Shown here one piece after another: positions 1-64,000 of a DNA stretch of 64,000 bases. How positions within the stretch are numbered: the first letter of the stretch is position 1; each line of letters starts with the position of its first letter. A model generated the notes under the pieces. That model was not told the DNA's origin. It searched no databases and was given only the letters and a program-made list of their open reading frames with translations. Source of the stretch: an uncultured Alphaproteobacteria bacterium. Lineage in GTDB: Bacteria > Pseudomonadota > Alphaproteobacteria > Rs-D84. A program made the translations under genes and the position numbers. Location: the NCBI GenBank assembly GCA_944389135.1, contig CALXLG010000001.1, positions 89,421-153,420 on the forward strand, read 5' to 3'.

Positions 1-4
1 AAAT

Positions 5-721
5 ATGAGCGGACACAGTAAATGGCATAACATTCAGCACAAAAAAGGTGCGAATGACGCAGCTCGTAGCGGTTTGTTTACGAAGCTGGCACGTGAAATA
101 ACAATGGCGGCAAAGTTGGGTGATAAAAACCCTGATAATAACCCTCGTTTACGTTTGGCGGTTTTGAATGCACGTAAAAATTCTATGCCAAATGATAATA
201 TCAAGCGCGCAATAGAAAAAGCTTCTGGTTCTAATACAGAAAACTACGTTGCTGTGCGCTATGAAGGTTATGGACCGGGTGCAGTTCCTGTTATTGTAGA
301 GGCTTTGACCGATAATCCACGTCGCACAGTTCCTGAAATTCGTAATATTTTTGCTAAAAACGGTGGTAATATGGGTGAAGAGGGCAGTGTTGTCTTTATG
401 TTTACGCGCGCAGGTCAGATATTTTACCCAAGCTCAATTGGTAAAACAGAAGACGAAATGATGGAAATCATCATGGATGCAAATGCAGATAATTTAGAAT
501 CTTCTGAAGAAGGTTTTATTATCACAACTAAACCAGACGATTTTATGACTGTTCAAAAAGCACTAAGCGATAAGCTGGGCGAGCCAGAAAGCGCCGAATT
601 GACTTGGATTCCAAATATGCCAATGGATTTAGATGATGAGGCTTATGCAAAAATAGAAAAGCTGGTTGATGCATTAGATGATAATGATGACGTTCAGAAA
701 GTATTTACTGCTGCTGCATAA
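5..721 (+). CDS. yebC: YebC/PmpR-family transcriptional regulator
   Basis: 238-aa ORF; N-terminal MSGHSKWHNIQHKKG signature typical of YebC; followed by ruvC as in many bacteria. Confidence 0.9.
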   Translation: MSGHSKWHNIQHKKGANDAARSGLFTKLAREITMAAKLGDKNPDNNPRLRLAVLNARKNSMPNDNIKRAIEKASGSNTENYVAVRYEGYGPGAVPVIVEALTDNPRRTVPEIRNIFAKNGGNMGEEGSVVFMFTRAGQIFYPSSIGKTEDEMMEIIMDANADNLESSEEGFIITTKPDDFMTVQKALSDKLGEPESAELTWIPNMPMDLDDEAYAKIEKLVDALDDNDDVQKVFTAAA

Positions 722-803
722 CGCTTGATTTATAAAAAAAAATAAAAAGTGTCGCTTTTGCGGCACTTTTTATTGTATAATTTATTTAACAAGGATTTTT
801 TAG

Positions 804-1283
804 ATGGTACGAATTATTGGAATTGACCCCGGGCTTTTACATACAGGTTGGGCTGTTATAGAAAAAAATGGAAATAACCGTAAGTATGTTGCAAGTGGGG
901 TGGTGTTGCCACCTAAAATGGAAAGTTTACCTAATAGATTGGCTTTTATTTTTCGTGAAGTTTCCAAACTTTGTGAAACTTTTCAACCTGACGAGTGCAG
1001 TATAGAAATTACATTCGTAAATAAAAACCCTCAGACTACATTAGTGCTTGGGCATGCACGTGCGGCAGCAATTGTTGCTGTTGCTGATAAAAATATACCA
1101 ATTTTTGAATATGAACCAAATAAAATAAAAAAAGCACTGACGTCTGCTGGGCATGCAGATAAAGAACAGGTTTATAAAATGGTTCGCATTTTATTACCTG
1201 CGGCACAACCAAAAACACCAGATGAAAGTGATGCAATCGCAATTGCATTGGCGCATGCTAATATGAGTAAATTCGGTTTATAA
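804..1283 (+). CDS. ruvC: Holliday junction resolvase RuvC
   Basis: 159 aa; MVRIIGIDPGL N-terminal catalytic Asp motif; RuvC length and context after yebC. Confidence 0.9.
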   Translation: MVRIIGIDPGLLHTGWAVIEKNGNNRKYVASGVVLPPKMESLPNRLAFIFREVSKLCETFQPDECSIEITFVNKNPQTTLVLGHARAAAIVAVADKNIPIFEYEPNKIKKALTSAGHADKEQVYKMVRILLPAAQPKTPDESDAIAIALAHANMSKFGL

Positions 1284-1333
1284 AATACTTTGCTTTATGG
1301 TATGATATAAATATAAAACCAAAGGAGCAGCCC

Positions 1334-1615
1334 ATGAAGAAAGATTTTATCGAAACTCAAAATCTGAAATTATTATCAAAACAGCGTATATATTTTAGGG
1401 CGTTTTTGATAAATCTGGCGTTGGTTGTTTTGGTTTGGCTTTTGACGTTATGTCCTCAATTCATGTATTTTGCTGTTCGTATAACAGGAATTTCTTTGCC
1501 TTATCTTTATGTTTCGGCAATAAGCTTCTTGGCGATTTGGAAATTAGCGGGCGTTGTTTTCTTCTTAATTCCGGCAATTGCAATTTGGTGGGAAAGAAAG
1601 ATGTTGAAGAAATAA
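1334..1615 (+). CDS. small hypothetical membrane protein
   Basis: 93-aa ORF with RBS-like aaggag upstream; mostly hydrophobic; no recognisable family. Confidence 0.3.
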   Translation: MKKDFIETQNLKLLSKQRIYFRAFLINLALVVLVWLLTLCPQFMYFAVRITGISLPYLYVSAISFLAIWKLAGVVFFLIPAIAIWWERKMLKK

Positions 1616-1616
1616 A

Positions 1617-1645
1617 CAAAAGCCGGCATTTGCCGGTTTTATTTC
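1617..1645. terminator. bidirectional Rho-independent terminator (CCGGCATTTGCCGG hairpin)
   Basis: GCCGGCA-TT-TGCCGG palindrome flanked by A-run and T-run, between convergent ORFs. Confidence 0.55.
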
Positions 1646-1968
1646 CTAAAACTTATTTTATCAACCGCGTCCCTGCCAAAGTACTTATTTATTTTATCTT
1701 TAATCTCATTTGACATATAAGATAATTGCAGGGCAAGGGCAGGGTTAGTCGGTCTTATAATAATATTGAATTTATTTTCGCGTGTTTTCTTAATAGCAGC
1801 AATATTTGCAACACTCGATATTTCAGGCCCCATTATTTCAGACCATCTGGCAACCAGGTCTGAATCAGATGCACGAATGCCAAATATTTTTAATAAACCG
1901 CCCATTGCACCCGCAATTGTTTGCGGTCGTGATAGGCGGTTATTTATTTTATTTTGTTGGTTTGACAT
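1639..1968 (-). CDS. DUF721-family (DciA-like) protein
   Basis: 109 aa; pattern LVARWSEIMGPEI...NIIIRPTNPALALQLSYMSNEIKDKINKYFG resembles DUF721 domain proteins common in alphaproteobacteria. Confidence 0.55.
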   Translation of the reverse strand: MSNQQNKINNRLSRPQTIAGAMGGLLKIFGIRASDSDLVARWSEIMGPEISSVANIAAIKKTRENKFNIIIRPTNPALALQLSYMSNEIKDKINKYFGRDAVDKISFRK

Positions 1969-3052
1969 AACTATATTCTTTTGGCATCAAGATAAACATT
2001 TGACCTTGTGCGTGCTGACCATGTGCAAATTTATATGCTTCATCACCTTTGCCAAAGAATATATCTGCACGTATCCAACCACGTATTGCGCTGCCTGTAT
2101 CTTGGGCAATCATTAAGCGACTGAATCTACGCCCGTCTGATAAATTTGTGTCTATATAAACTGGCATTCCTAATGTATATATGTCGTCATCCATCGCAAT
2201 TGATCGTATCTTGGATAGAGGAGTGCCAAGCTTTCCAATAACATCTGGTGGAACAGATTCATAGAAGTATACATATCGTGGGTTATTGTATATGACTTCT
2301 TTAGCCAGTGCTGGATTCTTTTTCAAATAGCGCCATACCGCATCAGCAGAATATCCACCGTCTGGTCTGATTCCACGATTCTTTAATTGTTCCCCGATAG
2401 ACTTAAATGGCATATCATTAACCGCTGCAAAGTTTAATTTTACCATTGTGCCGTCTTCTAGCTGCAACATGCCACTACCTTGAATTTGAATGTTTTGAAC
2501 GTCTACAATATTTGCCCAGTACAAAACACGACCAATTTTGCTTTCTACAATTGTTTTCTTTGGTACGCCTTTATAGTTGCGACCATCTGTTGGAACACCC
2601 ATTAATGGTTCATTACACTGTGCTGTTTTAGTTCTGCATCCTGGAATTATAGGTGAATAATATCCAGTGTATGTTCCGCGTTTGCCACCCTCGTCGTTAT
2701 AAACTTGGTATGGTTGAAAATTTGATTCAAACCATGCACGAACAGTTGCAACGTCTGCGCTGGCACTGGGTAACATTCTGCACTTTTCTTCAAATAAAGC
2801 CCTGTCTGGTATTACGCGACCTGTGTATTGAATCTTTGCTTTGCAAGAATTACGAAAAGCCTGCAAAGCGTATCGTACATCGTCGTTATCCCAACCTGGT
2901 AAATCGTCATAAGAAACTTTTCTTAAATTTGATGGTATAACGGAATTATCACCACTATGTGTCGGAGTTGATAAATCGCAAGAAGTAAGCGAAAACATTA
3001 CACAAAGACTAAGTAAAGCTTTAATAAAACTGTTTTTTAAAGAAACAGACAT
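1949..3052 (-). CDS. mltA: membrane-bound lytic murein transglycosylase A (MltA, 3D domain)
   Basis: 367 aa; lipoprotein-like signal peptide (LTSCD); QGSG...3D-domain motif DTGSAIRG near C-terminus, resembling E. coli MltA. Confidence 0.75.
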   Translation of the reverse strand: MSVSLKNSFIKALLSLCVMFSLTSCDLSTPTHSGDNSVIPSNLRKVSYDDLPGWDNDDVRYALQAFRNSCKAKIQYTGRVIPDRALFEEKCRMLPSASADVATVRAWFESNFQPYQVYNDEGGKRGTYTGYYSPIIPGCRTKTAQCNEPLMGVPTDGRNYKGVPKKTIVESKIGRVLYWANIVDVQNIQIQGSGMLQLEDGTMVKLNFAAVNDMPFKSIGEQLKNRGIRPDGGYSADAVWRYLKKNPALAKEVIYNNPRYVYFYESVPPDVIGKLGTPLSKIRSIAMDDDIYTLGMPVYIDTNLSDGRRFSRLMIAQDTGSAIRGWIRADIFFGKGDEAYKFAHGQHAQGQMFILMPKEYSYVKPTK

Positions 3053-3159
3053 TTTGTTGTCCCCCCACTTGTAAAACTTAAATCATAATGCTATATTATC
3101 ATAAAATCGGGTGCTAAGTCCAGATGGGTTTTTTATCCCGCCAAAAAGGAGTAAAAATA

Positions 3160-3588
3160 ATGGCAAATTTTAAAATTATATCTCAGTTTTTAAAAGATAT
3201 TTCTTTTGAAAGCCCAAATGTACCAGAATTATTCTTTAAGCAGGATAATGGTCAGGCAAAAATAGAAATTAATATTGATATTCAAATCAAAGGCGCAGAA
3301 AACAATCTGTTTATGGTTGATTTAATCACAAAGGTTCATTCAAAGTTAGAAGCAGGGGATAAATCAATCTTTTTAATTGAATCTACTTATTCTGGTCTAG
3401 TTCAGTTAGAAGAAGAAAAAGACGAAGAAGCTAAAAAACGTACTTTGTTGATTGACGTACCGACGTTACTGTTCCCAGCTGTACGTGCATTGATTTCACG
3501 TCTTACAAGTGAATCTGGTTTCCCAACATTTGTTATGCAACCAGTTGACTTTGCAAAACTTTATGAAGAAAGACAAAATAAAAAATAA
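3160..3588 (+). CDS. secB: protein-export chaperone SecB
   Basis: MANFKIISQFLKDISFESPN N-terminus typical of SecB; AAGGAG RBS 8 nt upstream of ATG at 3160 (ORF-track start 3124 likely too long). Confidence 0.85.
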   Translation: MANFKIISQFLKDISFESPNVPELFFKQDNGQAKIEINIDIQIKGAENNLFMVDLITKVHSKLEAGDKSIFLIESTYSGLVQLEEEKDEEAKKRTLLIDVPTLLFPAVRALISRLTSESGFPTFVMQPVDFAKLYEERQNKK

Positions 3589-3605
3589 AAACATATTTAG
3601 TTATG

Positions 3606-3636
3606 TAAAAAATCCGCGTTAGGCGGATTTTTATTT
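3606..3636 (+). terminator. Rho-independent terminator after secB
   Basis: ATCCGC-GTTAG-GCGGAT hairpin followed by TTTTTATTTT. Confidence 0.6.
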
Positions 3637-3663
3637 TGTGTTTTTTATGATATAATATGACGT

Positions 3664-4848
3664 ATGGCTAAAGACAAATATATTTCAGTAAAAAGCGGTG
3701 TAAGTGGTTTTTCTTTTGCGAACCTAGGTTTGTTTACTGGGTTTGCTGATGGTATTTATAACGCAGTTTATTCATTGGTTTTGTTAGAAATTTTTAAAAA
3801 TTCTGCAATTGTCGGTATTTATGTTGCTATATATGCGGCATTTTGTATGTTTGTTGGGCTTTTTGCAAATGAAATATTTCGGCGATTTTCAAGGGTAAGG
3901 GTCTTTTATTTCGTAATGCTGATGCTGGCTGTTTGCTATGCGATGATGAGTTTTTCTATTCGTCCAAGTACTTTTATTATTCTGGACTATGTAACGGGTA
4001 TTGCTATTACGTTAGTCGGGGTTCTGATACCGCTGTTTATGTCTGATTTTTCTAAAAATATTGGTATGGCAAAATTAAATTCTAGGTACCATTTGTGGTT
4101 AAATATTGGTGCACTGTTTGCGCCAATGATAGCTGTTGCAATTGCAGATGAATTTACAAATAGGGCGGCATTTTTTGCATCGGCTTTAATATATTTTGCA
4201 GGTTGGATGTCGTTTAAGTTCTTTCGTGTTGTGCAAGAAGACAAAAAAATTACACCAGTTAACCCAAGAAGAACTTTTAAAGCTTTGTGGAAAAATACGA
4301 TTGCATTTTTTTCGCGTCCTGGAATGCCAAGGGCTTATTTTGTGAATTTTGGATATTATTCATTGCGTGCGATGCGATATCTATACGTGCCGATTGTTGT
4401 TATTGAAAACGGTTTTTCAAAAGATACGCTTGGTTGGGTTTTGACTTTGGGAATAATACCGTATCTTTTCTTGTCTGAAATGATGGCAAAGCTTGTCAGA
4501 AAGTACGGTAAAAAAATGTGGTTGATGATAGGGTTCTTATCTTTTGCAGGCTTTTCTGCGTTGGCAACTTTAGTTACAGGGTTCCCATTGCTGGCTATAT
4601 TTGTATTGTGGCAAGTATCTGGCGCATTAATGGAATCTGTACACGATTTATTGTTCTTTGATAGTGCAAAAAAAACAGAACAAACAAAGTATTATGGAAT
4701 TTTTAGAACAAGTGTGAACTTGCCAAATGTTATTGCACCTATATTTGGTGCCGCGTGCATCGCGATATTTGGGGCAACTTCTGCCGTATGGATTGTGACC
4801 GCTGTAATCGGGGGGCTGTCCGCATTGGTTTTGGCAAGTAAAAAATAG
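3664..4848 (+). CDS. MFS-type transporter (predicted 12-TM permease)
   Basis: 394 aa, repeated hydrophobic segments consistent with a 2x6 TM major facilitator; no specific substrate signature. Confidence 0.5.
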   Translation: MAKDKYISVKSGVSGFSFANLGLFTGFADGIYNAVYSLVLLEIFKNSAIVGIYVAIYAAFCMFVGLFANEIFRRFSRVRVFYFVMLMLAVCYAMMSFSIRPSTFIILDYVTGIAITLVGVLIPLFMSDFSKNIGMAKLNSRYHLWLNIGALFAPMIAVAIADEFTNRAAFFASALIYFAGWMSFKFFRVVQEDKKITPVNPRRTFKALWKNTIAFFSRPGMPRAYFVNFGYYSLRAMRYLYVPIVVIENGFSKDTLGWVLTLGIIPYLFLSEMMAKLVRKYGKKMWLMIGFLSFAGFSALATLVTGFPLLAIFVLWQVSGALMESVHDLLFFDSAKKTEQTKYYGIFRTSVNLPNVIAPIFGAACIAIFGATSAVWIVTAVIGGLSALVLASKK

Positions 4849-4924
4849 CTGTAAAAAAACTTATTTTCGTTGCGTAAAGGTTAAATTCCTTGTATGATTT
4901 TGAATAAAAGAAAAGGGGAATTTT

Positions 4925-6001
4925 ATGGCAAAAAAAGAAGCAGTAAAAGAAAGTAGCGCGCCAGCAAAAAATCCAGCATTAGAATCGGCTTTGGCGCAAA
5001 TTCAAAAACAATTCGGTAAAGAAGCCATTATGAAAATGGGTGATGGCAGTCAGCAAAATATAGAGGCTATTTCATCAGGGTCTTTGGGGTTAGATATTGC
5101 GCTTGGTATCGGTGGATATCCTCGTGGGCGTATTGTTGAAATTTATGGACCGGAAAGCTCTGGAAAAACGACGTTGGCATTGCATGCTGTTGCAGAAGCG
5201 CAAAAAAAAGGCGGAACTTGTGCATATATAGATGCAGAAAATGCTTTGGATCCAACTTATGCGAAAAAGCTGGGTGTTGATGTTGCAAACTTAATAATTT
5301 CACAACCAGATTCAGGTGAACAAGCATTGGAAATTGCGGATACTTTGATAAAGTCAGGTGCGGTTGATGTCGTTGTTATTGATTCTGTTGCGGCGCTGGT
5401 TCCAAAAGCTGAATTAGAAGGAAATATCGGTGATTCGTTTGTTGGTACAACAGCGCGTCTGATGAGTCAGTCTTTGAAGAAATTGGCGGGCAGCGTTTCT
5501 CGTAGTAATACTTTATTAATATTTATTAATCAGATTCGTATGAAAATTGGTGTTATGTTTGGAAATCCTGAAACAACGTCTGGTGGAAATGCATTAAAGT
5601 TCTATGCGTCTGTACGTCTTGATATTCGTCGCACAGGTCAAATTAAAGATAAAGAAAATATTATCGGCAATGAAACGCGTGTAAAGGTTGTTAAAAATAA
5701 AGTGGCGCCACCATTTAGAACGGTCGATTTTAAAATTATGTATGGCGAAGGAATTTCTAGAATTAGTGAAATTCTGGACATGGGTGTAAAATATGACCTT
5801 ATTGAAAAGGCAGGTAGTTTCTATTCTTATAATAATGAACGTATGGGGCAGGGTGAAGCAAATGCGCGTGCTTGGTTAAAAGAACACGAAGATGTTCAGA
5901 AAGAACTGTTGGATAAAATTATGGCACGTGCCAGTGGAATTGCGGAAGAAATGACAACTGGGCCAATAGATGATGAAGAGTCTTCGGTTGTTGAAGAATA
6001 A
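4925..6001 (+). CDS. recA: recombinase RecA
   Basis: 358 aa; Walker [10 protein letters not shown], RecA signature [14 protein letters not shown]; acidic C-terminus. Confidence 0.95.
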
Positions 6002-6012
6002 AAGGAGATAAA

Positions 6013-6921
6013 ATGAATCTAGCACGGGCAATAGCGATGTCTGACGTAATATTGCGTGGACATATCTTAAATTGGTTCTGGCGTAGTCGTGAACATAGAC
6101 GTGCTGTTAGAAGTGATGTTATTTCTAATGTTATACCAAGATATTTTAAGCGCTATTTGCCCGCTGCAGCTGCAATACCAGAACGTAAGGTTGTAAAAAA
6201 TGATAAAAATGAAAAGATTTTTACAATCTGGTTGCAAGGGGAAGAAAATGCACCTGAACTAGTAAAAGCCTGCTTTCGCAGTGTAAGAAAAAATTGTAAG
6301 CAAGAATTAGTGGTTTTAGACGAAAAAACTTTATTTGATTATATAAAATTACCAGATGTAATAATGAAAAAACGCAAAAAGGGTATGATAAAAAATGCTC
6401 ATTTTGCTGATATTTGCCGTGTAGAGTTATTGTATAATTATGGTGGTTTTTGGCTGGATTCTACGGGGTTTGCAACAGGCCCGATTCCAGATTGGATTGT
6501 TAAAGAAGATTTCTTTGTTTATTTAGCTGGGCAAAATGTCGGCAGCCCGTACAGCTTTATGCAGAATTGCTTTATTCGTAGCAGAAAAGGGGCGTATTTA
6601 TTAGACGCTTGGCGGGCGATGATTTTAGATTATTGGACACATGAAAATCATAATTTTGATTATTTTATGCATCAATTGTTATTTAAGACTTTGGTTATGA
6701 ATGACGCGCGTGCAAAAAAATATTTTGCCAAAATGCCACATGTTGATCAAGACCCAACACATATGCTTTGGTGGACTTATCAGAATAAACCTTTTGACCA
6801 AAAGACTTTTGATGAAGTAACGTCTGGTGCGTTCTTTCAAAAACTGACATATCGCGGTGCGGATAAACCAGTACCAGGTAGCTTTGCAGATGTTATGATT
6901 AATAAAATGTATAAAAAATAA
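6013..6921 (+). CDS. glycosyltransferase, Caps_synth/DXD-motif sugar-binding family (PF05704-like)
   Basis: 302 aa; IWxQGEENAP...LLYNYGGFWLDSTGF pattern matches the capsular polysaccharide synthesis protein / Gly_transf_sug family. Confidence 0.55.
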   Translation: MNLARAIAMSDVILRGHILNWFWRSREHRRAVRSDVISNVIPRYFKRYLPAAAAIPERKVVKNDKNEKIFTIWLQGEENAPELVKACFRSVRKNCKQELVVLDEKTLFDYIKLPDVIMKKRKKGMIKNAHFADICRVELLYNYGGFWLDSTGFATGPIPDWIVKEDFFVYLAGQNVGSPYSFMQNCFIRSRKGAYLLDAWRAMILDYWTHENHNFDYFMHQLLFKTLVMNDARAKKYFAKMPHVDQDPTHMLWWTYQNKPFDQKTFDEVTSGAFFQKLTYRGADKPVPGSFADVMINKMYKK

Positions 6922-6934
6922 TAAAGGAAATAGA

Positions 6935-7969
6935 ATGCCAGCTGTCTCTATTATTATCCCTGTTTATAATGTAGAAAAATATTTACGTCGTTGCTTGGAT
7001 AGTGTGTTAAATCAGACATTTAAAGATTGGGAAGCAATATGTGTAAATGACGGCAGTCCAGATGGTTCTGCCGCTATTTTGTCCGAATATTCTGCACGTG
7101 ATTCTAGATTTAAGGTTGTGAATAAAGAAAACGGTGGCTTGTCTGATGCGCGTAATGCTGGTATGAAAATCGCAACAGGTGAATATGTTTTGTATGTCGA
7201 TAGTGACGATTTTATTCATCCCCAGACATTAGAAATTACTTATGCTTTGGCACAGCGGGATAATTCTGACATTGTGTCTTTTACTTATGATAGAATATAT
7301 CGCCCACAGCTGATGGTTCGGCATAAATTAGGGCTAAGTACAGACGATATTGTTCCAAGTAGAATATACAAAAAATATAATGTTTCACATGTCAAGACGT
7401 TAACAACAGATGATGTGTTTGCGTATGCAACCGAAAGTGCACATAATGCTTTTAACCCTAACAAAAAATGGCTGATAAAACATTGTCAGGTTTGGAAGAA
7501 TTTATATCGTCGAGATTTAATTGCGGATACACCGTTTATAAAAGGAATTTTGTTTGAAGATTTTCCTTGGTGGAGTGCGATTATGCTTAAAAAACCACGT
7601 GTAACTATTTGTCCATTGCCGCTGTATTTTTATATACCTAATTTTGGTGGAATTGTTTTATCTGCAAAGCAATTGCGAATATTACAAAGTTTGTGTGATG
7701 GACTAAAAGCTTCTTATTTATTATATAAAGAAAAAGCAGATGATTATCAGATGCAGCAATGGTCCGAAAAGTTTAAGTGGTTCTTTATTAAGTGGGCGTT
7801 TAGAAAAGTAAAATACCTGGATAATAATGAAGATATTGAAATTGCTGTTAAACGTTTTTGCGAACTTGAACAAATCGGGACTTTTGATAATCCTACAACA
7901 AAATGGGCAAAAAAACTGCGTTGTGATATCCGTAAGTTTATAAAAGGGAAGTGCAAAAAAAATGTCTGA
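6935..7969 (+). CDS. family 2 glycosyltransferase
   Basis: 344 aa; N-terminal IIIPVYNVEKYLRRCLDSVLNQT...DGSPDGS...DSDD GT2 (GT-A) motifs. Confidence 0.8.
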   Translation: MPAVSIIIPVYNVEKYLRRCLDSVLNQTFKDWEAICVNDGSPDGSAAILSEYSARDSRFKVVNKENGGLSDARNAGMKIATGEYVLYVDSDDFIHPQTLEITYALAQRDNSDIVSFTYDRIYRPQLMVRHKLGLSTDDIVPSRIYKKYNVSHVKTLTTDDVFAYATESAHNAFNPNKKWLIKHCQVWKNLYRRDLIADTPFIKGILFEDFPWWSAIMLKKPRVTICPLPLYFYIPNFGGIVLSAKQLRILQSLCDGLKASYLLYKEKADDYQMQQWSEKFKWFFIKWAFRKVKYLDNNEDIEIAVKRFCELEQIGTFDNPTTKWAKKLRCDIRKFIKGKCKKNV

Positions 7970-8978
7970 GGCTGCTTTGGTTTCAATTGTTGTGCCTGTA
8001 TATAATGCAGAAAAATATCTGCATAGATGTTTGGATAGCCTTTTAAACCAATCTTTTAAAAATTGGGAAGCCGTATGTGTAAATGATGGCAGTACCGATT
8101 CTTCTGAAGAAATATTATCTAAATATGCCTCGCTTGATTCCAGGTTTAAGATAATTAATAAAGAAAACGGCGGGGCATCTGATGCACGTAATGTCGGAAT
8201 AAAATATGCCAAAGGTAATTATGTTTTGTTTTTAGATAGCGATGATTTTATTCATCCACAAACTTTGGATATGACATTTGATTTAGCAGAAAAACAAAAT
8301 GCGGATATTGTGATGTTTGATTTTGATGCTAAATTTCATGCAGCAACATTGAAAAAAATGAAGCGCGGTATAAATGTTATGAAGCTGTTGCCCGAAAATC
8401 GTAATAAGATATATAAAAAGAATCGGGTGTCATATCGGGTTACTAATGAACCTTTATTCCATTGTACCGAAAAAAACAGAGGTTTGTTTGTTAAACGTCC
8501 TATACATAGACATTGCTTTCCTGTTCTTGCATTGTATAAACGTGATTTAATAAAAGATATTCCTTTTATAAGCGGAATTATAATAGAAGACTTTCCTTGG
8601 TGGTGCGATGTTTTGTTGCATAAACCCAAAGCGGTCATAACAAAGTTACCTTTATATTTTTATATGCCAAATCCAACTTCTGCATTAAACAGTACTAGGG
8701 CTTTGCATATGATAGAGTCTATTGCAAAAGGGATAGAGTATATTTTTCCTAAATATAAAAATACCGCGACTAAAAAAGAATTTGAGCATTTTAATAAAGA
8801 ATTTTTGTGGCCGTTTTTGATAGTTATTATGCGTAAAACAAAAGATTTAGATAATCGCTTTGACGTGCAGGTTGCAAAGCGCGTTGTTGCAAACTTGTAT
8901 AAACAAGGCGTTTGTGATAAACCGCATAGTTTGCGAACAAGAAGATATCGCAGAAGAATAAAAAAGTTTATTAAATAA
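7962..8978 (+). CDS. family 2 glycosyltransferase (tandem paralog of 6935-7969)
   Basis: 338 aa; SIVVPVYNAEKYLHRCLDSLLNQS...DSDDFIHPQTL; clearly paralogous to preceding gene over the first ~120 aa (by eye); 8-nt overlap with it. Confidence 0.8.
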   Translation: MSEAALVSIVVPVYNAEKYLHRCLDSLLNQSFKNWEAVCVNDGSTDSSEEILSKYASLDSRFKIINKENGGASDARNVGIKYAKGNYVLFLDSDDFIHPQTLDMTFDLAEKQNADIVMFDFDAKFHAATLKKMKRGINVMKLLPENRNKIYKKNRVSYRVTNEPLFHCTEKNRGLFVKRPIHRHCFPVLALYKRDLIKDIPFISGIIIEDFPWWCDVLLHKPKAVITKLPLYFYMPNPTSALNSTRALHMIESIAKGIEYIFPKYKNTATKKEFEHFNKEFLWPFLIVIMRKTKDLDNRFDVQVAKRVVANLYKQGVCDKPHSLRTRRYRRRIKKFIK

Positions 8979-8981
8979 ATT

Positions 8982-9827
8982 TTATATATTTAATTCTTTA
9001 AATCTTTCTGGAATTTTTGCGACCCATTTTAAGCCAAGCATCGCAGGTTTGTTCATGTCGTATATAGGGCGCAGGAAGGTCTGCAAGATTCTTGCTGCCT
9101 TTATAGATTTATTTTTGTTTTTTGATTCTGTTATAATTTCTATCGTTCTGGCGCGCTTTTTTAGGTGCTTTTCCCAAGATGGGTTTCTGTCGCCAATTTT
9201 GTTTTTTATCATATCTAAATCAACACCACCAAAATGTAATAAGTATAAATTTTTATCAATATGGAAATTATGACCTTTTACGCTGTGAAAACCGCTGCCC
9301 CAGGTTGCTGGTTTCATCAAAACAACAGGTTTGGTATATCTTGTTGATAGTAAAGCATAGTTTCTTTGTTCTAAAAAGTTTTTATTCATATCTAATTTCT
9401 TTTCAGAATTTAAATCTTGACCGATATCTAACCCCAGACCAGAAACAGATGTTTTGTTCTTTATTGTTGATAAGTATTCCTTTAAAGAAATGTTAAGGGC
9501 AGGGTCAATAATTAAAAATTCATCACAATCACAACCGATAACAATATCATAACCTTTTTTGAACAGTTCGTTGGCTAGACTTGATAACAAAAGAATTCTT
9601 GTTTTGTCACCACGTTGTACGGCTTCTTCTTTGTGAGGTAATTTTTTTATGTTTGCTTTTCCTGCATTAGATGGTGCGGTTTGGTCTATGCCATCTAAGT
9701 AAATATATAAATTTTCTGTGCCAATTTGTTCGCCATAATATTTTATCCAGCGACTAAGAAAAAAGTCATCGTTTCTTGCCATAGTGATGGCGGCAATCCG
9801 CTTTATATTGAAAGAATTCTTTTTCAT
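8982..9827 (-). CDS. GT2-like glycosyltransferase (Glyco_tranf_2_4 / PF13704-like)
   Basis: 281 aa; ITMARNDDFFLSRWIKYYGEQIGTENLYIYLDGIDQ resembles TMVKNE...W..YH...G..hfyIYDN motif of that family. Confidence 0.45.
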   Translation of the reverse strand: MKKNSFNIKRIAAITMARNDDFFLSRWIKYYGEQIGTENLYIYLDGIDQTAPSNAGKANIKKLPHKEEAVQRGDKTRILLLSSLANELFKKGYDIVIGCDCDEFLIIDPALNISLKEYLSTIKNKTSVSGLGLDIGQDLNSEKKLDMNKNFLEQRNYALLSTRYTKPVVLMKPATWGSGFHSVKGHNFHIDKNLYLLHFGGVDLDMIKNKIGDRNPSWEKHLKKRARTIEIITESKNKNKSIKAARILQTFLRPIYDMNKPAMLGLKWVAKIPERFKELNI

Positions 9828-10672
9828 ATCCCCTCTACAAAAATTTTGCGTAAAGCATAGGTAATTTTTCTAATGATTATTTTAATCGGATTTTTTGTTA
9901 AAAGCCAGTTTATATATTTTTCCCCGTATACTCGTTTTGCATTTATTAATATCACATCAGAAACATTTTTGTTTGTATGATTTAATACATATAATATTTG
10001 ACGACCTAATTCACCATTGTGTCTGGTAAATGCCGCTTTTTTGATAAAAGGCAAACCTTGTTGGTAAAGGCTTTTGACATTGTTATATATTTTTCTGCCA
10101 GATACACTATATAGACAATTCCATTTAAGACCATGGTCTAAAACAAGCTTTGAAAAACCTTGTTCGTATAATTTTGTTACAGTTCCTTTGTCGGATTGTT
10201 TTTTTATGCTGCAAATAAATTTATCAAACCAATCGGTTAGAAAAACTTTTCGTGTGCAACCTATAAACCAAGATTGTATATGCGGATGTTTTGGATGCGG
10301 GTTGCAAACAAGACCGAAAGCATCGGTTTGCATATTTTCCATTTTATTTAAATATTCTGTAATGTCTTTTAATGGACCATATACAGAATCATTAACCAGA
10401 TATAAAAAATCGTAATTTCCTAAAATATTTTGTTTTTTTGCATATAAATATGCGCGTTTATAAGAACCAAAATCATATTCGCCATGTCTTGTTGCGTCAG
10501 AAAAAAGACAGGCTTTTTCAAATTTTTTAAGCTGTTCTTTATTGCAATCAGAATCCATAAATAAAATAACATCACCGTTTTTTTTGAGGCTTTGCACTAA
10601 ATATAGCAGAGATTGGTCTGCTATGTTTTGTGCGTCATATCCTGCAACTAAAAATAGTCGTTTAGGCTTCAT
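9824..10672 (-). CDS. putative polysaccharide/LPS biosynthesis protein (glycosyltransferase-like, family uncertain)
   Basis: 282 aa; LVAGYDAQNIADQSLLYLVQSL...LFMDSDC; co-oriented and overlapping with neighbouring GT gene; possibly RgpF-like but unverified. Confidence 0.35.
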   Translation of the reverse strand: MKPKRLFLVAGYDAQNIADQSLLYLVQSLKKNGDVILFMDSDCNKEQLKKFEKACLFSDATRHGEYDFGSYKRAYLYAKKQNILGNYDFLYLVNDSVYGPLKDITEYLNKMENMQTDAFGLVCNPHPKHPHIQSWFIGCTRKVFLTDWFDKFICSIKKQSDKGTVTKLYEQGFSKLVLDHGLKWNCLYSVSGRKIYNNVKSLYQQGLPFIKKAAFTRHNGELGRQILYVLNHTNKNVSDVILINAKRVYGEKYINWLLTKNPIKIIIRKITYALRKIFVEGI

Positions 10673-12497
10673 TGTTTTTTCTGGTCTTTTTACGAATATT
10701 GCTGTCTAACTCTTTTTTGCGTAGACGAATTGTTGCAGGCGTTACTTCAACCAGTTCATCATCTTGAATGTAAGACAAAGCTTCTTCTAATGACATTTTA
10801 CGTGGTGGCGCCAAGAATAACTTTTCATCTGCTGTTACAGAGCGCATATTTGTTAGTTCTTTACCTTTTATCGGGTTTACTTCCAAATCGTTTTCTTTAC
10901 TGTGTTCGCCGATAATCATTCCAGAATATACTTCTGTCTGTGGGCCAATGAATAATGTGCCACGTGGTTGCAAGTTAAATAAAGCATAAGTTGCAGCTGT
11001 GCCATTTTCCATTGATACTAATACGCCTGGTCTGTATTGCTGTATTGGTCCACGATATTCTTCGTATCCAGAAAAGACGCGGTTCATGATACCTGTTCCT
11101 CTGGTGTCTGTACGGAATTCCGATAAATAACCAATTAAACCACGTGAAGGTGCAGAGAATACAATTCTTGTTTTTCCAGCACCTGATGACTTCATTTCTG
11201 TTATTGTAGCTTTACGCTTTGTCATTTTTTCTATAACCACACCACTAAATTCATCGTCGACATCAATAACGACTTCTTCTATGGGTTCCAGTTTTTCACC
11301 GTTTTCACCTTCGTGCATTACAACACGTGGGCGTGAAACAGAAAGTTCAAATCCTTCACGACGCATTGTTTCGATTAATATACCAAGTTGCAGTTCTCCG
11401 CGCCCAGATACTTCAAATGCTTCATTGTTTTCACTTTGTGTAACGCGCAAGGCGATATTTGTTTCTGCTTCTTTGAATAAGCGTTCACCAATCATACGAG
11501 ATGTTAATTTCTTACCAGATTTCCCAGCAAGTGGCGATGTGTTAACAAAGAACGTCATCGTTAAGGTTGGTGGATCAATAGGCATTGCAGGAATAGGTTC
11601 AGTTACTTCTGGTGCGCAAAGCGTATCTGCCACAGTTGCTTTTGAAAACCCAGCAACAACGACAATGTCACCAGCAGATGCAGAATCTAGTGATACTTTT
11701 TCAACCCCACGATGTTCAATAATTTTTGTTATTTTGGCGTTTTCTATAAATTCGCCTTTCATGTTAATTGCTTTTACAGCTTGACCAACTTTTACTGTGC
11801 CTGATTCGATCTTTCCTGTTAATATTCTGCCGACATAAGGGTCTGCTTCTAGCGTTGTCGCCAGCATTTTAAAAGGTGCGTCAAGCTGACAGCGGGTACC
11901 ATTGCAATCTGGAGCAGGTACATGATCTATTATCAATTGAAATAAAGGTGTTAAATCTTTGTGTTCGTCGTTTAAATCGCGTACTGCCCAACCGTCACGC
12001 CCAACTGCATATAAGTATGGAAAGTCCAACTGAGAATCTGTCGCACCTAGCTTATCAAACAAATCAAATGTTTCTGTTAAGACTTCTTCTGGACGTGCAT
12101 CAGCACGGTCTACTTTATTTATACAAACAATAGGACGTAGTCCCAGTTTTAATGCTTTGGATAATACAAATTTTGTCTGTGGCAGTGGGCCTTCAGCTGC
12201 ATCAACTAATAATACTACACCATCTACCATAGATAAAATACGTTCTACTTCGCCACCAAAGTCTGCGTGCCCCGGTGTATCTACTATATTAATTTTATAC
12301 CCGTTCCATAAAATAGACGTTGGTTTTGCAGAAATAGTTATTCCACGTTCACGCTCAATATCCCCGCTGTCCATAACACGCTCTGCAACTTTTTCATTTT
12401 CACGAAATGTTCCTGCTTGTTTTAACATGTTGTCAACCAACGTTGTTTTCCCGTGGTCAACGTGCGCTATAATTGCAATATTACGAATTTTCATCAA
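10662..12497 (-). CDS. typA: translational GTPase TypA/BipA
   Basis: 611 aa; AHVDHGKTTL G1, DTPGHADF G3, NKVD G4; EF-G-like domains. Confidence 0.9.
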   Translation of the reverse strand: MMKIRNIAIIAHVDHGKTTLVDNMLKQAGTFRENEKVAERVMDSGDIERERGITISAKPTSILWNGYKINIVDTPGHADFGGEVERILSMVDGVVLLVDAAEGPLPQTKFVLSKALKLGLRPIVCINKVDRADARPEEVLTETFDLFDKLGATDSQLDFPYLYAVGRDGWAVRDLNDEHKDLTPLFQLIIDHVPAPDCNGTRCQLDAPFKMLATTLEADPYVGRILTGKIESGTVKVGQAVKAINMKGEFIENAKITKIIEHRGVEKVSLDSASAGDIVVVAGFSKATVADTLCAPEVTEPIPAMPIDPPTLTMTFFVNTSPLAGKSGKKLTSRMIGERLFKEAETNIALRVTQSENNEAFEVSGRGELQLGILIETMRREGFELSVSRPRVVMHEGENGEKLEPIEEVVIDVDDEFSGVVIEKMTKRKATITEMKSSGAGKTRIVFSAPSRGLIGYLSEFRTDTRGTGIMNRVFSGYEEYRGPIQQYRPGVLVSMENGTAATYALFNLQPRGTLFIGPQTEVYSGMIIGEHSKENDLEVNPIKGKELTNMRSVTADEKLFLAPPRKMSLEEALSYIQDDELVEVTPATIRLRKKELDSNIRKKTRKNNEA

Positions 12498-12651
12498 TAT
12501 ACCTTATCTTATTTCTTAATTTCTTTGTAACCCATAGATTATAACATATTTTTGCGTTTTCAAGAAATATGCGCTGTAAATAATTTATGGTATTTATTGC
12601 TTGACAGTTTGTAATATTTGTCTATATTACTATTAAAGTATTTTGTAAAAG

Positions 12652-13221
12652 GTGTTTTTTATGGTTTATTCTGTTAAAGAAAAAGAAGTTTATAATGCAA
12701 TAAAATCAGGCTTTTCTGCTTTCCATGATTTGGCGAAGCATAGCTTGAAAATAAGATGGAAAGATTTACCTAGAAATAAGAAGTATTCGGCTGCACGCGC
12801 TTTAGTATATATAAACGGTGTTGCTAAACAACCAGAAGAATATTTTGCGCGTAAGAATACTATTGATGCTTGGCTTGCACGTGCAGAAGAATATAGAAAA
12901 GAAAATAAAATTCCAAAAGATAGCGCAAAATGTGCATTTTATATTGTTTTTAGACCTATGGATTGTGTATGCGATAATGCAAGAGCTGCATTTACACAAA
13001 ATTTTGAACTAAGTAGGGAATTTTATAATTTTTGTGAAAAGGTTGAATGTTGGGAATATGAAAGGGTTTCTGATAAAAGGCTTGAATTGGCAAAAGATGC
13101 AGGGGAAAGAATAAAGAAAGATTCTAAAGATTTGTGTCAAATTGCAAACGTTAAGAATTCAAATATATTTGTTCGTCCTTTTAAATATATGGTTTATGCT
13201 GTAGCTCAAAAAATTAGATAA
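12652..13221 (+). CDS. hypothetical protein (orphan, several Cys)
   Basis: 189-aa ORF, no recognisable family; followed by a bidirectional terminator. Confidence 0.35.
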   Translation: MFFMVYSVKEKEVYNAIKSGFSAFHDLAKHSLKIRWKDLPRNKKYSAARALVYINGVAKQPEEYFARKNTIDAWLARAEEYRKENKIPKDSAKCAFYIVFRPMDCVCDNARAAFTQNFELSREFYNFCEKVECWEYERVSDKRLELAKDAGERIKKDSKDLCQIANVKNSNIFVRPFKYMVYAVAQKIR

Positions 13222-13248
13222 AAAACGGGGCAAGCCCCGTTTTTTAAT
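13221..13248. terminator. bidirectional terminator between hypothetical gene and serS
   Basis: AAAAACGGGGCAAGCCCCGTTTTTT: GC stem with A-run/T-run on both sides. Confidence 0.65.
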
Positions 13249-14524
13249 GCTTACCCCCAATCTTAGTTCTGCCACCCATTAGCGGTTGTAGCTTTTTAGG
13301 TATGTTTACAGAACCATCTGCATTTTGGTGATTTTCAAGAACAGGTACCAGTGCGCGTGGTACCGCTATACCTGTGTTATTTAATGTTGCAACAAACTTT
13401 ACGTCACCAGTTGCATTTTCGCGGTATCTTGTATTTGTTCTGCGAGCTTGGAATGTACCAATAGAAGAGCAACTGCCAAGTTCTTTATATGCGTTTTCAC
13501 TTGGAACCCATGCTTCTACATCGTTCATCTTAATTTTATTAAAACCCATGTCACCAGTAGAATTTGCAATTACGCGATATGGTAATTCTAAATCTTCCAT
13601 AACTTCGCACAGGTTATTTAATATGTGTTCGTGCATTTCATCAGACTGTTCGGGTTTGCAATAAATATATTGTTCAACTTTGTTAAACTGGTGAAAGCGT
13701 GCTAAGCCCCTTGTGTCGCGACCAGCTGCGCCTGCTTCTTTACGAAAGCACGGTGAAAAACCTGCATATTTTATAGGTAACGCATTTTCTGGCAGAATTT
13801 CACCACTGTGTAAAGAATTTAGAATGATTTCTGCTGTGCCTGCCAGGCATCTATCTGTATCCGTCAGCATGAAAACATCGTTATTCATTACAGACAAGTC
13901 TGAACCCATAAAATGTCCTGCATCAAATATTGTTTGTGGTTTTGTAATAGAAGGGCATTCTATAAAAGTAAAGCCTTTTGATATAAGCTTTTGAATAACA
14001 TAAGTTTCAATAGCAAGTTGTAATTCTGCGGCTTCGCCCATTAAGCAATAAGTACGCGTTCCGCAAATCTTTGCAATTTTTTCTGGTGCCCACCAATTGT
14101 TCATATCCAATAAATCCCACTGTGCACGCGGTGTAAAATCAAATGTGCGTGGAGTGCCAACACGGCGAACTTCTACGTTCGCACTGTCATCTGGACCAAT
14201 TGGTGCATCAGGACTTGGAATCTGTGGTACGCGATGTAATAAGTCATTTAACTTATTTTCTTTTTCTGCCAATTCCGCTAAATCTGCAGCAATTTCTTCG
14301 CTGATTCTTTTTGATTCTGCAATTAACGGTGCTTTATCTTTTGCTGTTGGAATTTCACGCGTTATTTTATTTTTTTCAGCAGTCATAGTTTGCGTGATTG
14401 TTTTAAGCTCGCGTACACGATTGTCTAGTATCAAGATTTCATCAACATGGTCGTCAAAACCCTTTAATTTGCATGCGTTTTTTACAACGTCTGGGTTTTC
14501 ACGAATAAATCTTATGTCTAACAT
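13244..14524 (-). CDS. serS: seryl-tRNA synthetase
   Basis: 426 aa; N-terminal coiled-coil MLDIRFIREN, class II motifs (FRKEAGAAGRDTRGL, GFSPCFRKE). Confidence 0.95.
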   Translation of the reverse strand: MLDIRFIRENPDVVKNACKLKGFDDHVDEILILDNRVRELKTITQTMTAEKNKITREIPTAKDKAPLIAESKRISEEIAADLAELAEKENKLNDLLHRVPQIPSPDAPIGPDDSANVEVRRVGTPRTFDFTPRAQWDLLDMNNWWAPEKIAKICGTRTYCLMGEAAELQLAIETYVIQKLISKGFTFIECPSITKPQTIFDAGHFMGSDLSVMNNDVFMLTDTDRCLAGTAEIILNSLHSGEILPENALPIKYAGFSPCFRKEAGAAGRDTRGLARFHQFNKVEQYIYCKPEQSDEMHEHILNNLCEVMEDLELPYRVIANSTGDMGFNKIKMNDVEAWVPSENAYKELGSCSSIGTFQARRTNTRYRENATGDVKFVATLNNTGIAVPRALVPVLENHQNADGSVNIPKKLQPLMGGRTKIGGKH

Positions 14525-14804
14525 TATTTATTCCTTTTATAAATTTTTTCTAAGATTGATTTTAATGCTATGCGAAGTAGTTCGCAATAAATAAGTAATT
14601 TTTATAATTAATAAAGTACCACCCCAAAAGGGGATGAGATTTTGCTGAAAAAGTTTAAGTAGTTTTTCATTATGTAAATAATAATATAACGTTAACTTAA
14701 TAAAATCAATAAAAAGTAGATACTTTTTGCAGTAAAAGAAAATGAATTGCGCACTTTCCCGTAATGTGTTATGCTGTGCCCCGAAAGATAAACAGGAGAT
14801 ATTT

Positions 14805-15716
14805 ATGAACGATATCATTATGCACGATGTTATTATTCTGGGGTCGGGGCCCGCAGGGCTTACGGCTGCATTATATTGTGCGCGTGCCGGTAAAAAGACT
14901 TTGGTCTTGGGGGGCGATAGGTTAGGTGGGCAGACTGCAGGAATCGCAGTTCTTGAAAATTATCCAGGTTGGCAGGGCAGTGGTCAGGAATTGGCCGAAT
15001 TTATGAAAAAGCAAGCCGAAACCTTTGGCGCAGAAATTATATTTACGTCTGCCAAGACAATTTCTGGTGATGCAGAAAGCGCATTTAATGTATTAACAAC
15101 AGATAACAAACGATTTGTTGGTAAGACAGTTATTATCGCAACAGGTGCTTCGCCACGTAAACTAGAAATAGAAGGGGCAAGGGAACTTTTTGGAAAAGGC
15201 GTATCTTATTGCGCAACTTGTGACGGGTTCTTCTATGCTTATAAAGATGTAATTGTTATGGGCGGCGGAAATTCTGCTTTGAATGATGCCTTGTATTTGG
15301 CGGATATTGCAAAAAGCGTAAAAATTGTTTATCGCAAGGGCGCTTTCACAAGGGCAGAGGCTGTTTTAAGAAATCGCGTTGCAGACCGTGAAAATATAGA
15401 ATGTTTGTTCAATACAGATTTGAAGAAAATTGCACAGTTGCCAGATTCAGATAGACTTGTAGTTACAACTACAGATGATACAGAAATTATCTGTGATGGT
15501 GTATTTGTTGCTATTGGACATGAAGCTAATACAGATTATTTATCAGAAGATGTGCCACGTGATAATATGGGGCGTTTAATACCATCTGAATTACCAGAAG
15601 GTATGTTTGTCGCTGGTGATGTGCAATCTGAAATAAAGATGCAAATTGCAACAGCTGTTGGTACAGGGTGCAGCGCAGCAATGGACGCAATAGCCTATCT
15701 TAATACCCGCGGATAA
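14805..15716 (+). CDS. trxB: thioredoxin-disulfide reductase
   Basis: DVIILGSGPAG FAD motif, CATCDGFF redox-active CxxC, GGGNSA NADPH motif; AGGAG RBS before ATG at 14805. Confidence 0.9.
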   Translation: MNDIIMHDVIILGSGPAGLTAALYCARAGKKTLVLGGDRLGGQTAGIAVLENYPGWQGSGQELAEFMKKQAETFGAEIIFTSAKTISGDAESAFNVLTTDNKRFVGKTVIIATGASPRKLEIEGARELFGKGVSYCATCDGFFYAYKDVIVMGGGNSALNDALYLADIAKSVKIVYRKGAFTRAEAVLRNRVADRENIECLFNTDLKKIAQLPDSDRLVVTTTDDTEIICDGVFVAIGHEANTDYLSEDVPRDNMGRLIPSELPEGMFVAGDVQSEIKMQIATAVGTGCSAAMDAIAYLNTRG

Positions 15717-15747
15717 AAAAAGTCCTGTTTTAACAGGACTTTTTTTA
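15716..15747. terminator. bidirectional terminator between trxB and J-domain gene
   Basis: AAAAAGTCCTGTTTTAACAGGACTTTTTTT perfect 9-bp stem. Confidence 0.65.
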
Positions 15748-16248
15748 TTTCTTTCCAAAGTGTTTCTTTAGTATTTCATATGCAGCGGAAATTTTTGTAA
15801 ATTGTATCGCAGATTGTTCTTTTTCTTTTGCGGTGTCGGGGTGATATTTTTTTGCAAGCATTCTATATTTTGCAGAAATTTCACGCCAAGATGCAGTTAT
15901 AGGTAATTCAAATGTTTTTAATGCAGAAACAACGTTAAATGGCAGTTTGCTGCGCGCTGGCATCTTATCAAAAGTCCCACGACCAGATATAAAGTCATTT
16001 AAGAATTTTACATAATCTGCTTCATCGGCATTTGCTTGTGCTTTGTCTTTTAATGGGGCACCAAATGTTTGGCGTTCCCAATCGGCTTCTATTTCTTCTG
16101 GTGTCATGTCCGCATAATAATTCCAGTTTTTATTGTATTCTGCGGCATGCTCTTTACAGAAAAACCAATAGTCTTTTAGTTCGCGCGTTTTGGGTGCACG
16201 ACAAGTACCGGCTTTTGTGCAGCCTGGATGATCACATTTCCTTATCAT
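15745..16248 (-). CDS. J-domain (DnaJ-like) protein with N-terminal Cys-rich segment
   Basis: 167 aa; C-terminal REISAKYRMLAKKYHPD J-domain with HPD tripeptide; N-terminal CDHPGC...C...FC cysteine cluster. Confidence 0.65.
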   Translation of the reverse strand: MIRKCDHPGCTKAGTCRAPKTRELKDYWFFCKEHAAEYNKNWNYYADMTPEEIEADWERQTFGAPLKDKAQANADEADYVKFLNDFISGRGTFDKMPARSKLPFNVVSALKTFELPITASWREISAKYRMLAKKYHPDTAKEKEQSAIQFTKISAAYEILKKHFGKK

Positions 16249-17111
16249 ATATCTGAGTCCTTTTTATGCCCAAGCGGATGATGCATGGTTACCGTTTCGC
16301 GTAATTTTTCCGGCAATACATGCGTATAAATTTGTGTTGTGGATATATCTTCATGACCCAACATCATTTGTATGGCACGTAAATTTGCCCCACCTGCTAG
16401 TAAATGAGATGCAAAAGAATGTCTCAGTACGTGTGGACTTACTCTGTGCGGGTCAATGCCAGCAAGCACTGCACATTTTTTTAGAATCTTAAAAAAGCCG
16501 TCCCTTGTTATGTGTCCATCTTTACCGTTTGATGGAAATACATATTTAGATTTTTCATCGCCTCTGATATTAATCCATTTTTCAAGTGCTTCTATTGCGC
16601 GTTCATGCATGGGTACGATTCGTTCCTTGGCACCTTTACCATGTATTAAAAGTTTGTCGCCAAGTATCGCCGTCATTGGTAATTCACATAATTCTGAAAC
16701 ACGCAGACCAGATGCATATAATAATTCTATCATTGCGCGAAGGCGGGTAGAATTTTTTATATCTCCTGCAGAAGATATTAATAATTCAATTTCATTTAAC
16801 GATAAAAATTTTGGCAAACTTCTGGTGCGCTTTGGCAGTTCTAAATTAGCAGACGGGTTTTCGGTAATTATTTTTTCCAACATTAAAAACTTATAGAACC
16901 CCCTTAAAGCACTTGCCTTACGTGCAATAGAAGACGGTTTATCAGGTAGGTTTGAAAGGTATTGCTGTAATTCGTCAGCAGTTGCTTTCATTAACCCACA
17001 TGGTAAATTTTCATCTGCATGATGCAAATCACTGGCATAGCTTTCCAGTGTTTTCTTACTGCGTCCTTTTTCTGCAGATAGAGCTTCTAAGAAAACTTCT
17101 ATATAGTTCAT
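16245..17111 (-). CDS. xerD: site-specific tyrosine recombinase XerD/XerC family
   Basis: Catalytic motifs LRHSFASHLL...GHEDISTTQIYTHV (R-H-R-Y); probable start MNYIEVFLEAL at 17111 (ORF extends to 17195); XerD vs XerC assignment tentative. Confidence 0.75.
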   Translation of the reverse strand: MNYIEVFLEALSAEKGRSKKTLESYASDLHHADENLPCGLMKATADELQQYLSNLPDKPSSIARKASALRGFYKFLMLEKIITENPSANLELPKRTRSLPKFLSLNEIELLISSAGDIKNSTRLRAMIELLYASGLRVSELCELPMTAILGDKLLIHGKGAKERIVPMHERAIEALEKWINIRGDEKSKYVFPSNGKDGHITRDGFFKILKKCAVLAGIDPHRVSPHVLRHSFASHLLAGGANLRAIQMMLGHEDISTTQIYTHVLPEKLRETVTMHHPLGHKKDSDI

Positions 17112-17251
17112 GGGAATAAAACAATTTCTGTTACGTTTTGAGCAGGTGGAAAATATATTATCATCAGTACGATTAGTACTATTATAACCGTCCATATTAT
17201 AACTTTATTTCGTGTTGTGTTCTTTTTCCTTATAGGCATTGATTCACCTTT

Positions 17252-18310
17252 TTATATTGTATCAAAACTTGCGATAAATGCACCGGCACCTGCAATGATT
17301 ATCAACTGTGGGGCGACAATTGCCAATATTGGAGGCAAAGCACCAGTAGAGCCAAGTGCATTAAATAAATTTGTTAAGAAATATACCGCAAAACATGTTA
17401 ATATACCCAAACTAAATTTTAAGCCAAAGCTATAATTTCTTCTTTGTCTGGTCTGTGAAAATGCGACACCAAGTGTTGCCATTGCAATCATTGTTATTGG
17501 TAAGAATAACAATGTCCAAAGCTGAACAAGATGCCCACGTACAGGAACACCAATTGACTGCATCTTTTTTATAAAACTTGGTAATTCCCAAAAAGAAATT
17601 TGGTCTGGTTGTAAATATCTGTCTAATACAGTGCGTGGTGTAAGAAGAGTTTTTGTTTGCCATGACGATGTTTTAATTGCACCTGATGCATCAAGTATTT
17701 GAGCATTATTTGCAGTAAGCCCCGATTCTGATAACGTAATTGTGTTTGCTTCCACACGTTCGGTCAGTTTAAATTTATTGTTTTGAACGTATACAGTTGC
17801 ATCGTCAAATAGCAATATGTTTCCAGACTTATGCATATTTTTTGCGGTCATAGTTATATAACCAGTATCAGATTGTTCTCGTAACCAAATAGCGTTGTCT
17901 ATTAATACCAGGTGGTCTGGCGTAATATTTTTCTCGTTCAGACCAACAGAATAGGGATTAACAATTGTTGTCGCAATTATACCAATTAAAGCGGCGCCAA
18001 TTAAAAAAGGACGTGCCATTTGATATGGAGATAAACCTGCGCTGGCAACAATAATTTTTTCGCTAGATTTTGTTAAGTTATAAGATGCCAATAAAGTCCC
18101 CATAAAGACTGCCAACGGTAAGAACAACGGGACGTATTCTAATAATCTGACCCAAGATTCATACAATGCAGCTGAAACGGTCGGGTTTGACGGTAATCTT
18201 TCTACGAATGTAACGGCCAGTATTATGCCGCAAACCACAAGCATAACAAGTCCAAAACCCGAAAAAAATCGGCGCATTAAAAATCTATTTAAAATATTAA
18301 ATTTAAACAT
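17252..18310 (-). CDS. LptF/LptG-family LPS export permease (YjgP/YjgQ)
   Basis: 352 aa; N-terminal ILNRFLMRRFF + TM segments, large periplasmic beta-jellyroll region, C-terminal TMs typical of LptF/G. Confidence 0.65.
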   Translation of the reverse strand: MFKFNILNRFLMRRFFSGFGLVMLVVCGIILAVTFVERLPSNPTVSAALYESWVRLLEYVPLFLPLAVFMGTLLASYNLTKSSEKIIVASAGLSPYQMARPFLIGAALIGIIATTIVNPYSVGLNEKNITPDHLVLIDNAIWLREQSDTGYITMTAKNMHKSGNILLFDDATVYVQNNKFKLTERVEANTITLSESGLTANNAQILDASGAIKTSSWQTKTLLTPRTVLDRYLQPDQISFWELPSFIKKMQSIGVPVRGHLVQLWTLLFLPITMIAMATLGVAFSQTRQRRNYSFGLKFSLGILTCFAVYFLTNLFNALGSTGALPPILAIVAPQLIIIAGAGAFIASFDTI

Positions 18311-18408
18311 AAATACCTGCTATTAACTAAAAAAGTATAGCTTGTTCAAATGATAATTGCAAAATTAAAATGAATGCTTATAATTTTAGCTCAATAAACG
18401 AGGGTAAA

Positions 18409-18879
18409 ATGGAAAAGAAACCGATTTCAAGGGCTGGTTTTGATAGCCTAATTAAAGAACTGAAAGATTTGAAAGAAGTTCAAAGACCTGAAATTCTTAA
18501 AACTGTTCAGTGGGCACGTTCTTTGGGTGATTTATCTGAAAACGCTGATTATAGTGCGGCAAAAGAAAAACAGCGCCAGATTGATAAACGTATTCAATTT
18601 ATAGAAAATGTTATAAATAATGCTGCAATAATAGATATAGATTCTTTATCTGGTGACCGTGTTGTTTTTGGTGCACGTGTTGTTGCAGAAGATGAAGACG
18701 GTAATCGTATGCAGTGTCGTATTTTGTCTGATATAGAATCTGATGGTAAGCAAGTTATTTCTTGTACATCTCCTGTTGGACGGGCGTTAATTGGTCGTTG
18801 TGTTGGGGATACGTGTATCGTTAAGCTGCCTGGTGGTGAAAAAGAATATGAAATTCTGGAAGTAAAGTTTAAGGATTAA
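18409..18879 (+). CDS. greA: transcription elongation factor GreA
   Basis: 157 aa from MEKKPISRAGFDSL; GDLSENADYSAAKEKQ coiled-coil signature and C-terminal FKBP-like domain. Confidence 0.9.
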   Translation: MEKKPISRAGFDSLIKELKDLKEVQRPEILKTVQWARSLGDLSENADYSAAKEKQRQIDKRIQFIENVINNAAIIDIDSLSGDRVVFGARVVAEDEDGNRMQCRILSDIESDGKQVISCTSPVGRALIGRCVGDTCIVKLPGGEKEYEILEVKFKD

Positions 18880-18885
18880 AAACTT

Positions 18886-20622
18886 ATGTCAGTTCGCGTA
18901 TTGCCTGATTCTTTAATAAATCAAATTGCTGCTGGTGAAGTAGTAGAACGTCCAGCAAGTGTTGTTAAAGAATTGGTTGAAAATGCGCTGGATGCTGGGG
19001 CAGACCAGATATTTATTGATGTTATTGACGGTGGCAGAACTTTGATATCGGTCATAGATAATGGCGCTGGTATGTCACGGGAAGATTTACAAAAAAGTGT
19101 TATGCGTCATGCAACATCAAAATTACCTGATGATGATTTATTGAATATAAATTTTATGGGGTTTCGTGGCGAAGCGTTGCCGTCTATCGCATCTGTGTCT
19201 GATATGACTATTGATACTTGTAATGGTGCGGATGAAAATGGTTGGTGCTTAGATTGTAATATAAATGAAATAAAGCCGTCCGATTGGGAAATAGGTACAA
19301 GAATACGTGTAAAAAACTTATTTTCAAAAACACCGGCCAGATTAAAATTTTTGCGCGCTGATAAGGCAGAGATGATGTCAGTATTAGACGTGGTAAAGCG
19401 TTTGGCAATGGCGCGCGCAGATGTTGGTTTCACCTTAAACAACAAATGGCGTTTCCCAAAAAATCAGGATATGTCGCAACGTATTGCAGATGTTATGGGA
19501 AATGATGTACAGGGGCGAATGCTGCAGATAAATGTTGGGTCTGCTTCTGATTCGTCAATGCGTTTAACAGGCTTTATTTCAGAACCAACTTTACGCAGAG
19601 CATCATCTGTTGACCAATATTTATTTGTAAATGGCAGACCTGTTAAAGATAAAGTTCTGGTTGGTGCGTTACGGGCGGCTTATATGGATGTAATGCATGC
19701 ACGTGAATTTCCTTTGTGTGCATTATATTTAACTATTAATCCACGATATGTTGATGTAAATGTTTCCCCAGCTAAGACGGAAGTGCATTTCTTGGAACCT
19801 TCACATGTTCGCGCTTTTATAATAAAGGCTTTGCGTGATGCGTTGGCAAAAACCCTGAATCATAATATTCATTTTAGTGGTTCTGTTGGAACAGAAAAAA
19901 CAATTTCAAAACCAGTTTATTTTAATGCAGAAAATAGACCAAAAGTAAGTTCGCCACATTATGCACCTGATATTGCATTTATGTTTAAAGCCCCAGTATC
20001 AGAAAATAAACAAAGTTATGAAGTTAATACGCCCGAACAAACCCCAGAAGAGATAAATTTGCCATTGGGGCGCGTAATAGGGCAGGTCGCAAATAAATAT
20101 ATATTGGCACAAAGCGGTGATAATCTAGTTATCGTTGACCAACATGCGGCGCATGAAAGAATAACATATGAACATTTGCGTAATCATACAATAAAAGTAC
20201 AACCACTATTGACACCTATTGTTATAAATATGCGTGCAGAAGATGTTGAGGCTGTCTTGTCTATTTCTGATGAAATGAAAAACTCTGGGTTGCATATAGA
20301 TGCGTTTGGTGATGATGCGGTTGCAATTTTTGAAAAGCCTGCAGATTGGGACTTAAACTGGGCAGAGCTTTTACATGCGGTCGCAGATGAAGTTCGTGAA
20401 TATGGGCATTCAAGTCAGTTGGCAGAGAAGTTGCATTTGAAACTGGCAAATTATGCCTGTCATCATAGTGTTAGAGCAGGACAAAAATTAGACTTTAATC
20501 AAATGGATACGCTTTTACGAGATATAGAAAAGACAACGCGTGGTGGTGAATGTAATCATGGACGTCCTGTTTATAAAATAATACCAATTACAGAAATAGA
20601 CGGCTGGTTTGAACGTATTTGA
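18886..20622 (+). CDS. mutL: DNA mismatch repair protein MutL
   Basis: 578 aa; N-terminal GHKL ATPase motifs (IAAGEVVERPASVVKELVENALDAGA, DNGAGM), C-terminal dimerisation domain. Confidence 0.9.
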   Translation: MSVRVLPDSLINQIAAGEVVERPASVVKELVENALDAGADQIFIDVIDGGRTLISVIDNGAGMSREDLQKSVMRHATSKLPDDDLLNINFMGFRGEALPSIASVSDMTIDTCNGADENGWCLDCNINEIKPSDWEIGTRIRVKNLFSKTPARLKFLRADKAEMMSVLDVVKRLAMARADVGFTLNNKWRFPKNQDMSQRIADVMGNDVQGRMLQINVGSASDSSMRLTGFISEPTLRRASSVDQYLFVNGRPVKDKVLVGALRAAYMDVMHAREFPLCALYLTINPRYVDVNVSPAKTEVHFLEPSHVRAFIIKALRDALAKTLNHNIHFSGSVGTEKTISKPVYFNAENRPKVSSPHYAPDIAFMFKAPVSENKQSYEVNTPEQTPEEINLPLGRVIGQVANKYILAQSGDNLVIVDQHAAHERITYEHLRNHTIKVQPLLTPIVINMRAEDVEAVLSISDEMKNSGLHIDAFGDDAVAIFEKPADWDLNWAELLHAVADEVREYGHSSQLAEKLHLKLANYACHHSVRAGQKLDFNQMDTLLRDIEKTTRGGECNHGRPVYKIIPITEIDGWFERI

Positions 20623-20706
20623 TTTTTCTGCTGATTTATAACTATTCTCTTTACACAAACGGCTTTTTTTACTATTCTGACAACATTAATTACAAGGAGA
20701 AATAAT

Positions 20707-21009
20707 ATGGAAGAAACAACTGCAGTTGTAGATAATGTTGCACAAGCAGCACCAACAGGAGATTGGATGGGATTGTTGCTGTATTGCGTTGTTGTATTTG
20801 CAATCATTTATATCTTTATGGTTCGCCCAAATAAAAAGCGTATGGCTGAATATCAGAAAATGTTAGATTCTTTGCAGGTTGGTAATCGGGTCTTGGCAGC
20901 TGGTATTTATGGGACGATTAAAAAAGTAAATGAAGCAACTATTGAGTTAGAAATTGCCAAAGGCGTTGTTGTAGAAGTTAGCAAAAACGCAGTTGCAAAT
21001 GTTGAGTAA
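20707..21009 (+). CDS. yajC: preprotein translocase subunit YajC
   Basis: 100 aa, single TM then GNRVLAAGIYGTIKKV motif; immediately upstream of secD-secF. Confidence 0.8.
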   Translation: MEETTAVVDNVAQAAPTGDWMGLLLYCVVVFAIIYIFMVRPNKKRMAEYQKMLDSLQVGNRVLAAGIYGTIKKVNEATIELEIAKGVVVEVSKNAVANVE

Positions 21010-21021
21010 AAGGGGCAGGGT

Positions 21022-22578
21022 ATGTTTAAAAAGTTAGCCATTATTTTTGTTGCTGTGTTTGGTGTCTTGTTGGCTGTTCCAACAATGTCTCCTAAATTGG
21101 CGCCTTACTTTCCGTCTTGGATTCAACCAATTCCATTAGGGTTGGACCTAAAAGGTGGTGCGCAACTGCTGTTAGAAGTTGATACGGATACTATGTTTCG
21201 TGAAAAGTCTGCACAATTATATGATGAAGTTCGCAGCAGTCTGATTGATCGTGATAAAGGTGTAATTCGTTTTTCTAACTTACGTAATTCAGACGGTGTT
21301 GTTTCTTTCGTTGTTCGTGATGAAAATCAAGTATCTGATGCCAAGGGACGTTTGAAAAGTGCTTTGGGTGATACGGTAGATATTTCATCCGATGGAAAGA
21401 CAATAAAACTTTCTTATTCGGATAAAGCAAAAAATGAAATGGTTCAAGATGCTTTGTCTCGTAGTATAGAAATTGTTCGTCGTCGTATTGATGCGCTGGG
21501 AACCAAAGAGCCTTCTATCCAAAGTCAGGGTGGTAAATATATTTTGGTGCAATTACCTGGTGTCGATAATCCAGAACGTATAAAAGAATTAATTGGTCAA
21601 ACTGCAAAAATGACTTTCCATTTGGTAAATGAAAATGTCACTCAAGAGCAAATGTTGTCAGGGCATGCACCAAAAGGAACAGAGTTTTTACCATTTATGG
21701 ATGCGCCAGAACAAAAAATACCTGTTTATTCACGTATAGAAGTTTCTGGTGAAGCCTTGAAAGATTCTCAGGCTGACTTTGACCAGCATAATATGCCTGT
21801 TGTTACAACGACTTTTGATGCAACCGGTGCACGTAAATTTGCTAAACTGACAACCGAACACGTAAATGAAAGATTTGCAATTGTTTTAGACGGAAAGGTT
21901 TTATCCGCACCAACAATTCGTGAACCAATTCCTGGTGGACGTGGTCAGATTTCTGGTGGGTTTACTTTGCAAGGCGCAAAAGATTTGGCAGTTTTATTGC
22001 GTAGTGGTGCATTGCCGGCCCCCTTGCAGGTAATAGAAGAACGTACTGTCGGTGCGGGACTTGGGGCAGATACAATTGCAGCTGGAAAAATTGCGTCACT
22101 GGCAGGTTTAATCTTTATCATGATTTTCATGATTGTTTGCTATCGTGGCTTTGGTGTAATTGCTAGCTTTGTTTTAGTAGTTAACTTGGCTATGATAATT
22201 GGTGTGTCTGCGTTCTTGGGGGCGACTTTGACGCTGCCTGGTATTGCTGGTATCGTGTTAACGCTTGGTATGGCGGTAGACGCAAACATTCTGCCTTTTG
22301 AACGTATTCGTGATGAAATAAGGGCAGGTGCGACACCACTGCGTGCAGTAGAAGCTGGATTCCATCGTTCTATGAAAGCGGTATTAGACGGTAATTTAAC
22401 TAATTTGATTTGCTCGTTAGTTTTGTTCCAATTCGGGGCCGGTCCAATTCGTGGTTTCGCTGTAACGCTGTCTGTTGGTGTGCTTACAACTTTGTTTACC
22501 TGCGTTTCATTGTCCAAAGTTATTATTGACTGGTATATGAACGGTAAAAATAAAAAAATTGGATACGTAAAAGATTAA
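21022..22578 (+). CDS. secD: protein translocase subunit SecD
   Basis: 518 aa; LGLDLKGG motif, large periplasmic domain, C-terminal 5 TM bundle. Confidence 0.9.
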   Translation: MFKKLAIIFVAVFGVLLAVPTMSPKLAPYFPSWIQPIPLGLDLKGGAQLLLEVDTDTMFREKSAQLYDEVRSSLIDRDKGVIRFSNLRNSDGVVSFVVRDENQVSDAKGRLKSALGDTVDISSDGKTIKLSYSDKAKNEMVQDALSRSIEIVRRRIDALGTKEPSIQSQGGKYILVQLPGVDNPERIKELIGQTAKMTFHLVNENVTQEQMLSGHAPKGTEFLPFMDAPEQKIPVYSRIEVSGEALKDSQADFDQHNMPVVTTTFDATGARKFAKLTTEHVNERFAIVLDGKVLSAPTIREPIPGGRGQISGGFTLQGAKDLAVLLRSGALPAPLQVIEERTVGAGLGADTIAAGKIASLAGLIFIMIFMIVCYRGFGVIASFVLVVNLAMIIGVSAFLGATLTLPGIAGIVLTLGMAVDANILPFERIRDEIRAGATPLRAVEAGFHRSMKAVLDGNLTNLICSLVLFQFGAGPIRGFAVTLSVGVLTTLFTCVSLSKVIIDWYMNGKNKKIGYVKD

Positions 22579-22594
22579 TGAAAGGATTTGTGTC

Positions 22595-23461
22595 ATGAAA
22601 CTGAAGTTTATGAAATATCGTAAATTATCATACTGGATTTCTGGGTTGTTGATTGCGTTGTCTGTGTTGTCGTTGGCAACGCGTGGGTTAAACTATGGTA
22701 TTGATTTTGCCGGCGGTATATCAATGGAAGTAACACCTGTTTCTCAAGATTATACAATTGATAAAATGCGTCATGCATTGGCAGAATTTAGCCCAGAGTT
22801 GCAATCTATAGATAACAATCGTGCAATTTTGGTTCGTGTCGGTTTGCCAAAAGGTGCAACTGATGCGCAGCAAAATCAACGTGTTGCAGAAATTAAAAAC
22901 ATATTGGGAAATAACGTAGAATATTCACAAGTACAAATCGTTGGGCCTAAAATTGGTGGCGAGCTTGTACGTGGTGGTATTTTAGCTGTTCTATTCTCTT
23001 TCGTGTTAATGGCTGTATATGTTTGGGTTAGGTATCGTGGCGGTTATGCAATAGGTTCATTTTTGTCTTTGGTACTAGACTTTATAATAATGTTTGGATT
23101 CTTTTCTGTTACAGGACTTGAATTTAATCAGACATCTATTGCGGTTATCTTAATGGGTGTTGGTTATTCTATTAATGATAAAGTCGTAAACTATGATAGA
23201 ATTGAAGAAAATATTAAAAAATATCATAAGATGCCGATGAATGATTTAATAGATTTGTCTGTTAATGAAATGTTACGCAGAACTATAATGACTGGGCTTT
23301 CAACAATATTGGCTATGGTTGCGTTATATTTGTTCGGTGGAACAATGTTGCGTGAATTTGCAATATCTATGACTTTCTCGGTTGTTATGGGAACGCTGAC
23401 AAGTATTTATATCTCTAACGTAATCTTATATCACTTTAATCTTAGAGATAATGAAAAATAA
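22595..23461 (+). CDS. secF: protein translocase subunit SecF
   Basis: 288 aa; GIDFAGG motif; 6 TM; follows secD. Confidence 0.9.
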   Translation: MKLKFMKYRKLSYWISGLLIALSVLSLATRGLNYGIDFAGGISMEVTPVSQDYTIDKMRHALAEFSPELQSIDNNRAILVRVGLPKGATDAQQNQRVAEIKNILGNNVEYSQVQIVGPKIGGELVRGGILAVLFSFVLMAVYVWVRYRGGYAIGSFLSLVLDFIIMFGFFSVTGLEFNQTSIAVILMGVGYSINDKVVNYDRIEENIKKYHKMPMNDLIDLSVNEMLRRTIMTGLSTILAMVALYLFGGTMLREFAISMTFSVVMGTLTSIYISNVILYHFNLRDNEK

Positions 23462-23500
23462 CCAATAAGATAATGTGTAAAAAGTAGGGAGGGTAATGAA

Positions 23501-25006
23501 ATGGGAATAAAAAAAATCGTTTTATTTGCTTTGCTTGCTTTTTGCACATTGCCTGTTCGGGCAGAAAGTCTTTTCTTTGAAGACGAGCCCATACAAGATG
23601 GCTTAAATGTTTTTGATGTATCTAATACTTTTGCTGATATTTATAAAAAGCTAGATAGTGTTAGTTGGGGCGGTAAGAATATAAATATAGCTATTGAAAG
23701 TTTAGAAAAGTTAAATACTAATGCACATATTGCAGCAACAGATGAAAGAGTTGTCTTAGTTTGGAAAGATGCGATAATTGCAAATTATCCCAGACCAGAG
23801 GCGGGTGATTGGCAAGGCTTTGGTGAAATCACAACAGCACTTGTATTAAAAATGCGTGCAAATGACGCAACGTTGCATAATGCCAGTGAAAGTGAAATGT
23901 ATCAAATGGTTGTAGATAGTTTGATGCGTGGAATTGATGAAAATGGACGTTATATTTTTTCCGAAGAAGCTGAAATTGCCGAAGATGGCAGAATACTTAC
24001 CAGTGTCGGTCTGGAAGGTATGCGCGATGCCAAAGGTAATTATCGTATAACCGGTATTTATAAAGATTCCCCAGCAGATACAGCAGGAATAAAAGAAGGG
24101 GACTTAATTGCAGAAATTAATGGTACCAGTGTTGCTAAGATGTCAGATTCTGAATTGGCGTCGGTTATGTCTGGTTTTAATTCTGGGACTTCAAAATTAA
24201 AATTATTGACGCCGTCTGGTAATAAAGATGTGGTTTTGCGTCGTGCAACTATTATTTTAGCAGATGCTGATGTTGTACATCGCAGTGACCCACAGACTGG
24301 TGGAATATTAGAAATAGTAGTGCATAAGATATCTGATAATTCCGCAGCAATTGTTAATGAAGCGTTGGGCAAGTACTCTGATTTGTCTGGTATAATTTTG
24401 GACTTGCGTGCGGCAAGTGGTGATGATGAAAGGGCGGCCGCAAAACTAGCAGGTTTGTTTATAGGGACCGAGCCTGTATTACGAATCGTTGAAACAGCGC
24501 GTGATGAAGTAGAAGTTGTCCCAGGTGGTGATGCTGTTACAGATGCACCGGTGGTTGTGTTAATGTCAAATATGACCCGTGGTACAGCAGAAGCTGTTGC
24601 AGCTGCTTTTTATGAAAATGAACGTGGTGTTTTAGTCGGAACGCCAACAGCAGGAAGCGCACGAATCGCAACACGTATAAGCTTAGATAATGGTGGGGCT
24701 TTGGAATTATTAAATAAATCTATAAAGACAGGTAAGGGCAGAAAAATAGACGGACGTGGTTTATTCCCGATAGTTTGTTTGTCTAATATTCGTTCTTCTT
24801 CACAACAAAATGCATTTTTCTTAAATGTTATAAATAACGATTTTAATGCCCAAGATTTTAATCAAAATGAAGATATAGATGTTGCTGATATCAGACGTGG
24901 TTGCCCTGTGATTACAAGTGGGGCAGACGAAGACGCTTTGGCGGCAGCCGTGTCAGTTAAAATTTTAACAGACAGTAAAGTTTATAATAAATTAATCGCA
25001 GAATAA
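23501..25006 (+). CDS. S41 (C-terminal processing peptidase)-like protein with PDZ domain, catalytic serine apparently substituted
   Basis: 501 aa, signal peptide; PDZ-like GIYKDSPADTAGIKEGDLIAEING; region corresponding to GSASASE reads MTRGTAE. Confidence 0.5.
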   Translation: MGIKKIVLFALLAFCTLPVRAESLFFEDEPIQDGLNVFDVSNTFADIYKKLDSVSWGGKNINIAIESLEKLNTNAHIAATDERVVLVWKDAIIANYPRPEAGDWQGFGEITTALVLKMRANDATLHNASESEMYQMVVDSLMRGIDENGRYIFSEEAEIAEDGRILTSVGLEGMRDAKGNYRITGIYKDSPADTAGIKEGDLIAEINGTSVAKMSDSELASVMSGFNSGTSKLKLLTPSGNKDVVLRRATIILADADVVHRSDPQTGGILEIVVHKISDNSAAIVNEALGKYSDLSGIILDLRAASGDDERAAAKLAGLFIGTEPVLRIVETARDEVEVVPGGDAVTDAPVVVLMSNMTRGTAEAVAAAFYENERGVLVGTPTAGSARIATRISLDNGGALELLNKSIKTGKGRKIDGRGLFPIVCLSNIRSSSQQNAFFLNVINNDFNAQDFNQNEDIDVADIRRGCPVITSGADEDALAAAVSVKILTDSKVYNKLIAE

Positions 25007-25021
25007 TACGGTGGGTGTGTT

Positions 25022-25720
25022 ATGTTTTTAACAAAAGATAATAAAATAAAATGGAAGTGGCTTGGGTATGGCGCAGTTATAACACTTGTGTTGGTGTTTG
25101 CAGGGATATTCTGGTTTGATAAACCACTGTATTTGTTTATGCGTAATTTTGATGCGCCTGTGTGGAGATTATTTGACTTATTATTTGATGCAAAAATATG
25201 GTTAATTGTTTCTGCGGTGGTTTTGTTATTCTTTTATATAAAGAAGTCTTTAAAAGTTAGACCAAAAATAAAAAATGAAAATAATAAGTTTAGTTTGGGT
25301 GTTTTTATTAAAGACGCTTTTTTAAAAGTTCATAACAGTTATGCGTTTTATGTATTTTGTTCGGTATTGGCAGCAAGCGTTGTTGGTAAAATCTTAAAGA
25401 TTTTAATTGGGCGCGCACGTCCTATATTTTATGAAGCGTTAGATATGACGGGCTTTTTCCCGCTATCTACAGAATGGGCATTTAATTCGATGCCATCTGG
25501 TCATACGTTTGCATCGTTTGCGGGCTTGGTAATGATTGGTTTGTTGGCGCCAAAAGTAAAATGGTTTACATGGACTTTGGCAATAATAATTGGGGCATCG
25601 CGTGTATTTTATGGCGCGCATTGGCCGACAGATGTTATTATGGGGGCTTTTATTGGTATGGCAATGGCAGACTTGGTAAAAGCCGCGTTAAAATCACGTG
25701 CACTAGATTTAGAAAAATAA
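25022..25720 (+). CDS. PAP2-family lipid phosphatase
   Basis: 232 aa; PAP2 motifs KxxxxxxRP (KILIGRARP), PSGH (MPSGHT), SRxxxxxHxxxD (SRVFYGAHWPTD); multiple TMs. Confidence 0.7.
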   Translation: MFLTKDNKIKWKWLGYGAVITLVLVFAGIFWFDKPLYLFMRNFDAPVWRLFDLLFDAKIWLIVSAVVLLFFYIKKSLKVRPKIKNENNKFSLGVFIKDAFLKVHNSYAFYVFCSVLAASVVGKILKILIGRARPIFYEALDMTGFFPLSTEWAFNSMPSGHTFASFAGLVMIGLLAPKVKWFTWTLAIIIGASRVFYGAHWPTDVIMGAFIGMAMADLVKAALKSRALDLEK

Positions 25721-25743
25721 TCAAATCTAAATACTAACATTTT

Positions 25744-27999
25744 ATGCTTTTTTGTGATAAAATGCTTGTCATGGAAAAACAATCTCATTTTTTACCTGAA
25801 AGAGTTTCTGGGGCACTGAAAAGCATGACTAAACGAATTATCGGTGTGGTCTTAATGCTGATTGGGCTGTGGGCTTTGTTTGCATTATTTTTTTATGACC
25901 CTTATCTTGATGGGTTTGCGGCCGCCAGTACATTTGGTAATCAATCTTTTATGGGGCAGGTTGTTGGTTTTGTAAGATATGGCGTTGGCTTTGTACCAGC
26001 AATGTTTTTGTTCTTATGTTTGTCGCGTTTTGGACTAAGCTTGACTGCAAATTGGGAAGAAAGCAATGCACCAGAATATAATATTTTACGTGGTTTTATT
26101 GCTTTATGTATGGGGGCAATAGGCTTTGGTTTGATAATGCCTTCGGCAACGTTTGGTGGATTGGCGGGATATTTAGTCGCAGCTGATGTGTTATCTGTTA
26201 TCGGTAATTGGGGAATTGCTTTTGGGGTATTAGCTATATGTGCTTTCTTTTATCTGGCGGCAACTTTATTACATATTAAGTGGGTACATATTAAATCTTG
26301 TGCAAGGCTTGTTATAAAAGCTGTGCGTTGGGTGGCATCTGTTTTCCATTTGGCAAAACCGGAATATTCGTATGAAGAAGCAGCCGAAGAAGAAATGGAA
26401 GAAGAAGCGGAAGAGGTAGAAGAGCCTGTCGCCAAAGAACGCCCTGCTAGAAAGAAACCAAGAAGAATTTCTAAGGTAGAAACAAAAGAATTTAGTGGTG
26501 AACAAGAATATGAATTGCCTGACCCTGCATTTTTGGAGAAGTCTAGTTTTGGTAAAAATGTTGTGACCCCAGAACTAAAAAGGAATGCGGCGGCTATGGA
26601 AATACACTTTGCAGAATATGGTGTTCGTGGGCATGTCGTTGGTATTCGCCCAGGGCCAATTGTTACTTTATATGAATTTATGCCAGAAAGCGGCGTTCGT
26701 ATGGTTGATATTAATAAGACCGTTAAAGATATGACGCGTGCAATGGCAACTGAAAATATTCGTATTGCTCATATCCCAAGTACACAATTAATTGGCGTGG
26801 AAATGGTTAATTTAAATCGTCAAATGGTAAGATTTCAATCTCTTGTTGATAATGATACTTTTATTAATTCTAAGTATAGAATTCCGCTGGCATTGGGGGT
26901 AGATATTGGTGGTAATCCAATGTATTTTGATTTGGCAAAAATGCCTCACGTTTTAATTGCAGGGCGTACCGGTTCTGGTAAATCTGTTTTTGTTCAATCA
27001 ATAATCATGTCAATTTTATATCACTTTACACCTGATAAATGTAAGCTGATGATAGTTGACCCAAAAGGTGTTGACTTTACATTATGGGACAATATACCGC
27101 ACTTGATTACACCAGTATTAACGGATGCAAATGCATCAGTAAACGCATTAAAATGGTCTGTGCGTGAAATGGAAGAAAGATATAAGCGACTGCAATTATT
27201 AGGGGTACAGAATATAGAAGGGTATAATGAAGCAGTCAGAAAAAAGCGTGCAAATGGTGAAGTTTTAACGCGTCAAGTTGCAGTTGGAACAGACCCAGAA
27301 ACGGGCGAGTTAGAATTTGAAACACAAGAAGTTGATTTATCAGATATGCCATATTTGGTTATAATAATAGACGAGGTGGCGGACTTGATGTCTGTCGCGC
27401 GTAAAGATGTAGAAGCGTGTGTTCAACGTTTGGCACAAAAAGCACGTGCGGCGGGAATACACTTAGTTGCGGCGACTCAGCGTCCTGATACGTCTGTTAT
27501 AACCGGTGTTATCAAAGCAAACTTCCCAACACGTATTTCTTTCCAAGCGCGCAGTGCAATTGACTCTATGACAACGTTGGGTGAAAAAGGGGCAGAGCAG
27601 TTGTTGTCTTGTGGTGATATGTTATTTAGTGAGGCAGGACGCGTGCCAGTACGTATACATGGTGCATTTATAGAAAATACAGAAATAAATCGTGTCGCAG
27701 ATTTCTTGCGCGAACAAGGAGAACCTGAATACGTTGCTGGAATTTCTGAATCAGAAGATAGTGGCGTTGGCTTTGGTGCTGGGGCAATTCCTGGTATGGC
27801 ACCGACCAAGGCAGATAAAGATGCTGATTTATATACGCAAGCAAAAGAGTATGTTTTAAGAGATAAAAAACCTACGATTTCTTATATCCAGCGTAGATTG
27901 GGTATTGGGTATAATAAAGCCGCGGGCTTTATGGAAAGAATGGAGGCAGATGGTATCGTTAGCCCACCAGATGCAAATAATAAAAGACATATTTTGTAA
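25744..27999 (+). CDS. ftsK: DNA translocase FtsK
   Basis: 751 aa; N-terminal TMs, acidic EEAEE linker, motor domain Walker A AGRTGSGKS, C-terminal gamma winged-helix (ISYIQRRLGIGYNKAAGFMERME). Confidence 0.9.
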   Translation: MLFCDKMLVMEKQSHFLPERVSGALKSMTKRIIGVVLMLIGLWALFALFFYDPYLDGFAAASTFGNQSFMGQVVGFVRYGVGFVPAMFLFLCLSRFGLSLTANWEESNAPEYNILRGFIALCMGAIGFGLIMPSATFGGLAGYLVAADVLSVIGNWGIAFGVLAICAFFYLAATLLHIKWVHIKSCARLVIKAVRWVASVFHLAKPEYSYEEAAEEEMEEEAEEVEEPVAKERPARKKPRRISKVETKEFSGEQEYELPDPAFLEKSSFGKNVVTPELKRNAAAMEIHFAEYGVRGHVVGIRPGPIVTLYEFMPESGVRMVDINKTVKDMTRAMATENIRIAHIPSTQLIGVEMVNLNRQMVRFQSLVDNDTFINSKYRIPLALGVDIGGNPMYFDLAKMPHVLIAGRTGSGKSVFVQSIIMSILYHFTPDKCKLMIVDPKGVDFTLWDNIPHLITPVLTDANASVNALKWSVREMEERYKRLQLLGVQNIEGYNEAVRKKRANGEVLTRQVAVGTDPETGELEFETQEVDLSDMPYLVIIIDEVADLMSVARKDVEACVQRLAQKARAAGIHLVAATQRPDTSVITGVIKANFPTRISFQARSAIDSMTTLGEKGAEQLLSCGDMLFSEAGRVPVRIHGAFIENTEINRVADFLREQGEPEYVAGISESEDSGVGFGAGAIPGMAPTKADKDADLYTQAKEYVLRDKKPTISYIQRRLGIGYNKAAGFMERMEADGIVSPPDANNKRHIL

Positions 28000-28094
28000 A
28001 ATAAGAAAAACGTCTTATGTTTAGGCGTTTTTTATTTAAAAGCTTTTTTATAAGTATTTTTTATGATATAATTTTGTCAAAAGGAGTTTTTAAT

Positions 28095-29303
28095 ATGAAA
28101 AAGCATATGTCTTTATTTGTATGGGCAATTACATTATTTGGTCTATCACCTGTTTGGGCCGCAACCAATTCTGGTACGCGTGCTGCATCCAGTGCGGATT
28201 TAACAGGACAACCGGCAGTACGTGAACGTACACAAGTCAATTATCAAAAATATGAAACGCGTACTTCTACAAAGACATATGATGAAAAAGACGCAAAAAA
28301 TATTTATTATACTCAACCTGCAAATCGCAGTCAGTTGTATAAACAATATGCAAGTGGAAATAATTCAGGAACAACTGTTCGTACAACACGGTCTGAAACT
28401 TATACAAGTGAATTAAAACGTAAGTATTTCTTGGCACATCCTTTCTTCCAACCATTAAAGGGGAAGTTTGGTTCTGTTACAGATTTGTCTTATGCAATGA
28501 GCTCTTATGATATCAAATTAACACCTTTGGAAACTGGGGCTATTTCCGACCCAAATGGTAAATGGGATATGACTCAATTCTCTATCAAGGAAGACTTTAG
28601 CTATGGTATCACAGACCGTATTGCTGTCTTGGCTATGTTGCAATATGATATGTCGGACTATAAGTTTGATTGGTCAACTGCACCAGATGACTCTATGGAT
28701 GATAGCGGTTTAAATATGTTTGGTTTAGGTGCTCAGTGGCGTTTTGTTGATAACGAAGATTGGATTGCAACTGTATCTGGTTATTATCAACATCAAAACG
28801 ACATTTCTAATAATTTCTTGTTAGATTTAAAGGGGGGATATAAAGTTTCTTCTTCTACTATATACGGTGTGGTTCGTGGTTGGTATGTTGCATTGGATGG
28901 TAATTCTTACGGCAACGGTATAGAAGGTACTACTGCAGAAGGAATGAAATCAACCTTGTTCTTAGCTTATAATACAGATGTTGATAATTTGTTTTATGTA
29001 GAAGGTGGAGTTGGTATCTTCAGCGTACTGGATGAAGATTGGACATTGAATTTTGAAGGTTTAATCGGTAATTATGATTGGCACAACCAAGCAAGCTTAA
29101 AGGCTGCAATCGGTTGGCAACCAAATGATTGGATGGCTTTGAATCTGTATGCAAAAACAGCAGTTTATGATTCTGCAGATGGTAAAGCTTTAAGCTTCTG
29201 GGGAACTGATGCAGAAACAGGAAACTTTGTTCGCATGGGAACTGCTGGCATAGATAACTATTCCGAAACATCAATTGGTTTGCAAGCTACGTTCTTGTTC
29301 TGA
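28095..29303 (+). CDS. outer-membrane beta-barrel protein (hypothetical)
   Basis: Signal peptide MKKHMSLFVWAITLFGLSPVWAA; alternating amphipathic beta-strand pattern; C-terminal aromatic LQATFLF; start moved from 28017 to 28095. Confidence 0.5.
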   Translation: MKKHMSLFVWAITLFGLSPVWAATNSGTRAASSADLTGQPAVRERTQVNYQKYETRTSTKTYDEKDAKNIYYTQPANRSQLYKQYASGNNSGTTVRTTRSETYTSELKRKYFLAHPFFQPLKGKFGSVTDLSYAMSSYDIKLTPLETGAISDPNGKWDMTQFSIKEDFSYGITDRIAVLAMLQYDMSDYKFDWSTAPDDSMDDSGLNMFGLGAQWRFVDNEDWIATVSGYYQHQNDISNNFLLDLKGGYKVSSSTIYGVVRGWYVALDGNSYGNGIEGTTAEGMKSTLFLAYNTDVDNLFYVEGGVGIFSVLDEDWTLNFEGLIGNYDWHNQASLKAAIGWQPNDWMALNLYAKTAVYDSADGKALSFWGTDAETGNFVRMGTAGIDNYSETSIGLQATFLF

Positions 29304-29306
29304 TTA

Positions 29307-29356
29307 CTTTATGTACATTTCGCCTGATGAAAATTTCGGGCGAAGTGTACTTTTTG
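29307..29356 (+). terminator. Rho-independent terminator after OMP gene
   Basis: GTACATTTCGCC...GGCGAAGTGTAC long hairpin followed by TTTTTGTTTTTT. Confidence 0.55.
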
Positions 29357-29378
29357 TTTTTTATTATGGGGTGGGAGT

Positions 29379-30107
29379 ATGAAATATAAGTTTTATTCTA
29401 TTTTTGCATCTTTATTTATAATGTCTTCTTTTTGTTCTGGTGTGGCATCAGCAAATGTTTTGACATACGATACATCAGACCCTTTATATATGTTAAAAAT
29501 AGAGGATATTTTTTCTCAAACTTCATTAACTTATTGGGATAATATTTTACGTCTTGGTCAGACTGTTTCATATGGTTTAAACAATCGCTTATCTATATCC
29601 GCAAACGTTCATTATCAACAAGATTTTGATGGTACCGAAGACGGTTTTTCTAGTATAGATTTAGGCGCAGTTTATCGTATAAGTACTGCTGATGGTAATA
29701 GCGCAAGAATAATTTCTGATTTGTTGTTTGGGTTTAAGTTTGGTGGCAGCTCTCACGTTCGTACGCCTTATTTTGCAGATTCTACTTATTATGCAGGGTA
29801 TAGGTTTGGTCGTCAGTGGGCGGGTATGACATTGGCTGCTACTATTAAATCTAGTTGGATTTTTGATAATGTTCGCGGTATGTCTTATATTGACTTTATG
29901 CCAGAAGCATATTTTCGCATAACTAATAATTGGCGTTTGGGGGCTAACTTTATGATACGTAAATCAACGAACCCTCATTATAACCAAGAATGGTTAGGTG
30001 GTAAAGTTGTTCGTCAATATGGCAGAACGCAATATATTGGGCATTTAGATTATGAGTTTGAAAGTGAAAATATTCAAGTCGGTACAAAAGTAAACGTTCT
30101 GTTTTAA
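29379..30107 (+). CDS. outer-membrane beta-barrel protein (hypothetical)
   Basis: 242 aa; signal peptide ending SGVASA; C-terminal KVNVLF; beta-strand periodicity. Confidence 0.45.
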   Translation: MKYKFYSIFASLFIMSSFCSGVASANVLTYDTSDPLYMLKIEDIFSQTSLTYWDNILRLGQTVSYGLNNRLSISANVHYQQDFDGTEDGFSSIDLGAVYRISTADGNSARIISDLLFGFKFGGSSHVRTPYFADSTYYAGYRFGRQWAGMTLAATIKSSWIFDNVRGMSYIDFMPEAYFRITNNWRLGANFMIRKSTNPHYNQEWLGGKVVRQYGRTQYIGHLDYEFESENIQVGTKVNVLF

Positions 30108-30147
30108 TTTGACATTATTTGTTTTTATTATATAAATATTCTTTGTC

Positions 30148-31113
30148 ATGAATAGTGATAAAGCAATTTTTGTTTTCCCGGGTCAAGGGGTTCAATATGT
30201 TGGTATGGGGAAAGATTTATTTAATGAATTCCCTGTGGTTAAGCATACTTTTGAACGTGTTTCAGATGTTGTGCATAAAAATATTGCAGATGTTTGCTTT
30301 AATGGCCCGCAAGATGTATTAAATAAACCCGAAAATACTTCTTTGGGGATATTTGCGCATTCTGTTTCTATTGCTAATATATTAGAAGCTCATTTTGACA
30401 AACCTTTATATGATATTGCCTATGCCGTTTCTGGGCATTCGGTTGGACAATATGCCGCGCTTTGTTGCGTTGGAAGTTTAGATTTTAAAGATGCTGTGCA
30501 TCTGGTTGCAGCACGTTCTTCTTATATGGTTATGTCTAATAATAATAATTGCGGAATGGCTTGTGTCGTTGGTTTGCCAAAGGAAGAGGTAGAGCTATCT
30601 TTATTGGCGGCATCAGGAATTGGTTTTGCTGCAATATCAAATCATAATGCAAAAGACCAGTTTGTTATAAGTGGACAAAATGATGCGTTGGACGCTGTTC
30701 TGGCGCGTGCAAAAGAGAAGGGTGCAAAGATGGTGAAACGTTTAAATGTTCAGGTTCCTGCACATTGTGCCTTGATGCAAAACGCAAAGTTATTATTAAA
30801 AAAACGTTTGGAATCTATAAATGTTGAATCGCCAAAAACAAATTGGTTCTCTAATCAAACCGCAAATGTAATGAATAATCCTATGGATGTGAAAGATGCT
30901 TTGGCGGATCAAATGACGCACGGTGTGCGCTGGTTTGAAATTATGGAAAAGTTTCCTACTTATAATATTACTAGGGCATATGAATTGGGGCCGGGCAAGA
31001 CTTTAACAGGTTTAATAAATAGGGCAAATGTTGGTTGTCGGGCAAGCAATACTGATAATTTGAAAAATGTTTTAGAAATGTTAAAAGAATTGTCTGAAGA
31101 AAAAACGCGTTAA
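30148..31113 (+). CDS. fabD: malonyl CoA-ACP transacylase
   Basis: FVFPGQGVQYVGMG and active-site GHSVGQYAAL motifs. Confidence 0.9.
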   Translation: MNSDKAIFVFPGQGVQYVGMGKDLFNEFPVVKHTFERVSDVVHKNIADVCFNGPQDVLNKPENTSLGIFAHSVSIANILEAHFDKPLYDIAYAVSGHSVGQYAALCCVGSLDFKDAVHLVAARSSYMVMSNNNNCGMACVVGLPKEEVELSLLAASGIGFAAISNHNAKDQFVISGQNDALDAVLARAKEKGAKMVKRLNVQVPAHCALMQNAKLLLKKRLESINVESPKTNWFSNQTANVMNNPMDVKDALADQMTHGVRWFEIMEKFPTYNITRAYELGPGKTLTGLINRANVGCRASNTDNLKNVLEMLKELSEEKTR

Positions 31114-32391
31114 TTATTTCTTGTTCAATTTTTCACGTAATGAGTCCCAATATTCTAAGCGCTTTTTGATTTCACGTTCAAAACCGCGTTCTATTGGAAA
31201 ATAAAATTTTTGCCGCTCCATTTTTTCTGGAAAGCAATTTTGACCACTGAAACCGGACTCTGTATTTGGTTCATATATATATCCATCGCCATATCCCAAA
31301 TTTTTCATCATCTTAGTTGGGGCATTTAGTATATTTTTAGGTGGCATAAGACTGCCTGTGTCTTGTGCAGTTCTGTATGCCGACATTTGTGCTTTATAGT
31401 TTGCGGTACTTTTTGGCGCAGTGCCTAAATATATAACAAGTTCTGTTAAGGCCAAATCTCCTTCTGGACTGCCCATTCTTTCATATAGTTGCCATGCAGT
31501 TAGTGCCATTTGCATAGCGTTTGGGTCGGCAAGCCCAATGTCTTCCATTGCGAATCGGCTAAGTCTTCTAAACAAGTACATTGGGTCTTGCCCCGATGTA
31601 ATCATGCGTGCAGTCCAATAAAGGGCAGCATCTGTATCACTGGCACGTAAAGATTTATGTACAGCAGATATTAAATTATAATGTTCGTCGCCATGCTTAT
31701 CAGATAGTGGGGCACGTTTTTGAATTGCTTTATCAAGTGCATCTGCGGACAAAGCTTTTTTGAAATTCGCAGATAATAAATATTCAACTGTATTTAATAA
31801 AAATCGTGCGTCACCATCAGACATTTGGGCCAGATGAATTCTGGCGTTTTCATCAAGTGGTAAAGATTTATTTAAAAACTTTTCTGCACGCGACATTAAT
31901 GTCATCAGGTCTTCTGTTGATAACGGTTGTAATACTCCAATATGACAGCGAGAAAGTAACGCGTTGTTTAAATTAAAACTGGGGTTTTCTGTTGTCGCAC
32001 CCATAAAAACAACGGTGCCGTCTTCTAGGTATGGTAATAAAGTATCTTGTTGCGTCTTATTAAAGCGATGAATTTCATCTATGAACAGCAATGTATTTCG
32101 CCCAATTTCGCGATTCATTTTTGCTGCTTCCATTGCTTTCTTAATATCTGCCGTTCCAGAAAATACTGCCGACATAGGTACAAAGTCCATATCCACAGAT
32201 TTTGCAAGTGCGCGTGCGATTGTTGTTTTTCCGCAACCTGGGGGACCCCACAAAATAAGATTTGATAATTTATGATTGTCAACCATACGGCGAACCAGAC
32301 CATTTTCACCTAATAATTGAGATTGCCCAACAATATCATCTATTGTTGCGGGGCGCATTAAATCTGCAAGAGGTCTGTTTTCGTTTTGCAT
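31114..32391 (-). CDS. rarA: replication-associated recombination protein A (AAA+ ATPase)
   Basis: 425 aa; Walker A GPPGCGKTT, MgsA/RarA C-terminal domain. Confidence 0.9.
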   Translation of the reverse strand: MQNENRPLADLMRPATIDDIVGQSQLLGENGLVRRMVDNHKLSNLILWGPPGCGKTTIARALAKSVDMDFVPMSAVFSGTADIKKAMEAAKMNREIGRNTLLFIDEIHRFNKTQQDTLLPYLEDGTVVFMGATTENPSFNLNNALLSRCHIGVLQPLSTEDLMTLMSRAEKFLNKSLPLDENARIHLAQMSDGDARFLLNTVEYLLSANFKKALSADALDKAIQKRAPLSDKHGDEHYNLISAVHKSLRASDTDAALYWTARMITSGQDPMYLFRRLSRFAMEDIGLADPNAMQMALTAWQLYERMGSPEGDLALTELVIYLGTAPKSTANYKAQMSAYRTAQDTGSLMPPKNILNAPTKMMKNLGYGDGYIYEPNTESGFSGQNCFPEKMERQKFYFPIERGFEREIKKRLEYWDSLREKLNKK

Positions 32392-32470
32392 TTAGGTGCT
32401 TTTACTTGGGTTTTATTTATATTTTATTTGTGGTATAATAAATTGTATTAAATAAACAAAGGTTTATCAA

Positions 32471-32836
32471 TTGGTAAATGTTAATAAAAATTCCGAGTTT
32501 ACTCTTGCAGTGGCAAACCTTGCCGCTGCCGCAATGTCTGCAAACCCTGGTTTAAGTATGACTGATGCAGTAAAAGCAGCGCGCGAGACTTTAAGGGGGA
32601 CTACCGTCAGCCAACAGCAAATAGAGGACTCTGTTCAAAACGATAAAATTCAGTGTTTAGAAGATGGTACTTGGCACATAATGCTAAGAAGATATATAAA
32701 GAGAAAATTTAATCTGACACCACAACAATATAAAGAAAAGTGGGGGCTGCCAGATGATTATCCAATGGTCGCACCAGAGTATACCAAAAAGCGTTCAAAA
32801 ATAGCAAAGAAATCTGGGCTAGGAAAAAATAAATAG
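32471..32836 (+). CDS. MucR/Ros-family transcriptional regulator with degenerate zinc-finger
   Basis: 121 aa (TTG start in ORF track); C-terminal ...TPQQYKEKWGLPDDYPMVAPEYTKKRSKIAKKSGLGK matches Ros/MucR core (PEEYRxKWGLPxDYPMVAP...RSxLAKxxGLG); only one Cys/His retained in finger region. Confidence 0.6.
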   Translation: MVNVNKNSEFTLAVANLAAAAMSANPGLSMTDAVKAARETLRGTTVSQQQIEDSVQNDKIQCLEDGTWHIMLRRYIKRKFNLTPQQYKEKWGLPDDYPMVAPEYTKKRSKIAKKSGLGKNK

Positions 32837-32844
32837 GATATTTC

Positions 32845-34725
32845 ATGTCAGAAAAATTTAGAAATATTGTTACAGGGCCAGAAAAATTGGCTAAACAATT
32901 GCGCGAAGCAATAGAAAAAATGTCGCCAAAAGATTATGTAAAGCGTAATAGAGCGAAAAAAAATGCTTCTGGTAAAAAAGATGAAAATGCTGCAATAAAA
33001 GATAATATTGCAACTGGTTCATTAATGGCTATGAAGGGCGGGGCGTGGCTTGCAGCAGGTGGTGCACAGTTTTTATTAACGTTGGCGAGGTGGTTGACAC
33101 TCGACAATCAATTTATTAGAAATATGGAAGAGAAATATAAAAAAATAAATTTAGAGGAAGTAAAAAAATATCAGCCACAAAAGATAAGAAGTTTTGCGAA
33201 AAACTATCCTAATGTATCATCTCATATTATATGGTATTTTATGCTGTCTGCAACGCTTTTTGGGGGTAAATTCGTTGTTAATTCTAAAAATATGAATGAT
33301 TACAAAAAGTCGTTAATAGATTGGATAGATGATTTGAAATGGAATGATATTGATAAAGAAACTCAATATATTTCCCCAAATAGAGAAGATTTTATAAATG
33401 CGGCATTGGAAGAGTATTGGTCAGAAGTTGCAGTTGGGTTAACAGAATTAGAAACTTACAGGGCAATACCGAAAAGGCATTCTGGTGAAAAGCGTTACAC
33501 TAATGGTTTGGGGTGTACATGGCATTATGTATATAACGAAAATGGAAAGTTAAAACAAGTTGGAAATACCAGCAATACAAGGGCAAATTCAAAAGAATAT
33601 AATTACGAACAGGCGAAAAGACATCTTAAATATGAAACATTAAAAAAGTTAAAAACAGCGATGCTTGGCAAGAAAAATATGAATGGCAAATATGCTGTTG
33701 CGTTAATTTTGGCAGGTTATCAAAGACCTGTGGATATTTCACATATTGCTGCAAGAATAGAAAATGCAAATAATGCCCAAGAAGTTGCGGATGCGTTTAT
33801 GTATATAGGGAAAGACGGGCAAAGATGGAAAAATGGGACTTTGAAGCGTCGTTGGGTTTGTGCTGCGTATGCACTAAATTTGATAAATTCGGCGGATTTA
33901 TTAGAAATGAATCGAGATAGTTTTTCAAAGGTTGAATTGAATAATATCATAAGAAATGGACATTTTTTATTAGATGCAGAAACCGTTAAATTTGTTTTGA
34001 GCAGAACGAATTCTAATTCAACTGTGAAAGAATTTCTAAGTGATTTTCCAGAAGGAAAGAAAATATTGGCTCAAGTAGATGCTGTGGACAACAGTAAAAC
34101 AATAAATCTTGAAGTATTTAATCAACAAGATAAAAAAATAGAAAATTCTATGGCTTGTGTAAATAAGGGAGATAAAAAATTTAAACGAAAAAAATTTGAA
34201 GATGCAAAAGATTTGTATGCCAAGGCTATCGAAATAGATCCTGATAATATGAATGCATATACTGCTTTGGCAGAAACTTATAATAAATTAGGGCATAAAA
34301 ATAATTCAATAGAATATTATAAAAAAGTTACTGAAACTGTTTCTGCTTGTAATAAAAGAATGAATAAAAATAAAAGTTTATTGTATGATAGGGATATAAA
34401 AGCAGAAACTTATTATGCTGCCGGAGTGGCTAGGTTTGAAATGGCTGAAATATATAAAAAATCTGGTGATGATAAATTGGCTAATGAAAATTATAACCTG
34501 GCAAAAAAGAATTTTGAAACAGCAATTTATAATTGTAAAAATGGTAGCGAAGAAGCAACTGATTTAAAAGTTTATGAAGATGCTTTGAAACGAGTAAAGG
34601 AAAAATTAAAGACTAAAAAAATTGCTTTTAATTCAGCAAAAAATATTTTGAATAAAGAAATAAAAGAAAAAAATGCTGTATATGCATGGAAGCAGGCAAT
34701 GCGAAGTGATAATAATTTAGCATAA
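32845..34725 (+). CDS. large hypothetical protein with phage-lysozyme-like (GH24-like) central region and C-terminal TPR repeats
   Basis: 626 aa; segment SGEKRYTNGLG..., YAVALILAGYQ, ADAFMYIGKDG...LKRRWVCAAY parallels lambda/P22-type lysozyme motifs (E...AY.D..G, ALxSLxFNxG, ADAFLxWxKAGK...RRRxERALF); C-terminus KFEDAKDLYAKAIEIDPDNMNAYTALAETYNKLG is canonical TPR. Confidence 0.45.
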   Translation: MSEKFRNIVTGPEKLAKQLREAIEKMSPKDYVKRNRAKKNASGKKDENAAIKDNIATGSLMAMKGGAWLAAGGAQFLLTLARWLTLDNQFIRNMEEKYKKINLEEVKKYQPQKIRSFAKNYPNVSSHIIWYFMLSATLFGGKFVVNSKNMNDYKKSLIDWIDDLKWNDIDKETQYISPNREDFINAALEEYWSEVAVGLTELETYRAIPKRHSGEKRYTNGLGCTWHYVYNENGKLKQVGNTSNTRANSKEYNYEQAKRHLKYETLKKLKTAMLGKKNMNGKYAVALILAGYQRPVDISHIAARIENANNAQEVADAFMYIGKDGQRWKNGTLKRRWVCAAYALNLINSADLLEMNRDSFSKVELNNIIRNGHFLLDAETVKFVLSRTNSNSTVKEFLSDFPEGKKILAQVDAVDNSKTINLEVFNQQDKKIENSMACVNKGDKKFKRKKFEDAKDLYAKAIEIDPDNMNAYTALAETYNKLGHKNNSIEYYKKVTETVSACNKRMNKNKSLLYDRDIKAETYYAAGVARFEMAEIYKKSGDDKLANENYNLAKKNFETAIYNCKNGSEEATDLKVYEDALKRVKEKLKTKKIAFNSAKNILNKEIKEKNAVYAWKQAMRSDNNLA

Positions 34726-34735
34726 GGTTGGAAAG

Positions 34736-36754
34736 ATGAATGTGTTTTTGAATTATAATAATAAGCGTTGGAGAAAATATGAAATTGATTTTCAAAAAAT
34801 CGCCAATGCCGTGGTGGGCTCTATGCACAAAGAGTCAGAAGTTTCAATTATACTTACTGATGATAAAGAAATTCATGCTTTAAACCTAAAGTATAGAAAT
34901 ATAGATAAACCAACAAATGTTCTGTCGTTTGAATTAGGAGATGATATTTTATTAGGTGATATATATATATCTTTGGATACTGTTATCAAAGAAGCAAGAG
35001 AAGCAAAAATTTCTGTGGCGGAGCACACTGCACATATGGTGGTTCATGGTATCTTGCATTTATTAGGATATGACCATCTTAATGATAAAGAAGCCAAGGT
35101 TATGGAAAGCAAAGAAATTAAAATATTACAAAAATTAGGCATTAAGAACCCTTATGAAGAAGATGCTTTTGTTTGTAATAGTAAAGAATGCTGCCCTGGT
35201 AATAAGTTTATGTCTTGGTTGAATAAGCTTAATTTTCGTGAAAATAGTTTTTGGCAATACTTTACATTGGCATTTTTAGGTTTTATAACTTCACTTGGCT
35301 TTGCGCCGTTTCATATGTGGTGGGCCAGTTTAATTGGTATTGCCGGGGCGTATAAATGTTTAACACGTATAAATAATGTTGGTAACTTGTTTAAGACTTT
35401 TGTAAAAGTTTTGCCTTTTAGTTTTGTTTATGCTGTATCAATGTTTTGGTGGGTTGTAAATTCTATATACGTTGTACCAGAACTGACACAGCAATTTGCA
35501 ATTTGGACTTTGCCTGCGTTAATAGGAATCGGTATTTTTGGTGGAATAATATTTGCTTTGCCTTTTGTTGTAGTTTTACGTATACGCACGTTTCCGGCGT
35601 GTAGAGCGTTTTTGTTTGCCTCTGCATGGGTTGTGGTTTTATGGCTGCGCGAGTGGTTGTTGACGGGTTTCCCTTGGAACCCTATTGCAAATATAACTAT
35701 GCCTTTCCCTGTTGTTGCAAATTCAATGTCTTTGTGGGGCGCGTTGGGTTTGAGCTTTATAATTATAGGTTTAATCGCGTCTTTGGTTGAGCTGTTATCT
35801 AACCGTAAAAATAAAACAACATATATTTCATTTTTTGTATTTCTTGTTTTGCTGATAGTTGGATCTGTTTACGGTTATAACAATATAAAAAAATCTGACA
35901 ATATGGGTAATGCAACGCCAGTTATTAGAATTGTGCAACCAGCCCAAAGTGCAACCCAGAAAGCTACTCATTCAAGGGCGGACGCATTAAGAAATGCCGA
36001 AGAAAATGTTAAAATGCTTATGCGTTTAGCTTTGCCAGAGTCAGAAAAAGTAGATTTGGTTGTTTTCCCAGAAACATCTTATCCTTTTGTGATTATGGAT
36101 GGCGACTATATGCCAATATCAGATTTTATGAATAAAAATATTGTTGTTGGCTCGCAATATTACTCTGGTGGAAAAATGTATAATTCTATGTTGATAAGCT
36201 CGGAAAATGGCAGCATAGATAAAATTTATAGCAAATCACATTTGGTGCCTTTCGGTGAATATAGACCTTTGGGTGATATTATTCCAACGCCAGGGCAGTT
36301 GGCGTCAGGGCAGGGAGCAGAAATTATAAGCCTAGAACTTAATGGGCGGACTTTAACTTTCGCGCCTGCGATATGTTATGAAATAATCTTTTCAGATTCT
36401 TTGGTACCAAGACAAACACAACCTGATGCCATTATAAATATTACAAATGATACTTGGTTCGGAAGAACGCCTGGAACTTATCAACATCTTGATATGGTAA
36501 GAAGGTATGCAATTGAATCTGGACTGCCTATAATCAGAGCAAATTATTCTGGTATTAGTGCCTTTGTTTCTGCAAGTGGTCAGATTATATCGGCTCTTCC
36601 AATAGCACAATCTGGAATTTTAGATGGTTTTGTTTGGGGGGCGCATATGACACCATATCGCTTTATTGGCAGAGATGGTTGGATGATTGTGATACTATTA
36701 TTTTCTTGTATATGCACGATATCTTTGTATGCAAAAGAAAAGTATAAAAAATAA
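34736..36754 (+). CDS. ybeY-lnt: fused endoribonuclease YbeY + apolipoprotein N-acyltransferase Lnt (single 672-aa ORF)
   Basis: Residues 1-~145 carry YbeY metal site HGILHLLGYDH; from ~aa 157 (internal MSWLNKL) onward, multi-TM N-terminus and CN-hydrolase domain of Lnt (VVFPETSYPF, ICYEIIF); no stop separates them. Confidence 0.75.
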   Translation: MNVFLNYNNKRWRKYEIDFQKIANAVVGSMHKESEVSIILTDDKEIHALNLKYRNIDKPTNVLSFELGDDILLGDIYISLDTVIKEAREAKISVAEHTAHMVVHGILHLLGYDHLNDKEAKVMESKEIKILQKLGIKNPYEEDAFVCNSKECCPGNKFMSWLNKLNFRENSFWQYFTLAFLGFITSLGFAPFHMWWASLIGIAGAYKCLTRINNVGNLFKTFVKVLPFSFVYAVSMFWWVVNSIYVVPELTQQFAIWTLPALIGIGIFGGIIFALPFVVVLRIRTFPACRAFLFASAWVVVLWLREWLLTGFPWNPIANITMPFPVVANSMSLWGALGLSFIIIGLIASLVELLSNRKNKTTYISFFVFLVLLIVGSVYGYNNIKKSDNMGNATPVIRIVQPAQSATQKATHSRADALRNAEENVKMLMRLALPESEKVDLVVFPETSYPFVIMDGDYMPISDFMNKNIVVGSQYYSGGKMYNSMLISSENGSIDKIYSKSHLVPFGEYRPLGDIIPTPGQLASGQGAEIISLELNGRTLTFAPAICYEIIFSDSLVPRQTQPDAIINITNDTWFGRTPGTYQHLDMVRRYAIESGLPIIRANYSGISAFVSASGQIISALPIAQSGILDGFVWGAHMTPYRFIGRDGWMIVILLFSCICTISLYAKEKYKK

Positions 36755-36854
36755 CTATATAAAACTTGTCTTGGTGTTTGTGAATTTTTATTAAAGAAAA
36801 TATAAAAAATAAACGTAAATTTTATAAACACTAAAGACGAAAAAATCATAATAC

Positions 36855-37058
36855 TCAATTTTTGAGGTTGTTTAAAACCCAAACTCTTATTGCCGAAGAT
36901 AAGTTCGTTTTTGGTGGGCGATTTGAATCAATGGCAGAAATTATACCTGCAATAGATTGGTTCTTGTTTGCTGCAATTTCTTTTAAAGCGTTTATAAATT
37001 CTTCTTCTAATGATATGCTGGTTTGGTGCCCAGATAAAGATACCGATATTTTTTTCAT
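36855..37058 (-). CDS. ribbon-helix-helix (RHH_4-like) protein
   Basis: 67 aa; MKKISVSLSGHQTSISLEEEFINALKEIA...LSSAIRVWVLNNL matches RHH_4 family; 2-nt gap to upstream gene. Confidence 0.55.
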   Translation of the reverse strand: MKKISVSLSGHQTSISLEEEFINALKEIAANKNQSIAGIISAIDSNRPPKTNLSSAIRVWVLNNLKN

Positions 37059-37060
37059 AA

Positions 37061-37495
37061 TTAATTTTTCCCCGCAATTAAACAGTCGGTTAATGCTTTA
37101 TATGGGTCGTCATATTGCCGTAAAACATTTAATGTCATATTGTCCAACATCATGCATGTCCCAAAAGAATCAAATGCAAACCAAAATAAATCATTTCTGC
37201 CGAATACGGTTTTCCCGCGCATGCGATTTATGTCTGATAAATCTTTGTTTACTTGAACAATATCTGGTACAGGAAATTTGTTGTTAACTGAAAATTCTGT
37301 TGGACCAAAGATATAACCATTGCCAAGATTTATACCACCAACGTCTTTGTATAGGTTTATTATAAATGCAGGTAACATTGCTGCCTGTATCTTTTGTAGC
37401 ATGGTATTTGCTAAATCAATATTTTGTTGCGTTTCGGCAGTCGCAAATGTTGCACCGTGCTTTTTTATGTTGGATAAAAATTCTTCCATTGTCAT
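37061..37495 (-). CDS. SUKH-like (Smi1/Knr4/Syd-like) protein
   Basis: 144 aa; MLPAFIINLYKDVGGINLGNGYIFGP resembles SUKH N-terminal LPxxYxxFLxxxNGG motif; family assignment by pattern only. Confidence 0.35.
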   Translation of the reverse strand: MTMEEFLSNIKKHGATFATAETQQNIDLANTMLQKIQAAMLPAFIINLYKDVGGINLGNGYIFGPTEFSVNNKFPVPDIVQVNKDLSDINRMRGKTVFGRNDLFWFAFDSFGTCMMLDNMTLNVLRQYDDPYKALTDCLIAGKN

Positions 37496-37509
37496 TTTTT
37501 ATCCTTTTA

Positions 37510-38016
37510 TTATTCCATGCCACGTTCCGCGGCAAGCTGGGCTGCAAGTTGAGATAACCTGTCGGCTGTCGCGTTTCCGCCGTCACCACCAGATGCAGTA
37601 TGTGCAGGAACATATATCTTTTTAACGGGGTTAGGTAACCATATTTTTTCATTGCCATATTGTTCAATAATAAATCTATCCAATCTATGAGAGTGGGGAA
37701 AAGTGCTGCACATAAACATGTTGTCTAATTCAAGACCGCCGCCAAAAACAAGTGGTATGCGAAATCTAATAGATAAATTTGCAGGCATTCTTTTCCCTGT
37801 TATTAATCCCATAAATTCATCTTGTGATAGATTCATAAATGCAATTTCTTCGGTAGAGTCTGTCAAAGATTCCATAAATTGACGACATAGATTTTTATAT
37901 CGGGTAAACCAATCAGGTGAAAGTTTTACTTTTTCAGGAGCTATACAAATAATTGGCATGTCTTCCATTTTTAAGGCTGCCAATTTTTGTTCGGCTGTTT
38001 CTTGACTCCAATGCAT
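37510..38016 (-). CDS. hypothetical cytoplasmic protein (168 aa), no family recognised
   Basis: ORF translationally coupled (TGATG overlap) to upstream membrane protein; Ala/Gly-rich C-terminal tail. Confidence 0.4.
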   Translation of the reverse strand: MHWSQETAEQKLAALKMEDMPIICIAPEKVKLSPDWFTRYKNLCRQFMESLTDSTEEIAFMNLSQDEFMGLITGKRMPANLSIRFRIPLVFGGGLELDNMFMCSTFPHSHRLDRFIIEQYGNEKIWLPNPVKKIYVPAHTASGGDGGNATADRLSQLAAQLAAERGME

Positions 38017-38942
38017 CAGATTTTACCTATGTAGCTTATAACCGTGTCAATATATTCAGAGTATGCAGCAAAATTATCTTTGTCTTCTTCAGTAATTGGC
38101 GGGTTAGGGTTATTATTTATATAATTTCTTAATTCTTCTATTGTATTAAACATTAAAATATTTTCAAATTCAGATGTTGCTGCGTCTGGCGCATTAATAA
38201 CAAAGCCATTTGTATCAATATAGATATCTTCAAGTGTGTCAGAGAAAATTTGTGATAGTTTGTCTATCATATTACGGATGTCGGTTGTCTTTATGCCCAC
38301 ACCACCAACCCAAAGCGTCTCATTAGAACCAATTGCAAATAATGCAGGTGTTATACCGTTTATGCGAGGGGATTTTTTTACTGTAAAACCGGCCTTGCTG
38401 AAGATTTCTTGTATTTCTGGATTCTCTTGTGATTGTGGCTTTGGTTGTGAAACAGGGGTAATCGTATTTGTTTGTGTGGCAGATACATAGCCTGTGTTAT
38501 TTACAGGTATATTCAATCTTGGTGGGCGGGCAGATGGTATAGGCGCAGGTGACGGCTGAGTAGCTGTAGGTGCTTTTGCCGTTTCTGCTGGTAATAAATC
38601 TAGTGTTGATGCGTCTGCATTAGTTTTTGTTTCTTTTGATTCTATAATTGGTGTGTTGTTTTTGTGTTTTTCTATATGTACTTTTGGTAGCTGTATTCGT
38701 CTTAGACGTGGACGTATTAAAATATATAACCCAAAAATCATTATGAATACGCATATAACAAAAGATATATAAAATGTTGGACTTATAGAATTTTTGCTTG
38801 CTTGTAATTCGGAAAGATATGTCCAATGTGATGCAGAGAATATATTAAATCCGAAAACGGTATTAAACCAAAAGCTTGCCCCAAGTGTTACTGCAAGCAA
38901 CCAAAGTATTCCAAGTAATATATTATCCAGTCTGATTTTCAT
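38016..38942 (-). CDS. two-TM membrane protein with Pro/Thr-rich linker and ZipA-C-like C-terminal domain
   Basis: 308 aa; TMs at ~7-27 and ~56-77; low-complexity PTATQPSPAPIPSARPP linker; C-terminal SKAGFTVKK...GITPALFAIGSNE parallels E. coli ZipA FtsZ-binding domain QQAGFIFGD...GPALFSLAN (from memory). Confidence 0.35.
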   Translation of the reverse strand: MKIRLDNILLGILWLLAVTLGASFWFNTVFGFNIFSASHWTYLSELQASKNSISPTFYISFVICVFIMIFGLYILIRPRLRRIQLPKVHIEKHKNNTPIIESKETKTNADASTLDLLPAETAKAPTATQPSPAPIPSARPPRLNIPVNNTGYVSATQTNTITPVSQPKPQSQENPEIQEIFSKAGFTVKKSPRINGITPALFAIGSNETLWVGGVGIKTTDIRNMIDKLSQIFSDTLEDIYIDTNGFVINAPDAATSEFENILMFNTIEELRNYINNNPNPPITEEDKDNFAAYSEYIDTVISYIGKI

Positions 38943-38986
38943 TATGATTTAAATTATATCATATTTGTGATAAAGTAAAAAGTATT

Positions 38987-39664
38987 ATGATTGATACAGA
39001 TAATATTCTTGATGATAAAAAATTACAAAAACTTGCTTTATGGACGGGGGCAGGAAATGATGCCAATGATTTGGCGTATGTTGCGGAATTCGCAATCGCA
39101 AAAAGTATAAATTTAATTTCTGTTGTGCCCGATAATATTAAGGTTATATGGCCGTGGCTAGAAAACAGCAATATTAAAATATATTCACGATTTTATTTGG
39201 AAAGTAAAAGTGATTCGGTTAAAGATATTTCCGAATTAACAAAAAATATAAATACTGCATTTAAACATGGGGCATCTGGTGTTCAAATTTTTACACATTT
39301 TTCAGAATTAGAAAACTTTGTTGGACAAGTTTCTTTAATAAGAGATGATTTGTTCTTTAATAAAGACCTGTTTATAGGTATGGATATTAATGAAGTAGGA
39401 CCTTTTGATTGGGAAATAATAAAAAAGTATTTAGAAAAAATTAGAGCAACCGGAATACTTTTAGTATTACCCGTTGATACAGGTGATAAGTCAGATTTTG
39501 TTGGTAGAATTTTTGGTGCACTGGAATCCTGGAAAAATGACTTTAGCTTTGATTTGCATTTTTCTTTCGGGGAAGTTGGGGTACGTGCCGAGCAAACAGA
39601 ACGCCTGATAAATAGCATATACCCAGCGCTTTCTAATAATTTAAAGTTCTTTGTAAATATTTAG
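38987..39664 (+). CDS. hypothetical protein
   Basis: 225-aa ORF, no signal peptide, alternating beta/alpha-like pattern (possibly TIM-barrel-like); no family recognised. Confidence 0.35.
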   Translation: MIDTDNILDDKKLQKLALWTGAGNDANDLAYVAEFAIAKSINLISVVPDNIKVIWPWLENSNIKIYSRFYLESKSDSVKDISELTKNINTAFKHGASGVQIFTHFSELENFVGQVSLIRDDLFFNKDLFIGMDINEVGPFDWEIIKKYLEKIRATGILLVLPVDTGDKSDFVGRIFGALESWKNDFSFDLHFSFGEVGVRAEQTERLINSIYPALSNNLKFFVNI

Positions 39665-40293
39665 TTCTTTATTACTAAATATTTTGGGGCAACTGTTCCT
39701 GCCTTGTTCTTTTTTTGATATCTAGTGCGAATCGTTTCTAAGCTTGGGGTTGTATATTTCAAAGTGGTTTTTTCTAATTCTTGAATAATCCAATCAAAAT
39801 ATTCCCAATGGTCAGTACCTATTATTATTTCACCGTTTGTGGTTAGCTTATCGGCCAGTGTTTGTAAAAAAGGTGCACTTAAAAGGCGGCGCTTTTCATG
39901 TTTTGCTTTTGGCCAAGGGTCAGGATGAAGAACCCATATTTGTTCAAATTTCGAATCGGTATTCTTTAGAAAATCACGAACGTCATCCGCAAAAATACGA
40001 ATGTTTTTATATTCGTTGCGAGTCGAATTATTTTCATCTGCAATTGCAGATAACAGTGATGCAACCCCGTTCATAAAAGGTTCTGCGCCAATAACTATCT
40101 TTTCTGGGTTTGTCTGCGCCAATTCCCGTAAATGTTCGCCCGCACCAAAGCCAATCTCTAATATCGTCGATTCGTTACTATTGGCTTTTGTTGGCAAAAT
40201 TTGTGGTAAAACGTTGTCTATTAACCACTGTTGACGGGCAGAAAGTTTTTTGCCGTGCCGGCGTCCAAATGTTCTTATTTCTTGTTTTTCCAT
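39661..40293 (-). CDS. trmB: tRNA (guanine46-N7)-methyltransferase
   Basis: 210 aa; SAM motif LEIGFGAGEH, conserved ...IFADD... and DPWPK motifs of TrmB. Confidence 0.8.
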   Translation of the reverse strand: MEKQEIRTFGRRHGKKLSARQQWLIDNVLPQILPTKANSNESTILEIGFGAGEHLRELAQTNPEKIVIGAEPFMNGVASLLSAIADENNSTRNEYKNIRIFADDVRDFLKNTDSKFEQIWVLHPDPWPKAKHEKRRLLSAPFLQTLADKLTTNGEIIIGTDHWEYFDWIIQELEKTTLKYTTPSLETIRTRYQKKNKAGTVAPKYLVIKN

Positions 40294-40338
40294 ATATTTA
40301 GTATAAAATTCAAAGAATAAGAAAACAAGGAAATATAA

Positions 40339-40899
40339 ATGGTAGAGTTTCCAAAAATCATTCAGGCAGACGGATTTACTTTAGAAAAAGTTAAACCAAC
40401 GTTTGATACAGCAAAATATTTGTTTGAATTAGTAGATAGGCAAAGAGAGTATTTAGCAAAGTGGTTAGAGTGGGTGGACTTCTCAAATTGCCCAGAAGAT
40501 ATGTATCCACACCTGTTGAAATCTTCTGAAACGAAAAGTAGTAATTATTATATCGTGCAGGATAATAAAATAATTGGAAGTATAAGTTTTGTTGATTTTT
40601 CGGAAAAGCAAAAAATGGCCGAAATTGGATACTGGCTGTCAAAAGATTATAATGGACGTGGTATTATGACGCGTGCTGTGAAAGCGCTTGAAAGTTTCGG
40701 GTTTGAAACGTTTAATCTGAATCGTATTGGAATAACCGCTGATTCAGAGAATTTGAAATCTTGCGCGGTGGCAGAAAGGGCAGGGTATGTTAAAGAGGGG
40801 GTGCTTCGTCAAGCTAACATATTACGGGGCTTGCCACGTGATATTGCTGTTTATTCAAAATTGAAATCAGAATGGGAAAAGGAAAATAAAAATGCGTAA
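40339..40899 (+). CDS. GNAT-family N-acetyltransferase (RimJ/RimL-like)
   Basis: 186 aa; acetyl-CoA motif NGRGIMTRAVKALESFGF; RimJ-like layout. Confidence 0.7.
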   Translation: MVEFPKIIQADGFTLEKVKPTFDTAKYLFELVDRQREYLAKWLEWVDFSNCPEDMYPHLLKSSETKSSNYYIVQDNKIIGSISFVDFSEKQKMAEIGYWLSKDYNGRGIMTRAVKALESFGFETFNLNRIGITADSENLKSCAVAERAGYVKEGVLRQANILRGLPRDIAVYSKLKSEWEKENKNA

Positions 40900-42469
40900 A
40901 GGGTTATCGGCAGATTTAATAGCGCGTATATTGGGAAATGCGCCAAAATATAATTTGGCAGAGTTGGAAGAAAAATATCCAGCGCGTGATTTACCAGACG
41001 GGGCTTTCGTTACCAGATTTGCACCAAGTCCAACAGGGTATATGCATATCGGCGGCTTATATCAGGCGTTGGTTGATTGTAAGTTAGCACAACAGTCTGG
41101 TGGTGTTTTTATGTTGCGTATAGAAGATACAGATACAAAACGTGAAGTTGCAGACGCTGTTAAAATTATCGAAGACTCTATGCATAGATTTGGTCTGAAA
41201 TATAATAATGATGAAAAATATGGGCCTTATTATCAGTCTAAACGTAAAGATATTTATCATAGCGTTGCGGCAGATTTGTTAGCGCGGGGGTTGGCGTATC
41301 CTTGCTTCTTGACAGCAGAAGATATGGAAAAAATTCGTGAAAATCAAAAAGCTGCTGGTTTCGCGACAGGTATTTATGGCGAGTTTGCCCGTGATCGTGA
41401 TTTAACAGAAGAAGAAATAATTGCACATTTAGATAATGGAGAAGTTCCTTCGATTCGTTTATATTCAACAGGGAACCCAGAAAACAGAATTTTTTGTAAA
41501 GATGCAGTTCGTGGCTCAATAGGTTTCCCAGAAAACAATGAAGATATTGTTTTGATTAAGTCAAATGATGGGCTGCCTACGTATCATTTTGCGCATTTGT
41601 GTGATGACCATTTTATGCGTACAACACATGTTGTTCGTGGTGAAGAATGGTTGCCTTCTTTCCCGTTACATATACAGCTATTTCGTATGATGGGTTGGAC
41701 GCCACCAATGTATATTCATACTTCTACAATAGATAAGATAGACGCAGAAACAGGTAAACAAAGAAAATTATCCAAGCGTCATGACCCAGAAGCAAATGTT
41801 GCGTTCTTCTTACAAGACGGATGGCCAACTGAAGCTGTTCTGGAATATCTTGGTAATATTGCGGCGTCTGGTTATGAAGAAGCAAAAGCAAAAGGGCAGG
41901 TTAAGTCAATTTGGGAATATGAAATGCGCCCAAAGAAAATACCTATGTCTGGGGCGTTGTTTGATATGAAAAAACTGGAATGGTGGGCAAAAGAATTTAT
42001 TGCCTCTATGTCTGTAGAAGAGCTTGTTAACAGAGTCGTTTCTTGGGCAGATGAATATGACTTGCAATGGGCAGCGCGAATCGGTGCAAATCAAGATTAT
42101 TTGAAAAATATTTTGGCAATTGAACGCGATAACCCAAAACGTATTCGTAAAGATTTTATAACATGGAAACAGACTTTGCAGGAAATTTCTTATTTCTGGG
42201 ATGATTTGTTCGTGCCTAATAAAGAATACGAATATAATAAAGAACTTTTATCAAGTTTCTTAGGAACTTTTGATGTATGTGATGATAAAGACACTTGGTG
42301 GAATAAAATTGTTTCAATTGCAACAGATAAAGGCGTAAAAAATGGTGATGTTGCGATGAATTTGCGTGTTGCATTGACGGGTAGAACTAATACACCTGAC
42401 TTGTATTCTATAATTCAGGTTATGGGTGCGGAGAGAGTAATTAATCGTATAAAGGAAATATTGAAATGA
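40892..42469 (+). CDS. gltX: glutamate--tRNA ligase
   Basis: 525 aa; HIGH-type motif FAPSPTGYMHIGG, KLSKR (KMSKS variant); class I GluRS. Confidence 0.9.
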   Translation: MRKGLSADLIARILGNAPKYNLAELEEKYPARDLPDGAFVTRFAPSPTGYMHIGGLYQALVDCKLAQQSGGVFMLRIEDTDTKREVADAVKIIEDSMHRFGLKYNNDEKYGPYYQSKRKDIYHSVAADLLARGLAYPCFLTAEDMEKIRENQKAAGFATGIYGEFARDRDLTEEEIIAHLDNGEVPSIRLYSTGNPENRIFCKDAVRGSIGFPENNEDIVLIKSNDGLPTYHFAHLCDDHFMRTTHVVRGEEWLPSFPLHIQLFRMMGWTPPMYIHTSTIDKIDAETGKQRKLSKRHDPEANVAFFLQDGWPTEAVLEYLGNIAASGYEEAKAKGQVKSIWEYEMRPKKIPMSGALFDMKKLEWWAKEFIASMSVEELVNRVVSWADEYDLQWAARIGANQDYLKNILAIERDNPKRIRKDFITWKQTLQEISYFWDDLFVPNKEYEYNKELLSSFLGTFDVCDDKDTWWNKIVSIATDKGVKNGDVAMNLRVALTGRTNTPDLYSIIQVMGAERVINRIKEILK

Positions 42470-43212
42470 CAAAAAGTGCAAAATTAGTTCGTAAAAAACT
42501 AAAAGAAGTAAAACATAACCCGCGCGGAAATCGTTTGTTGCGTATTTTGCGTGCAACCGGTTTGTTCCGTTGGGAAAGGCCAAGTACGAAATCAGAAGAA
42601 GTCTTGAATATCTTGACACATGGGATAGGTATTGGTCTGGCAATAGCCGGTTTGACTTTATTGGTTGTCTTTGCGGCTTTGTCTGGTAATGCGTGGTCAA
42701 TTGTTTCTTGTGCTATATTTGGCGTAACTATGTTTACGTTGTACTTTGGGTCTACAATGTGCCATGCGACAATTGGTAAAAAAAGTGAATGTTTTTTTGA
42801 AGTTTGGGACAGTGTTGCTATCTATGCGTTGATTGCCGGTACTTACACGCCTTTCTTGCTGGTTAACTTGCGCGGTTGGATTGGTTGGACTGTGTTTGGT
42901 ATTTTATGGGCAATTGTTATTTTTGGTGCGGTGATGAAAATGCGTAACCCAAAGCAACAACCTAAATGGATGGTCGTTTTGTATCTGATTATGGGGTGGA
43001 CGTTGCTGTTTATTTTGCCGGCTATGTTGCGTTCTATACCAGTGCGTGGGTTGTGGTTCATTTTAGCAGGTGGGTTATCTTATACCGTTGGTGTCATATT
43101 TTATGTTTGGCGTAAAATGAAATATTCGCATGCTATATGGCACTTGTTTGTTATCGGGGGAAGTGTTTGTTTCTTCTTTGCGGTATTATTTGGTTGTATC
43201 ATTGATTTATAA
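42466..43212 (+). CDS. hemolysin III / PAQR-family membrane protein
   Basis: 248 aa; 7 TM; EEVLNILTHGIGIGLAI and HLFVIGGS motifs typical of HlyIII/TrhA. Confidence 0.8.
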   Translation: MTKSAKLVRKKLKEVKHNPRGNRLLRILRATGLFRWERPSTKSEEVLNILTHGIGIGLAIAGLTLLVVFAALSGNAWSIVSCAIFGVTMFTLYFGSTMCHATIGKKSECFFEVWDSVAIYALIAGTYTPFLLVNLRGWIGWTVFGILWAIVIFGAVMKMRNPKQQPKWMVVLYLIMGWTLLFILPAMLRSIPVRGLWFILAGGLSYTVGVIFYVWRKMKYSHAIWHLFVIGGSVCFFFAVLFGCIIDL

Positions 43213-43242
43213 TAAAAACCGGCGTTTGCCGGTTTTTATAAA
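43213..43242 (+). terminator. Rho-independent terminator after hlyIII (CCGGCGTTTGCCGG hairpin)
   Basis: AAAAACCGGCGTTTGCCGGTTTTTAT. Confidence 0.6.
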
Positions 43243-43419
43243 TTTGACTTTTAACATAAAAGGGTATTATAATTATAAATATGATTAATAAATCTATTCT
43301 TTTAATTACAATGACAACAACAACCCCTTTGGGGGTGTAGATTCTATTTGCGGTTTTTGCCGCGCAATGCAATAATCAATTAAAATAAAAATATAATTAT
43401 AAAATTAAAGGTTTTAGTT

Positions 43420-45153
43420 ATGTCATATCCAATAGAAACGATTCGTCATTCTTTGGCACATGTAATGGCGGCAGCAGTTAAAAAGTTATATCCTGATGTT
43501 AAATTTGCAGGTGGACCAGCAATTGAAAATGGTTTTTACTATGACTTTGATACAGAACATCGTTTTTCAGAAGAAGACTTTGAAAAAATAGAACATGAAA
43601 CAAGGGCGTTAATTAAATCAAACGGGCGTTTTGAACAGCGTAATGTTTCACTTGACGAAGCAAAACAAATTTTTGCGGATCAACCGTACAAGATGGAATG
43701 GTTGAATGAATATGATGCTGCGGGCGAGCAGTTGTCTATTTACACATTCCGTGATTTTGTTGATTTGTGCCGTGGGCCTCATGTTGACTCTTCTAAAGAT
43801 TTGCCACGTGATTCTTTTAAAATTCGTAGTGTCGCCGGGGCATACTGGAAGGGTGATTCTAAAAATAAAATGTTGCAACGTATTTATGTAGATGCATTTG
43901 CAAGTAAAGAAGAATTAGATGCGTTCCTTAAAATGCAAGAAGAAGCGGCCGCACGTGATAATCGTAAACTTGGGAAAGATATGGACTTGTTCCATTTTGA
44001 ACCAGATTATGCACCAGGTGCTGTATTTTGGCACGATAAGGGATATAAAATTTATCGTAAACTTATAGAATATGTTCGTCATCGCCAAGAATTAGCGGGG
44101 TATCAAGAAATATCAACGCCTTCTGTTATGGACAGGTCTTTGTGGGAACGCAGTGGTCACTGGGCTAAGTATGGTGAGCATAACTATTCAGGAAAAACAC
44201 AAGACGGTAAGACTTTTTGTGTAAAGCCTATGTCTTGTCCAGGTGGAATGTTGGTTTTTGGTCAGGGCATAAAGTCTTATAAAGATTTACCTTTGTACTT
44301 GGCGGAATTTGGGAAAGTTAATCGTTATGAAGCGGCAGGTGGGCTTTCTGGTTTAATGCGTGTGCGTGAATTTACGCAAGACGATGCGCATATTTTCTGC
44401 ACGGAAGAACAGCTGGAAACAGAAGTTGTTAAGATTTTGCGCTTTATAAAAGATATATATAGCAAGTTTGGTTTTGATAAAATTTCAATGAAACTTGCAA
44501 CCAGAAAAGAATCGGAATTCCGTATCGGTTCTGACGAAATCTGGGATAAAGCTGAAGGTGCGCTAAAGCATGCATTGGATGCAAATGGTATAGAATACGA
44601 AATTGCAGAAGGTGATGCGGCGTTCTATGGACCAAAGATAGATAATTATTTAAAAGACTCTATGGGTCGTACGTGGCAGTGTGGTACGGTGCAGTTGGAT
44701 ATGAATTTACCTGAACGCTTTGATTTATCTTATATAGGCGAAGATGGGGAAAAACATCGTCCAATTATGTTGCATCGTGCTATGTTGGGTTCTATTGAAC
44801 GCTTTATGGGTATCTTGTTGGAATCTACGGGTGGTAATTTGCCATTGTGGTTGTCACCAGAACCTGTTGTGGTTACACCGATTTCTGAAAAGTATAAAGA
44901 TTATGCAGTTGAAATTGTTAACAGACTGCGCAAAGAGGGTGTGTATTGCAGAGCTGACCTGAGAGATGAAAAGGTTAACTATAAAATACGTGAACTTTCT
45001 TTGGCTAAAACACCTATAATTGCAGTTGTTGGTGAAAAAGAAGAAAATGATAGAACTGTAACGTTGCGAAAGCTGGGTGTTGATGCGCAAGAAAAAATGG
45101 CACTTGATGATTTTATCAACCAGATGAAATCAGCAATAAAAATGCCTAATTAA
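43420..45153 (+). CDS. thrS: threonine--tRNA ligase lacking the N-terminal TGS domain
   Basis: 577 aa beginning directly at editing-domain signature HSLAHVMAAAV; class II motifs and C-terminal anticodon-binding domain present. Confidence 0.9.
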   Translation: MSYPIETIRHSLAHVMAAAVKKLYPDVKFAGGPAIENGFYYDFDTEHRFSEEDFEKIEHETRALIKSNGRFEQRNVSLDEAKQIFADQPYKMEWLNEYDAAGEQLSIYTFRDFVDLCRGPHVDSSKDLPRDSFKIRSVAGAYWKGDSKNKMLQRIYVDAFASKEELDAFLKMQEEAAARDNRKLGKDMDLFHFEPDYAPGAVFWHDKGYKIYRKLIEYVRHRQELAGYQEISTPSVMDRSLWERSGHWAKYGEHNYSGKTQDGKTFCVKPMSCPGGMLVFGQGIKSYKDLPLYLAEFGKVNRYEAAGGLSGLMRVREFTQDDAHIFCTEEQLETEVVKILRFIKDIYSKFGFDKISMKLATRKESEFRIGSDEIWDKAEGALKHALDANGIEYEIAEGDAAFYGPKIDNYLKDSMGRTWQCGTVQLDMNLPERFDLSYIGEDGEKHRPIMLHRAMLGSIERFMGILLESTGGNLPLWLSPEPVVVTPISEKYKDYAVEIVNRLRKEGVYCRADLRDEKVNYKIRELSLAKTPIIAVVGEKEENDRTVTLRKLGVDAQEKMALDDFINQMKSAIKMPN

Positions 45154-45166
45154 TATTTTAGATTTT

Positions 45167-45196
45167 TGGCGCGTTTTATGCGCGCCATATTTTTTA
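45167..45196 (+). terminator. Rho-independent terminator after thrS
   Basis: TGGCGCG-TTTTATG-CGCGCCA hairpin followed by TATTTTTTATT. Confidence 0.6.
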
Positions 45197-45214
45197 TTAA
45201 GAAAGGAAGAAAAA

Positions 45215-45358
45215 ATGAAAAAAATAATTTTTGTAATGGTTTTAATTGGTGTGCCTTTGGTTTTAGGTGCATGCACAACAAAATGTGAAACAGAACCAAT
45301 TGTTGAACAAAATCATAAGTTAATAGTGCCACCAAATTTTGGTCAGATGCCTAAGTAA
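45215..45358 (+). CDS. small putative lipoprotein (47 aa)
   Basis: Not in ORF track (<60 aa); MKKIIFVMVLIGVPLVLGAC signal peptide with lipobox-like LGAC; RBS GGAAG upstream. Confidence 0.3.
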   Translation: MKKIIFVMVLIGVPLVLGACTTKCETEPIVEQNHKLIVPPNFGQMPK

Positions 45359-45429
45359 TTAGTAGATATTCTTTTGTTATCTGACTTTTTTGTGATATAA
45401 TACATCCGTATAACAATGGGAGAATCCTG

Positions 45430-46236
45430 ATGAATAATGATGATAACTTGGATTTATTAGATTTGACAGATGATGCAGATACTGCCGATTCTTTACCGGA
45501 TGCTGCACCTTTTGTTGCACCACGACCAAAGAAACCTTGGTTGTTGTTGGGGGTTGGTTTGTTGGTTATCATTTTGACTACGTATATAATTATACGTGCG
45601 GTTAGCAGTGATTCTTCTTCGTCAATGGAAATTGATTTAGATGCACCAGCTGTTATCGTAGAAGGCGAGGGTGTTGCTGTGCCTCCAATGGATGTTCCGC
45701 CAGCACCTGTTGCGGTAAAAGATGTGCCAGAAGTAAAACCAGTGGCAGTACAACCCGTTGCACAGCCAGAAGTTGCAAAACCTGTACAACAAAAAGTTGC
45801 GCCTGCTGAAAAAGTTGGACCTGTACAAGAAAAAGCAGGGGTTCCAGTCAGAGTTATAGAAGATAAGAAAGAAGTTACCTTTAACCCAGAAAGGCAGACG
45901 GCAAAAAAAGAAGCAGCAAAACCTGCTGCAAAGAAGGTTGTTAAACAGCAAACAACTAAAAAAGTAGCTACAAAGCAGCAAGTCGCCCCTAAAGGTAGTT
46001 GGTATGTGCAGTTCGGTTCTTATAGTACAAGAGCTTTGGCAGAAAATGCACAAAAGCAGTTGACTGCAAAGCATTCTAGTTTATTTGCAGGTAAACAGTT
46101 TGTTATATTAGCTGCAGTTTTGCCAAATGGCAACACAACATACAGATTGCGTATTGCGTTTGCCAATTCCGCAGAAGCTAACGGTTTTTGCCAGAATGCA
46201 AAATCTGATGGTTTAGATTGCTATGTTGCAAAATAA
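45430..46236 (+). CDS. SPOR-domain cell-division protein
   Basis: 268 aa; acidic N-terminus, single TM, Pro/Val/Ala-rich linker, C-terminal SPOR domain (GSWYVQFGSYSTRALAENAQKQL...YRLRIAF). Confidence 0.7.
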   Translation: MNNDDNLDLLDLTDDADTADSLPDAAPFVAPRPKKPWLLLGVGLLVIILTTYIIIRAVSSDSSSSMEIDLDAPAVIVEGEGVAVPPMDVPPAPVAVKDVPEVKPVAVQPVAQPEVAKPVQQKVAPAEKVGPVQEKAGVPVRVIEDKKEVTFNPERQTAKKEAAKPAAKKVVKQQTTKKVATKQQVAPKGSWYVQFGSYSTRALAENAQKQLTAKHSSLFAGKQFVILAAVLPNGNTTYRLRIAFANSAEANGFCQNAKSDGLDCYVAK

Positions 46237-46251
46237 TAAAAGGGGATATAA

Positions 46252-46509
46252 ATGTTTGGACGTTTTGGCTGGGCTGAAATATTAGTTATTGTTGTTTTGG
46301 TATTGATTTTGTTCGGACATAATAAAATACCAGGAATGATGAAAAATTTGGCAGATGGTATCAATATATTTAAGAAAGAAATAAAAGATACCAAAGCAAA
46401 AGAAAATGTTGCGGATAAAAAATCTGCAGATGTTAATGCTAAAAAAGCACCTGCGAAAAGAAAAGCTGTGAAAAAAGCAGTTAAAAATAAAGCAGTTAAA
46501 AGCAAATAA
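46252..46509 (+). CDS. tatA: twin-arginine translocase subunit TatA/E
   Basis: 85 aa; MFGRFGWAEILVIVVLVLILFG TM + hinge + amphipathic helix (IFKKEIKD); lysine-rich tail. Confidence 0.75.
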   Translation: MFGRFGWAEILVIVVLVLILFGHNKIPGMMKNLADGINIFKKEIKDTKAKENVADKKSADVNAKKAPAKRKAVKKAVKNKAVKSK

Positions 46510-46538
46510 AAATACCGGCATTTGCCGGTATTTTTATT
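46506..46538. terminator. bidirectional terminator between tatA and dksA (CCGGCATTTGCCGG hairpin)
   Basis: AAAATACCGGCATTTGCCGGTATTTTTATT. Confidence 0.6.
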
Positions 46539-46962
46539 CTCTTCTTTCGTGTTCTTCTTGTTCTTCAATTGTTAGTGTCGCAAGTGGGCGCGCCAACATT
46601 CTTGAAAGGCCGATTTCTTCACCTGATATAACGCTGTATCCGAACGTACCGTTTTCAATTCTTTCTAATGCACTGTTTATCTTTTTTAATAAATTATTAT
46701 CACGTTCTGACATACGCAAATTCATTGTAATGTCTTGTTCGTATGTTGCGTTATCCGATTCGTCACCAACACCAGCACTTTCATTTTTTTTCGCCAATCT
46801 TACGGCGCTTAAAACAGAATCGCTATCGTGCATAAGCTCTTCTTTTTGTGCCATTAATAATTGATAAAAGTATGCAAGCTGTTGTGGGCACATGTATGGT
46901 TCCGATTTCTTTGGAACATATTTTGGTGGTAATTCCATAGTTTTATAATTTACTGCTGCCAT
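46534..46962 (-). CDS. dksA: DksA/TraR-family regulator without C4 zinc finger
   Basis: 142 aa; coiled-coil with acidic tip (DESDNATYEQD), C-terminal ENGTFGYSVISGEEIG where canonical CxxC pairs are absent. Confidence 0.7.
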   Translation of the reverse strand: MAAVNYKTMELPPKYVPKKSEPYMCPQQLAYFYQLLMAQKEELMHDSDSVLSAVRLAKKNESAGVGDESDNATYEQDITMNLRMSERDNNLLKKINSALERIENGTFGYSVISGEEIGLSRMLARPLATLTIEEQEEHERRE

Positions 46963-46963
46963 T

Positions 46964-47284
46964 TCAGGCTCCTTTTAATTCGTTTACCCATTGTGTTAAT
47001 GTTTCTTCGTCCATTAAACCTGTTCGTGCTTCTATCAGTTCACCGCCACGAAAAGCAAGTACGCTTGGTATGCTGCGTATGCCATATTTTGCAGGTGTTC
47101 GTCTGTTAGATTCGTCTATTTCAAATTTTACAAATTTTACATCTTTGATTTTTTCTGAAACTTCTTCAAAAATTGGTCCAAACATACGGCATGGACCGCA
47201 CCAAGATGCCCAGAAATCAACCAATGTTATACCTGAACCTAGTAATGATTCAAAGTTTGCGTCGTTTGCATGTTCTAAAGCCAT
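46964..47284 (-). CDS. trxA: thioredoxin
   Basis: 106 aa; WASWCGPCR active site. Confidence 0.9.
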   Translation of the reverse strand: MALEHANDANFESLLGSGITLVDFWASWCGPCRMFGPIFEEVSEKIKDVKFVKFEIDESNRRTPAKYGIRSIPSVLAFRGGELIEARTGLMDEETLTQWVNELKGA

Positions 47285-47359
47285 CTTTTTCTCCTTCTTT
47301 ATATTGATATTTCAGACGAGTGTATTATAATCAAGCCAAAAAGCAAGAGAAATCATAAA

Positions 47360-48475
47360 ATGAATAAAATCATATACTTAGATGCGGCTGCCAGTGCTTT
47401 GAAACCAGAAATCGTAATTAAAGCGGAAAAAGAATTTTTACAAAATGATTATGCAAATGCAGGACGTGGTATTTGTTCACGTGCTGCTGCAGTGGATAAA
47501 TCTTTGTTGGATGTGCGTAAAAAAGCTTGTGATTTTATTAATGCCGATTCGCCGTCTCAGATTATTTTTACTTCTGGTTCTACAGACGGTCTAAATAGAA
47601 TTGTTAATATATTAAATGCAAGTAATAAAATTAAAGAAGGGGCAGTCGTTGCTGTGTCTGACTTAGATCATCATAGTGCGCGCTTGCCATGGGTGGCATT
47701 TAAAGAAAAAAATATAAACGTTGTTATTTCGCCTTTGGACGATAATTGGAATTTTGATTTGGCTTTAATTCCAACGGCAGATATTATGGTAATAACAGCA
47801 ATGTCTAATGTTTTAGGAATGCCGATTGATGTGAAGGCTGTAATAGATGCGGCGCGTAAAAAAAATCCAGATGTTATAACTATTGTTGATGCAGCACAAT
47901 ATGTTGTTCACCAAGAAATAAATGCGAAAGATTGGGGGGCGGATTTTATATGTTTTTCTGGTCATAAAATAGGGGCAGATACAGGTGTTGGGGTTATGTA
48001 CATAAAAAATCCAGACGATTTTTATCCTGATAAATTTGGGGGCGGAATGGTTAATAAAATCTTAAATGAAAATGATTTTAATTTGAATGCCGCACCAGAT
48101 AAGTTTGAGGCAGGAACATTACCAATAACTCAAATTATTGGTATGGGCAAGGCAATTGATTATTTAAAAAATAATAGACCCAATTTGAATTTTATAAAAT
48201 ACATGTATGATGAGTTATCAAAAAATAGCAAAATTAAAATTTTAACAAGTCGTGATTCAACTTTGTTAACTTTTACTGTAAAAGATATGCATGTCTTAGA
48301 TTTTGGGGCTTTGATAGGGGCGCATAATGTGTGCTTGCGGGTAGGTAATATGTGTGCAGGTTGGATTCATAATGCACTTGGGGTATCTGGGTCAATTAGA
48401 ATTTCTGTTGGACCTTGGAATACAATGGATGAAATGAGAGACGTTGTTAATATAATAAATAAGATAGTAAAGTAA
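47360..48475 (+). CDS. sufS: cysteine desulfurase (class V aminotransferase, SufS/CsdA-like)
   Basis: 371 aa; PLP-lysine motif SGHKIG; followed by sufT and sufE-like genes. Confidence 0.75.
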   Translation: MNKIIYLDAAASALKPEIVIKAEKEFLQNDYANAGRGICSRAAAVDKSLLDVRKKACDFINADSPSQIIFTSGSTDGLNRIVNILNASNKIKEGAVVAVSDLDHHSARLPWVAFKEKNINVVISPLDDNWNFDLALIPTADIMVITAMSNVLGMPIDVKAVIDAARKKNPDVITIVDAAQYVVHQEINAKDWGADFICFSGHKIGADTGVGVMYIKNPDDFYPDKFGGGMVNKILNENDFNLNAAPDKFEAGTLPITQIIGMGKAIDYLKNNRPNLNFIKYMYDELSKNSKIKILTSRDSTLLTFTVKDMHVLDFGALIGAHNVCLRVGNMCAGWIHNALGVSGSIRISVGPWNTMDEMRDVVNIINKIVK

Positions 48476-48477
48476 TC

Positions 48478-48789
48478 ATGTTAAACAAAGAAGATATTAT
48501 TGCCGTATTAAAAAATATATATGACCCAGAAATACCAGTAAATATTTGGGATTTGGGGTTAATATATGATATCTCAATTCAAGAAAAAGAAGTCGTAATA
48601 ACGATGACTTTTACAAGTCCAACATGTCCGATGATGGAAGAATTATTAGAACAAGTTCGCGATTCGGTAAATCTTGTTTCTGGTGGTCGTGATGTAAAAG
48701 TAGAGCTTGTCTGGGACCCACCATGGGACTTGTCGCGTATGTCTGATGCTGCACGATTAGATTTAGATTTAACAGAGCAGGGGTGGTAG
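48478..48789 (+). CDS. sufT: Fe-S assembly protein SufT (DUF59/MIP18 family)
   Basis: 103 aa; YDPEIPVNIWDLGLIYDI and TSPTCP motifs of DUF59. Confidence 0.7.
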   Translation: MLNKEDIIAVLKNIYDPEIPVNIWDLGLIYDISIQEKEVVITMTFTSPTCPMMEELLEQVRDSVNLVSGGRDVKVELVWDPPWDLSRMSDAARLDLDLTEQGW

Positions 48790-49154
48790 TTATGACGTAT
48801 ACAGAGATGAAAAGAATTTTATTGATGATTGATAATCCTGTTGAAAAGCTAGAAGCTGTTATGGATTTTGGTGCAAATATGCCCGCAGTACCAGAAACTG
48901 CGCATTGTAATGAAATATTAGGGTGTTCTTCTTATGCAGAAATATGCATCGATGGTAATAGGTTTTATGGTCGGGCCGATTCGGGATTGGTACGTGGAAT
49001 TGTTGCTATTATAACAGCGATGGTTGATGGGAAAACACCTGAAGAAATAAAGAATATGGACTTAATTACAGAATTTAATTCGTTGAACATAAATTTAGGA
49101 ACAGGCAGATTAGGCGGGGTTAATTCTATGATTCGTTTTTTGAAAAATTTATGA
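48783..49154 (+). CDS. sufE: SufE-like sulfur acceptor protein
   Basis: 123 aa; conserved cysteine context ILGCSSYAEI resembling SufE GCQS motif. Confidence 0.6.
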   Translation: MVVMTYTEMKRILLMIDNPVEKLEAVMDFGANMPAVPETAHCNEILGCSSYAEICIDGNRFYGRADSGLVRGIVAIITAMVDGKTPEEIKNMDLITEFNSLNINLGTGRLGGVNSMIRFLKNL

Positions 49155-49174
49155 TAAACTAAGTTTTATAATAT

Positions 49175-49483
49175 GTGGGTGCGGATATGGGTGAAGATGA
49201 AAAAATGTTTCAAATAGGTTTGTGGTCATGTGTGCTTGTATCGGTTTTGGCTGCAATATTACAGGTTTGCTATAGAACCCAGAATCGCTCAAGAAATCAT
49301 ATTAGGTCGGAAATTGTTCGTACACAGCAAGATATCGCCGTTGCACAGGCGAATTTTGCTTCGTATGTAAGACCAGAAATTTTAAGAAATTTGGTTGTAA
49401 GTATCGCACCAAAATCAGAAGTTATTAGTTTTCATAAATCAGTTACTATTGATGCGCTGGAAGATAGAAAGCAAGAGCAATAA
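49175..49483 (+). CDS. putative cell-division protein FtsL-like
   Basis: 102 aa, single TM then coiled region; position immediately upstream of ftsI; start may be internal (MFQIGLW). Confidence 0.4.
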   Translation: MGADMGEDEKMFQIGLWSCVLVSVLAAILQVCYRTQNRSRNHIRSEIVRTQQDIAVAQANFASYVRPEILRNLVVSIAPKSEVISFHKSVTIDALEDRKQEQ

Positions 49484-51100
49484 ATGTTTGAAATAGGAAA
49501 GGATATTTTTAAACGTGGCTTTAATGGAGTGGTCGGAGATACGATTGCTAGGAAGCGTTTACGTTTTATTTATTCTTTGTTTATAATTGCGTTTGTCATA
49601 TTCATAGGGCGAACGCTTTGGCTGGGAATTCAGGGAACAGACAGGGCAAGATTGGCTGGTGCTGACGGAGAATGGGTCGTAAAACGGGCAGATATTGTTG
49701 ATAGAAACGGTGATATACTGGCCAAAAATATAATGTCTGGGCATATCACATTGCGACCGCAGGCTGTCAAAGATAGAGATAAAGTAGCAACAGTTATTCA
49801 TCAGGCTTTGCCATATGAATATTCTTTGGCAGAAGCGCTGAAGTTGGTAAACTCTTCACGACGTTTCATTTACCTTAAAAAATATGCTAGTGATGCTCAG
49901 CGTGATATAGTTGCAAAAGCTAAGTTGCAAGGTTTGGAAATAGAATCTATTCAGACACGAAAATATCCAAAACGCAGACTGTTTTCTCATGTCATTGGCT
50001 TTGTTGGAAATGATGGTCATGGACTGGAAGGGGTAGAGCGTACTTATGACGATTATTTACAAGAAAATTTAGACCCATTGCAATTGTCTTTAGATTCTAG
50101 AATTCAATCTGTTTTTTATGAACAGCTGTCTTTTGCAATGCAAAAATATCAGGCAAAAGCAGCAATGGGATTGTTAATGAATTCTCGTACTGGTGAAATG
50201 ATAGCAATGGTTTCATTACCTGATTTTGACCCAGAAAATTTAAACCTGGATTCTGCAAATAATAGGTTGTTTAAACCCATGCGCGGTGTTTTTGAAATGG
50301 GGTCTATCTTTAAAATATTTAATACTGCTATGGCAATGGAACATAATATAACTAAAGAATATTATGTTGCGGAACCTTTCCCAATAAAAGATAAATTCGG
50401 TCGCGTTGCTACCAGAATATCTGATGTTCGTAGTTTTAAGCCACCACGTCCAAATTTAACGATAGAAGAAATTATGCTGCATTCTTGTAATGCGGGAAGT
50501 GCTCAAATTGCGCTGGATTTACCTGATGGCACACAACAAGAATTCTTTCATCGTATACATATGGATGAACCGTTAACACTAGAATTTGGAAAAACAGAGC
50601 ATCCTTTGATGCCTGCTAAATGGGGACCCGTTGAAAGAGCAACTGTTTCGTTCGGTCATGGTATATCTGTAACGCCGATGCATTTATTGTTGGCAGTAAA
50701 TGCAATGACCAATGGTGGAATATATATTTATCCAACTTTATTAAAAAGAAATGTTGGCGTTGTTGAAGGGGAAAGGGTTTTGTCAGATGAAATTTCTGCA
50801 AGATTGCGTGGCGTAATGTTTCGTATAGCAGAAGAGACAAGTGGAAAGCAGGCCAGAATTGCAGGTATTCAAATTGGTGGTAAGACGGCAACCGCAGAAA
50901 AATATGGCTCTGGCGGGAAAAGAAACTTAACTGCATTTGCAGGAATCTTTCCTGTGTCTGCCCCTCAATATACAATTTTGGTTATTCTTGATGAACCAAA
51001 AGGTACAAAAGAATCTTGGGGGTGGAGAACTGCTGCTTGGAATGCTGTGCCTACAACGGGAAAAATTCTTGATAGTATACTGCCGTTGCTATTTGAATAA
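49484..51100 (+). CDS. ftsI: peptidoglycan D,D-transpeptidase FtsI (PBP3)
   Basis: 538 aa; N-terminal TM, SXXK (SIFK), SxN and KTG (GGKTATA) motifs. Confidence 0.85.
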   Translation: MFEIGKDIFKRGFNGVVGDTIARKRLRFIYSLFIIAFVIFIGRTLWLGIQGTDRARLAGADGEWVVKRADIVDRNGDILAKNIMSGHITLRPQAVKDRDKVATVIHQALPYEYSLAEALKLVNSSRRFIYLKKYASDAQRDIVAKAKLQGLEIESIQTRKYPKRRLFSHVIGFVGNDGHGLEGVERTYDDYLQENLDPLQLSLDSRIQSVFYEQLSFAMQKYQAKAAMGLLMNSRTGEMIAMVSLPDFDPENLNLDSANNRLFKPMRGVFEMGSIFKIFNTAMAMEHNITKEYYVAEPFPIKDKFGRVATRISDVRSFKPPRPNLTIEEIMLHSCNAGSAQIALDLPDGTQQEFFHRIHMDEPLTLEFGKTEHPLMPAKWGPVERATVSFGHGISVTPMHLLLAVNAMTNGGIYIYPTLLKRNVGVVEGERVLSDEISARLRGVMFRIAEETSGKQARIAGIQIGGKTATAEKYGSGGKRNLTAFAGIFPVSAPQYTILVILDEPKGTKESWGWRTAAWNAVPTTGKILDSILPLLFE

Positions 51101-51141
51101 TTTTTGATTATAATATCTACGATAATAAAAAAGAGTAAAGC

Positions 51142-52899
51142 GTGAGAAATATTGTAGATAAGTCCATGTTGGGTAAAACGTGGACGGTGGCGACGTATCA
51201 GGATGAAAATTTGGACAAGTCAGATGATTTGTTAAAAAAAATACTTGTTAGTCGTGGTATTACCGATGAAGCGGCCGTAGAAAAATTTTTGAATCCAAGT
51301 ATAAAAGAATATATGCCTGATCCATATGTATTAAAAGATATGGACAAGGCGGTAAAGATAATTGCTGATTCAATTTTAAGTAATGAAAAAATTGCAATAT
51401 ATGGCGATTATGATGTGGATGGCATTACAGCAACGGCTATTTTTGTAAAATATTTACGTGCTTTGGGCGTTGATGTGATTTGGCATTTGCCAACACGTGA
51501 AGGTGAGGGGTATGGTTTAAACACAGGCGCAATAGATGAAATTATTAGTGCAGGTGCCAGCTTATTAATAAGTGTAGATTGTGGTATCAGTGGGGTCAAA
51601 GAAGTTGAATATGCAAGAAGTCATGGATTGAAAGTCGTGATTACAGACCATCATTCGCCAGATAATGTGTTGCCGGATGCAGAAGCTGTCGTTAACCCAA
51701 AACGTTTAGATGATTCGTCTGATTTGAATTATTTGGCAGGTGTTGGGGTTGCTTTCTTGACACTGGTCGGGGTGCGGCGTGAATTAAAATCTCGTGATGT
51801 AAGTCCAGAATTCGCGAAGCGTTTAGATGATAATAATTTAATGAATTATCTAGATTTAGTCGCACTGGGGACTATATGCGATACTATGCCTTTAATTGGT
51901 TTGAACCGGGCTTTTGTTGCAACGGGGCTAAAAGTTTTGGGGTTGCGTAATAATCTGGGGCTTCGTGTGTTAATGGATATTGCCGGAATTAAAAAGCCGT
52001 CTGTTTATGCAGCTGGTTTTGCGCTGGGACCAAGGTTAAATGCGGCTGGACGCTTAGATTCTGCAACACCTGCGTTAGAGTTGCTGTTAACTGATAATCC
52101 TTTGATTGCTAATGATTTAGCGCAACGTTTACACAAAATGAATCAAGAGCGTATAGATATTCAAAACGCTATTATGATTTGTGCAACAGATATGGCACAA
52201 AGTTGTTGCGATAAAGGTAAAAGCAGTTTGTTCGTTTGTGGTGACAATTGGCATGGTGGGGTAATGGGGATAATTGCCGGTCGCTTAAAAGATAAATATA
52301 ATTTACCTTCTTGTGTGGCTACGCGGTGTGATGGAATTATAAATGGTTCTGGACGTTCAATACCGGGTATTGATTTAGGTAAAATAATTCATGATGCTTT
52401 GGCTGCTGGGGTTATTACAGAAGGTGGGGGACATGCCGCGGCTGCAGGTTTCTCGTTGCCAGCAGAAAAAGAAAAAGAATTTTGCGAGTTCTTGGAAAAT
52501 GCAGTTAAACAGCAATTAAATGGTGAAGTGCCACACACAGATATTGTCGTTGATGCAGAATTAGATGCAGGCAGTGCAAATATGAAACTTATAAATAAGC
52601 TTTCTGCGCTGGAACCTTTTGGTCAAGGAAATCCAGAACCTGTGTTGGTATTACATGGGGCGACCCTTAGATATGCCAGCATAATGGGACGCGGAAACCA
52701 CTTGCGTGGTACGGTCGGGACAAGTAATGGCGGGCAATTATCTTTTGTTGGGTTTAATTTGGTTGGTACCGCGGTCGGTGATTTTTTGCTGGACGAGGCA
52801 AATGTAAACACTAAAATAATGTTGTTAGGAAAACTAAAAGAAAATGAGTATAACGGTCATGTAAGCGCTCAGTTCTTAATAGAAGACATTGCAATTTAA
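51142..52899 (+). CDS. recJ: single-stranded-DNA-specific exonuclease RecJ
   Basis: 585 aa (GTG start); DHH motifs (YGDYDVDGITA, ITDHH) and DHHA1 region GGGHAAAAG. Confidence 0.9.
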   Translation: MRNIVDKSMLGKTWTVATYQDENLDKSDDLLKKILVSRGITDEAAVEKFLNPSIKEYMPDPYVLKDMDKAVKIIADSILSNEKIAIYGDYDVDGITATAIFVKYLRALGVDVIWHLPTREGEGYGLNTGAIDEIISAGASLLISVDCGISGVKEVEYARSHGLKVVITDHHSPDNVLPDAEAVVNPKRLDDSSDLNYLAGVGVAFLTLVGVRRELKSRDVSPEFAKRLDDNNLMNYLDLVALGTICDTMPLIGLNRAFVATGLKVLGLRNNLGLRVLMDIAGIKKPSVYAAGFALGPRLNAAGRLDSATPALELLLTDNPLIANDLAQRLHKMNQERIDIQNAIMICATDMAQSCCDKGKSSLFVCGDNWHGGVMGIIAGRLKDKYNLPSCVATRCDGIINGSGRSIPGIDLGKIIHDALAAGVITEGGGHAAAAGFSLPAEKEKEFCEFLENAVKQQLNGEVPHTDIVVDAELDAGSANMKLINKLSALEPFGQGNPEPVLVLHGATLRYASIMGRGNHLRGTVGTSNGGQLSFVGFNLVGTAVGDFLLDEANVNTKIMLLGKLKENEYNGHVSAQFLIEDIAI

Positions 52900-52902
52900 T
52901 AT

Positions 52903-53859
52903 ATGGATAAAGAAGCTATAAAAAACTTTGTTGAAAAAATAAAATCTGCGAAATCTATCGCGATTGCTGGACATAAAAATCCAGATGGCGATTCGTTGTG
53001 TTCTGTTTTGGCTTTGGCACGATTGATAGAGTTAAATTTTTCTAAGAAGCCTGTTTGTGTATATGACGGTAATATTCCTGATTGTTTAGATGGTGTTCCA
53101 TATAGAAAAAGCATTAAGTATTTTGAACATATAGATAAAACAGTACCTTTTGATTTGGCGATAATCTTAGATTATGGAACAGAAAATCACATAGGCGGAT
53201 TTCAGCCTGTAATTGAAAATGCAAAAAATGTTTTAGAAATAGACCATCATAAAAATGATACGCCGATTGCTGATGTTGGTTTAAATAATGAACATGCATC
53301 TGCTGTTGGCGAGATTATATATGATATTATGCATGGTTTGAACTGGAAGTATGATTTAGATGTTTTAGAATTAATTGCGACATCAATCTTAACAGATACG
53401 GGTAATTTTAAATATGCAAGAAGTGGTAAAAGTTTGCGCGTTATGGCAGATTTAGTGGATAACGGTGTTTGCATAGAAAAAATTTCAAATTTGTTGAATA
53501 ATAAGCCTAGAAAGACTGTGATAATGGAAGCTGGGGTTGCAGCAAACGCAGAATTCTTTTATCAAGGGCGTTTGGTTGTTGCAACAATAGATAAGAAAAA
53601 TTATAAAAATTTGGATGGTCGTGGGGAAACTGTATTAAATATTCTAGGTCAGATAAAAGGTGTAGAATTTATCGCTTTGTTAAAACATCAGAAAGAAAAT
53701 CAAACGGGTGTTTCTTTACGTAGCCGTACAAAAGCCATAACGCATATTGCGGTTGCTATTGGTGGTGGTGGGCACTCGCATGCAGCTGGGGCCGTTGTCC
53801 AAGATAATCTAGAAAACGTAAAGAAAAAATTAATAGAATTATTTAAGGGAGAGAAATGA
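52903..53859 (+). CDS. nrnA: DHH-family oligoribonuclease/pAp phosphatase NrnA-like
   Basis: 318 aa; GHKNPDGDS, DHH motif IDHHKND, DHHA1 GGGGHSHAAG. Confidence 0.75.
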   Translation: MDKEAIKNFVEKIKSAKSIAIAGHKNPDGDSLCSVLALARLIELNFSKKPVCVYDGNIPDCLDGVPYRKSIKYFEHIDKTVPFDLAIILDYGTENHIGGFQPVIENAKNVLEIDHHKNDTPIADVGLNNEHASAVGEIIYDIMHGLNWKYDLDVLELIATSILTDTGNFKYARSGKSLRVMADLVDNGVCIEKISNLLNNKPRKTVIMEAGVAANAEFFYQGRLVVATIDKKNYKNLDGRGETVLNILGQIKGVEFIALLKHQKENQTGVSLRSRTKAITHIAVAIGGGGHSHAAGAVVQDNLENVKKKLIELFKGEK

Positions 53860-54470
53860 AAAAAATAATTTATGCATTGTCTGCTTTCTTTTTTTGTTTT
53901 CCTGCAATCGCAGCGGTTGATTCTGCTTTGGTTAATTCTGCTGAAAAATATTTGAATTCTATAACAGGATTAACGGGCGGTTTTACGCAAACTGCAAATG
54001 GAAAATCAGAAACAGGAACTTTTTCAATGTTACGCCCAGGGCGTGTTCGCTTGGATTACGATAATATGCCAGTGCAGTTAATTGCGGATGGTAAAGATTT
54101 ATATTTTTTTGATAAATCTCTTGATCAGATAACAACGGTTCCGTTGACAAGTACGCCAGCAGGAATTTTAATTAGAAAAAATATAGATTTACAAAATGCC
54201 GATATAAATGTTTATGAAACAGAAAGCGGTAAAAATACTTTCTTGTTAAAAATGAATTTGCGTGGTCAAGAAGGTTTGGGAAATATGACGGTTGTTTTTG
54301 ATAAAAGCCCAGTAAAACTTAATTCTTGGAGTGTTGTTGATGCAACCGGGGCGAAAACAGATGTTTCTTTCTCTGGCTTAAAAACTAAAACAAATTTTGG
54401 CAGTGATTATTTCCAAATTCAAAGACATAAAACTATAAGTACAAGTGGTGGCGATTCGTTCTACGATTAA
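53856..54470 (+). CDS. lolA: outer-membrane lipoprotein carrier protein LolA
   Basis: 204 aa; signal peptide; GGFTQTANGKSETGTFSMLRPGRVRLDY matches LolA core. Confidence 0.65.
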   Translation: MKKIIYALSAFFFCFPAIAAVDSALVNSAEKYLNSITGLTGGFTQTANGKSETGTFSMLRPGRVRLDYDNMPVQLIADGKDLYFFDKSLDQITTVPLTSTPAGILIRKNIDLQNADINVYETESGKNTFLLKMNLRGQEGLGNMTVVFDKSPVKLNSWSVVDATGAKTDVSFSGLKTKTNFGSDYFQIQRHKTISTSGGDSFYD

Positions 54471-54789
54471 AATGTTTGGAATAAGTTGGGCAGAATTTTT
54501 AGTGATTTTATTAGTTGGTGTGGTGGTTATTCCTGCACGTATGTGGCCTGATGTTGCTAAGTTTTTAGCCCGTGCTGTAAGCTTTATTAGAAATTTGGTA
54601 TGGAAAATATCTGATGCGTCCGAACAAATAAAGAATCAGATTGATTTAGAAAAGCCTATTGATGATTTAATTCGTACTACAACGGATGATGTGTTAGCCG
54701 ATTTTTCAACGCCACTTAAAAAAATAAAAGCAAAACAGATTAAAACAACAAAGAAAAGCAGAACGAAAAAAAGCAAGGTGGCTAAATGA
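54445..54789 (+). CDS. tatB: twin-arginine translocase subunit TatB
   Basis: 114 aa; MFGISWAEFLVILLVGVVVI TM + amphipathic helix; directly upstream of tatC. Confidence 0.75.
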   Translation: MVAIRSTIKMFGISWAEFLVILLVGVVVIPARMWPDVAKFLARAVSFIRNLVWKISDASEQIKNQIDLEKPIDDLIRTTTDDVLADFSTPLKKIKAKQIKTTKKSRTKKSKVAK

Positions 54790-55496
54790 AAAAAATGACG
54801 CTGGGACAGCATTTTGTGGAATTGCGCCGCCGTATTTTATGGACTTTGGGAATATTTGTTTTTGCCTTAGTGGTGGGGTGGTATGTATCGCCTTTGTTGC
54901 AAGAATTTTTAACAAAACCGTTATTAAATGTATGGGGTGACGGGACGTTGCTATACAGTGGGTTGGCAGACGGGTTAATGATTCGTTTTTCTTTATCTGT
55001 TTTGTTTGCTTTGTTTATTACAACGCCATTTGCTTTGTGGCAAATATGGGAATATATTTCGCCCGGACTACATAATAATGAAAAGAATTTTATCTTGCCG
55101 ATTTTAGTTTGCTCGCCGATATTATTTTTAATCGGGGCAGGGTTCGCTTTTTATATATTGTTTCCTTTTGTCTTTGGTTTCTTTATTGAATTAAATCAAT
55201 CTGCACCTGTACCGGCAGTTGTCTTGCCGGTTGCAAAAGATTATTTGTCTTTTGCAATTGGTATGCTAAAAGTTTTTGGTTTGGCTTTTCAGTTGCCCTT
55301 GGTGCTGATTTTGTTGAATAGAGTAGGGGTTCTATCAAAATCTTATGCAATAAAAATGCGCAGATATGTTATTGTCTTTATTGTTATTGCTGCAGCTGTG
55401 TTAACACCACCAGATGTGGTTTCACAAATTTTATTAGCTTTACCAATGTGGTTTTTGTTTGAGCTTAGCATATTTTTTATGCGCAAGGATAAATAA
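54786..55496 (+). CDS. tatC: twin-arginine translocase subunit TatC
   Basis: 236 aa; LGQHFVELRRR N-terminus, 6 TM. Confidence 0.9.
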   Translation: MKKMTLGQHFVELRRRILWTLGIFVFALVVGWYVSPLLQEFLTKPLLNVWGDGTLLYSGLADGLMIRFSLSVLFALFITTPFALWQIWEYISPGLHNNEKNFILPILVCSPILFLIGAGFAFYILFPFVFGFFIELNQSAPVPAVVLPVAKDYLSFAIGMLKVFGLAFQLPLVLILLNRVGVLSKSYAIKMRRYVIVFIVIAAAVLTPPDVVSQILLALPMWFLFELSIFFMRKDK

Positions 55497-55543
55497 CACG
55501 CAAGTGTGTTTATTTATATTATAAATTGTGATATAATTACGCT

Positions 55544-56911
55544 GTGAAAAAAATCATTAGGTTTTATATGGTCGTGACTATGGGGGCACTTTTGTGCAGC
55601 TGTGATTTGCAACCAAAAATAGTTTCTTTCCCAGATACTGTCGGTGATTTTATATCTGCAAGATATCCTGCATTGTTGGCAGACCCTGAAACACAACCAG
55701 AAATTTATAATTCTGCGGTTACAGACTATGGGGTATATGCATCTCCGACTTTATACGGTTCTGTTGAAAATGCGGATTATGTTGAATATGCAAGCGTAAA
55801 CGATTATATCGTACCCCCACAAGAAGATGCTGCTGCTATATACGGGACAGAACCTGTAAGTGTTGCTGAGACAGATTCTGGTGAACCGATATTTAGTGAA
55901 CCAGAGGTTATAGCAACGGCAGAGGAAGAATATTTACAGGTCCCTATGTATGGTGGAATAAAGACCGTAGAAACAGAAAAAGAGATAATAGTTCAACCCG
56001 GTGATACGTTATATTCGTTGGCTAAAAAGCATGGAATGAAGGCGGAAGAACTTGCAAAATTAAATGGTTTGGTTGCCCCGTATACTCTTTCTGTTGGACA
56101 AAAACTTAACATAAAAGAAGTAAAAGAAACGAATGTCGTTCAAACAGTTAAAGTCCCCGCAGAACAAAGTCTTTACACAAAAGAACCTGTGCAAACAAAA
56201 ACACGTGTGAACTTGCAAGAAATTACAGTTAATGCAGGGGATACTTTATATTCTATCTCTCGTAAGTATTCAATACCTGTAAATGATTTGGCTGTAATGA
56301 ATGATTTGCGTGCGCCATTTACTTTAACTGTCGGGCAAAAACTTAAAGTTCCAGATGTTAAAACTGTCGCGGCAAAAACTGCGCCTGTTGTAACGACTTA
56401 TACGAAAGTGCCAGAAACAAAAGATACAGTTCAGAAAAAACAAACTGTTTCTTCACAACCGGCGGTTACTAAGACAAAGCAAAAGATTTCGTCTGATCCA
56501 ACTAAGAAATTGCCAAAGCTTAGTGCACGTTCTTCGTCAAAATTTTCTTGGCCAGTACGTGGTAAGATATTATCTAATTATGGTGCAAAATCGGGTGGTT
56601 TGTTTAATGACGGGATAAATATTGGTGCAAAGAAAGGTACTGCTGTAAAAGCTGCTGAAAATGGTGTTGTTGCATATGCTGGTAATGAAGTAAAAGGGAT
56701 GGGAAATTTAATAATTATACAGCATTCTGGTGGTTGGATGACTGTGTACGCGCATATGGATAATATGGTTGTGCGTCGTGGTTCGAAAGTATCTGTTGGA
56801 CAAAAAATAGGTACTGTTGGTGAAACAGGGAAGGTTGATGAACCGCAATTGCATTTTGAGATACGTAAAGGTACTAAAGCTTATAACCCAACGTCTTATT
56901 TGAAAAAGTAA
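55544..56911 (+). CDS. LysM-domain M23 metalloendopeptidase (NlpD-like)
   Basis: 455 aa; two LysM repeats (GDTLYSLAKKHG..., GDTLYSISRKYS...) and C-terminal M23 motifs (GINIGAKKGTAV, HSGGWMTVYAH). Confidence 0.85.
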   Translation: MKKIIRFYMVVTMGALLCSCDLQPKIVSFPDTVGDFISARYPALLADPETQPEIYNSAVTDYGVYASPTLYGSVENADYVEYASVNDYIVPPQEDAAAIYGTEPVSVAETDSGEPIFSEPEVIATAEEEYLQVPMYGGIKTVETEKEIIVQPGDTLYSLAKKHGMKAEELAKLNGLVAPYTLSVGQKLNIKEVKETNVVQTVKVPAEQSLYTKEPVQTKTRVNLQEITVNAGDTLYSISRKYSIPVNDLAVMNDLRAPFTLTVGQKLKVPDVKTVAAKTAPVVTTYTKVPETKDTVQKKQTVSSQPAVTKTKQKISSDPTKKLPKLSARSSSKFSWPVRGKILSNYGAKSGGLFNDGINIGAKKGTAVKAAENGVVAYAGNEVKGMGNLIIIQHSGGWMTVYAHMDNMVVRRGSKVSVGQKIGTVGETGKVDEPQLHFEIRKGTKAYNPTSYLKK

Positions 56912-56924
56912 ATTTTATAAAATA

Positions 56925-56953
56925 AAAAACCGCATTGTGCGGTTTTAATTTTT
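56925..56953. terminator. terminator after M23 peptidase gene, abutting 3' end of tRNA-Lys
   Basis: AAAAAACCGCATTGTGCGGTTTTAATTTTTT. Confidence 0.55.
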
Positions 56954-56954
56954 T

Positions 56955-57029
56955 GGTGGGCGCGCAGGGATTCGAACCCTGGACCCACTGATTAAGAGTC
57001 AGTTGCTCTACCAACTGAGCTACGCACCC
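56955..57029 (-). tRNA. tRNA-Lys (anticodon CUU)
   Basis: Reverse complement folds as cloverleaf: acceptor GGGTGCG/CGCGCCC (one G-U), D-arm GCTC-AGTTGGTA-GAGC, anticodon stem ACTGA/TCAGT with loop CTCTTAA (U33-CUU-A37), T-arm CAGGG-TTCGAAT-CCCTG, 3' CCA encoded. Confidence 0.85.
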
Positions 57030-57231
57030 GAGGGTCTTTTTATTTTTTTGACTCAGCGATTATAGACTTTTTTAGCTTAAATGCAAGTATTTATGTCATT
57101 ATTATTTTTTTTTACAAACGAAACTAGGCTTTTTGTCTCAGGTATCCATACCTATGCAAAGTTTTAAAAAGCTTTGATAGAATTACGACGTTGACATGAA
57201 ATAAAAATTATTTAACCAAAAAGGAGAGAAA

Positions 57232-57846
57232 ATGAAAAAAATAGTTATTTCAACGTTGGCAGTATTAATTGCTTGCCCTGCGTTTGCAACACCAGGATAT
57301 CAACAGCGTGAAAGCAGCTGGCAGATGTTTGGCTTGGATCCATATATCGGCATGCGTGGTGGGGCAAGTTATTCTAATTTGAATTATAATTATAATGACA
57401 ACAAAGAAACTGTATCAGATATGGCTTTCCAGGGTAGAGCAGCAATGGGTTTAGAAATTTGTGATACAGTACGTTCTGAAATTGAATGGTCTATATACAG
57501 CAAAACAAAAGATACAGCCGATTTTGGCGATGTTAAAGATGTCAAAGTAGAAACTAAATTACAGACATTGTTATGGAATACGTATTGGGAATTTGGTGGC
57601 TATCGCGTAGTTCGTCCATTTGTTGGTTTGGGTGCTGGTGCCGCTTTTGTTGATGTTGAACGTAAAGTACCGGTGGTCGGCGATCATAGCAAAAGCAATA
57701 CACGCTTCTCTGCGATGGGTACTATGGGCGTAACATTTGATATGGAACGTTTTGCAATTGATTTGGCTGCACGTTATAACTATGTAGATGTAGAATCTGG
57801 TTTACATAACTTTGGTGGTGATGTTGGTATCAGATTTATGTTCTAA
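57232..57846 (+). CDS. outer-membrane beta-barrel protein (OmpA-like/porin family)
   Basis: 204 aa; signal peptide ...CPAFA; C-terminal GIRFMF; aromatic girdle pattern. Confidence 0.6.
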   Translation: MKKIVISTLAVLIACPAFATPGYQQRESSWQMFGLDPYIGMRGGASYSNLNYNYNDNKETVSDMAFQGRAAMGLEICDTVRSEIEWSIYSKTKDTADFGDVKDVKVETKLQTLLWNTYWEFGGYRVVRPFVGLGAGAAFVDVERKVPVVGDHSKSNTRFSAMGTMGVTFDMERFAIDLAARYNYVDVESGLHNFGGDVGIRFMF

Positions 57847-57855
57847 GGTGTCATA

Positions 57856-57884
57856 AAACCGTCATGCAAATGACGGTTTTAATT
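57856..57884 (+). terminator. Rho-independent terminator after OMP gene
   Basis: ACCGTCAT-GCAA-ATGACGGT followed by TTTTAATTT. Confidence 0.6.
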
Positions 57885-58003
57885 TGTTGACTTAATTATA
57901 AAAATAACTTAATTTTACGTACCAGAAAAAACAGCGCGCAGTGTTAGCACACGTAAGTCCAGTTGCTAGCACTGTTTTTTTGTGAAAAAAGGAGTACGTA
58001 AAA

Positions 58004-58435
58004 ATGAATGTTAAACATCCAGTAAATAAAGTAGAAGGTATTATTTTTGGTATTACAAATTGTGTTTTTATGGTTCTTGGTATGATGTTCTTTAACCTGT
58101 ATATAAACAATGCTTTAAATATACACAATATAATATTTGGATTTATACCTGTGTTTTTTACAGCTTTTGTTCTTAGCTTGTTAGTTGGTAAACTTATTAA
58201 TAAATATAATCTCTATAAAATTACGCCAGTTATAAGAGTTTTTTTAATGGCGTCTATTATGTCGTTTGTTGCCCCATTAGTTGAGTTGGGAATAGTTATG
58301 CCATTAGGTGGTTATCTTGTTTCTTTTGCAAGAAATTTCGCTGTTGCATTATTTTTACAATTGTGTTTTGTAATGCATATTGCTTTATTCGTTTTGGCAA
58401 AGTACAGATATGTTTATATGAAGTTAATTCGCTAA
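58004..58435 (+). CDS. hypothetical 4-TM membrane protein
   Basis: 143 aa; four hydrophobic helices; preceded by hairpin+T-run and RBS AAGGAG. Confidence 0.4.
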   Translation: MNVKHPVNKVEGIIFGITNCVFMVLGMMFFNLYINNALNIHNIIFGFIPVFFTAFVLSLLVGKLINKYNLYKITPVIRVFLMASIMSFVAPLVELGIVMPLGGYLVSFARNFAVALFLQLCFVMHIALFVLAKYRYVYMKLIR

Positions 58436-58549
58436 TAATCGGCTCTATGTACAGGAATTCCTTGTATTCCTAGGGATTCAAACCTGACGAAATTTATGAT
58501 TTTTTATTATAAAATGTTTTTCGTAACCATAAATAAAAAGGAGAAATTT

Positions 58550-59110
58550 ATGAAAAACATTATAAAAAAATTATTTGTTCTGTCGTCTGTATTGTGTGCG
58601 GCGGTTCTGTTGTCTGGTTGTATGGGATGCAACAATAATAAACGTATGCATCCACAAGACAAAAATATGCATATGCAACAACAGAAAGGTATGCAGTCTG
58701 ATAATGTAACTTTTTATCAAACTTATGAAGATGCAGATGTAACAAAAGTTCATGCAAAAATGTATACTCATAGCAGCCATGGTGGTGAATCAAGAATGGG
58801 ATATATTAAATTTTATGAAACAGATGCAGGCTTGAAAATGGATGTCGATTTAAAAGATTTGCGTCCAGGGGTAACTTATACTATGAGCGTTCATCAGTGC
58901 AATAAGTGCTCAACTGGTATGTGCTGCAATAAAATGCCTTTGGCAAAGAATATGCCTACATTACGTATAGAAAAACCTGGTAAGTTAGAAGAATCTTTTG
59001 TGCTTCATGGAATGAGTGCGGAACAGTTGCTTAATGCAAAGATTTATCTAGAACGTGATGGTGGTTATAAAGCTGCATGGGGAACATTGGAAAAAAGCAT
59101 GACTTTATAA
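58550..59110 (+). CDS. SodC-like (Cu/Zn superoxide dismutase fold) lipoprotein with incomplete metal-ligand set
   Basis: Start moved to MKNIIKK (lipobox LSGC); GYIKFYETDAGLKMDVDLKDLRPGVTYTMSVHQCNKC parallels SodC G.V.F.E..G..V...L.GL.PG.HGFHIHE.G.C, but FHIH reads MSVH. Confidence 0.45.
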   Translation: MKNIIKKLFVLSSVLCAAVLLSGCMGCNNNKRMHPQDKNMHMQQQKGMQSDNVTFYQTYEDADVTKVHAKMYTHSSHGGESRMGYIKFYETDAGLKMDVDLKDLRPGVTYTMSVHQCNKCSTGMCCNKMPLAKNMPTLRIEKPGKLEESFVLHGMSAEQLLNAKIYLERDGGYKAAWGTLEKSMTL

Positions 59111-59127
59111 GGAAAATCTGCTTTATT

Positions 59128-59157
59128 ATAAGTCTCGGTTATTCCGAGACTTTTTTA
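59128..59157 (+). terminator. Rho-independent terminator after SodC-like gene
   Basis: AGTCTCGG-TTATT-CCGAGACT followed by TTTTTTATGTTTTT. Confidence 0.6.
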
Positions 59158-59203
59158 TGTTTTTGCTTTAAGAAAAAAATCTTATGTGCTAGCCTTTGTC
59201 CCC

Positions 59204-60766
59204 GTGGGGATAAAAAGATATTTATTTTTTGCGTTAATAACGTATCTGTTTGTGCATTTTCAAGCAGGTGCGCAAGATGTTATTTATAATGATATTGTTG
59301 GTGATGATATAGATGTTGTTAATGATTTTATTGTTACAGATACAGGCAGTATAGACTTTGAAACTATAAATATATGTAATTCAGTTTTTGTTACAAATAG
59401 CGGTAAAATTACGGGTGATATTAATGTGCATGCAGGTAGTACTTTGTATATTCAAAGTAGTGGTTCTGTAAATAGCGATTTTACGCTTGGGGATAATTCT
59501 GCAGTTGTTCAAGTGGTAAACTCAAAGAAAGATCTTAAAAACATAAATTTTAATGTTGAATATAGTTTACTTGTGTCTGCTAAAGATGGTGTGTCTTTAA
59601 ATCAAATAATGTCAATGGGGGCAGATGCAAAGGAAATTGTTTTTAATGAAAGTGTTTTGAAATTAGATGCTCTAAAGGTTTTGAGGCTTAGTAGTATTAC
59701 TAGCCCAGAAATAAAGCTGGTTGGTAACAATATTTTATATGCAGATGCCGTTTTAGAAAATCAACCTATATTATCTAATGTAACAGGGAACGGTACATTA
59801 TATATTTATGATAGGTCTTTGTCGCCCTTGTATGCGATACAATCTTATGTGAAAAACGGGAATGTATTTGGTGAAATAGTTAGAGAGACAGATTATTCTA
59901 AAATTCTAAAAAATACTATGGGAGAGTTTCTTGATGATTTGCGTATCAGCGAGCCAAATAATAAGTTGTTACCAGTTATGGATTCGGCAAATTCTTTTGA
60001 AGATTTATATAAGATTATATCAGATTCAGTAAAATTAAATCCTATAAAGTTAATTGAACCGATTCGTGTTTTAAGTGATTTTAGTTCTTTGTTTACAGAT
60101 GGTGATAGTGGGTATACATACGGTGTTTTACCAATTCTTATTTATTCAGATGCTTTTTATACTTATGGTGGAAAAGTTATTTTGTCTCCTGCAATTTTAA
60201 ATGATGTAAAACTCTCTATGTCAATATACACTGCATATACAGCGTTTTCTGATTATGTAAATGATTTTAATGCTACAACAAACGGTGCAGACCTTTTTGT
60301 CAGTTATGAAAAGAATTTATATTCTATTGATTTGATGCTTGGGGCGTCTTCAACGCGCTTTGATGTAGGAGACGTTTTTGATGAAGGAGTTATTGTTAAT
60401 AACCCGTCTGGGTTATCTGTTTATTCATATGCAAATGTTGGCAGGAAGTTTTTGCTTGAAGAAGATTTAGTTATAAAACCATTTATTAATGTCAGTGCAG
60501 ACTATGTAAAAGTATCTAGTCAAAAAGATACGGATTTAGATACAGGTGCTGGGGCAGAAATATCTTTCTTGTATGATGATTTTGATATCTCGTACGAGTA
60601 TGGTGCAAAAATACGTGCTTTAGTTTCAGGGCAAGTTGGTGCGTCTTTTAATATGACGTTTATATCTGATATAGACGGTCTTGCTGGTTCAATAGAGTTT
60701 GGTACGTTATATGACAATGACGATTTTGCTTATGGAATTAGGGCAGGGGCTAGTTTTAACTTTTAA
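59204..60766 (+). CDS. autotransporter-like outer-membrane protein (passenger + C-terminal beta-barrel)
   Basis: Probable GTG start giving signal peptide MGIKRYLFFALITYLFVHFQAGA; N-terminal repetitive beta-helix-like passenger (VTDTGSIDF..VTNSGKITGDINV..); C-terminal alternating pattern ending GIRAGASFNF. Confidence 0.5.
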   Translation: MGIKRYLFFALITYLFVHFQAGAQDVIYNDIVGDDIDVVNDFIVTDTGSIDFETINICNSVFVTNSGKITGDINVHAGSTLYIQSSGSVNSDFTLGDNSAVVQVVNSKKDLKNINFNVEYSLLVSAKDGVSLNQIMSMGADAKEIVFNESVLKLDALKVLRLSSITSPEIKLVGNNILYADAVLENQPILSNVTGNGTLYIYDRSLSPLYAIQSYVKNGNVFGEIVRETDYSKILKNTMGEFLDDLRISEPNNKLLPVMDSANSFEDLYKIISDSVKLNPIKLIEPIRVLSDFSSLFTDGDSGYTYGVLPILIYSDAFYTYGGKVILSPAILNDVKLSMSIYTAYTAFSDYVNDFNATTNGADLFVSYEKNLYSIDLMLGASSTRFDVGDVFDEGVIVNNPSGLSVYSYANVGRKFLLEEDLVIKPFINVSADYVKVSSQKDTDLDTGAGAEISFLYDDFDISYEYGAKIRALVSGQVGASFNMTFISDIDGLAGSIEFGTLYDNDDFAYGIRAGASFNF

Positions 60767-62060
60767 CTACTTTCCCACGTAAAGAGGCTTTGTTTGCGTC
60801 TGTAATAACTATGTTTGCCATTTGTTCATTTGTACTGTCATTGTTAACAATGCATTGCTGCATATAAGGTGTGCGATAGACTAAATGCTTGCCTGTTTTA
60901 TCAGGGCCTTCACATAAACACAGCATGGTTTTCCCGATGCAAGATTCGTTAAATTCACGTTGAATTTCATTAAGTAAAGAATCTAGCTTTGCCAGTCTTT
61001 CTGCTTTTATAGATTCTGGAATTTGGTCTTTCATTAATGCCGCAGCTGTATGTGGGCGTGGCGAATATTTAAAAGAATAAGAGTTTATGTATTTTATCTT
61101 TTTGGCGATCGCCATCGTTTGTTCAAAGGCTTCTTCTGTTTCGCCAGGAAAACCCACGATAAAATCACTAGATATCTGAATGTCGGGACGTGCAGACTTT
61201 AATTTGTCAACTATATCTATATATAGATTTAGTTCGTACGGGCGATTCATTCTTGTCAATACATTGGGTGCCCCGCTTTGTATAGGCATATTTAAGAAAG
61301 GCAGAAGTTTAGGTTCTTTTTTGAACATTTCTATTAAGTCATCTGTCATTTCTGTAGGATAACTTGAAGTAAATCGTATTCTTTGTATTTCAGAAAGCTT
61401 CGCAGCTTCTTGAATTAAATCTGATAAGCGATATGTTTTTCCAGATGGGGCAGTATATTTATAGCCATTTACATTTTGCCCTAAAAAGCATATTTCAATT
61501 GCGCCCGTTTTTGCGGCATGTATTGTGTCACGCACAACATCTTCAAAAGGTCTTGATACCTCGCGTCCGCGGGTATAGGGTACAATGCAATATGTACAAC
61601 AATGATTACATCCTTCTTGAATGGGTATATATGCAACAGCTGGCGACTTTTCCATTTGCGGCAATTCGTCAAATTTTTCAAGCCCTGTTAAATCAATGTT
61701 TAATAATTTTGTGTCAGGATTTTTTAATATTTCAGGTAATTTATGATAGCTTTGTGGACCCAAAACAAAATTCAAATCAGGAATTCGTTTAAAAGCACTG
61801 CTGCCCGCTTCACGTGCAACGCAGCCTACAATGCCGAAAAGAGCGTCAGGCTTTTTTGCACGACGAACACGCCCCAAAGCAGAAAATACTTTATTCGTTG
61901 CTTTTTCGCGAACCGCGCAGGTGTTTAATATAATTATATCTGCGTCTGATAAAGCGTCAGTTTGTTCAAAACCATATGTTTTTAACATAGCCGCGATTCG
62001 CTGACCGTCATAAACATTCATTTGACAGCCAAAAGTTTGAATAAAGAATTTTCTTGCCAT
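60756..62060 (-). CDS. miaB: tRNA-i6A37 methylthiotransferase MiaB
   Basis: 434 aa; N-terminal MTTase cysteines (FGCQMN), radical-SAM CNHCCTYC, TRAM domain. Confidence 0.9.
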   Translation of the reverse strand: MARKFFIQTFGCQMNVYDGQRIAAMLKTYGFEQTDALSDADIIILNTCAVREKATNKVFSALGRVRRAKKPDALFGIVGCVAREAGSSAFKRIPDLNFVLGPQSYHKLPEILKNPDTKLLNIDLTGLEKFDELPQMEKSPAVAYIPIQEGCNHCCTYCIVPYTRGREVSRPFEDVVRDTIHAAKTGAIEICFLGQNVNGYKYTAPSGKTYRLSDLIQEAAKLSEIQRIRFTSSYPTEMTDDLIEMFKKEPKLLPFLNMPIQSGAPNVLTRMNRPYELNLYIDIVDKLKSARPDIQISSDFIVGFPGETEEAFEQTMAIAKKIKYINSYSFKYSPRPHTAAALMKDQIPESIKAERLAKLDSLLNEIQREFNESCIGKTMLCLCEGPDKTGKHLVYRTPYMQQCIVNNDSTNEQMANIVITDANKASLRGKVVKS

Positions 62061-62062
62061 TT

Positions 62063-62248
62063 TTATTTACTTTTTGTTCTTTGATTTCTAATAAACTTAC
62101 GTTTGGTTTCTTGCAAGTTATTAAAATGATTCTTTGAATAGTTTTGTTTCATTGTTTTGCATGGAACTTCTGGCAAAAAAGGATTTTTGTCTTGCGGAAA
62201 GCATTTTGATATAAACGACATAAAGTTAAATTTAGTGGTTGTACTCAT
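62063..62248 (-). CDS. small hypothetical ORF (61 aa) immediately upstream of miaB
   Basis: ORF ends 2 nt before miaB start; basic C-terminus; no homology recognised, may be spurious. Confidence 0.2.
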   Translation of the reverse strand: MSTTTKFNFMSFISKCFPQDKNPFLPEVPCKTMKQNYSKNHFNNLQETKRKFIRNQRTKSK

Positions 62249-62273
62249 ATTTCACTCCTTGGTTAAATATTTT

Positions 62274-63794
62274 TTAGGATAATTTTTTCCGCAGTAATTC
62301 ATTAACAACAGCTGGGTTTGCTTTGCCTGCAGTTGCTTTCATTACACCGCCTACGAAGAAACCAAGCAACCCAACTTTGCCAGATTTATATTGTTCGACT
62401 TGTGCAGGGTTTGCAGCAATTACATCATCAACGGCTTTTTCAATTGCAGCTGTATCTGTAATTTGCTTCATTCCGAATCGGTCTGCAATTTCTTTTGGTG
62501 TGCCCGATTCGCCGTCTAACATTTTTATAAATATTTCTTTTGCTTGTTTGCCGTTAACTTCATTTGCAGAAATCATATCAACTAATTCTGCTAAATTTTC
62601 TGGTGTTATGATTCGCGCTTCGCCTTGCTCAGCTGTATCCACAGCGTTTTTTACATCCCAATTTTCAGGGTGTGCAAATAGTTCACTTATCATCCAGTTC
62701 GCAATAGGTTTTGCACGTTCTGATTTACCGTTAACAGCACTATCAAACCATTTCGATATGTCTGTCGTTTCTGTCAATCTTGCTGCATCGTATTCGCTTA
62801 AGCCCATATTTATATAACGTACACGTGTCGCTGCAGGTAATTCAGGCATGGTACTGCGAATTCTTTCAATTGTTTCTTCGCTTACTTCCAAAGGCAATAA
62901 GTCTGGGTCTGGGAAATAGCGGTAATCTAATGCATCTTCTTTGCTACGCATTACAGATGTTGTTCCGTCTGATTGACTATATCGCATTGTGTCTTGAGAT
63001 ACTGTACCACCGTTTTCATAAATTTCTATTTGACGACGGGCTTCGTATTCAATTGCTGATTTAATGAATTTAAACGAAACCATGTTTTTTGTTTCTGTGC
63101 GTGTGCGAAATTCTTTTGAACCAACAGGGCGTACAGATACATTTACGTCTGCGCGCATAGAGCCTTCTTCCATGTTTGCTTTTGATACGCCAAGAGCTCG
63201 TGCAATTTCGCGAATTTCACGTAGATAGCGCTCAGCTTCATCCGGAGAAGTTATATATGAATTATTTTCAGGATTTTTTGTATCTAAAAATGTTACGATT
63301 TCTAATAATGCAACACCGGTTCTGTTATAGTCCGCAAAAGATTTTGTCGGATGTACATCGTGTTTTAACTTTCCTGCGTCTTGTTCCAAATGTGCACGTT
63401 CAATTAAAATCTTTTTAGGTTGACCATCGTCACCCATAATTTCAACCCAACCACGACCTACAATTGGTAGCTCTTCGGCAGGTTGTGAAATCTGATAACC
63501 TTGTGGCAGGTCAGGGTAGAAGTACTGTTTACGGGCAAATTTACTTTTTCTTGATATCTCCGCATTTAGACCAAGCCCCATTTTTATTGCTTGTTCAACG
63601 CAGTATTCGTTTAATACAGGCAACATACCTGGCATAGCAACGTCTACCATAGAAACTTGGGTGTTTGGGGCAACTGTTGGATTATAATCGGCAGATGCAC
63701 CACTAAAAAGTTTGCTGTTAGACAGAACTTCTATATGTGTTTCAAGCCCTATAACTAATTCCCAATCTGTTGTTTTGCCTTTTATCGTAAACAT
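62274..63794 (-). CDS. gatB: Asp-tRNA(Asn)/Glu-tRNA(Gln) amidotransferase subunit B
   Basis: 506 aa; N-terminal WELVIGLETHIEV, full GatB layout with C-terminal YqeY-like domain. Confidence 0.95.
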   Translation of the reverse strand: MFTIKGKTTDWELVIGLETHIEVLSNSKLFSGASADYNPTVAPNTQVSMVDVAMPGMLPVLNEYCVEQAIKMGLGLNAEISRKSKFARKQYFYPDLPQGYQISQPAEELPIVGRGWVEIMGDDGQPKKILIERAHLEQDAGKLKHDVHPTKSFADYNRTGVALLEIVTFLDTKNPENNSYITSPDEAERYLREIREIARALGVSKANMEEGSMRADVNVSVRPVGSKEFRTRTETKNMVSFKFIKSAIEYEARRQIEIYENGGTVSQDTMRYSQSDGTTSVMRSKEDALDYRYFPDPDLLPLEVSEETIERIRSTMPELPAATRVRYINMGLSEYDAARLTETTDISKWFDSAVNGKSERAKPIANWMISELFAHPENWDVKNAVDTAEQGEARIITPENLAELVDMISANEVNGKQAKEIFIKMLDGESGTPKEIADRFGMKQITDTAAIEKAVDDVIAANPAQVEQYKSGKVGLLGFFVGGVMKATAGKANPAVVNELLRKKLS

Positions 63795-63847
63795 TTTTAT
63801 TTTTCCTTGCTTTTTTTATTTAAGTATCTTATTATTCGTTCCGCGTT

Positions 63848-63923
63848 GGCTAGATAGCTCAGTTGGTAGAGCAAGGGACTGAAAATCCCTGTGTCAGTGG
63901 TTCGATTCCACTTCTAGCCACCA
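63848..63923 (+). tRNA. tRNA-Phe (anticodon GAA)
   Basis: GGCTAGA acceptor / TCTAGCC, D-arm GCTC-AGTTGGTA-GAGC, anticodon stem AGGGA/TCCCT loop CTGAAAA, T-arm AGTGG-TTCGATT-CCACT, encoded CCA. Confidence 0.85.
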
Positions 63924-64000
63924 TTTTTTATTTCCCCATTACTTTTGTCGGTCTGTTATCAATTCCTGCAAATTGTTCGATATGTTTTGCAAGTTGTAAA

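Follow-up and report, generated by a model that had tools for sequence, protein, structure and literature searches.

The locus described here lies in a stretch of DNA of 64,000 nucleotides, hereafter the window, from an uncultured gut alphaproteobacterium close to Candidatus Enterousia, in the order Rs-D84, with genomes of < 1 Mb. Rs-D84 and Candidatus Enterousia are widespread, uncultured gut inhabitants with such small genomes (PMC12306168). Between recA and typA the window holds five ORFs, which are given the working names GT1, GT2a, GT2b, GT4 and GT5 (Table 1). The first-pass annotation had described them as five adjacent glycosyltransferase genes in two tightly packed convergent units, and in this regard it stands, since the coordinates are exact and all five ORFs pass the curated gathering cut-offs of Pfam, against which the family calls were judged. 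GT1 starts 11 nt past the recA stop codon with an AAGGAG ribosome-binding site ahead of it, as read from the sequence, where the three gene overlaps are also confirmed: 8 nt between the GT2a stop and the GT2b start (ATGTCTGA), 4 nt between the GT5 stop and the GT4 start (ATGA) and 11 nt between the typA stop and the GT5 start (ATGAAGCCTAA). The proposed co-transcription of GT5 and GT4 with typA is possible in the window, but it is not a conserved property, as several relatives have other genes, some of them on the opposite strand, between the RgpF-like gene and typA.

Table 1. Genes and features of the recA–typA interval and its two bounding genes (positions are those of the window).
Feature	Position	Strand	Basis
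recA, conserved left anchor	4925..6001	+	ORF
GT1, Caps_synth / OCH1-like (GT32-type) glycosyltransferase, 302 aa	6013..6921	+	ORF + Pfam
GT2a, family-2 (GT-A, inverting-type) glycosyltransferase, core, 344 aa	6935..7969	+	ORF + Pfam
GT2b, ancient GT2a paralogue, variable cassette, 338 aa	7962..8978	+	ORF + Pfam
3-nt spacer between convergent stop codons	8979..8981	.	sequence
GT4, Glyco_tranf_2_4-type GT-A glycosyltransferase, core, 281 aa	8982..9827	-	ORF + Pfam
GT5, RgpF-family GT-A glycosyltransferase, core, 282 aa	9824..10672	-	ORF + Pfam
typA/bipA, conserved right anchor	10662..12497	-	ORF

GT1 matches Caps_synth (PF05704, E 2.4e-65, 221 bits) and also the DXD-type family Gly_transf_sug (PF04488, E 2.5e-6); each of the best 120 of its 1113 homologues shares 77% identity or more with it, and one among these 120 was named 'mannosyltransferase OCH1-like enzyme' by JGI. 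GT2a and GT2b both match Glycos_transf_2 (PF00535; E 2.3e-40, 139 bits and E 9.8e-41, 140 bits, respectively), and GT4 matches Glyco_tranf_2_4 (PF13704, E 5.6e-10) with 40 bits against a cut-off of 27.5. From the mapping of Pfam to CAZy, we take PF04488 and PF05704 to be GT32-like and PF00535 and PF13704 to be GT2. GT5 matches RgpF (PF05045, E 2.1e-18, 67 bits) over profile positions 2–244 of 503. It is thus a member of the RgpF family by its domain only, an assignment that does not imply a donor sugar; moreover, it does not qualify as a rhamnan-synthesis RgpF, given a match to half of the profile and no rgp or rml partner within the 64-kb window.

The residues expected of such enzymes are conserved in GT2b (D92, D94 and D95 invariant), in GT4 (D100-C-D102-E103-F104, a DxD-containing DCDEF motif invariant across seven orthologues) and in GT5 (N94-D95-S96 and D40 invariant). 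No solved structure is detectable by sequence for GT4. The AF2 model of GT5 (pLDDT 95) has a GT-A fold with only remote matches in the PDB (TM about 0.4), and that of GT2b (pLDDT 94) matches GT-A structures, the best being 5hea (CgT/GalT1), RmlT, TarS and TarP. All five enzymes have a pI of 9.1–9.6, none contains a hydrophobic segment of 19 residues, and the last 30 residues of GT2a and of GT2b include 10–11 Lys/Arg; from these features the five are likely to be peripheral, cytoplasmic enzymes.

Comparison with 24 related loci, all of which contain both recA and typA, places these genes in a fixed frame. Every one of the 24 has the order recA, GT32-like and GT2a facing GT2_4-like, RgpF-like and typA, and a relative with a GT1 of only 58% identity still has this four-gene core. 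Within the core GT1 is the most conserved gene; it is present in all 24 loci and recA lies directly upstream of it throughout, with gaps of 10–62 nt. On the other side, typA is 88–100% identical in the related loci, and its orthologues carry the Pfam domains GTP_EFTU and BipA_C. Around the core the content is a mosaic, with at least 12 architectures among the 24 loci, which span 4.7–7.6 kb and 5–8 genes. The accessory glycosyltransferase genes are of the GT4-type, GT2, GT6, GT8, GT61 and GT92 families, together with a second RgpF; GT6, the blood-group-type enzyme, is seen in one relative. The only extras from outside the glycosyltransferase families are Stealth, HtrL_YibB and NUDIX, a Stealth hexose-phosphate transferase filling the variable slot of locus L124. 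None of the 24 loci contains a gene for a flippase, a polymerase, an ABC transporter or an initiating phosphoglycosyltransferase, or a sugar-nucleotide pathway. In other words, the recA–typA interval is, as judged from its gene content, a fixed-site, glycosyltransferase-only locus consisting of a four-gene core and variable slots, which is a new result.

GT2a and GT2b are homologous over their full length (45% identity over 334 aa, E 5e-106). The earlier remark that the first ~120 residues are paralogous is accurate, since identity is 63–70% over residues 1–120 and 17–30% over residues 121–180 and 241–330. The accompanying claim of a recent tandem duplication, however, fails. Across the lineage the two proteins form separate, reciprocally monophyletic clades, with a mean pairwise identity of 64% within the GT2a set, 51% within the GT2b set and 44% between the sets. 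Such separation, together with the 45% identity of the two copies in the window, argues that the duplication is not recent.

What the first-pass annotation missed is that GT2b is the cassette of the locus that varies and recombines. When the window is aligned with conspecific loci (L093 and L094), divergence is confined to about 7950–8950, with flanks that are 93–100% identical in nucleotides. Against L093, GT2b is 71% identical in amino acids and about 74% in nucleotides, while GT2a is 98% identical. In the conspecific comparison, in which the flanks are about 96–97% identical, only GT2b drops, with a dS of 1.07 against 0.03–0.32 for its neighbours and a dN/dS of 0.18, which indicates that the GT2b of the window is an ancient allele brought in by recombination; a gene-sized replacement of alleles under purifying selection is evident in this alignment. 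The non-self protein closest to GT2b among 5.8 billion sequences is 72% identical. The allele of the window recurs at 100% identity in two independent assemblies, and at least three contigs carry the other allele. GT2b is replaced or absent in about half of the related loci, and in a close relative (L003) its orthologue is broken by a 13-bp tandem duplication. The part most variable between both paralogues and alleles is the C-terminal helical region of GT2b (residues about 240–338).

In our assessment it is moderately probable that a lipooligosaccharide-like surface glycan, differing between strains, is built up stepwise by this locus on the cytoplasmic side of the membrane. The five GT-A enzymes, which are basic, soluble and free of transmembrane segments, would probably transfer single sugars from nucleotide sugars, successively and in a presumed order, to an acceptor that would be held by a lipid anchor on the cytoplasmic side of the inner membrane and would most likely be lipid A-core. 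The lipooligosaccharide-type product would then be flipped and exported to its putative surface location by machinery encoded elsewhere, the Lpt system included. The GT2b alleles would be old functional lineages, swapped where conserved neighbouring sequence allows homologous recombination, such that strains of the same species might differ by one glycosidic step.

The suggestion of a role in surface glycan or LPS-core synthesis, already made at first pass, is plausible. Also encoded in the window are LolA, Lnt and an LptF/LptG permease for LPS export (17252–18310, E 1e-45). An LPS-core flavour is given by the GT8 and HtrL_YibB genes among the accessory content and by PRK10073, presumably the YibD/WaaH model, which is the nearest NCBIfam model to GT2a and GT2b; it matches nearly full-length, but its 136 bits fall far below the equivalog cut-off of 423. 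The best structural matches of GT2b are, moreover, 'decorating' GT2 enzymes that add a single sugar. Of the features that mark lipooligosaccharide and outer-core loci, two are found across the 24 related loci, namely a content restricted to single-step glycosyltransferases and modifying enzymes, and a fixed site at which the end genes are conserved while the middle varies. Two others are not. There is no heptosyl- or Kdo-transferase (GT9, GT30) and no waaL in the locus, the related loci or the 64-kb window, nor were lpx or kdt genes seen within the window, so that the link to lipid A-core rests on analogy. Phase-variable tracts, which are frequent in such loci but not obligatory, are also missing: the only homopolymers of this kind in the locus are A8 at 7955–7962 and T8 at 10578–10585, without any G/C tracts, and the tract density is not clearly above that of the remainder of the window. 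It also counts against the lipooligosaccharide reading that Caps_synth, RgpF and Stealth are families best known from polymers, i.e. capsule and rhamnan.

The nearest likeness to a known system is to the lipooligosaccharide locus classes of Campylobacter jejuni, in which mostly single-step glycosyltransferases lie at a fixed chromosomal site between conserved bounding genes, the variable middle diversifies into many 'classes' through gene gain, gene loss and recombinational allelic replacement, and glycosyltransferase genes are inactivated by small indels, as in the 13-bp duplication noted above, in an organism that is likewise gut-associated (PMC7248181). The present locus differs in being flanked by recA and typA rather than by heptosyltransferase genes, in lacking waaC, waaF and lgtF homologues, sialic-acid genes and homopolymer tracts, and in its smaller size. 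The waa (rfa) region of E. coli, with WaaH/YibD and HtrL/YibB, offers a second comparison through PRK10073 and through the GT8 (the RfaI/J/LgtC family) and HtrL_YibB genes that relatives carry at the recA–typA site; GT2a and GT2b are not WaaH orthologues, however, and the locus has no heptosyltransferases, kinases or ligase. WaaH itself adds one sugar, GlcUA, to the heptose of the LPS core (bioRxiv 10.1101/536201). The sharp, gene-sized jump in dS on a near-identical background is reminiscent of serotype loci. In these, such as the O-antigen locus between galF and gnd or the pneumococcal cps locus between dexB and aliA, homologous recombination in the conserved flanking DNA exchanges ancient, highly divergent alleles. 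Whole clusters are replaced there, with genes for a flippase, a polymerase and sugar nucleotides among them, whereas single glycosyltransferase genes are exchanged here, with no genes for export or polymerisation.

A polyprenol-linked polymer, whether capsule, O-antigen or a rhamnan-like chain, is a rather unlikely alternative, in which the locus would be the glycosyltransferase block of a dispersed pathway whose initiator, transporter (ABC or Wzx/Wzy) and ligase would be encoded elsewhere. Caps_synth and RgpF are indeed named for capsule and rhamnan synthesis, and in streptococci and lactococci RgpF extends a rhamnan that depends on an ABC transporter (PMC9574508); but the RgpF match of GT5 spans only half of the profile, and the genes of Wzx/Wzy or Wzm/Wzt polysaccharide clusters, including initiating transferases and those for sugar-nucleotide synthesis, are absent from the locus, the 24 related loci and the 64-kb window, with no transporter, polymerase, chain-length regulator or dTDP-rhamnose gene in the related loci or the window either. 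The Stealth hexose-phosphate transferase in the variable slot of L124 would fit a polymer, as would the resemblance of GT2b to TarS, TarP and RmlT, which decorate teichoic acids. The GT2b model superposes best on TarS, TarP, RmlT and Streptococcus CgT/GalT1 (PDB 5tze, 6h1j, 8bz4 and 5hea; Foldseek E 3e-20 to 1e-14, TM up to 0.78 on target), GT-A enzymes of family GT2, each of which attaches a single sugar to an existing glycan. The sequence matches lie in the N-terminal, donor-binding half, identity is only 19–26%, the C-terminal helical part differs, and the four enzymes act in Gram-positive cell walls. A polymer pathway dispersed in this way, moreover, would be hard to fit into a genome of < 1 Mb (PMC12306168).

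Less probable again is an acceptor other than LPS, such as a surface or periplasmic protein (O- or N-linked), a membrane glycolipid or a periplasmic glucan. No gene of the locus names an acceptor, clusters of glycosyltransferases only also serve protein glycosylation, and 5hea, the closest solved structure to GT2b, is a Streptococcus enzyme that builds a protein glycan. Against this, neither the locus nor the window encodes an oligosaccharyltransferase (PglB, PglL or O-antigen-ligase-like) or a flippase, the accessory GT8 and HtrL genes suggest LPS core, and flagella, which are a common target of glycosylation, are reported to be missing from the lineage (PMC12306168).

The first-pass annotation had taken the cluster to be inserted, and the composition of the DNA bears on this. 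Overall GC is 0.31–0.36 in the cluster against 0.39–0.40 in recA and typA, and more distant alphaproteobacteria have no glycosyltransferase genes beside recA, both of which would suit an island. The lower GC, however, comes from codon positions 1 and 2, i.e. from amino-acid composition, GC3 being 0.22–0.30 in the glycosyltransferase genes and 0.26–0.31 in housekeeping genes. There are no flanking repeats or mobility genes at the locus and no tRNA near it, within positions 1–20000 of the window. Four of the five genes lie at the site in all 24 related loci, very divergent ones included, which contradicts an accessory status for them, and the cluster is an old, fixed feature of the lineage rather than a recent insertion. 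As for the convergent junction, the 3-nt gap is real and no terminator-like site was found there, but its special status is lost, since the window contains nine convergent gene pairs, of which five overlap or lie at most 3 nt apart. The region 8920–9040 shows no unusual folding on either strand (z about −1), and in relatives the same junction varies between a gap of 23 nt and an overlap of 20 nt; for a genome that is roughly 94% coding, the junction is ordinary. Despite the tight overlaps and the narrow junction, therefore, a horizontally acquired accessory island, recently inserted, recently duplicated and with operons colliding at a special terminator-less site, is hardly credible beside the conserved core, the housekeeping-like GC3 and the old paralogues.

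Returning to the lipooligosaccharide-like glycan, a lineage without the TCA cycle or respiration keeps 5–8 glycosyltransferase genes at one site and swaps one of them between strains. Such retention and exchange in the face of reduction points to the surface glycan as a main point of contact with hosts, phages or partner cells. A wider reading, which we put forward tentatively and as rather doubtful in its entirety, is that the recA–typA island might determine the serotype in the gut lineage Rs-D84 / Candidatus Enterousia. Old allelic lineages of single glycosyltransferases, the host-mimicking GT6 type included, would be kept despite the small genomes and exchanged across strains and species under frequency-dependent selection, with phages or host immunity as the possible agent; the plus-strand glycosyltransferase genes would be carried on the recA transcript, coupling glycan expression to recA. 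The pattern brings no new mechanism, being familiar from variable lipooligosaccharide, O-antigen and capsule loci. It does provide a short list of enzymes for expression work on the chemistry of the glycan and, because conserved priming sites in recA and typA flank the variable middle, a ready marker for strain typing.

The interval between recA and typA in this uncultured, reduced-genome gut lineage holds a mosaic glycosyltransferase locus that stays at one site and includes a cassette gene exchanged by recombination. The six open reading frames (five glycosyltransferase genes and typA) were found exactly where first annotated, and their overlaps, together with the 3 nt between the convergent stop codons of GT2b and GT4, were verified in the sequence (see table). 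The recA stop lies at 6001, with GT1 starting 11 nt downstream, preceded by AAGGAG; GT2a and GT2b overlap by 8 nt (ATGTCTGA, read from the sequence), GT5 and GT4 by 4 nt (ATGA), and typA and GT5 by 11 nt. Moreover, all five proteins exceed the curated Pfam thresholds, in keeping with the original description of a glycosyltransferase cluster: GT1 matches Caps_synth and the DXD sugar-binding region, GT2a and GT2b Glycos_transf_2, GT4 Glyco_tranf_2_4 and GT5 RgpF. GT4 orthologues for which a direct scan gives a passing PF13704 match carry no family in the precomputed Pfam annotation.

Positions of the locus genes and of an LPS-export gene in the window
Feature	Position	Strand	Length
GT1	6013-6921	+	302 aa
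GT2a	6935-7969	+	344 aa
GT2b	7962-8978	+	338 aa
GT4	8982-9827	-	281 aa
GT5	9824-10672	-	282 aa
typA	10662-12497	-	611 aa
LptF/LptG LPS-export permease	17252-18310		

The age of the locus was assessed from the neighbourhoods of GT1 homologues, one close recA locus (L007) and 34 metagenome loci found with GT1; loci with both recA and typA numbered 24. A recA search of genome contigs gave, among the matches listed, mostly distant alphaproteobacteria, L007 being the sole close relative. All 24 loci have a common skeleton, in which recA is followed by the GT32-like gene, GT2a and a variable slot, and then by the convergent GT2_4-like and RgpF-like genes, optional extras and typA. Indeed, this skeleton is kept in loci L089 and L091 despite MFS identity of 56–57% and a rearranged block upstream of recA, and also in L127, where GT1 is 58% identical. 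GT1 is itself strongly conserved, the best 120 of 1113 homologues all being at least 77% identical. The five glycosyltransferase genes have a GC3 of 0.22–0.30 against 0.26–0.31 for housekeeping genes, their lower total GC arising from codon positions 1 and 2, and no tRNA, flanking repeat or mobility gene was found at the locus. The first-pass annotation had read the cluster as an accessory insertion. With the four-gene core (GT1, GT2a, GT4 and GT5) at this site in every one of the 24 loci, housekeeping-like GC3 and none of the marks of an island, that reading does not stand; the four-gene part is core, and the locus is, on comparative sequence grounds, an old one at a fixed site.

Distant alphaproteobacteria (recA 69–72% identical) carry unrelated genes after recA. 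In the Rhodobacteraceae locus L042 (9944–16487), the gene order is recA, alaS, convergent typA, and a convergent typA also lies 3–6 kb downstream of recA in L026, L038, L043, L047, L053, L058, L060, L064 and L076, the presence of alaS between the two having been checked in L042 only. The recA/typA convergence is therefore wider than Rs-D84, and, given the Rhodobacteraceae order of recA, alaS and convergent typA, it may be older than the glycosyltransferase genes. These genes sit where L042 has alaS, which is absent from the 64-kb window.

Against this fixed background, GT2b, the occupant of the third plus-strand slot, stands out. Two loci, L093 and L094, come from the same species as the window, with flanks of about 93–100% nucleotide identity per 300 nt, and their proteins are 99% (recA), 100% (typA), 98% (GT1), 95–98% (GT2a) and 97–98% (GT4 and GT5) identical to those of the window; GT2b alone drops to 71–72%. 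At 50-nt resolution the divergence starts at ~7950 and ends at ~8950, the last ~30 nt of GT2b being identical. The Nei-Gojobori dS of GT2b is 1.07, compared with 0.03–0.32 in eleven neighbouring genes, with a dN/dS of 0.18. In other words, two old, selectively maintained alleles have come together through homologous replacement, and the same values rule out fast change in place. Assembly chimerism is likewise excluded, since each allele turns up on more than one independent contig in the same gene context: the window allele and its neighbours are found at 100% identity in two independent assemblies, and the alternative allele on at least three contigs. Self matches aside, a search of 5.8 billion proteins put the closest relative of the window GT2b at 72% identity and the second closest at 60%. 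L001 and L002, which belong to a different species (about 78% nucleotide identity overall), were set aside as evidence for diversifying change in favour of L093 and L094. O-antigen and capsule loci show allele replacement with a sharp jump in dS, which the jump at GT2b resembles, except that here a single transferase gene is affected.

Phase variation by simple repeats was rejected, G/C tracts being absent from the locus and A/T runs limited to two of 8 nt. In L003 (2482–3505), nearly identical to L002 (9948–10976), a 13-bp tandem duplication, TTTTTATGGCCAT, breaks the GT2b orthologue into parts of 290 and 52 aa; the gene also has an 18-bp in-frame deletion, with otherwise one SNP. This broken gene is either a natural knock-out or an assembly error; it suggests that the GT2b step is dispensable.

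GT2a and GT2b are 45% identical over 334 residues, with conservation that differs along the protein: residues 1–120, the donor-binding half, are 63–70% identical and residues 181–240 53%, while residues 121–180 and 241–330 are only 17–30% identical. In a neighbour-joining tree of 28 sequences the two form separate clades, with mean identities of 64% within GT2a, 51% within GT2b and 44% between them. The 8-nt overlap, earlier taken as a sign of recent tandem duplication, is uninformative on age because 13 of the 46 co-directional pairs in the window overlap; copies of such low identity, in separate clades across the lineage, instead make the pair an ancient duplication as judged from these alignments. 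The sole long repeat at the locus is the paralogous 5′ 300 nt of the two genes (6944–7243 in GT2a and 7980–8279 in GT2b, 74% DNA identity), similar enough to support unequal or homeologous recombination close to the point where the GT2b cassette has its left breakpoint. The protein collection files both paralogues under one nominal 90%-identity cluster.

The mosaic extends to gene content. At least 12 architectures, spanning 4.7–7.6 kb, occur among the 24 loci, the third plus-strand slot holding GT2b, a 380-aa GT4-type gene (Glycos_transf_1), a short GT2, Stealth, NUDIX plus a GT4-type gene, or nothing. Optional genes between the RgpF-like gene and typA encode GT61, GT8, GT2, GT92, GT6 (blood-group-transferase type), HtrL_YibB or a second RgpF. 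Accessory genes at recA–typA in L126, L124, L113 and L102 include GT6, a Stealth hexose-phosphate transferase, a NUDIX hydrolase and GT92; the first is a 300-aa open reading frame in L126 matching the histo-blood-group-type transferases (PF03414, E 2.5e-21), which hints at host-glycan mimicry. A Peptidase_S8 gene between trmE and ruvA in L094 (214–1359) is lacking in L093, which otherwise nearly matches L094, as well as in the gene order of L001/L002, a further small presence/absence difference among close relatives; the window starts downstream of this site.

The locus encodes five GT-A-type enzymes, of which GT2b and GT5 were considered as structure models. The closest superpositions of the GT2b model (pLDDT 94) are with GT2 enzymes that attach a single sugar to an existing glycan, namely Streptococcus CgT/GalT1 (5hea), Listeria RmlT and S. 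aureus TarS and TarP; that of GT5 (pLDDT 95) has a GT-A fold without a close solved relative. GT1, GT4 and GT5 gave no meaningful match to solved structures in sequence searches, nor did a profile of GT4. A DCDEF motif is invariant in GT4. All five proteins are basic (pI 9.1–9.6) and without hydrophobic segments, and the C-terminal tails of GT2a and GT2b are rich in Lys/Arg, which fits peripheral association with the cytoplasmic face of the membrane.

The five enzymes would add sugars singly, in turn, to a lipid-anchored acceptor, most likely lipid A-core; the product would be a surface glycan of lipooligosaccharide type, with a structure that varies among strains at the GT2b step. Several features point to this acceptor. 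The locus contains only glycosyltransferases, with no flippase, polymerase, ABC transporter, initiating phosphoglycosyltransferase or sugar-nucleotide pathway in any locus examined; the accessory GT8 and HtrL_YibB are LPS-core-type families; and the window carries Lpt genes. Moreover, among NCBIfam models GT2a and GT2b come closest, with a score far below the cut-off, to PRK10073, taken here as the YibD/WaaH model. WaaH transfers GlcUA onto the LPS core (10.1101/536201). Together with LptF/LptG, the LolA, Lnt, TatC and SecDF encoded in the window indicate a diderm envelope with LPS export. The surface-glycan role first proposed is therefore upheld as probable. The family names Caps_synth, RgpF and Stealth (PMC9574508) favour a rival reading, the glycosyltransferase block of a capsule, O-antigen or rhamnan-like polymer with its export genes elsewhere; no other polysaccharide genes were found in the 64-kb window, and this reading is rather unlikely. 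Glycosylation of protein or of another lipid is more improbable still.

In how it is organised and how it evolves, the locus most resembles the LOS locus of Campylobacter jejuni, which has conserved end genes, a variable glycosyltransferase middle and 23 classes, and changes through recombination, small indels and the gain or loss of genes (PMC7248181). The flanks here are recA and typA rather than heptosyltransferase genes, and the locus is smaller, without inner-core genes or homopolymer tracts. The pattern, known from other systems, would not surprise a specialist; the locus nevertheless gives a concrete typing marker and a small enzyme set for studying Rs-D84 surface biology. Its exact proteins are present in public metagenome assemblies, and the recA 90% cluster contains Candidatus Enterousia scatequi, Candidatus Enterousia onthequi and 'Alphaproteobacteria bacterium' MAGs. 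Enterousia falls within Rs-D84, an uncultured order of gut bacteria whose genomes are mostly below 1 Mb and which have no TCA cycle, respiration or flagella (PMC12306168).

As regards transcription, the plus-strand genes have ribosome-binding sites and are spaced by 11–13 nt or overlap, and no good promoter match was found between recA and GT1; they are likely to be co-transcribed with recA. SOS regulation of such an operon was dropped, neither an alphaproteobacterial GTTC-N7-GTTC nor an E. coli-type box being found upstream of recA. On the minus strand, the proposed co-transcription with typA fits the GT5/typA overlap here and in the simplest architectures, but further genes, some on the opposite strand, intervene in L087, L089, L099 and others, such that this coupling is not a conserved requirement.

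The convergent junction does lack a terminator hairpin, as first noted: no terminator-like site was found at 8978–8982, and 8920–9040 folds on either strand no better than shuffled sequence (z about −1). It is not special, however. Its counterparts in relatives run from 23 nt of separation to 20 nt of overlap. In the window, five of the nine convergent pairs have gaps of at most 3 nt or overlap; the four of these besides the GT2b/GT4 junction (31113/31114, 39661–39664, 46221–46236 and 60756–60766) have a 0-nt gap or 4–16 nt overlap. The tight junction is therefore a product of genome compaction rather than a property of the locus, terminator-less convergent junctions being a genome-wide habit here.

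The window is ~94% coding and its content is housekeeping genes. A single 672-aa open reading frame at 34736–36754 (+) combines a YbeY endoribonuclease domain (aa 13–134) with the apolipoprotein N-acyltransferase domains LNT_N and CN_hydrolase (aa 182–628), and is either a true ybeY-lnt fusion or two genes merged by a mechanical call. Unlike the glycosyltransferase junction, the space between convergent orf189 and serS holds a hairpin (13219–13246) with a perfect 12-bp stem and T-runs on both sides, resembling a bidirectional intrinsic terminator. orf189 itself (12652–13221, +; 189 aa, without Pfam match) evolves very fast, at 46% identity in L002 against 95–98% for flanking genes, and 5′ of it lies the region's best sigma-70-like promoter match (12601–12628, TTGACA-16-TATATT).

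Follow-up and report, generated by a model that had tools for sequence, protein, structure and literature searches.

The gene at 34736..36754 on the plus strand of the window (the whole 64,000-nucleotide stretch of DNA that was analysed) encodes YbeY and apolipoprotein N-acyltransferase (Lnt) in a single reading frame. We assign a probability of about 0.85 to the reading that this ybeY::lnt gene is a genuine, anciently fixed fusion, giving one bifunctional inner-membrane protein. The frame starts with ATG, runs for 672 codons and contains a stop only at its end. A Pfam scan of the 672-aa product gave YbeY at residues 13–134 (126.6 bits, cut-off 25), LNT_N at 182–344 (71.8 bits) and CN_hydrolase at 399–628 (79.2 bits). 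The NCBIfam equivalogs concurred: TIGR00043 (YbeY) scored 135.4 bits against a cut-off of 45 over positions 6–145 of 146, and TIGR00546 (lnt) scored 237.4 bits against a cut-off of 132.9 over positions 1–395 of 395. Full-length homologs conserve the same arrangement. The uninterrupted frame and these matches confirmed the in-frame fusion proposed by a sequence-only reading of the window.

Upstream of the fusion lie rarA (on the minus strand), mucR and a gene for a 626-aa TPR protein, and an RHH_4 gene follows it. Neither phoH nor corC flanks the fusion in the window, and no PhoH or CorC was found among the 20 suitably sized ORFs of the 64-kb window; locally, the earlier claim that both genes are missing holds. 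Elsewhere in the genomes of the clade, phoH and corC, or a second, stand-alone ybeY, may still be present. Scanning for promoters and terminators gave no signal over the shuffled expectation (26 promoter-like sites, with 23 ± 5 expected), and the Rfam scan of the window returned two tRNAs only.

YbeY is normally a soluble protein, a Zn-dependent endoribonuclease that serves in 16S rRNA 3′-end maturation and ribosome quality control. In the fusion, the YbeY domain occupies residues 1–140 (34736..35155; PF02130, TIGR00043) and ends in a conserved K-N-P-Y. The PF02130 match covers profile positions 5–129 of 129, and the domain aligns with residues 21–151 of the 155 residues of E. coli YbeY (1xm5). 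Homolog alignments define the Zn-binding motif H104-x3-H108-x5-H114 (35045..35077); the segment HGILHLLGYDH, which had been placed at about 100–115, was located at residues 104–114. The three His residues are invariant in 58 aligned homologs and 98–99% conserved in 120. The AlphaFold pLDDT of the domain is about 74–90. By these features, the YbeY part is complete and its catalytic residues are intact; its predicted activity is that of a single-strand endoribonuclease.

The periplasmic nitrilase-like domain of Lnt N-acylates apolipoproteins. In the fusion, residues 173–642 align with residues 29–498 of P. aeruginosa Lnt (5n6m). The membrane domain with TM1–TM7 spans residues from about 172 to 387 (35249..35896; PF20154 LNT_N, AlphaFold and positive-inside loops). 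It is followed by the CN-hydrolase catalytic domain (35897..36664; PF00795, TIGR00546) and by TM8 with a short basic cytoplasmic tail (36665..36751), which was assigned from a hydropathy peak at 644–666, a K/R-rich tail and an AlphaFold helix at 646–671. By homolog alignment, the catalytic residues are E446 (36071–36073), K500 (36233–36235) and C547 (36374–36376), the equivalents of E. coli E267, K335 and C387, and none of the three varies in the 58 aligned homologs. The residues essential in E. coli Lnt also include W237, E343, Y388 and E389 (PMC3850990). The last three correspond to E508, Y548 and E549, likewise invariant in the 58 homologs, which means that six of the seven essential residues are invariant in the fusion family. 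The seventh, W237, is replaced by A410 in the window and by Ala, Met or Ile across the family. This variation is compatible with Lnt membership, because functional mycobacterial Lnts keep just five of the seven (PMC3850990). N-acylation of diacylglyceryl-Cys apolipoproteins is the predicted activity of this part.

The AlphaFold model of the whole protein (pLDDT 83.5, pTM 0.72) placed seven helices before the beta-rich domain (172–186, 195–210, 218–243, 248–282, 287–309, 331–355 and 360–387) and one after it. Positive-inside analysis set the K/R-rich loops 281–285, 355–361 and 667–672 against the K/R-free loops 248–261 and 310–335. Together, these data predict eight TM helices, with the nitrilase domain in the periplasm between TM7 and TM8 and both termini in the cytoplasm. 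The total of eight agrees with the sequence-only reading, although that reading had put all of them in the N-terminal part, whereas TM8 (about 646–671) comes after the CN-hydrolase domain. With the N-terminal side of TM1 predicted in the cytoplasm, the topology works, and YbeY would be tethered to the inner membrane.

The two domains are joined by a cytoplasmic linker (residues 141–171; 35156..35248) with a juxtamembrane helix at 154–164, delimited by conservation, pN and pLDDT. Its conservation is the lowest of the protein (0.54–0.56), its pN is the fastest (0.37–0.48) and its pLDDT is low (41–61). Within it lies the Cys-rich motif C147-x4-C152-C153-P154-G155 (35174..35200), recognized from residue conservation: C153, P154 and G155 are conserved at 98, 95 and 97%, and C147 and C152 at 77%. 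Linker variants contain one to nine Cys residues, with up to nine in some lineages. A test for covariation of the linker cysteines with C658 and C660 of TM8 found none. The Cys-rich linker (C-x4-CCPG) is a feature that the fusion model leaves without an explanation. Tryptic peptides of the window protein that would span the junction include NPYEEDAFVCNSK, ECCPGNK and FMSWLNK.

The poor conservation and low-confidence modelling of this segment would suit a scheme in which one frame gives two proteins, either through internal initiation of Lnt or through cleavage in the linker. An in-frame ATG at codon 159 of the window (M159; 35210..35212) had indeed been put forward, at about 35208, as an independent lnt start. 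The codon is not conserved, and initiation at M159 was rejected for this reason: the homologs have Ile in 43% and Met in less than 10% at this column, no in-frame ATG or GTG is common to the seven loci compared, and one of them (L003) lacks either codon between NPY and TM1. Nor does any Shine–Dalgarno-like sequence precede the ATG in the window (upstream sequence TGCCCTGGTAATAAGTTT). As for cleavage, the linkers of deep-branching fusions have only 5–20 residues and offer little space for a processing site. We therefore regard two separate products as unlikely and infer that the protein stays whole, uncleaved after translation.

Even a protein that stays whole might have lost its nuclease, if the YbeY part had been co-opted as a regulatory or anchoring module of Lnt and rRNA maturation had passed to another protein. 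The substitution rates run against this idea. Purifying selection acts strongly on the two domains alike (pN about 0.2, pS saturated), and the constraint on YbeY (pN 0.17–0.22) at least equals that on Lnt (pN 0.21–0.31). Besides the His triad, many further YbeY residues are invariant. Moreover, every short YbeY-only match extends into the linker or TM1, so that these matches, which include all the close ones, are fragments of the fusion and not stand-alone YbeYs. We consider co-option very improbable and retain the bifunctional protein, whose two domains most likely keep their canonical functions.

The conservation of the fusion was followed in protein clusters and at individual loci, one contig scan with a single protein giving six loci. 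YbeY, LNT_N and CN_hydrolase occur together in 119 of the best 120 90%-identity clusters (58–97% identity, 661–686 aa). The cluster to which the window protein belongs comprises 34 sequences, most of them 672 aa long, from many contigs in NCBI, ENA and Logan. When 1.84 billion representatives were searched exhaustively, eight full-length fused 50%-identity clusters at 35–56% identity came up, together with six fragments that span the junction. Six GTDB species representatives all kept the frame, the length (668–672 aa) and the synteny. In all, hundreds of independent assemblies, and diverged species, retain the frame. The fusion is thus common to an entire clade of uncultured Alphaproteobacteria, most of them associated with the gut.

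One contig from a 99%-identical strain, L007, departs from this pattern with separate calls for ybeY (185 aa) and lnt (477 aa). Alignment with this strain showed that a 70-bp stretch of the window (35275..35344) is absent from L007. The deletion, on scaffold_1094 of ERZ16268235, is out of frame and strips the conserved TM1 residues G182, G188-F-A-P191 and W195; it may be true strain variation or a misassembly. The only near-identical match with Lnt alone, P0005, was considered as a two-gene ancestor and rejected; it is the 70-bp deletion variant. The split calls are thus the one observation in favor of an assembly or sequencing artefact, or of a recent, pseudogenising stop loss in a single genome, but the break is a frameshift within TM1 of a single scaffold with no stop between the domains, while dozens of independent assemblies, and species as distant as 35% identity, have the frame unbroken, with the synteny kept and each half under purifying selection, and we reject this reading with hardly any reservation. 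The sequence-only reading had itself offered a lost stop or an artefact as the alternative and had proposed a comparison of orthologous loci; apart from L007, these proved uniformly fused.

The window contains gatB (62274–63794) and miaB (60756–62060), spanning 60756..63794 on the minus strand, which were recognized through Pfam UPF0004 and Radical_SAM (miaB) and through homology to genes of the deep-branching locus L012 and of L013. The two genes are 60–64% identical to the gatB-miaB pair that abuts ybeY::lnt in L012 and L013; in the window, they now lie about 24 kb from the fusion and on the opposite strand. In deep lineages, the order is gatCAB-miaB-ybeY::lnt, with overlapping stop and start. 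The other side of the gene shows a block at 36855..39664, defined by synteny, that comprises RHH_4 (67 aa) and four proteins of 144, 168, 308 and 225 aa with no assigned function. This block is syntenic with the fusion even in L012, which has five downstream genes in common with the window. From the gene order, gatB-miaB appear to be the ancestral upstream neighbors. Given this deep-branching arrangement and the shared downstream genes, the fusion looks like the collapse of a miaB-phoH-ybeY-corC-lnt cluster.

The following course of events, whose order is inferred, would lead to the fusion. The genes phoH and corC would have been lost from the miaB-phoH(ybeZ)-ybeY-corC(ybeX)-lnt cluster, which would have left ybeY abutting lnt, and loss of the ybeY stop codon would then have joined the two frames. 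The step would have been topologically neutral because the N-terminus of Lnt is cytoplasmic. In the resulting protein, the N-terminal 140 residues, YbeY, would sit in the cytoplasm, and a linker of about 30 residues with Cys and a short juxtamembrane helix would connect them to TM1 of a complete Lnt.

An unbootstrapped NJ tree built on the Lnt domain united the fused forms in one clade. A small subclade of unfused Lnts (P0135, P0137, P0139, P0140 and P0142), possibly a secondary fission, is nested within it, and P0141, possibly an independent fusion, lies outside it in a different gene context. Fission, loss or independent fusion must therefore have occurred at least once. The 174-aa gene upstream of P0135, the nearest unfused relative, matched neither YbeY nor any other Pfam family and is uninformative on an intermediate. 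The context of P0175, an outgroup unfused Lnt, is likewise uninformative on the pre-fusion stage.

Many Proteobacteria have miaB in front of a phoH-ybeY-corC-lnt operon. For E. coli and Salmonella, the ybeZ(phoH)-ybeY-ybeX(corC)-lnt operon has been described (bioRxiv 10.1101/2023.03.20.533420; PMC12421838). The fusion matches it in the two enzymes and in their order and orientation, with miaB just upstream in the deep-branching fused loci. It differs from the operon of E. coli and Salmonella in that phoH and corC are missing at the locus, ybeY and lnt form one frame, and gatB-miaB have moved away in the lineage of the window.

A literature search for YbeY–Lnt fusions or other fusions of the YbeY domain found nothing relevant. 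Ppm1 of M. tuberculosis (Rv2051c / BCG_2070c) is a natural fusion of Lnt with polyprenol-monophosphomannose synthase; its domains are encoded by separate neighboring genes in M. smegmatis (MSMEG_3860/3859) and C. glutamicum (ppm2/ppm1), and both activities are kept (PMC3850990). Here, too, a complete Lnt has been joined to what the neighboring gene encodes, and Ppm1 sets a precedent for a cytoplasmic enzyme that Lnt anchors in the membrane. The partner in Ppm1, however, is a glycosyltransferase that lies C-terminal of Lnt and serves the same lipoprotein-modification pathway, whereas the present partner, an N-terminal RNase, is not known to share a pathway with Lnt. Membrane-anchored RNases are exemplified by RNase E, held by an amphipathic helix, and RNase Y, held by an N-terminal TM helix. 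The fusion would resemble them as an RNA-processing endonuclease on the cytoplasmic face of the inner membrane; unlike them, it has an entire 8-TM enzyme as its anchor in place of a dedicated helix.

The exact part that YbeY, a nearly universal protein, plays in ribosome biogenesis remains a matter of debate. To our knowledge, no explanation has gained acceptance for why ybeY is so persistently linked in genomes to lnt and to further membrane genes. Streamlined genomes commonly contain fusions between neighboring genes of an operon, and such fusions may be without functional meaning. That the tethering of YbeY is adaptive, and not a neutral by-product of the operon collapse, seems doubtful to us. 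If it were true, the fusion would serve as a Rosetta stone for the long-unexplained linkage between ybeY and genes of the envelope and of lipids, among them lnt, and 30S maturation or ribosome quality control would be coupled to the membrane or to envelope biogenesis. A role for the linker belongs to the same doubtful reading: it might act as a metal or redox sensor through which the catalytic Zn of YbeY is delivered or regulated. One of its cysteines might conceivably reach the Zn site of YbeY, as in an MMP-like cysteine switch. The runs of nine Cys in some members are metallothionein-like, and the linker would perhaps have assumed a metal-homeostasis role once CorC was lost.

The NCBI label of the fusion proteins names Lnt alone (apolipoprotein N-acyltransferase). 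With such automatic annotation, ybeY would be scored as missing from these genomes in gene-content or completeness surveys. In these bacteria, the YbeY part is probably membrane-anchored. If each domain keeps its canonical job, all YbeY of the clade would be bound to the inner membrane and produced in a 1:1 ratio to Lnt. As the only YbeY detected in the clade, among the clusters and loci compared, is covalently anchored, its function would tolerate both confinement to the membrane and expression at parity with Lnt, and may even profit from them. The clade offers a ready-made fusion with which the site of YbeY action can be probed.

The ybeY::lnt gene is a real, conserved and ancient fusion of two known enzymes, probably formed by operon collapse. 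Its open reading frame (34736–36754, + strand) has 672 codons, starts with ATG and contains one stop, at the end. Pfam placed YbeY at residues 13–134 (126.6 bits, cut-off 25), LNT_N at 182–344 and CN_hydrolase at 399–628. The NCBIfam equivalog models TIGR00043 (YbeY, 135 bits) and TIGR00546 (Lnt, 237 bits, full model length) scored above their cut-offs. Alignment to solved structures matched residues 21–151 of 155 of E. coli YbeY (1xm5) with residues 16–141 of the window protein, and residues 29–498 of P. aeruginosa Lnt (5n6m) with 173–642. As these matches span both enzymes, both are complete, confirming the sequence-only reading of a single uninterrupted 672-aa frame with a complete YbeY and then a full Lnt. 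Each half is a typical member of its family.

The YbeY Zn ligands H104, H108 and H114 and the Lnt triad E446/K500/C547 were invariant among homologs. Further Lnt residues were mapped onto the E. coli sequence (512 aa; the literature numbering fits at all seven essential positions). On this mapping, six of the seven positions described as essential do not vary among homologs, and the W237 position holds Ala, Met or Ile. Mycobacterial Lnts keep just five of the seven, yet they function (PMC3850990). Codon comparison with six orthologs gave pS values of 0.6–0.9, i.e., saturated synonymous sites, and pN values of 0.17–0.22 for YbeY, 0.21–0.31 for Lnt and 0.37–0.48 for the linker. Both enzymatic domains are under strong purifying selection, with YbeY at least as constrained as Lnt.

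The eight transmembrane helices previously assigned to the N-terminal part of Lnt were revised by an AlphaFold model (58-sequence alignment, mean pLDDT 83.5, pTM 0.72), which predicted that seven precede the nitrilase-like domain and one follows it (residues 172–186, 195–210, 218–243, 248–282, 287–309, 331–355, 360–387 and 646–671). The linker (141–170) had pLDDT values of 41–61, with a short helix (154–164) running into TM1. Short K/R-rich loops (281–285, 355–361, 667–672) alternate with K/R-free loops (248–261, 310–335) and the 260-residue nitrilase-like domain. The predicted topology matches that of Lnt, with the N-terminus on the cytoplasmic side, so that YbeY would stay in the cytoplasm and the fusion would be topologically permitted.

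A word-indexed homolog search gave 878 matches at E ≤ 1e-10, and the architecture was examined in the 120 best 90%-identity clusters. All three Pfam domains and a length of 661–686 aa were found in 119 of them (58–97% identity). The window protein's own cluster had 34 members, mostly of exactly 672 aa, on many contigs from NCBI, ENA and Logan assemblies. The sequence-only reading had pointed to a comparison of orthologous loci, and this revealed an in-frame fusion in all six GTDB species representatives (56–66% identity, 668–672 aa), all of them gut-derived MAGs of uncultured Alphaproteobacteria or "Rickettsiales". They share the neighbourhood rarA (−), mucR, TPR protein, ybeY::lnt, RHH_4 and onward. 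An exhaustive HMMER search of 1.84 billion representatives yielded eight further full-length fused clusters (35–56% identity, 618–720 aa) and six fragments spanning the YbeY–Lnt junction. Its short YbeY-only matches (P0144, P0145, P0147, P0248) continue into the linker/TM1 or are cut short, and are therefore pieces of fusions, not stand-alone YbeYs. An assembly artefact is ruled out by the same fused frame across independent assemblies, species and diverged clusters.

Two homologs deserve separate mention. P0102, a fused protein 60% identical to the window's, is labelled 'Muribaculaceae bacterium' (Bacteroidota) at NCBI and lies on a 308-kb contig; the contig is probably alphaproteobacterial, mis-binned or mislabelled. 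P0151 (816 aa) is another Lnt fusion, in which a full Lnt is followed by a ~300-aa C-terminal extension. TM segments are not evident in this extension, and it may resemble a kinase or a phosphotransferase.

The sole exception among the 120 clusters was P0005, which consists of Lnt only and shares 99% identity with the window protein. Its contig, L007 (ENA ERZ16268235 scaffold_1094), has identical synteny minus 70 bp inside Lnt TM1 (window 35275–35344; L007 around 4020–4030). This deletion causes a frameshift and the loss of conserved TM1 residues, so that ybeY (185 aa) and lnt (477 aa) are called as two overlapping genes. The alignment contained a further indel of ~58 bp at the gene's 3' end and downstream spacer (~36743–36800). 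L007 was rejected as the ancestral two-gene state because of the frameshifting deletion in conserved TM1, found on a single scaffold. The split is either a misassembly or a secondary lesion; in the latter case it would be a natural knockout of an enzyme that E. coli cannot do without.

Separate initiation of Lnt had been suggested at an internal ATG, M159 (35210–35212, +). This start is not conserved: the consensus at position 159 is Ile (43%), with Met below 10%. The seven loci have no in-frame ATG or GTG in common in the stretch from the NPY at the YbeY C-terminus to TM1, and L003, a species representative, has none there. The NPY-to-TM1 spacing is just 5–20 residues in deep-branching fusions. 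On these sequence comparisons, conserved independent initiation of Lnt is excluded.

The linker carries the motif C147-x4-C152-C153-P154-G155 (35174–35200, +), conserved in the window's subclade. C153, P154 and G155 are 95–98% conserved among homologs; of 125 fused homologs, 73 show the C....CC pattern and 15 keep the CPG cysteine alone. Five homolog clusters (P0065, P0069, P0071, P0073, P0107) contain a metallothionein-like run, ECQCGCGDKCNCKNCSCCSCPG, with 9 Cys. Linker Cys are absent from the four deep-branching short-linker fusions parsed (P0123, P0124, P0126, P0129). This distribution suggests that the linker may have gained a metal-binding or redox element once the fusion existed. Adaptive coupling that involves a metal- or redox-sensing Cys linker is, in our estimate, improbable.

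Three deep-branching fused lineages (P0138/L010, P0129/L012, P0126/L013) are 33–40% identical to the window protein. In all three, miaB lies directly 5' of the fusion with overlapping stop and start; gatCAB precedes miaB in L010 and L012, and L013 retains miaB–ybeY::lnt. The five genes 3' of the window fusion recur in L012 with order and orientation kept (23–56% identity), and L012 gatB and miaB are ~60% identical to window ORFs 62274–63794 (−) and 60756–62060 (−). The fusion is therefore orthologous across these lineages. The gene orders point to gatCAB–miaB–ybeY::lnt as the ancestral locus. In many Proteobacteria, miaB precedes the ybeZYX–lnt operon, and the ancestral fused locus would differ from the classical miaB–phoH–ybeY–corC–lnt cluster in lacking phoH and corC. 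The lineage of the window would later have had this block split precisely where the fusion gene starts (its 5' end). The arrangement is consistent with one inversion of ~26 kb (~34.73–60.76 kb), which we infer with breakpoints at 34726–34735, exactly at that end, and ~60756–60766. The rearranged upstream context is found in all six species representatives. On a crude, unbootstrapped NJ tree of Lnt domains, the fused forms made one clade, except for fused P0141, which fell outside with a different gene context, and a small unfused subclade (P0135, P0137, P0139, P0140, P0142) embedded beside fused P0126. The history thus likely includes one or more secondary fissions, losses or independent fusions.

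The Lys-rich 626-aa protein (32845–34725, +) ending 10 nt 5' of ybeY::lnt has a few TPR repeats (residues ~437–497). It evolves very fast (27–47% identity, often in partial alignment, versus 65–90% for neighbours in the same genomes). The downstream block (36855–39664) encodes a 67-aa RHH_4 protein, proteins of 144, 168 and 308 aa on the − strand and one of 225 aa on the + strand; the latter four have no Pfam matches. It stays syntenic with the fusion as far as L012 (23–56% identity). Hydrophobic segments lie at the N-terminus of the 308-aa protein, and its middle region is rich in Pro, Thr and Gln. Elsewhere in the window, recA (4925–6001) adjoins a glycosyltransferase/polysaccharide-synthesis cluster (6013–12497; Caps_synth, two GT2, GT2_4, RgpF-like), and a XerC/D-type integrase (16245–17195) and lptF/G (17252–18310) are present. 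The closest relatives with an unfused Lnt, L008 and L009 (MAGs labelled 'Rickettsiales bacterium'), carry a type II CRISPR-Cas system (990-aa Cas9, Cas1, Cas2; 5195–9080 and 5106–8991, respectively) ~2 kb downstream of lnt.

A full-text literature search found no paper describing a YbeY–Lnt fusion, which is apparently undescribed; NCBI names the fused proteins "apolipoprotein N-acyltransferase" only. The gene pair and order are the same as in the known ybeZYX–lnt operon, documented for enterics. The best precedent for a Lnt fusion is mycobacterial Ppm1 (Rv2051c), where Lnt is joined to the neighbouring Ppm synthase without loss of either activity (PMC3850990). In contrast to YbeY, the Ppm1 partner shares Lnt's pathway and sits at the opposite Lnt end. 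The ybeY–lnt linkage gains mild Rosetta-stone support, but neighbouring genes of an operon often fuse, and such events may be neutral. The predicted architecture would imply that a clade has a YbeY naturally tethered to the membrane, functionally analogous to the membrane-anchored RNases RNase E and RNase Y.

Follow-up and report, generated by a model that had tools for sequence, protein, structure and literature searches.

What kind of operon is kept between lnt and trmB by bacteria of an order whose genomes, at roughly 0.7-1.6 Mb, have discarded nearly everything dispensable? We examined this question in the window, a 64,000-nucleotide stretch of DNA from an uncultured alphaproteobacterium of the Rs-D84 lineage, in which four minus-strand genes stand where, according to the original prediction, metK would usually be found. 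MetK is indeed absent from this slot, and it was found neither elsewhere in the 64-kb window nor in any of the related loci that were fetched. The genes, their domains and their neighbors are the following.

Gene 1, 38016..38942, minus strand: ORF of 308 aa, predicted inner-membrane protein in which a disordered linker joins a TM hairpin to a cytoplasmic PD-(D/E)xK/NERD-like domain
TM hairpin of gene 1, 38709..38921, minus strand: from hydropathy and charge, TM1 at about aa 8-30 and TM2 at about aa 55-78
Linker motif RPPRLN of gene 1 (aa 139-144), 38511..38528, minus strand: invariant inside an otherwise variable linker
C-terminal domain of gene 1 (aa 170-308), 38019..38435, minus strand: acidic (pI 4.25), restriction-endonuclease-like fold, no D...(D/E)xK motif
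Gene 2, 37510..38016, minus strand: ORF of 168 aa consisting of a YhhZ-type HNH (His-Me finger) domain that stands alone and is catalytically degenerate
HNH core of gene 2 (aa 78-119), 37660..37785, minus strand: from alignments A1 and A5 and a MAFFT alignment of HNH cores with YhhZ and plasmid proteins
Gene 3, 37061..37495, minus strand: ORF of 144 aa, diverged immunity-type protein of the YrhA family / SUKH superfamily
Gene 4, 36855..37058, minus strand: ORF of 67 aa, basic (pI 9.7) RHH_4 ribbon-helix-helix protein
YbeY-Lnt fusion, 34736-36754, plus strand: flanking ORF
TrmB, 39661-40293, minus strand: flanking ORF
225-aa gene, 38987..39664, plus strand: divergent to gene 1, 44 bp from its start

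The four ORFs are as tightly packed as had been claimed. The TGATG stop/start overlap of genes 1 and 2 can be read in the sequence at 38014-38018, and gaps of 14 nt and 2 nt separate gene 2 from gene 3 and gene 3 from gene 4, with an AAGGA Shine-Dalgarno-like motif inside the 14-nt gap before gene 3. When the window proteins were searched by tblastn against 85 related loci, genes 1, 2 and 3 were each recovered in 85/85 and gene 4 in 84/85, with identical order and orientation throughout the loci examined; a gene 2 relative is encoded in 250 GTDB species genomes. Because of this constant arrangement in 84-85 of the 85 loci and the number of species involved, co-occurrence lies far above chance; the genes are not scattered among relatives, which the original prediction had named as an observation that would count against a module. 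This is confirmed as a real, conserved four-gene operon of small-genome gut Alphaproteobacteria. Promoter-like and terminator-like sites were no more frequent than in shuffled controls, Rfam gave no matches, and nothing about the four-gene module was found in the literature on RHH_4/PF13467 and on Rs-D84.

Gene 2 had been described as matching nothing recognizable, a description that the family-wide profile A5 overturns. In hhalign comparisons this profile matched an IncHI2-plasmid HNH protein at 98.3%, YhhZ at 97.5% and the SPR LXG-HNH protein at 97.5%, a transitive homology that rests on A5, the narrow window-clade profile A1 not reaching YhhZ. A direct PDB sequence search with the gene 2 profile and a Foldseek search against the PDB returned nothing significant, and a Pfam scan of the long-form relatives returned nothing. 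Gene 2 conforms to the beta-beta-alpha-metal fold of the HNH / His-Me finger domains, and its core keeps P88, G92, G93 and N99. However, the canonical HH has become R84-F85 and the helix histidine has become S109 (PYH to PHS). The general-base histidine, which is the second H of HH on strand beta-1 and precedes the Pro by three residues, is F85 in gene 2, and this position is hydrophobic in every aligned alphaproteobacterial member. The metal-ligand histidine positions are occupied by R84 and S109, so that only N99, the structural Asn, is kept; in contrast, both metal-ligand histidines are retained in the relatives linked to a VirD4-type T4SS coupling protein (T4CP), in which the position of D113 is also a histidine. 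Moreover, gene 2 begins at the toxin domain, its residue 16 aligning with YhhZ residue 256. No N-terminal trafficking or delivery domain (Hcp, LXG, Rhs, PAAR and the like) was found on its 168 aa, and compared with the T4CP-linked forms it is missing both their long N-terminal region and their C-terminal tail. On sequence grounds, gene 2 is a homolog of the ~150-aa HNH DNase toxin domain at the C-terminus of the YhhZ, LXG and IncHI2-plasmid proteins. The family to which it belongs, a stand-alone HNH family with no Pfam model, is one of two undescribed protein families in the operon, the other being that of gene 1.

Comparison with the closest known systems indicates what has been kept and what has been lost. 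YhhZ-YrhA of E. coli consists of an Hcp-fused HNH T6SS toxin of the Hcp-ET1 type (His-Me finger group 32) followed by its immunity gene. The C-terminal ~130 residues of YhhZ align with gene 2 (family-wide profile, 97.5%, E 6e-12) across the pre-HNH helices, the P..GG..N core and the trailing P.P.G.[VI]Y motif, the order of toxin and then immunity gene is the same, and relatives of gene 3 belong to the NCBIfam YrhA family. However, gene 2 has neither Hcp nor another delivery domain and has the altered HH and PYH motifs, gene 3 scores under the YrhA cutoff, and the module is chromosomal, syntenic and vertically conserved, with gene 1 and RHH_4 as extra partners. The LXG (T7SS) toxin of SPbeta-family Bacillus prophages likewise carries a C-terminal HNH domain and is followed by a small SUKH protein (SMI1_KNR4, 34.5 bits), but it is a secreted, prophage-borne protein of 628 aa that carries an LXG domain and in which VHHKLP...PYH is intact. 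The long alphaproteobacterial forms of gene 2 find their best sequence match in the HNH protein of IncHI2 plasmids (E 1e-10 to 4e-8), which has an adjacent YrhA gene and lies beside conjugation/T4SS transfer genes. Unlike gene 2, it is plasmid-borne, is ~350 aa long with an unrelated N-terminal region, has intact histidines and passes the Pfam HNH cutoff. Degenerate His-Me fingers can act as binding domains, as in Smad MH1, and "active site deterioration" is noted in PMC5714182. As in gene 2, the scaffold outlives the catalytic residues there, but the lineage is unrelated, gene 2 also keeps an immunity partner, and DNA binding by gene 2 is putative.

The suggestion that gene 3 is SUKH-like holds in the form of a diverged YrhA/SUKH immunity-type protein. 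NCBIfam NF038335 scored 26.6 bits on gene 3 itself (E 4.7e-6), which is under the cutoff of 55, whereas the homologs beside T4CP-linked HNH genes passed this cutoff at 72.9 bits (locus L095) and 66.6 bits (L092), and those of L088, L091 and L093 gave E 1e-8 to 1e-9. Pfam SUKH matches were sub-threshold in 5 of 20 members of the gene 3 family, and hhalign linked this family to its distant homologs at 88-95%. The link to YrhA was made only through the NCBIfam scans of intermediate homologs; the narrow gene 3 profile A4 did not match the plasmid YrhA, and a direct PDB sequence search with the gene 3 profile found nothing significant. Gene 3 lies directly downstream of gene 2, and its relatives are paired with relatives of gene 2 in all contexts seen. 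Judged by these alignments and this pairing, gene 3 corresponds, in diverged form, to a YrhA/SUKH immunity gene, and the toxin-immunity ancestry of the two genes is well supported.

The anatomy proposed for gene 1 is correct: two TM segments at the N-terminus, a linker rich in Pro, Thr and Gln, and a conserved domain of ~139 aa at the C-terminus. The gene has 494 homologs (identity 45-61%). The periplasmic loop of the TM hairpin contains a conserved motif, F[ND]I[FL]S..HW.Y, also present in distant gene 1-like proteins, and W14, F24, G31, F32, W40, Q47 and A48 are invariant in alignment A2. After the hairpin comes a basic stretch, RPRLRRIQLPK, which according to the positive-inside rule places the C-terminus in the cytoplasm. 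Alignment A2 shows no variation at R139, P140 and P141 of the linker motif RPPRLN and at least 90% conservation at L143, and the gene 1-like proteins linked to a T4CP have related motifs, [KR]RP.P.R, in their linkers. The C-terminal domain was modeled by AF2 with a pLDDT of 91.6 as a PD-(D/E)xK/NERD-like fold with a restriction-endonuclease-like alpha-beta-beta-beta-alpha-beta core, from which a ~25-aa hairpin is deleted in the window clade. No conserved acidic/Lys triad of the catalytic D...(D/E)xK type was found in A2, A3 or the wider family alignment. Pfam NERD (PF08378) did not match gene 1 and gave below-cutoff values for the homologs of L090 (E 0.016) and L092 (E 0.12), and a direct PDB sequence search with the C-domain profile found nothing significant. 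The domain thus resembles NERD and other PD-(D/E)xK domains (Mrr, Can2, NucS, Hjc, YraN) in fold, but it is motif-less, strongly acidic and carried on a TM hairpin via a disordered linker.

The resemblance of this domain to the FtsZ-binding domain of ZipA, which had been proposed by eye, finds no counterpart in sequence or structure and is refuted as homology. ZipA_C (PF04354) gave no Pfam match at E<=1. No ZipA came up when the profile was run against the sequences of all PDB chains, among which solved structures of the ZipA C-domain should be present, and the fold is a different one. A division or envelope module in which gene 1 tethers FtsZ as ZipA does, as the original prediction envisaged, is accordingly very improbable, and a tempting mis-annotation is corrected. 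Its likeness to ZipA is one of layout only, namely a membrane anchor, a linker rich in P and Q (Pro/Thr/Gln-rich in gene 1) and a globular cytoplasmic C-domain, and even here ZipA has one TM segment and gene 1 a two-TM hairpin.

Gene 4 was correctly identified as an RHH_4 protein. PF13467 matched it at E 6.5e-22 (77.8 bits against a gathering score of 25), with residues 2-64 on profile positions 2-66 of 67. Orthologue-like RHH_4 genes, with 42-48% identity, are found in Sinorhizobium, Methylobacterium and Sphingomonadales, where they have unrelated neighbors, and gene 4 is an alphaproteobacterial gene of greater age and wide conservation, not a regulator dedicated to the module. The idea of a toxin/immunity cassette with its own RHH regulator stands for the descent of genes 2 and 3 and falls for the regulator.

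As conflict genes, toxin-immunity cassettes are as a rule mobile and evolve fast. Between close locus pairs, dN/dS was 0.046 for gene 2, 0.067 for gene 3, 0.077 for gene 4 and 0.131 for gene 1, compared with 0.056 for gltX and 0.097 for trmB; gene 2, with 58-73% identity across the window clade, had the lowest value among all genes tested. Constraint on gene 2 is as strict as on a tRNA synthetase, and a value of 0.046 indicates core-gene-like and not conflict-gene-like evolution. A cassette that has neither a delivery domain nor catalytic histidines, and yet is strongly selected in reduced genomes, argues for a new, non-toxic job for the HNH/SUKH pair. We favor, with a probability of roughly 0.55, the explanation that the operon is an exapted ("domesticated") polymorphic-toxin cassette that is now a non-catalytic, membrane-tethered complex. 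As to mechanism, we infer that gene 2 no longer cuts DNA and may instead be a module that binds nucleic acid or protein. It would still be held by the immunity-derived product of gene 3, and the complex would be anchored to the inner membrane through gene 1, with the invariant RPPRLN motif and the acidic C-domain as candidate docking sites. Gene 4 would be an ancestral DNA-binding protein with which the trio became co-transcribed, and it may set operon expression. The most likely cellular role is membrane-associated DNA handling or regulation by a remnant of a T4SS-coupled system.

The same pair of genes invites the opposite explanation, that of a still-active addiction or competition cassette in which gene 2 is toxic by non-canonical catalysis or tight DNA binding, gene 3 neutralizes it and RHH_4 regulates its own operon in the manner of type II TA systems. 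The toxin-then-immunity order with its tight coupling, the unambiguous descent from polymorphic toxin-immunity pairs and the RHH gene within the operon are what such a cassette would offer. We nevertheless regard it as distinctly improbable, because all three canonical histidines and any delivery domain are missing, the dN/dS of gene 2 is that of a core gene, RHH_4 is ancestral, and the cassette occupies one fixed, syntenic position on the chromosome in more than 80 species and has a toxin domain that is not polymorphic. Nor are there mobile-element genes: no integrase, tRNA or repeats were found near the module, and its GC content of 0.31-0.38 is similar to that of the flanks (window mean, 0.365). 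These observations, together with the same position in 79-80 of the 85 loci, the strongly purifying selection and the absence of catalytic motifs, also make a horizontally acquired defense or mobile island between lnt and trmB highly implausible, even though nuclease-type folds (HNH, PD-(D/E)xK) are typical of such islands and related toxin domains reside on plasmids and prophages. PADLOC, with 7 proteins scanned, gave no match better than E 0.06.

A T4SS connection deserves more weight. In loci L092, L095, L099 and L086/L087, from other uncultured Alphaproteobacteria, a gene 1-like gene, a VirD4-type T4CP and relatives of genes 2 and 3 are contiguous, with the T4CP between the relatives of gene 1 and those of genes 2 and 3. 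Among uncultured Alphaproteobacteria, this T4CP represents a large, conserved family, and the gene 1-family loop and linker motifs are common to T4CP-linked and T4CP-less versions. This chromosomal association of HNH/SUKH with a VirD4-type coupling protein is widespread and represents a candidate T4SS-linked effector-immunity system. The operon could accordingly be an accessory or substrate module working with a coupling protein encoded elsewhere in the genome, with gene 2 as substrate or adaptor, gene 3 as chaperone or immunity partner and gene 1 as membrane partner of the coupling protein. However, the 64-kb window contains no T4CP and none lies 8 kb or less from the module in the 85 loci, RHH_4 and T4CP were never together in a locus examined, gene 2 is without the terminal extensions of the T4CP-linked forms, and, on weak evidence, short-form gene 2 and T4CP seem to be in different genomes. 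We consider this alternative unlikely.

Within the exaptation explanation, we suggest only tentatively that the trio is a previously undescribed, near-essential membrane machine of reduced-genome gut Alphaproteobacteria, derived from an exapted T4SS-coupled effector-immunity module. If so, it would be a rare documented case of a toxin and its immunity protein surviving jointly as a core complex after the chemistry was lost, and the set of gene 1-like protein, VirD4-like ATPase, HNH and SUKH proteins, encoded on chromosomes without VirB genes next to it, would likewise be an undescribed system, one based on a coupling protein. The assignments also provide usable names for four "hypothetical" genes that occur in hundreds of gut MAGs. 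The 225-aa divergent gene, which matched no Pfam, NCBIfam or PDB family, co-occurs with the module, of which its membership is uncertain: it is present in 83/85 loci by tblastn and has further homologs adjacent to the relatives in L090 and 3 kb off in L091.

The four genes lie on an ordinary chromosome, with RecA, SerS, FtsK, SecD, BipA and MgsA encoded in the window, and are flanked by the genes for a YbeY-Lnt fusion protein and TrmB. Their positions are as follows.

38016-38942, minus strand, gene 1, membrane protein, 308 aa
37510-38016, minus strand, gene 2, YhhZ-type HNH-domain protein, 168 aa
37061-37495, minus strand, gene 3, putative YrhA/SUKH-type protein, 144 aa
36855-37058, minus strand, gene 4, RHH_4 protein, 67 aa

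The positions match the original prediction, and reading the strand directly confirmed a TGATG stop/start overlap between genes 1 and 2, a 14-nt gap containing AAGGA between genes 2 and 3, and a 2-nt gap between genes 3 and 4. In GC content, the operon (0.31-0.38) resembles the window as a whole (mean 0.365). No MetK is encoded in the window, and none was found in the 103 loci searched; the proposed occupancy of a metK slot is incidental, because the same module adjoins asmA in other lineages.

Approximately 470-490 homologs each of genes 1 and 2 were found. Every one comes from an uncultured alphaproteobacterium of the gut, rumen or termites, and those with a name belong to 'Candidatus Enterousia' or 'Rickettsiales bacterium' MAGs. 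Among species-representative genomes, 250 were found to encode a gene 2 relative, and some of these are complete circular MAGs (0.72 and 0.96 Mb). Ca. Enterousia has been assigned to the order Rs-D84, a lineage whose reduced genomes lack a TCA cycle and a respiratory chain (PMC12306168). Genes 1, 2 and 3 are each present in 85/85 related loci and gene 4 in 84/85, in a constant order, and the neighbors are a divergent 225-aa gene (83 loci), ybeY-lnt (80) and trmB (79). The median identity to the window is 62.5% for gene 2, 65.7% for gene 4, 58.7% for gene 3 and 46.4% for gene 1, compared with 69.7% for TrmB and 58.4% for YbeY-Lnt. Across 16-18 close locus pairs, dN/dS was 0.046 for gene 2, the lowest among the eight genes tested, 0.067 for gene 3, 0.077 for gene 4 and 0.131 for gene 1 (comparison genes: gltX 0.056, trmB 0.097, ybeY-lnt 0.130). 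Purifying selection is strong on all four genes, and the operon is a real and functional core element of the window clade, that is, the related loci resembling the window.

The four-gene finding is genuine, but not for the reason originally given: what the operon holds is a polymorphic-toxin/immunity pair. In hhalign comparisons, the family-wide profile of gene 2 matched an IncHI2 protein at 98.3% (E 2e-14), E. coli K-12 YhhZ at 97.5% (E 6e-12) and an LXG toxin of phage SPR at 97.5%. YhhZ combines T6SS_HCP with HNH, and the SPR protein combines LXG with HNH and is followed by a gene for a SUKH protein above the Pfam cutoff. Because of these matches and architectures, the same toxin domain is placed on T6SS, T7SS, plasmid and T4CP-linked carriers (T4CP, VirD4-type T4SS coupling protein), and such carrier-swapping is a hallmark of a polymorphic-toxin C-terminal domain. 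Published descriptions (PMC5714182; PMC6730261) class YhhZ-type proteins as HNH toxins fused to Hcp, and Hcp-ET1 as an HNH-DNase that is delivered by the T6SS and has its own immunity protein.

The window copy of gene 3 matches the NCBIfam YrhA family under the cutoff (E 4.7e-6), and SUKH Pfam families give sub-threshold matches in 5/20 clade members. Homologs beside T4CP-linked HNH genes score 72.9 and 66.6 bits, above the curated YrhA cutoff of 55, those in other short-form modules match YrhA at E 1e-8 to 1e-9, and hhalign ties the window clade to these distant proteins at 88-95%, which argues that gene 3 encodes a diverged YrhA/SUKH immunity-type protein and bears out the earlier SUKH guess. 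Genes 2 and 3 have very probably descended from an HNH-toxin/SUKH-immunity pair.

In direct alignments, the enterobacterial and Bacillus toxins carry V-H-H-K-x-P/S...GG...N-L...P-Y-H, and the T4CP-linked alphaproteobacterial proteins carry H-[LI]-[KR]-x-P...P-[FY]-H, in which the metal-ligand His (the first) and the His of the helix are retained but the canonical general base (the second His) has already disappeared. The window-type motif is [RKM]-F-[KR]-x-P, and the helix His is gone as well. In contrast to the H-H and P-Y-H of the enterobacterial and Bacillus toxins, gene 2 of the window has R84-F85 and S109; F106 and D113 replace two more His of the T4CP-linked forms, and only structural positions (P88, G92, G93 and N99) are kept. 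By canonical criteria, the protein would be unable to act as an HNH nuclease, and it has lost its canonical catalytic residues and any delivery domain. The pair is unusual in three respects: an apparently dead toxin chemistry, a housekeeping-level constraint and a novel membrane partner. That partner, gene 1, had been read as ZipA-like; this identity is refuted, and the predicted fold is instead of nuclease type, with the catalytic motif missing.

Two main architectures of the module were seen, and homology across them was confirmed by HMM and BLAST. In architecture A (window clade, L090, L091 and L093), a gene 1-like gene, a short gene 2, gene 3 and RHH_4 travel as a unit; in L090, one flank is ybeY-lnt and the other is made up of different genes, and L091 and L093 adjoin asmA. 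In architecture B (L092, L095 and L099; partial in L086, L087 and L094), one or two gene 1-like copies come first, then an acidic-tailed coupling protein of the VirD4/TraG type, then a longer gene 2 and finally gene 3. The genomes of these L092/L095/L099-type loci are of other uncultured Alphaproteobacteria (GC 31-51%), and L099 is plainly chromosomal (rpsA, mscL, rsmB, ftsZAQ-ddl-murBCG). The coupling-protein family has >1,700 relatives, many of them 57-63% identical and on long contigs. A bare gene 2-gene 3 pair also exists (L088). In sister lineages, genes 1-3 occur in linkage with T4SS coupling proteins.

Gene 4 is a clear RHH_4 member, as had been assigned. Homologs 42-48% identical lie near murA in Qipengyuania and after cobS-cobT in Sphingomonas; in Sinorhizobium the order is sspB-DUF4169-RHH_4, convergent with asmA. 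The module of L091 and L093, two uncultured lineages, likewise abuts a convergent asmA. Because of these settings, RHH_4 is an older, broadly conserved alphaproteobacterial gene that was later joined by genes 1-3. Its arrival with the cassette as a regulator was rejected, since the homologs in the three named genera have other neighbors. RHH_4 is convergent with a large AsmA-family gene at L100:6145-11477 (Sinorhizobium meliloti, after sspB and DUF4169), L091:6994-10102 and L093:8983-12067, which suggests an ancient RHH_4-asmA neighborhood.

The function that we favor is DNA handling or regulation at the membrane, inherited from an ancestor coupled to a T4SS. The gene 2/gene 3 pair would have been exapted, with gene 2 serving as a non-catalytic binding module that may still be bound by gene 3; gene 1 would tether or partner the complex at the inner membrane, and RHH_4 could provide DNA binding or regulation. 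A T4SS accessory or substrate role, with the T4CP encoded elsewhere in the genome, is unlikely; the sister lineages place coupling proteins beside genes 1-3, and no T4CP was found in the window or, in the 85 loci, at distances of up to 8 kb from the module. Slightly less likely again is a cassette of toxin descent that is still toxic through non-canonical chemistry, with gene 2 under housekeeping-level constraint. We consider a ZipA-like division role, for an operon whose membrane protein has a predicted nuclease-type fold, to be highly improbable, and the same holds for a defence or mobile island with near-invariant housekeeping neighbors.

Several other observations were made in the window. 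The YbeY-Lnt fusion (34736-36754, plus strand) is a single 672-aa ORF joining a YbeY endoribonuclease (residues 13-134) to a complete apolipoprotein N-acyltransferase (LNT_N + CN_hydrolase), an unusual union of rRNA-maturation and lipoprotein-maturation enzymes. An assembly artefact is ruled out because the fusion is kept in 80/85 related loci and, at 596-703 aa, in more distant lineages. The acidic 225-aa protein (38987-39664, plus strand) matched no Pfam, NCBIfam or PDB family; only 44 bp separate its divergently transcribed gene from the start of gene 1, and at the other end there is a 4-nt overlap with the stop of the convergent trmB. The gene is conserved in 83/85 loci, has a dN/dS of 0.108, has homologs near the module in L090 and L091, and may belong to the module. 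A 428-aa ORF (28017-29303, plus strand) after ftsK, within a run of housekeeping genes, matched no Pfam family at E<=1e-5. The 626-aa protein (32845-34725, plus strand) has TPR repeats near its C-terminus, and its orthologues have faint-to-weak Phage_lysozyme matches in precomputed annotation; the gene keeps its place upstream of ybeY-lnt, and in related loci it has a MucR/ROS gene beside it.

In other genomes, the coupling protein lies between the gene 1-like gene(s) and the longer gene 2 plus gene 3 at L092:1145-7719, L095:3-4854 and L099:8891-13339, with no VirB genes adjacent to the L099 locus; such loci could represent either a set of T4SS effectors and immunity proteins or a coupling-protein system not yet described. 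Of 458 plasmids with an HNH endonuclease/YrhA-family pair, 433 are conjugative (L097:6359-7936, Salmonella IncHI2A; L096:6377-7930, Kosakonia). In the IncHI2A plasmid inspected, the pair adjoins TrhH/TraG transfer genes, and it has the appearance of a conjugation-linked, plasmid-borne toxin and immunity gene set that is as yet uncharacterised.
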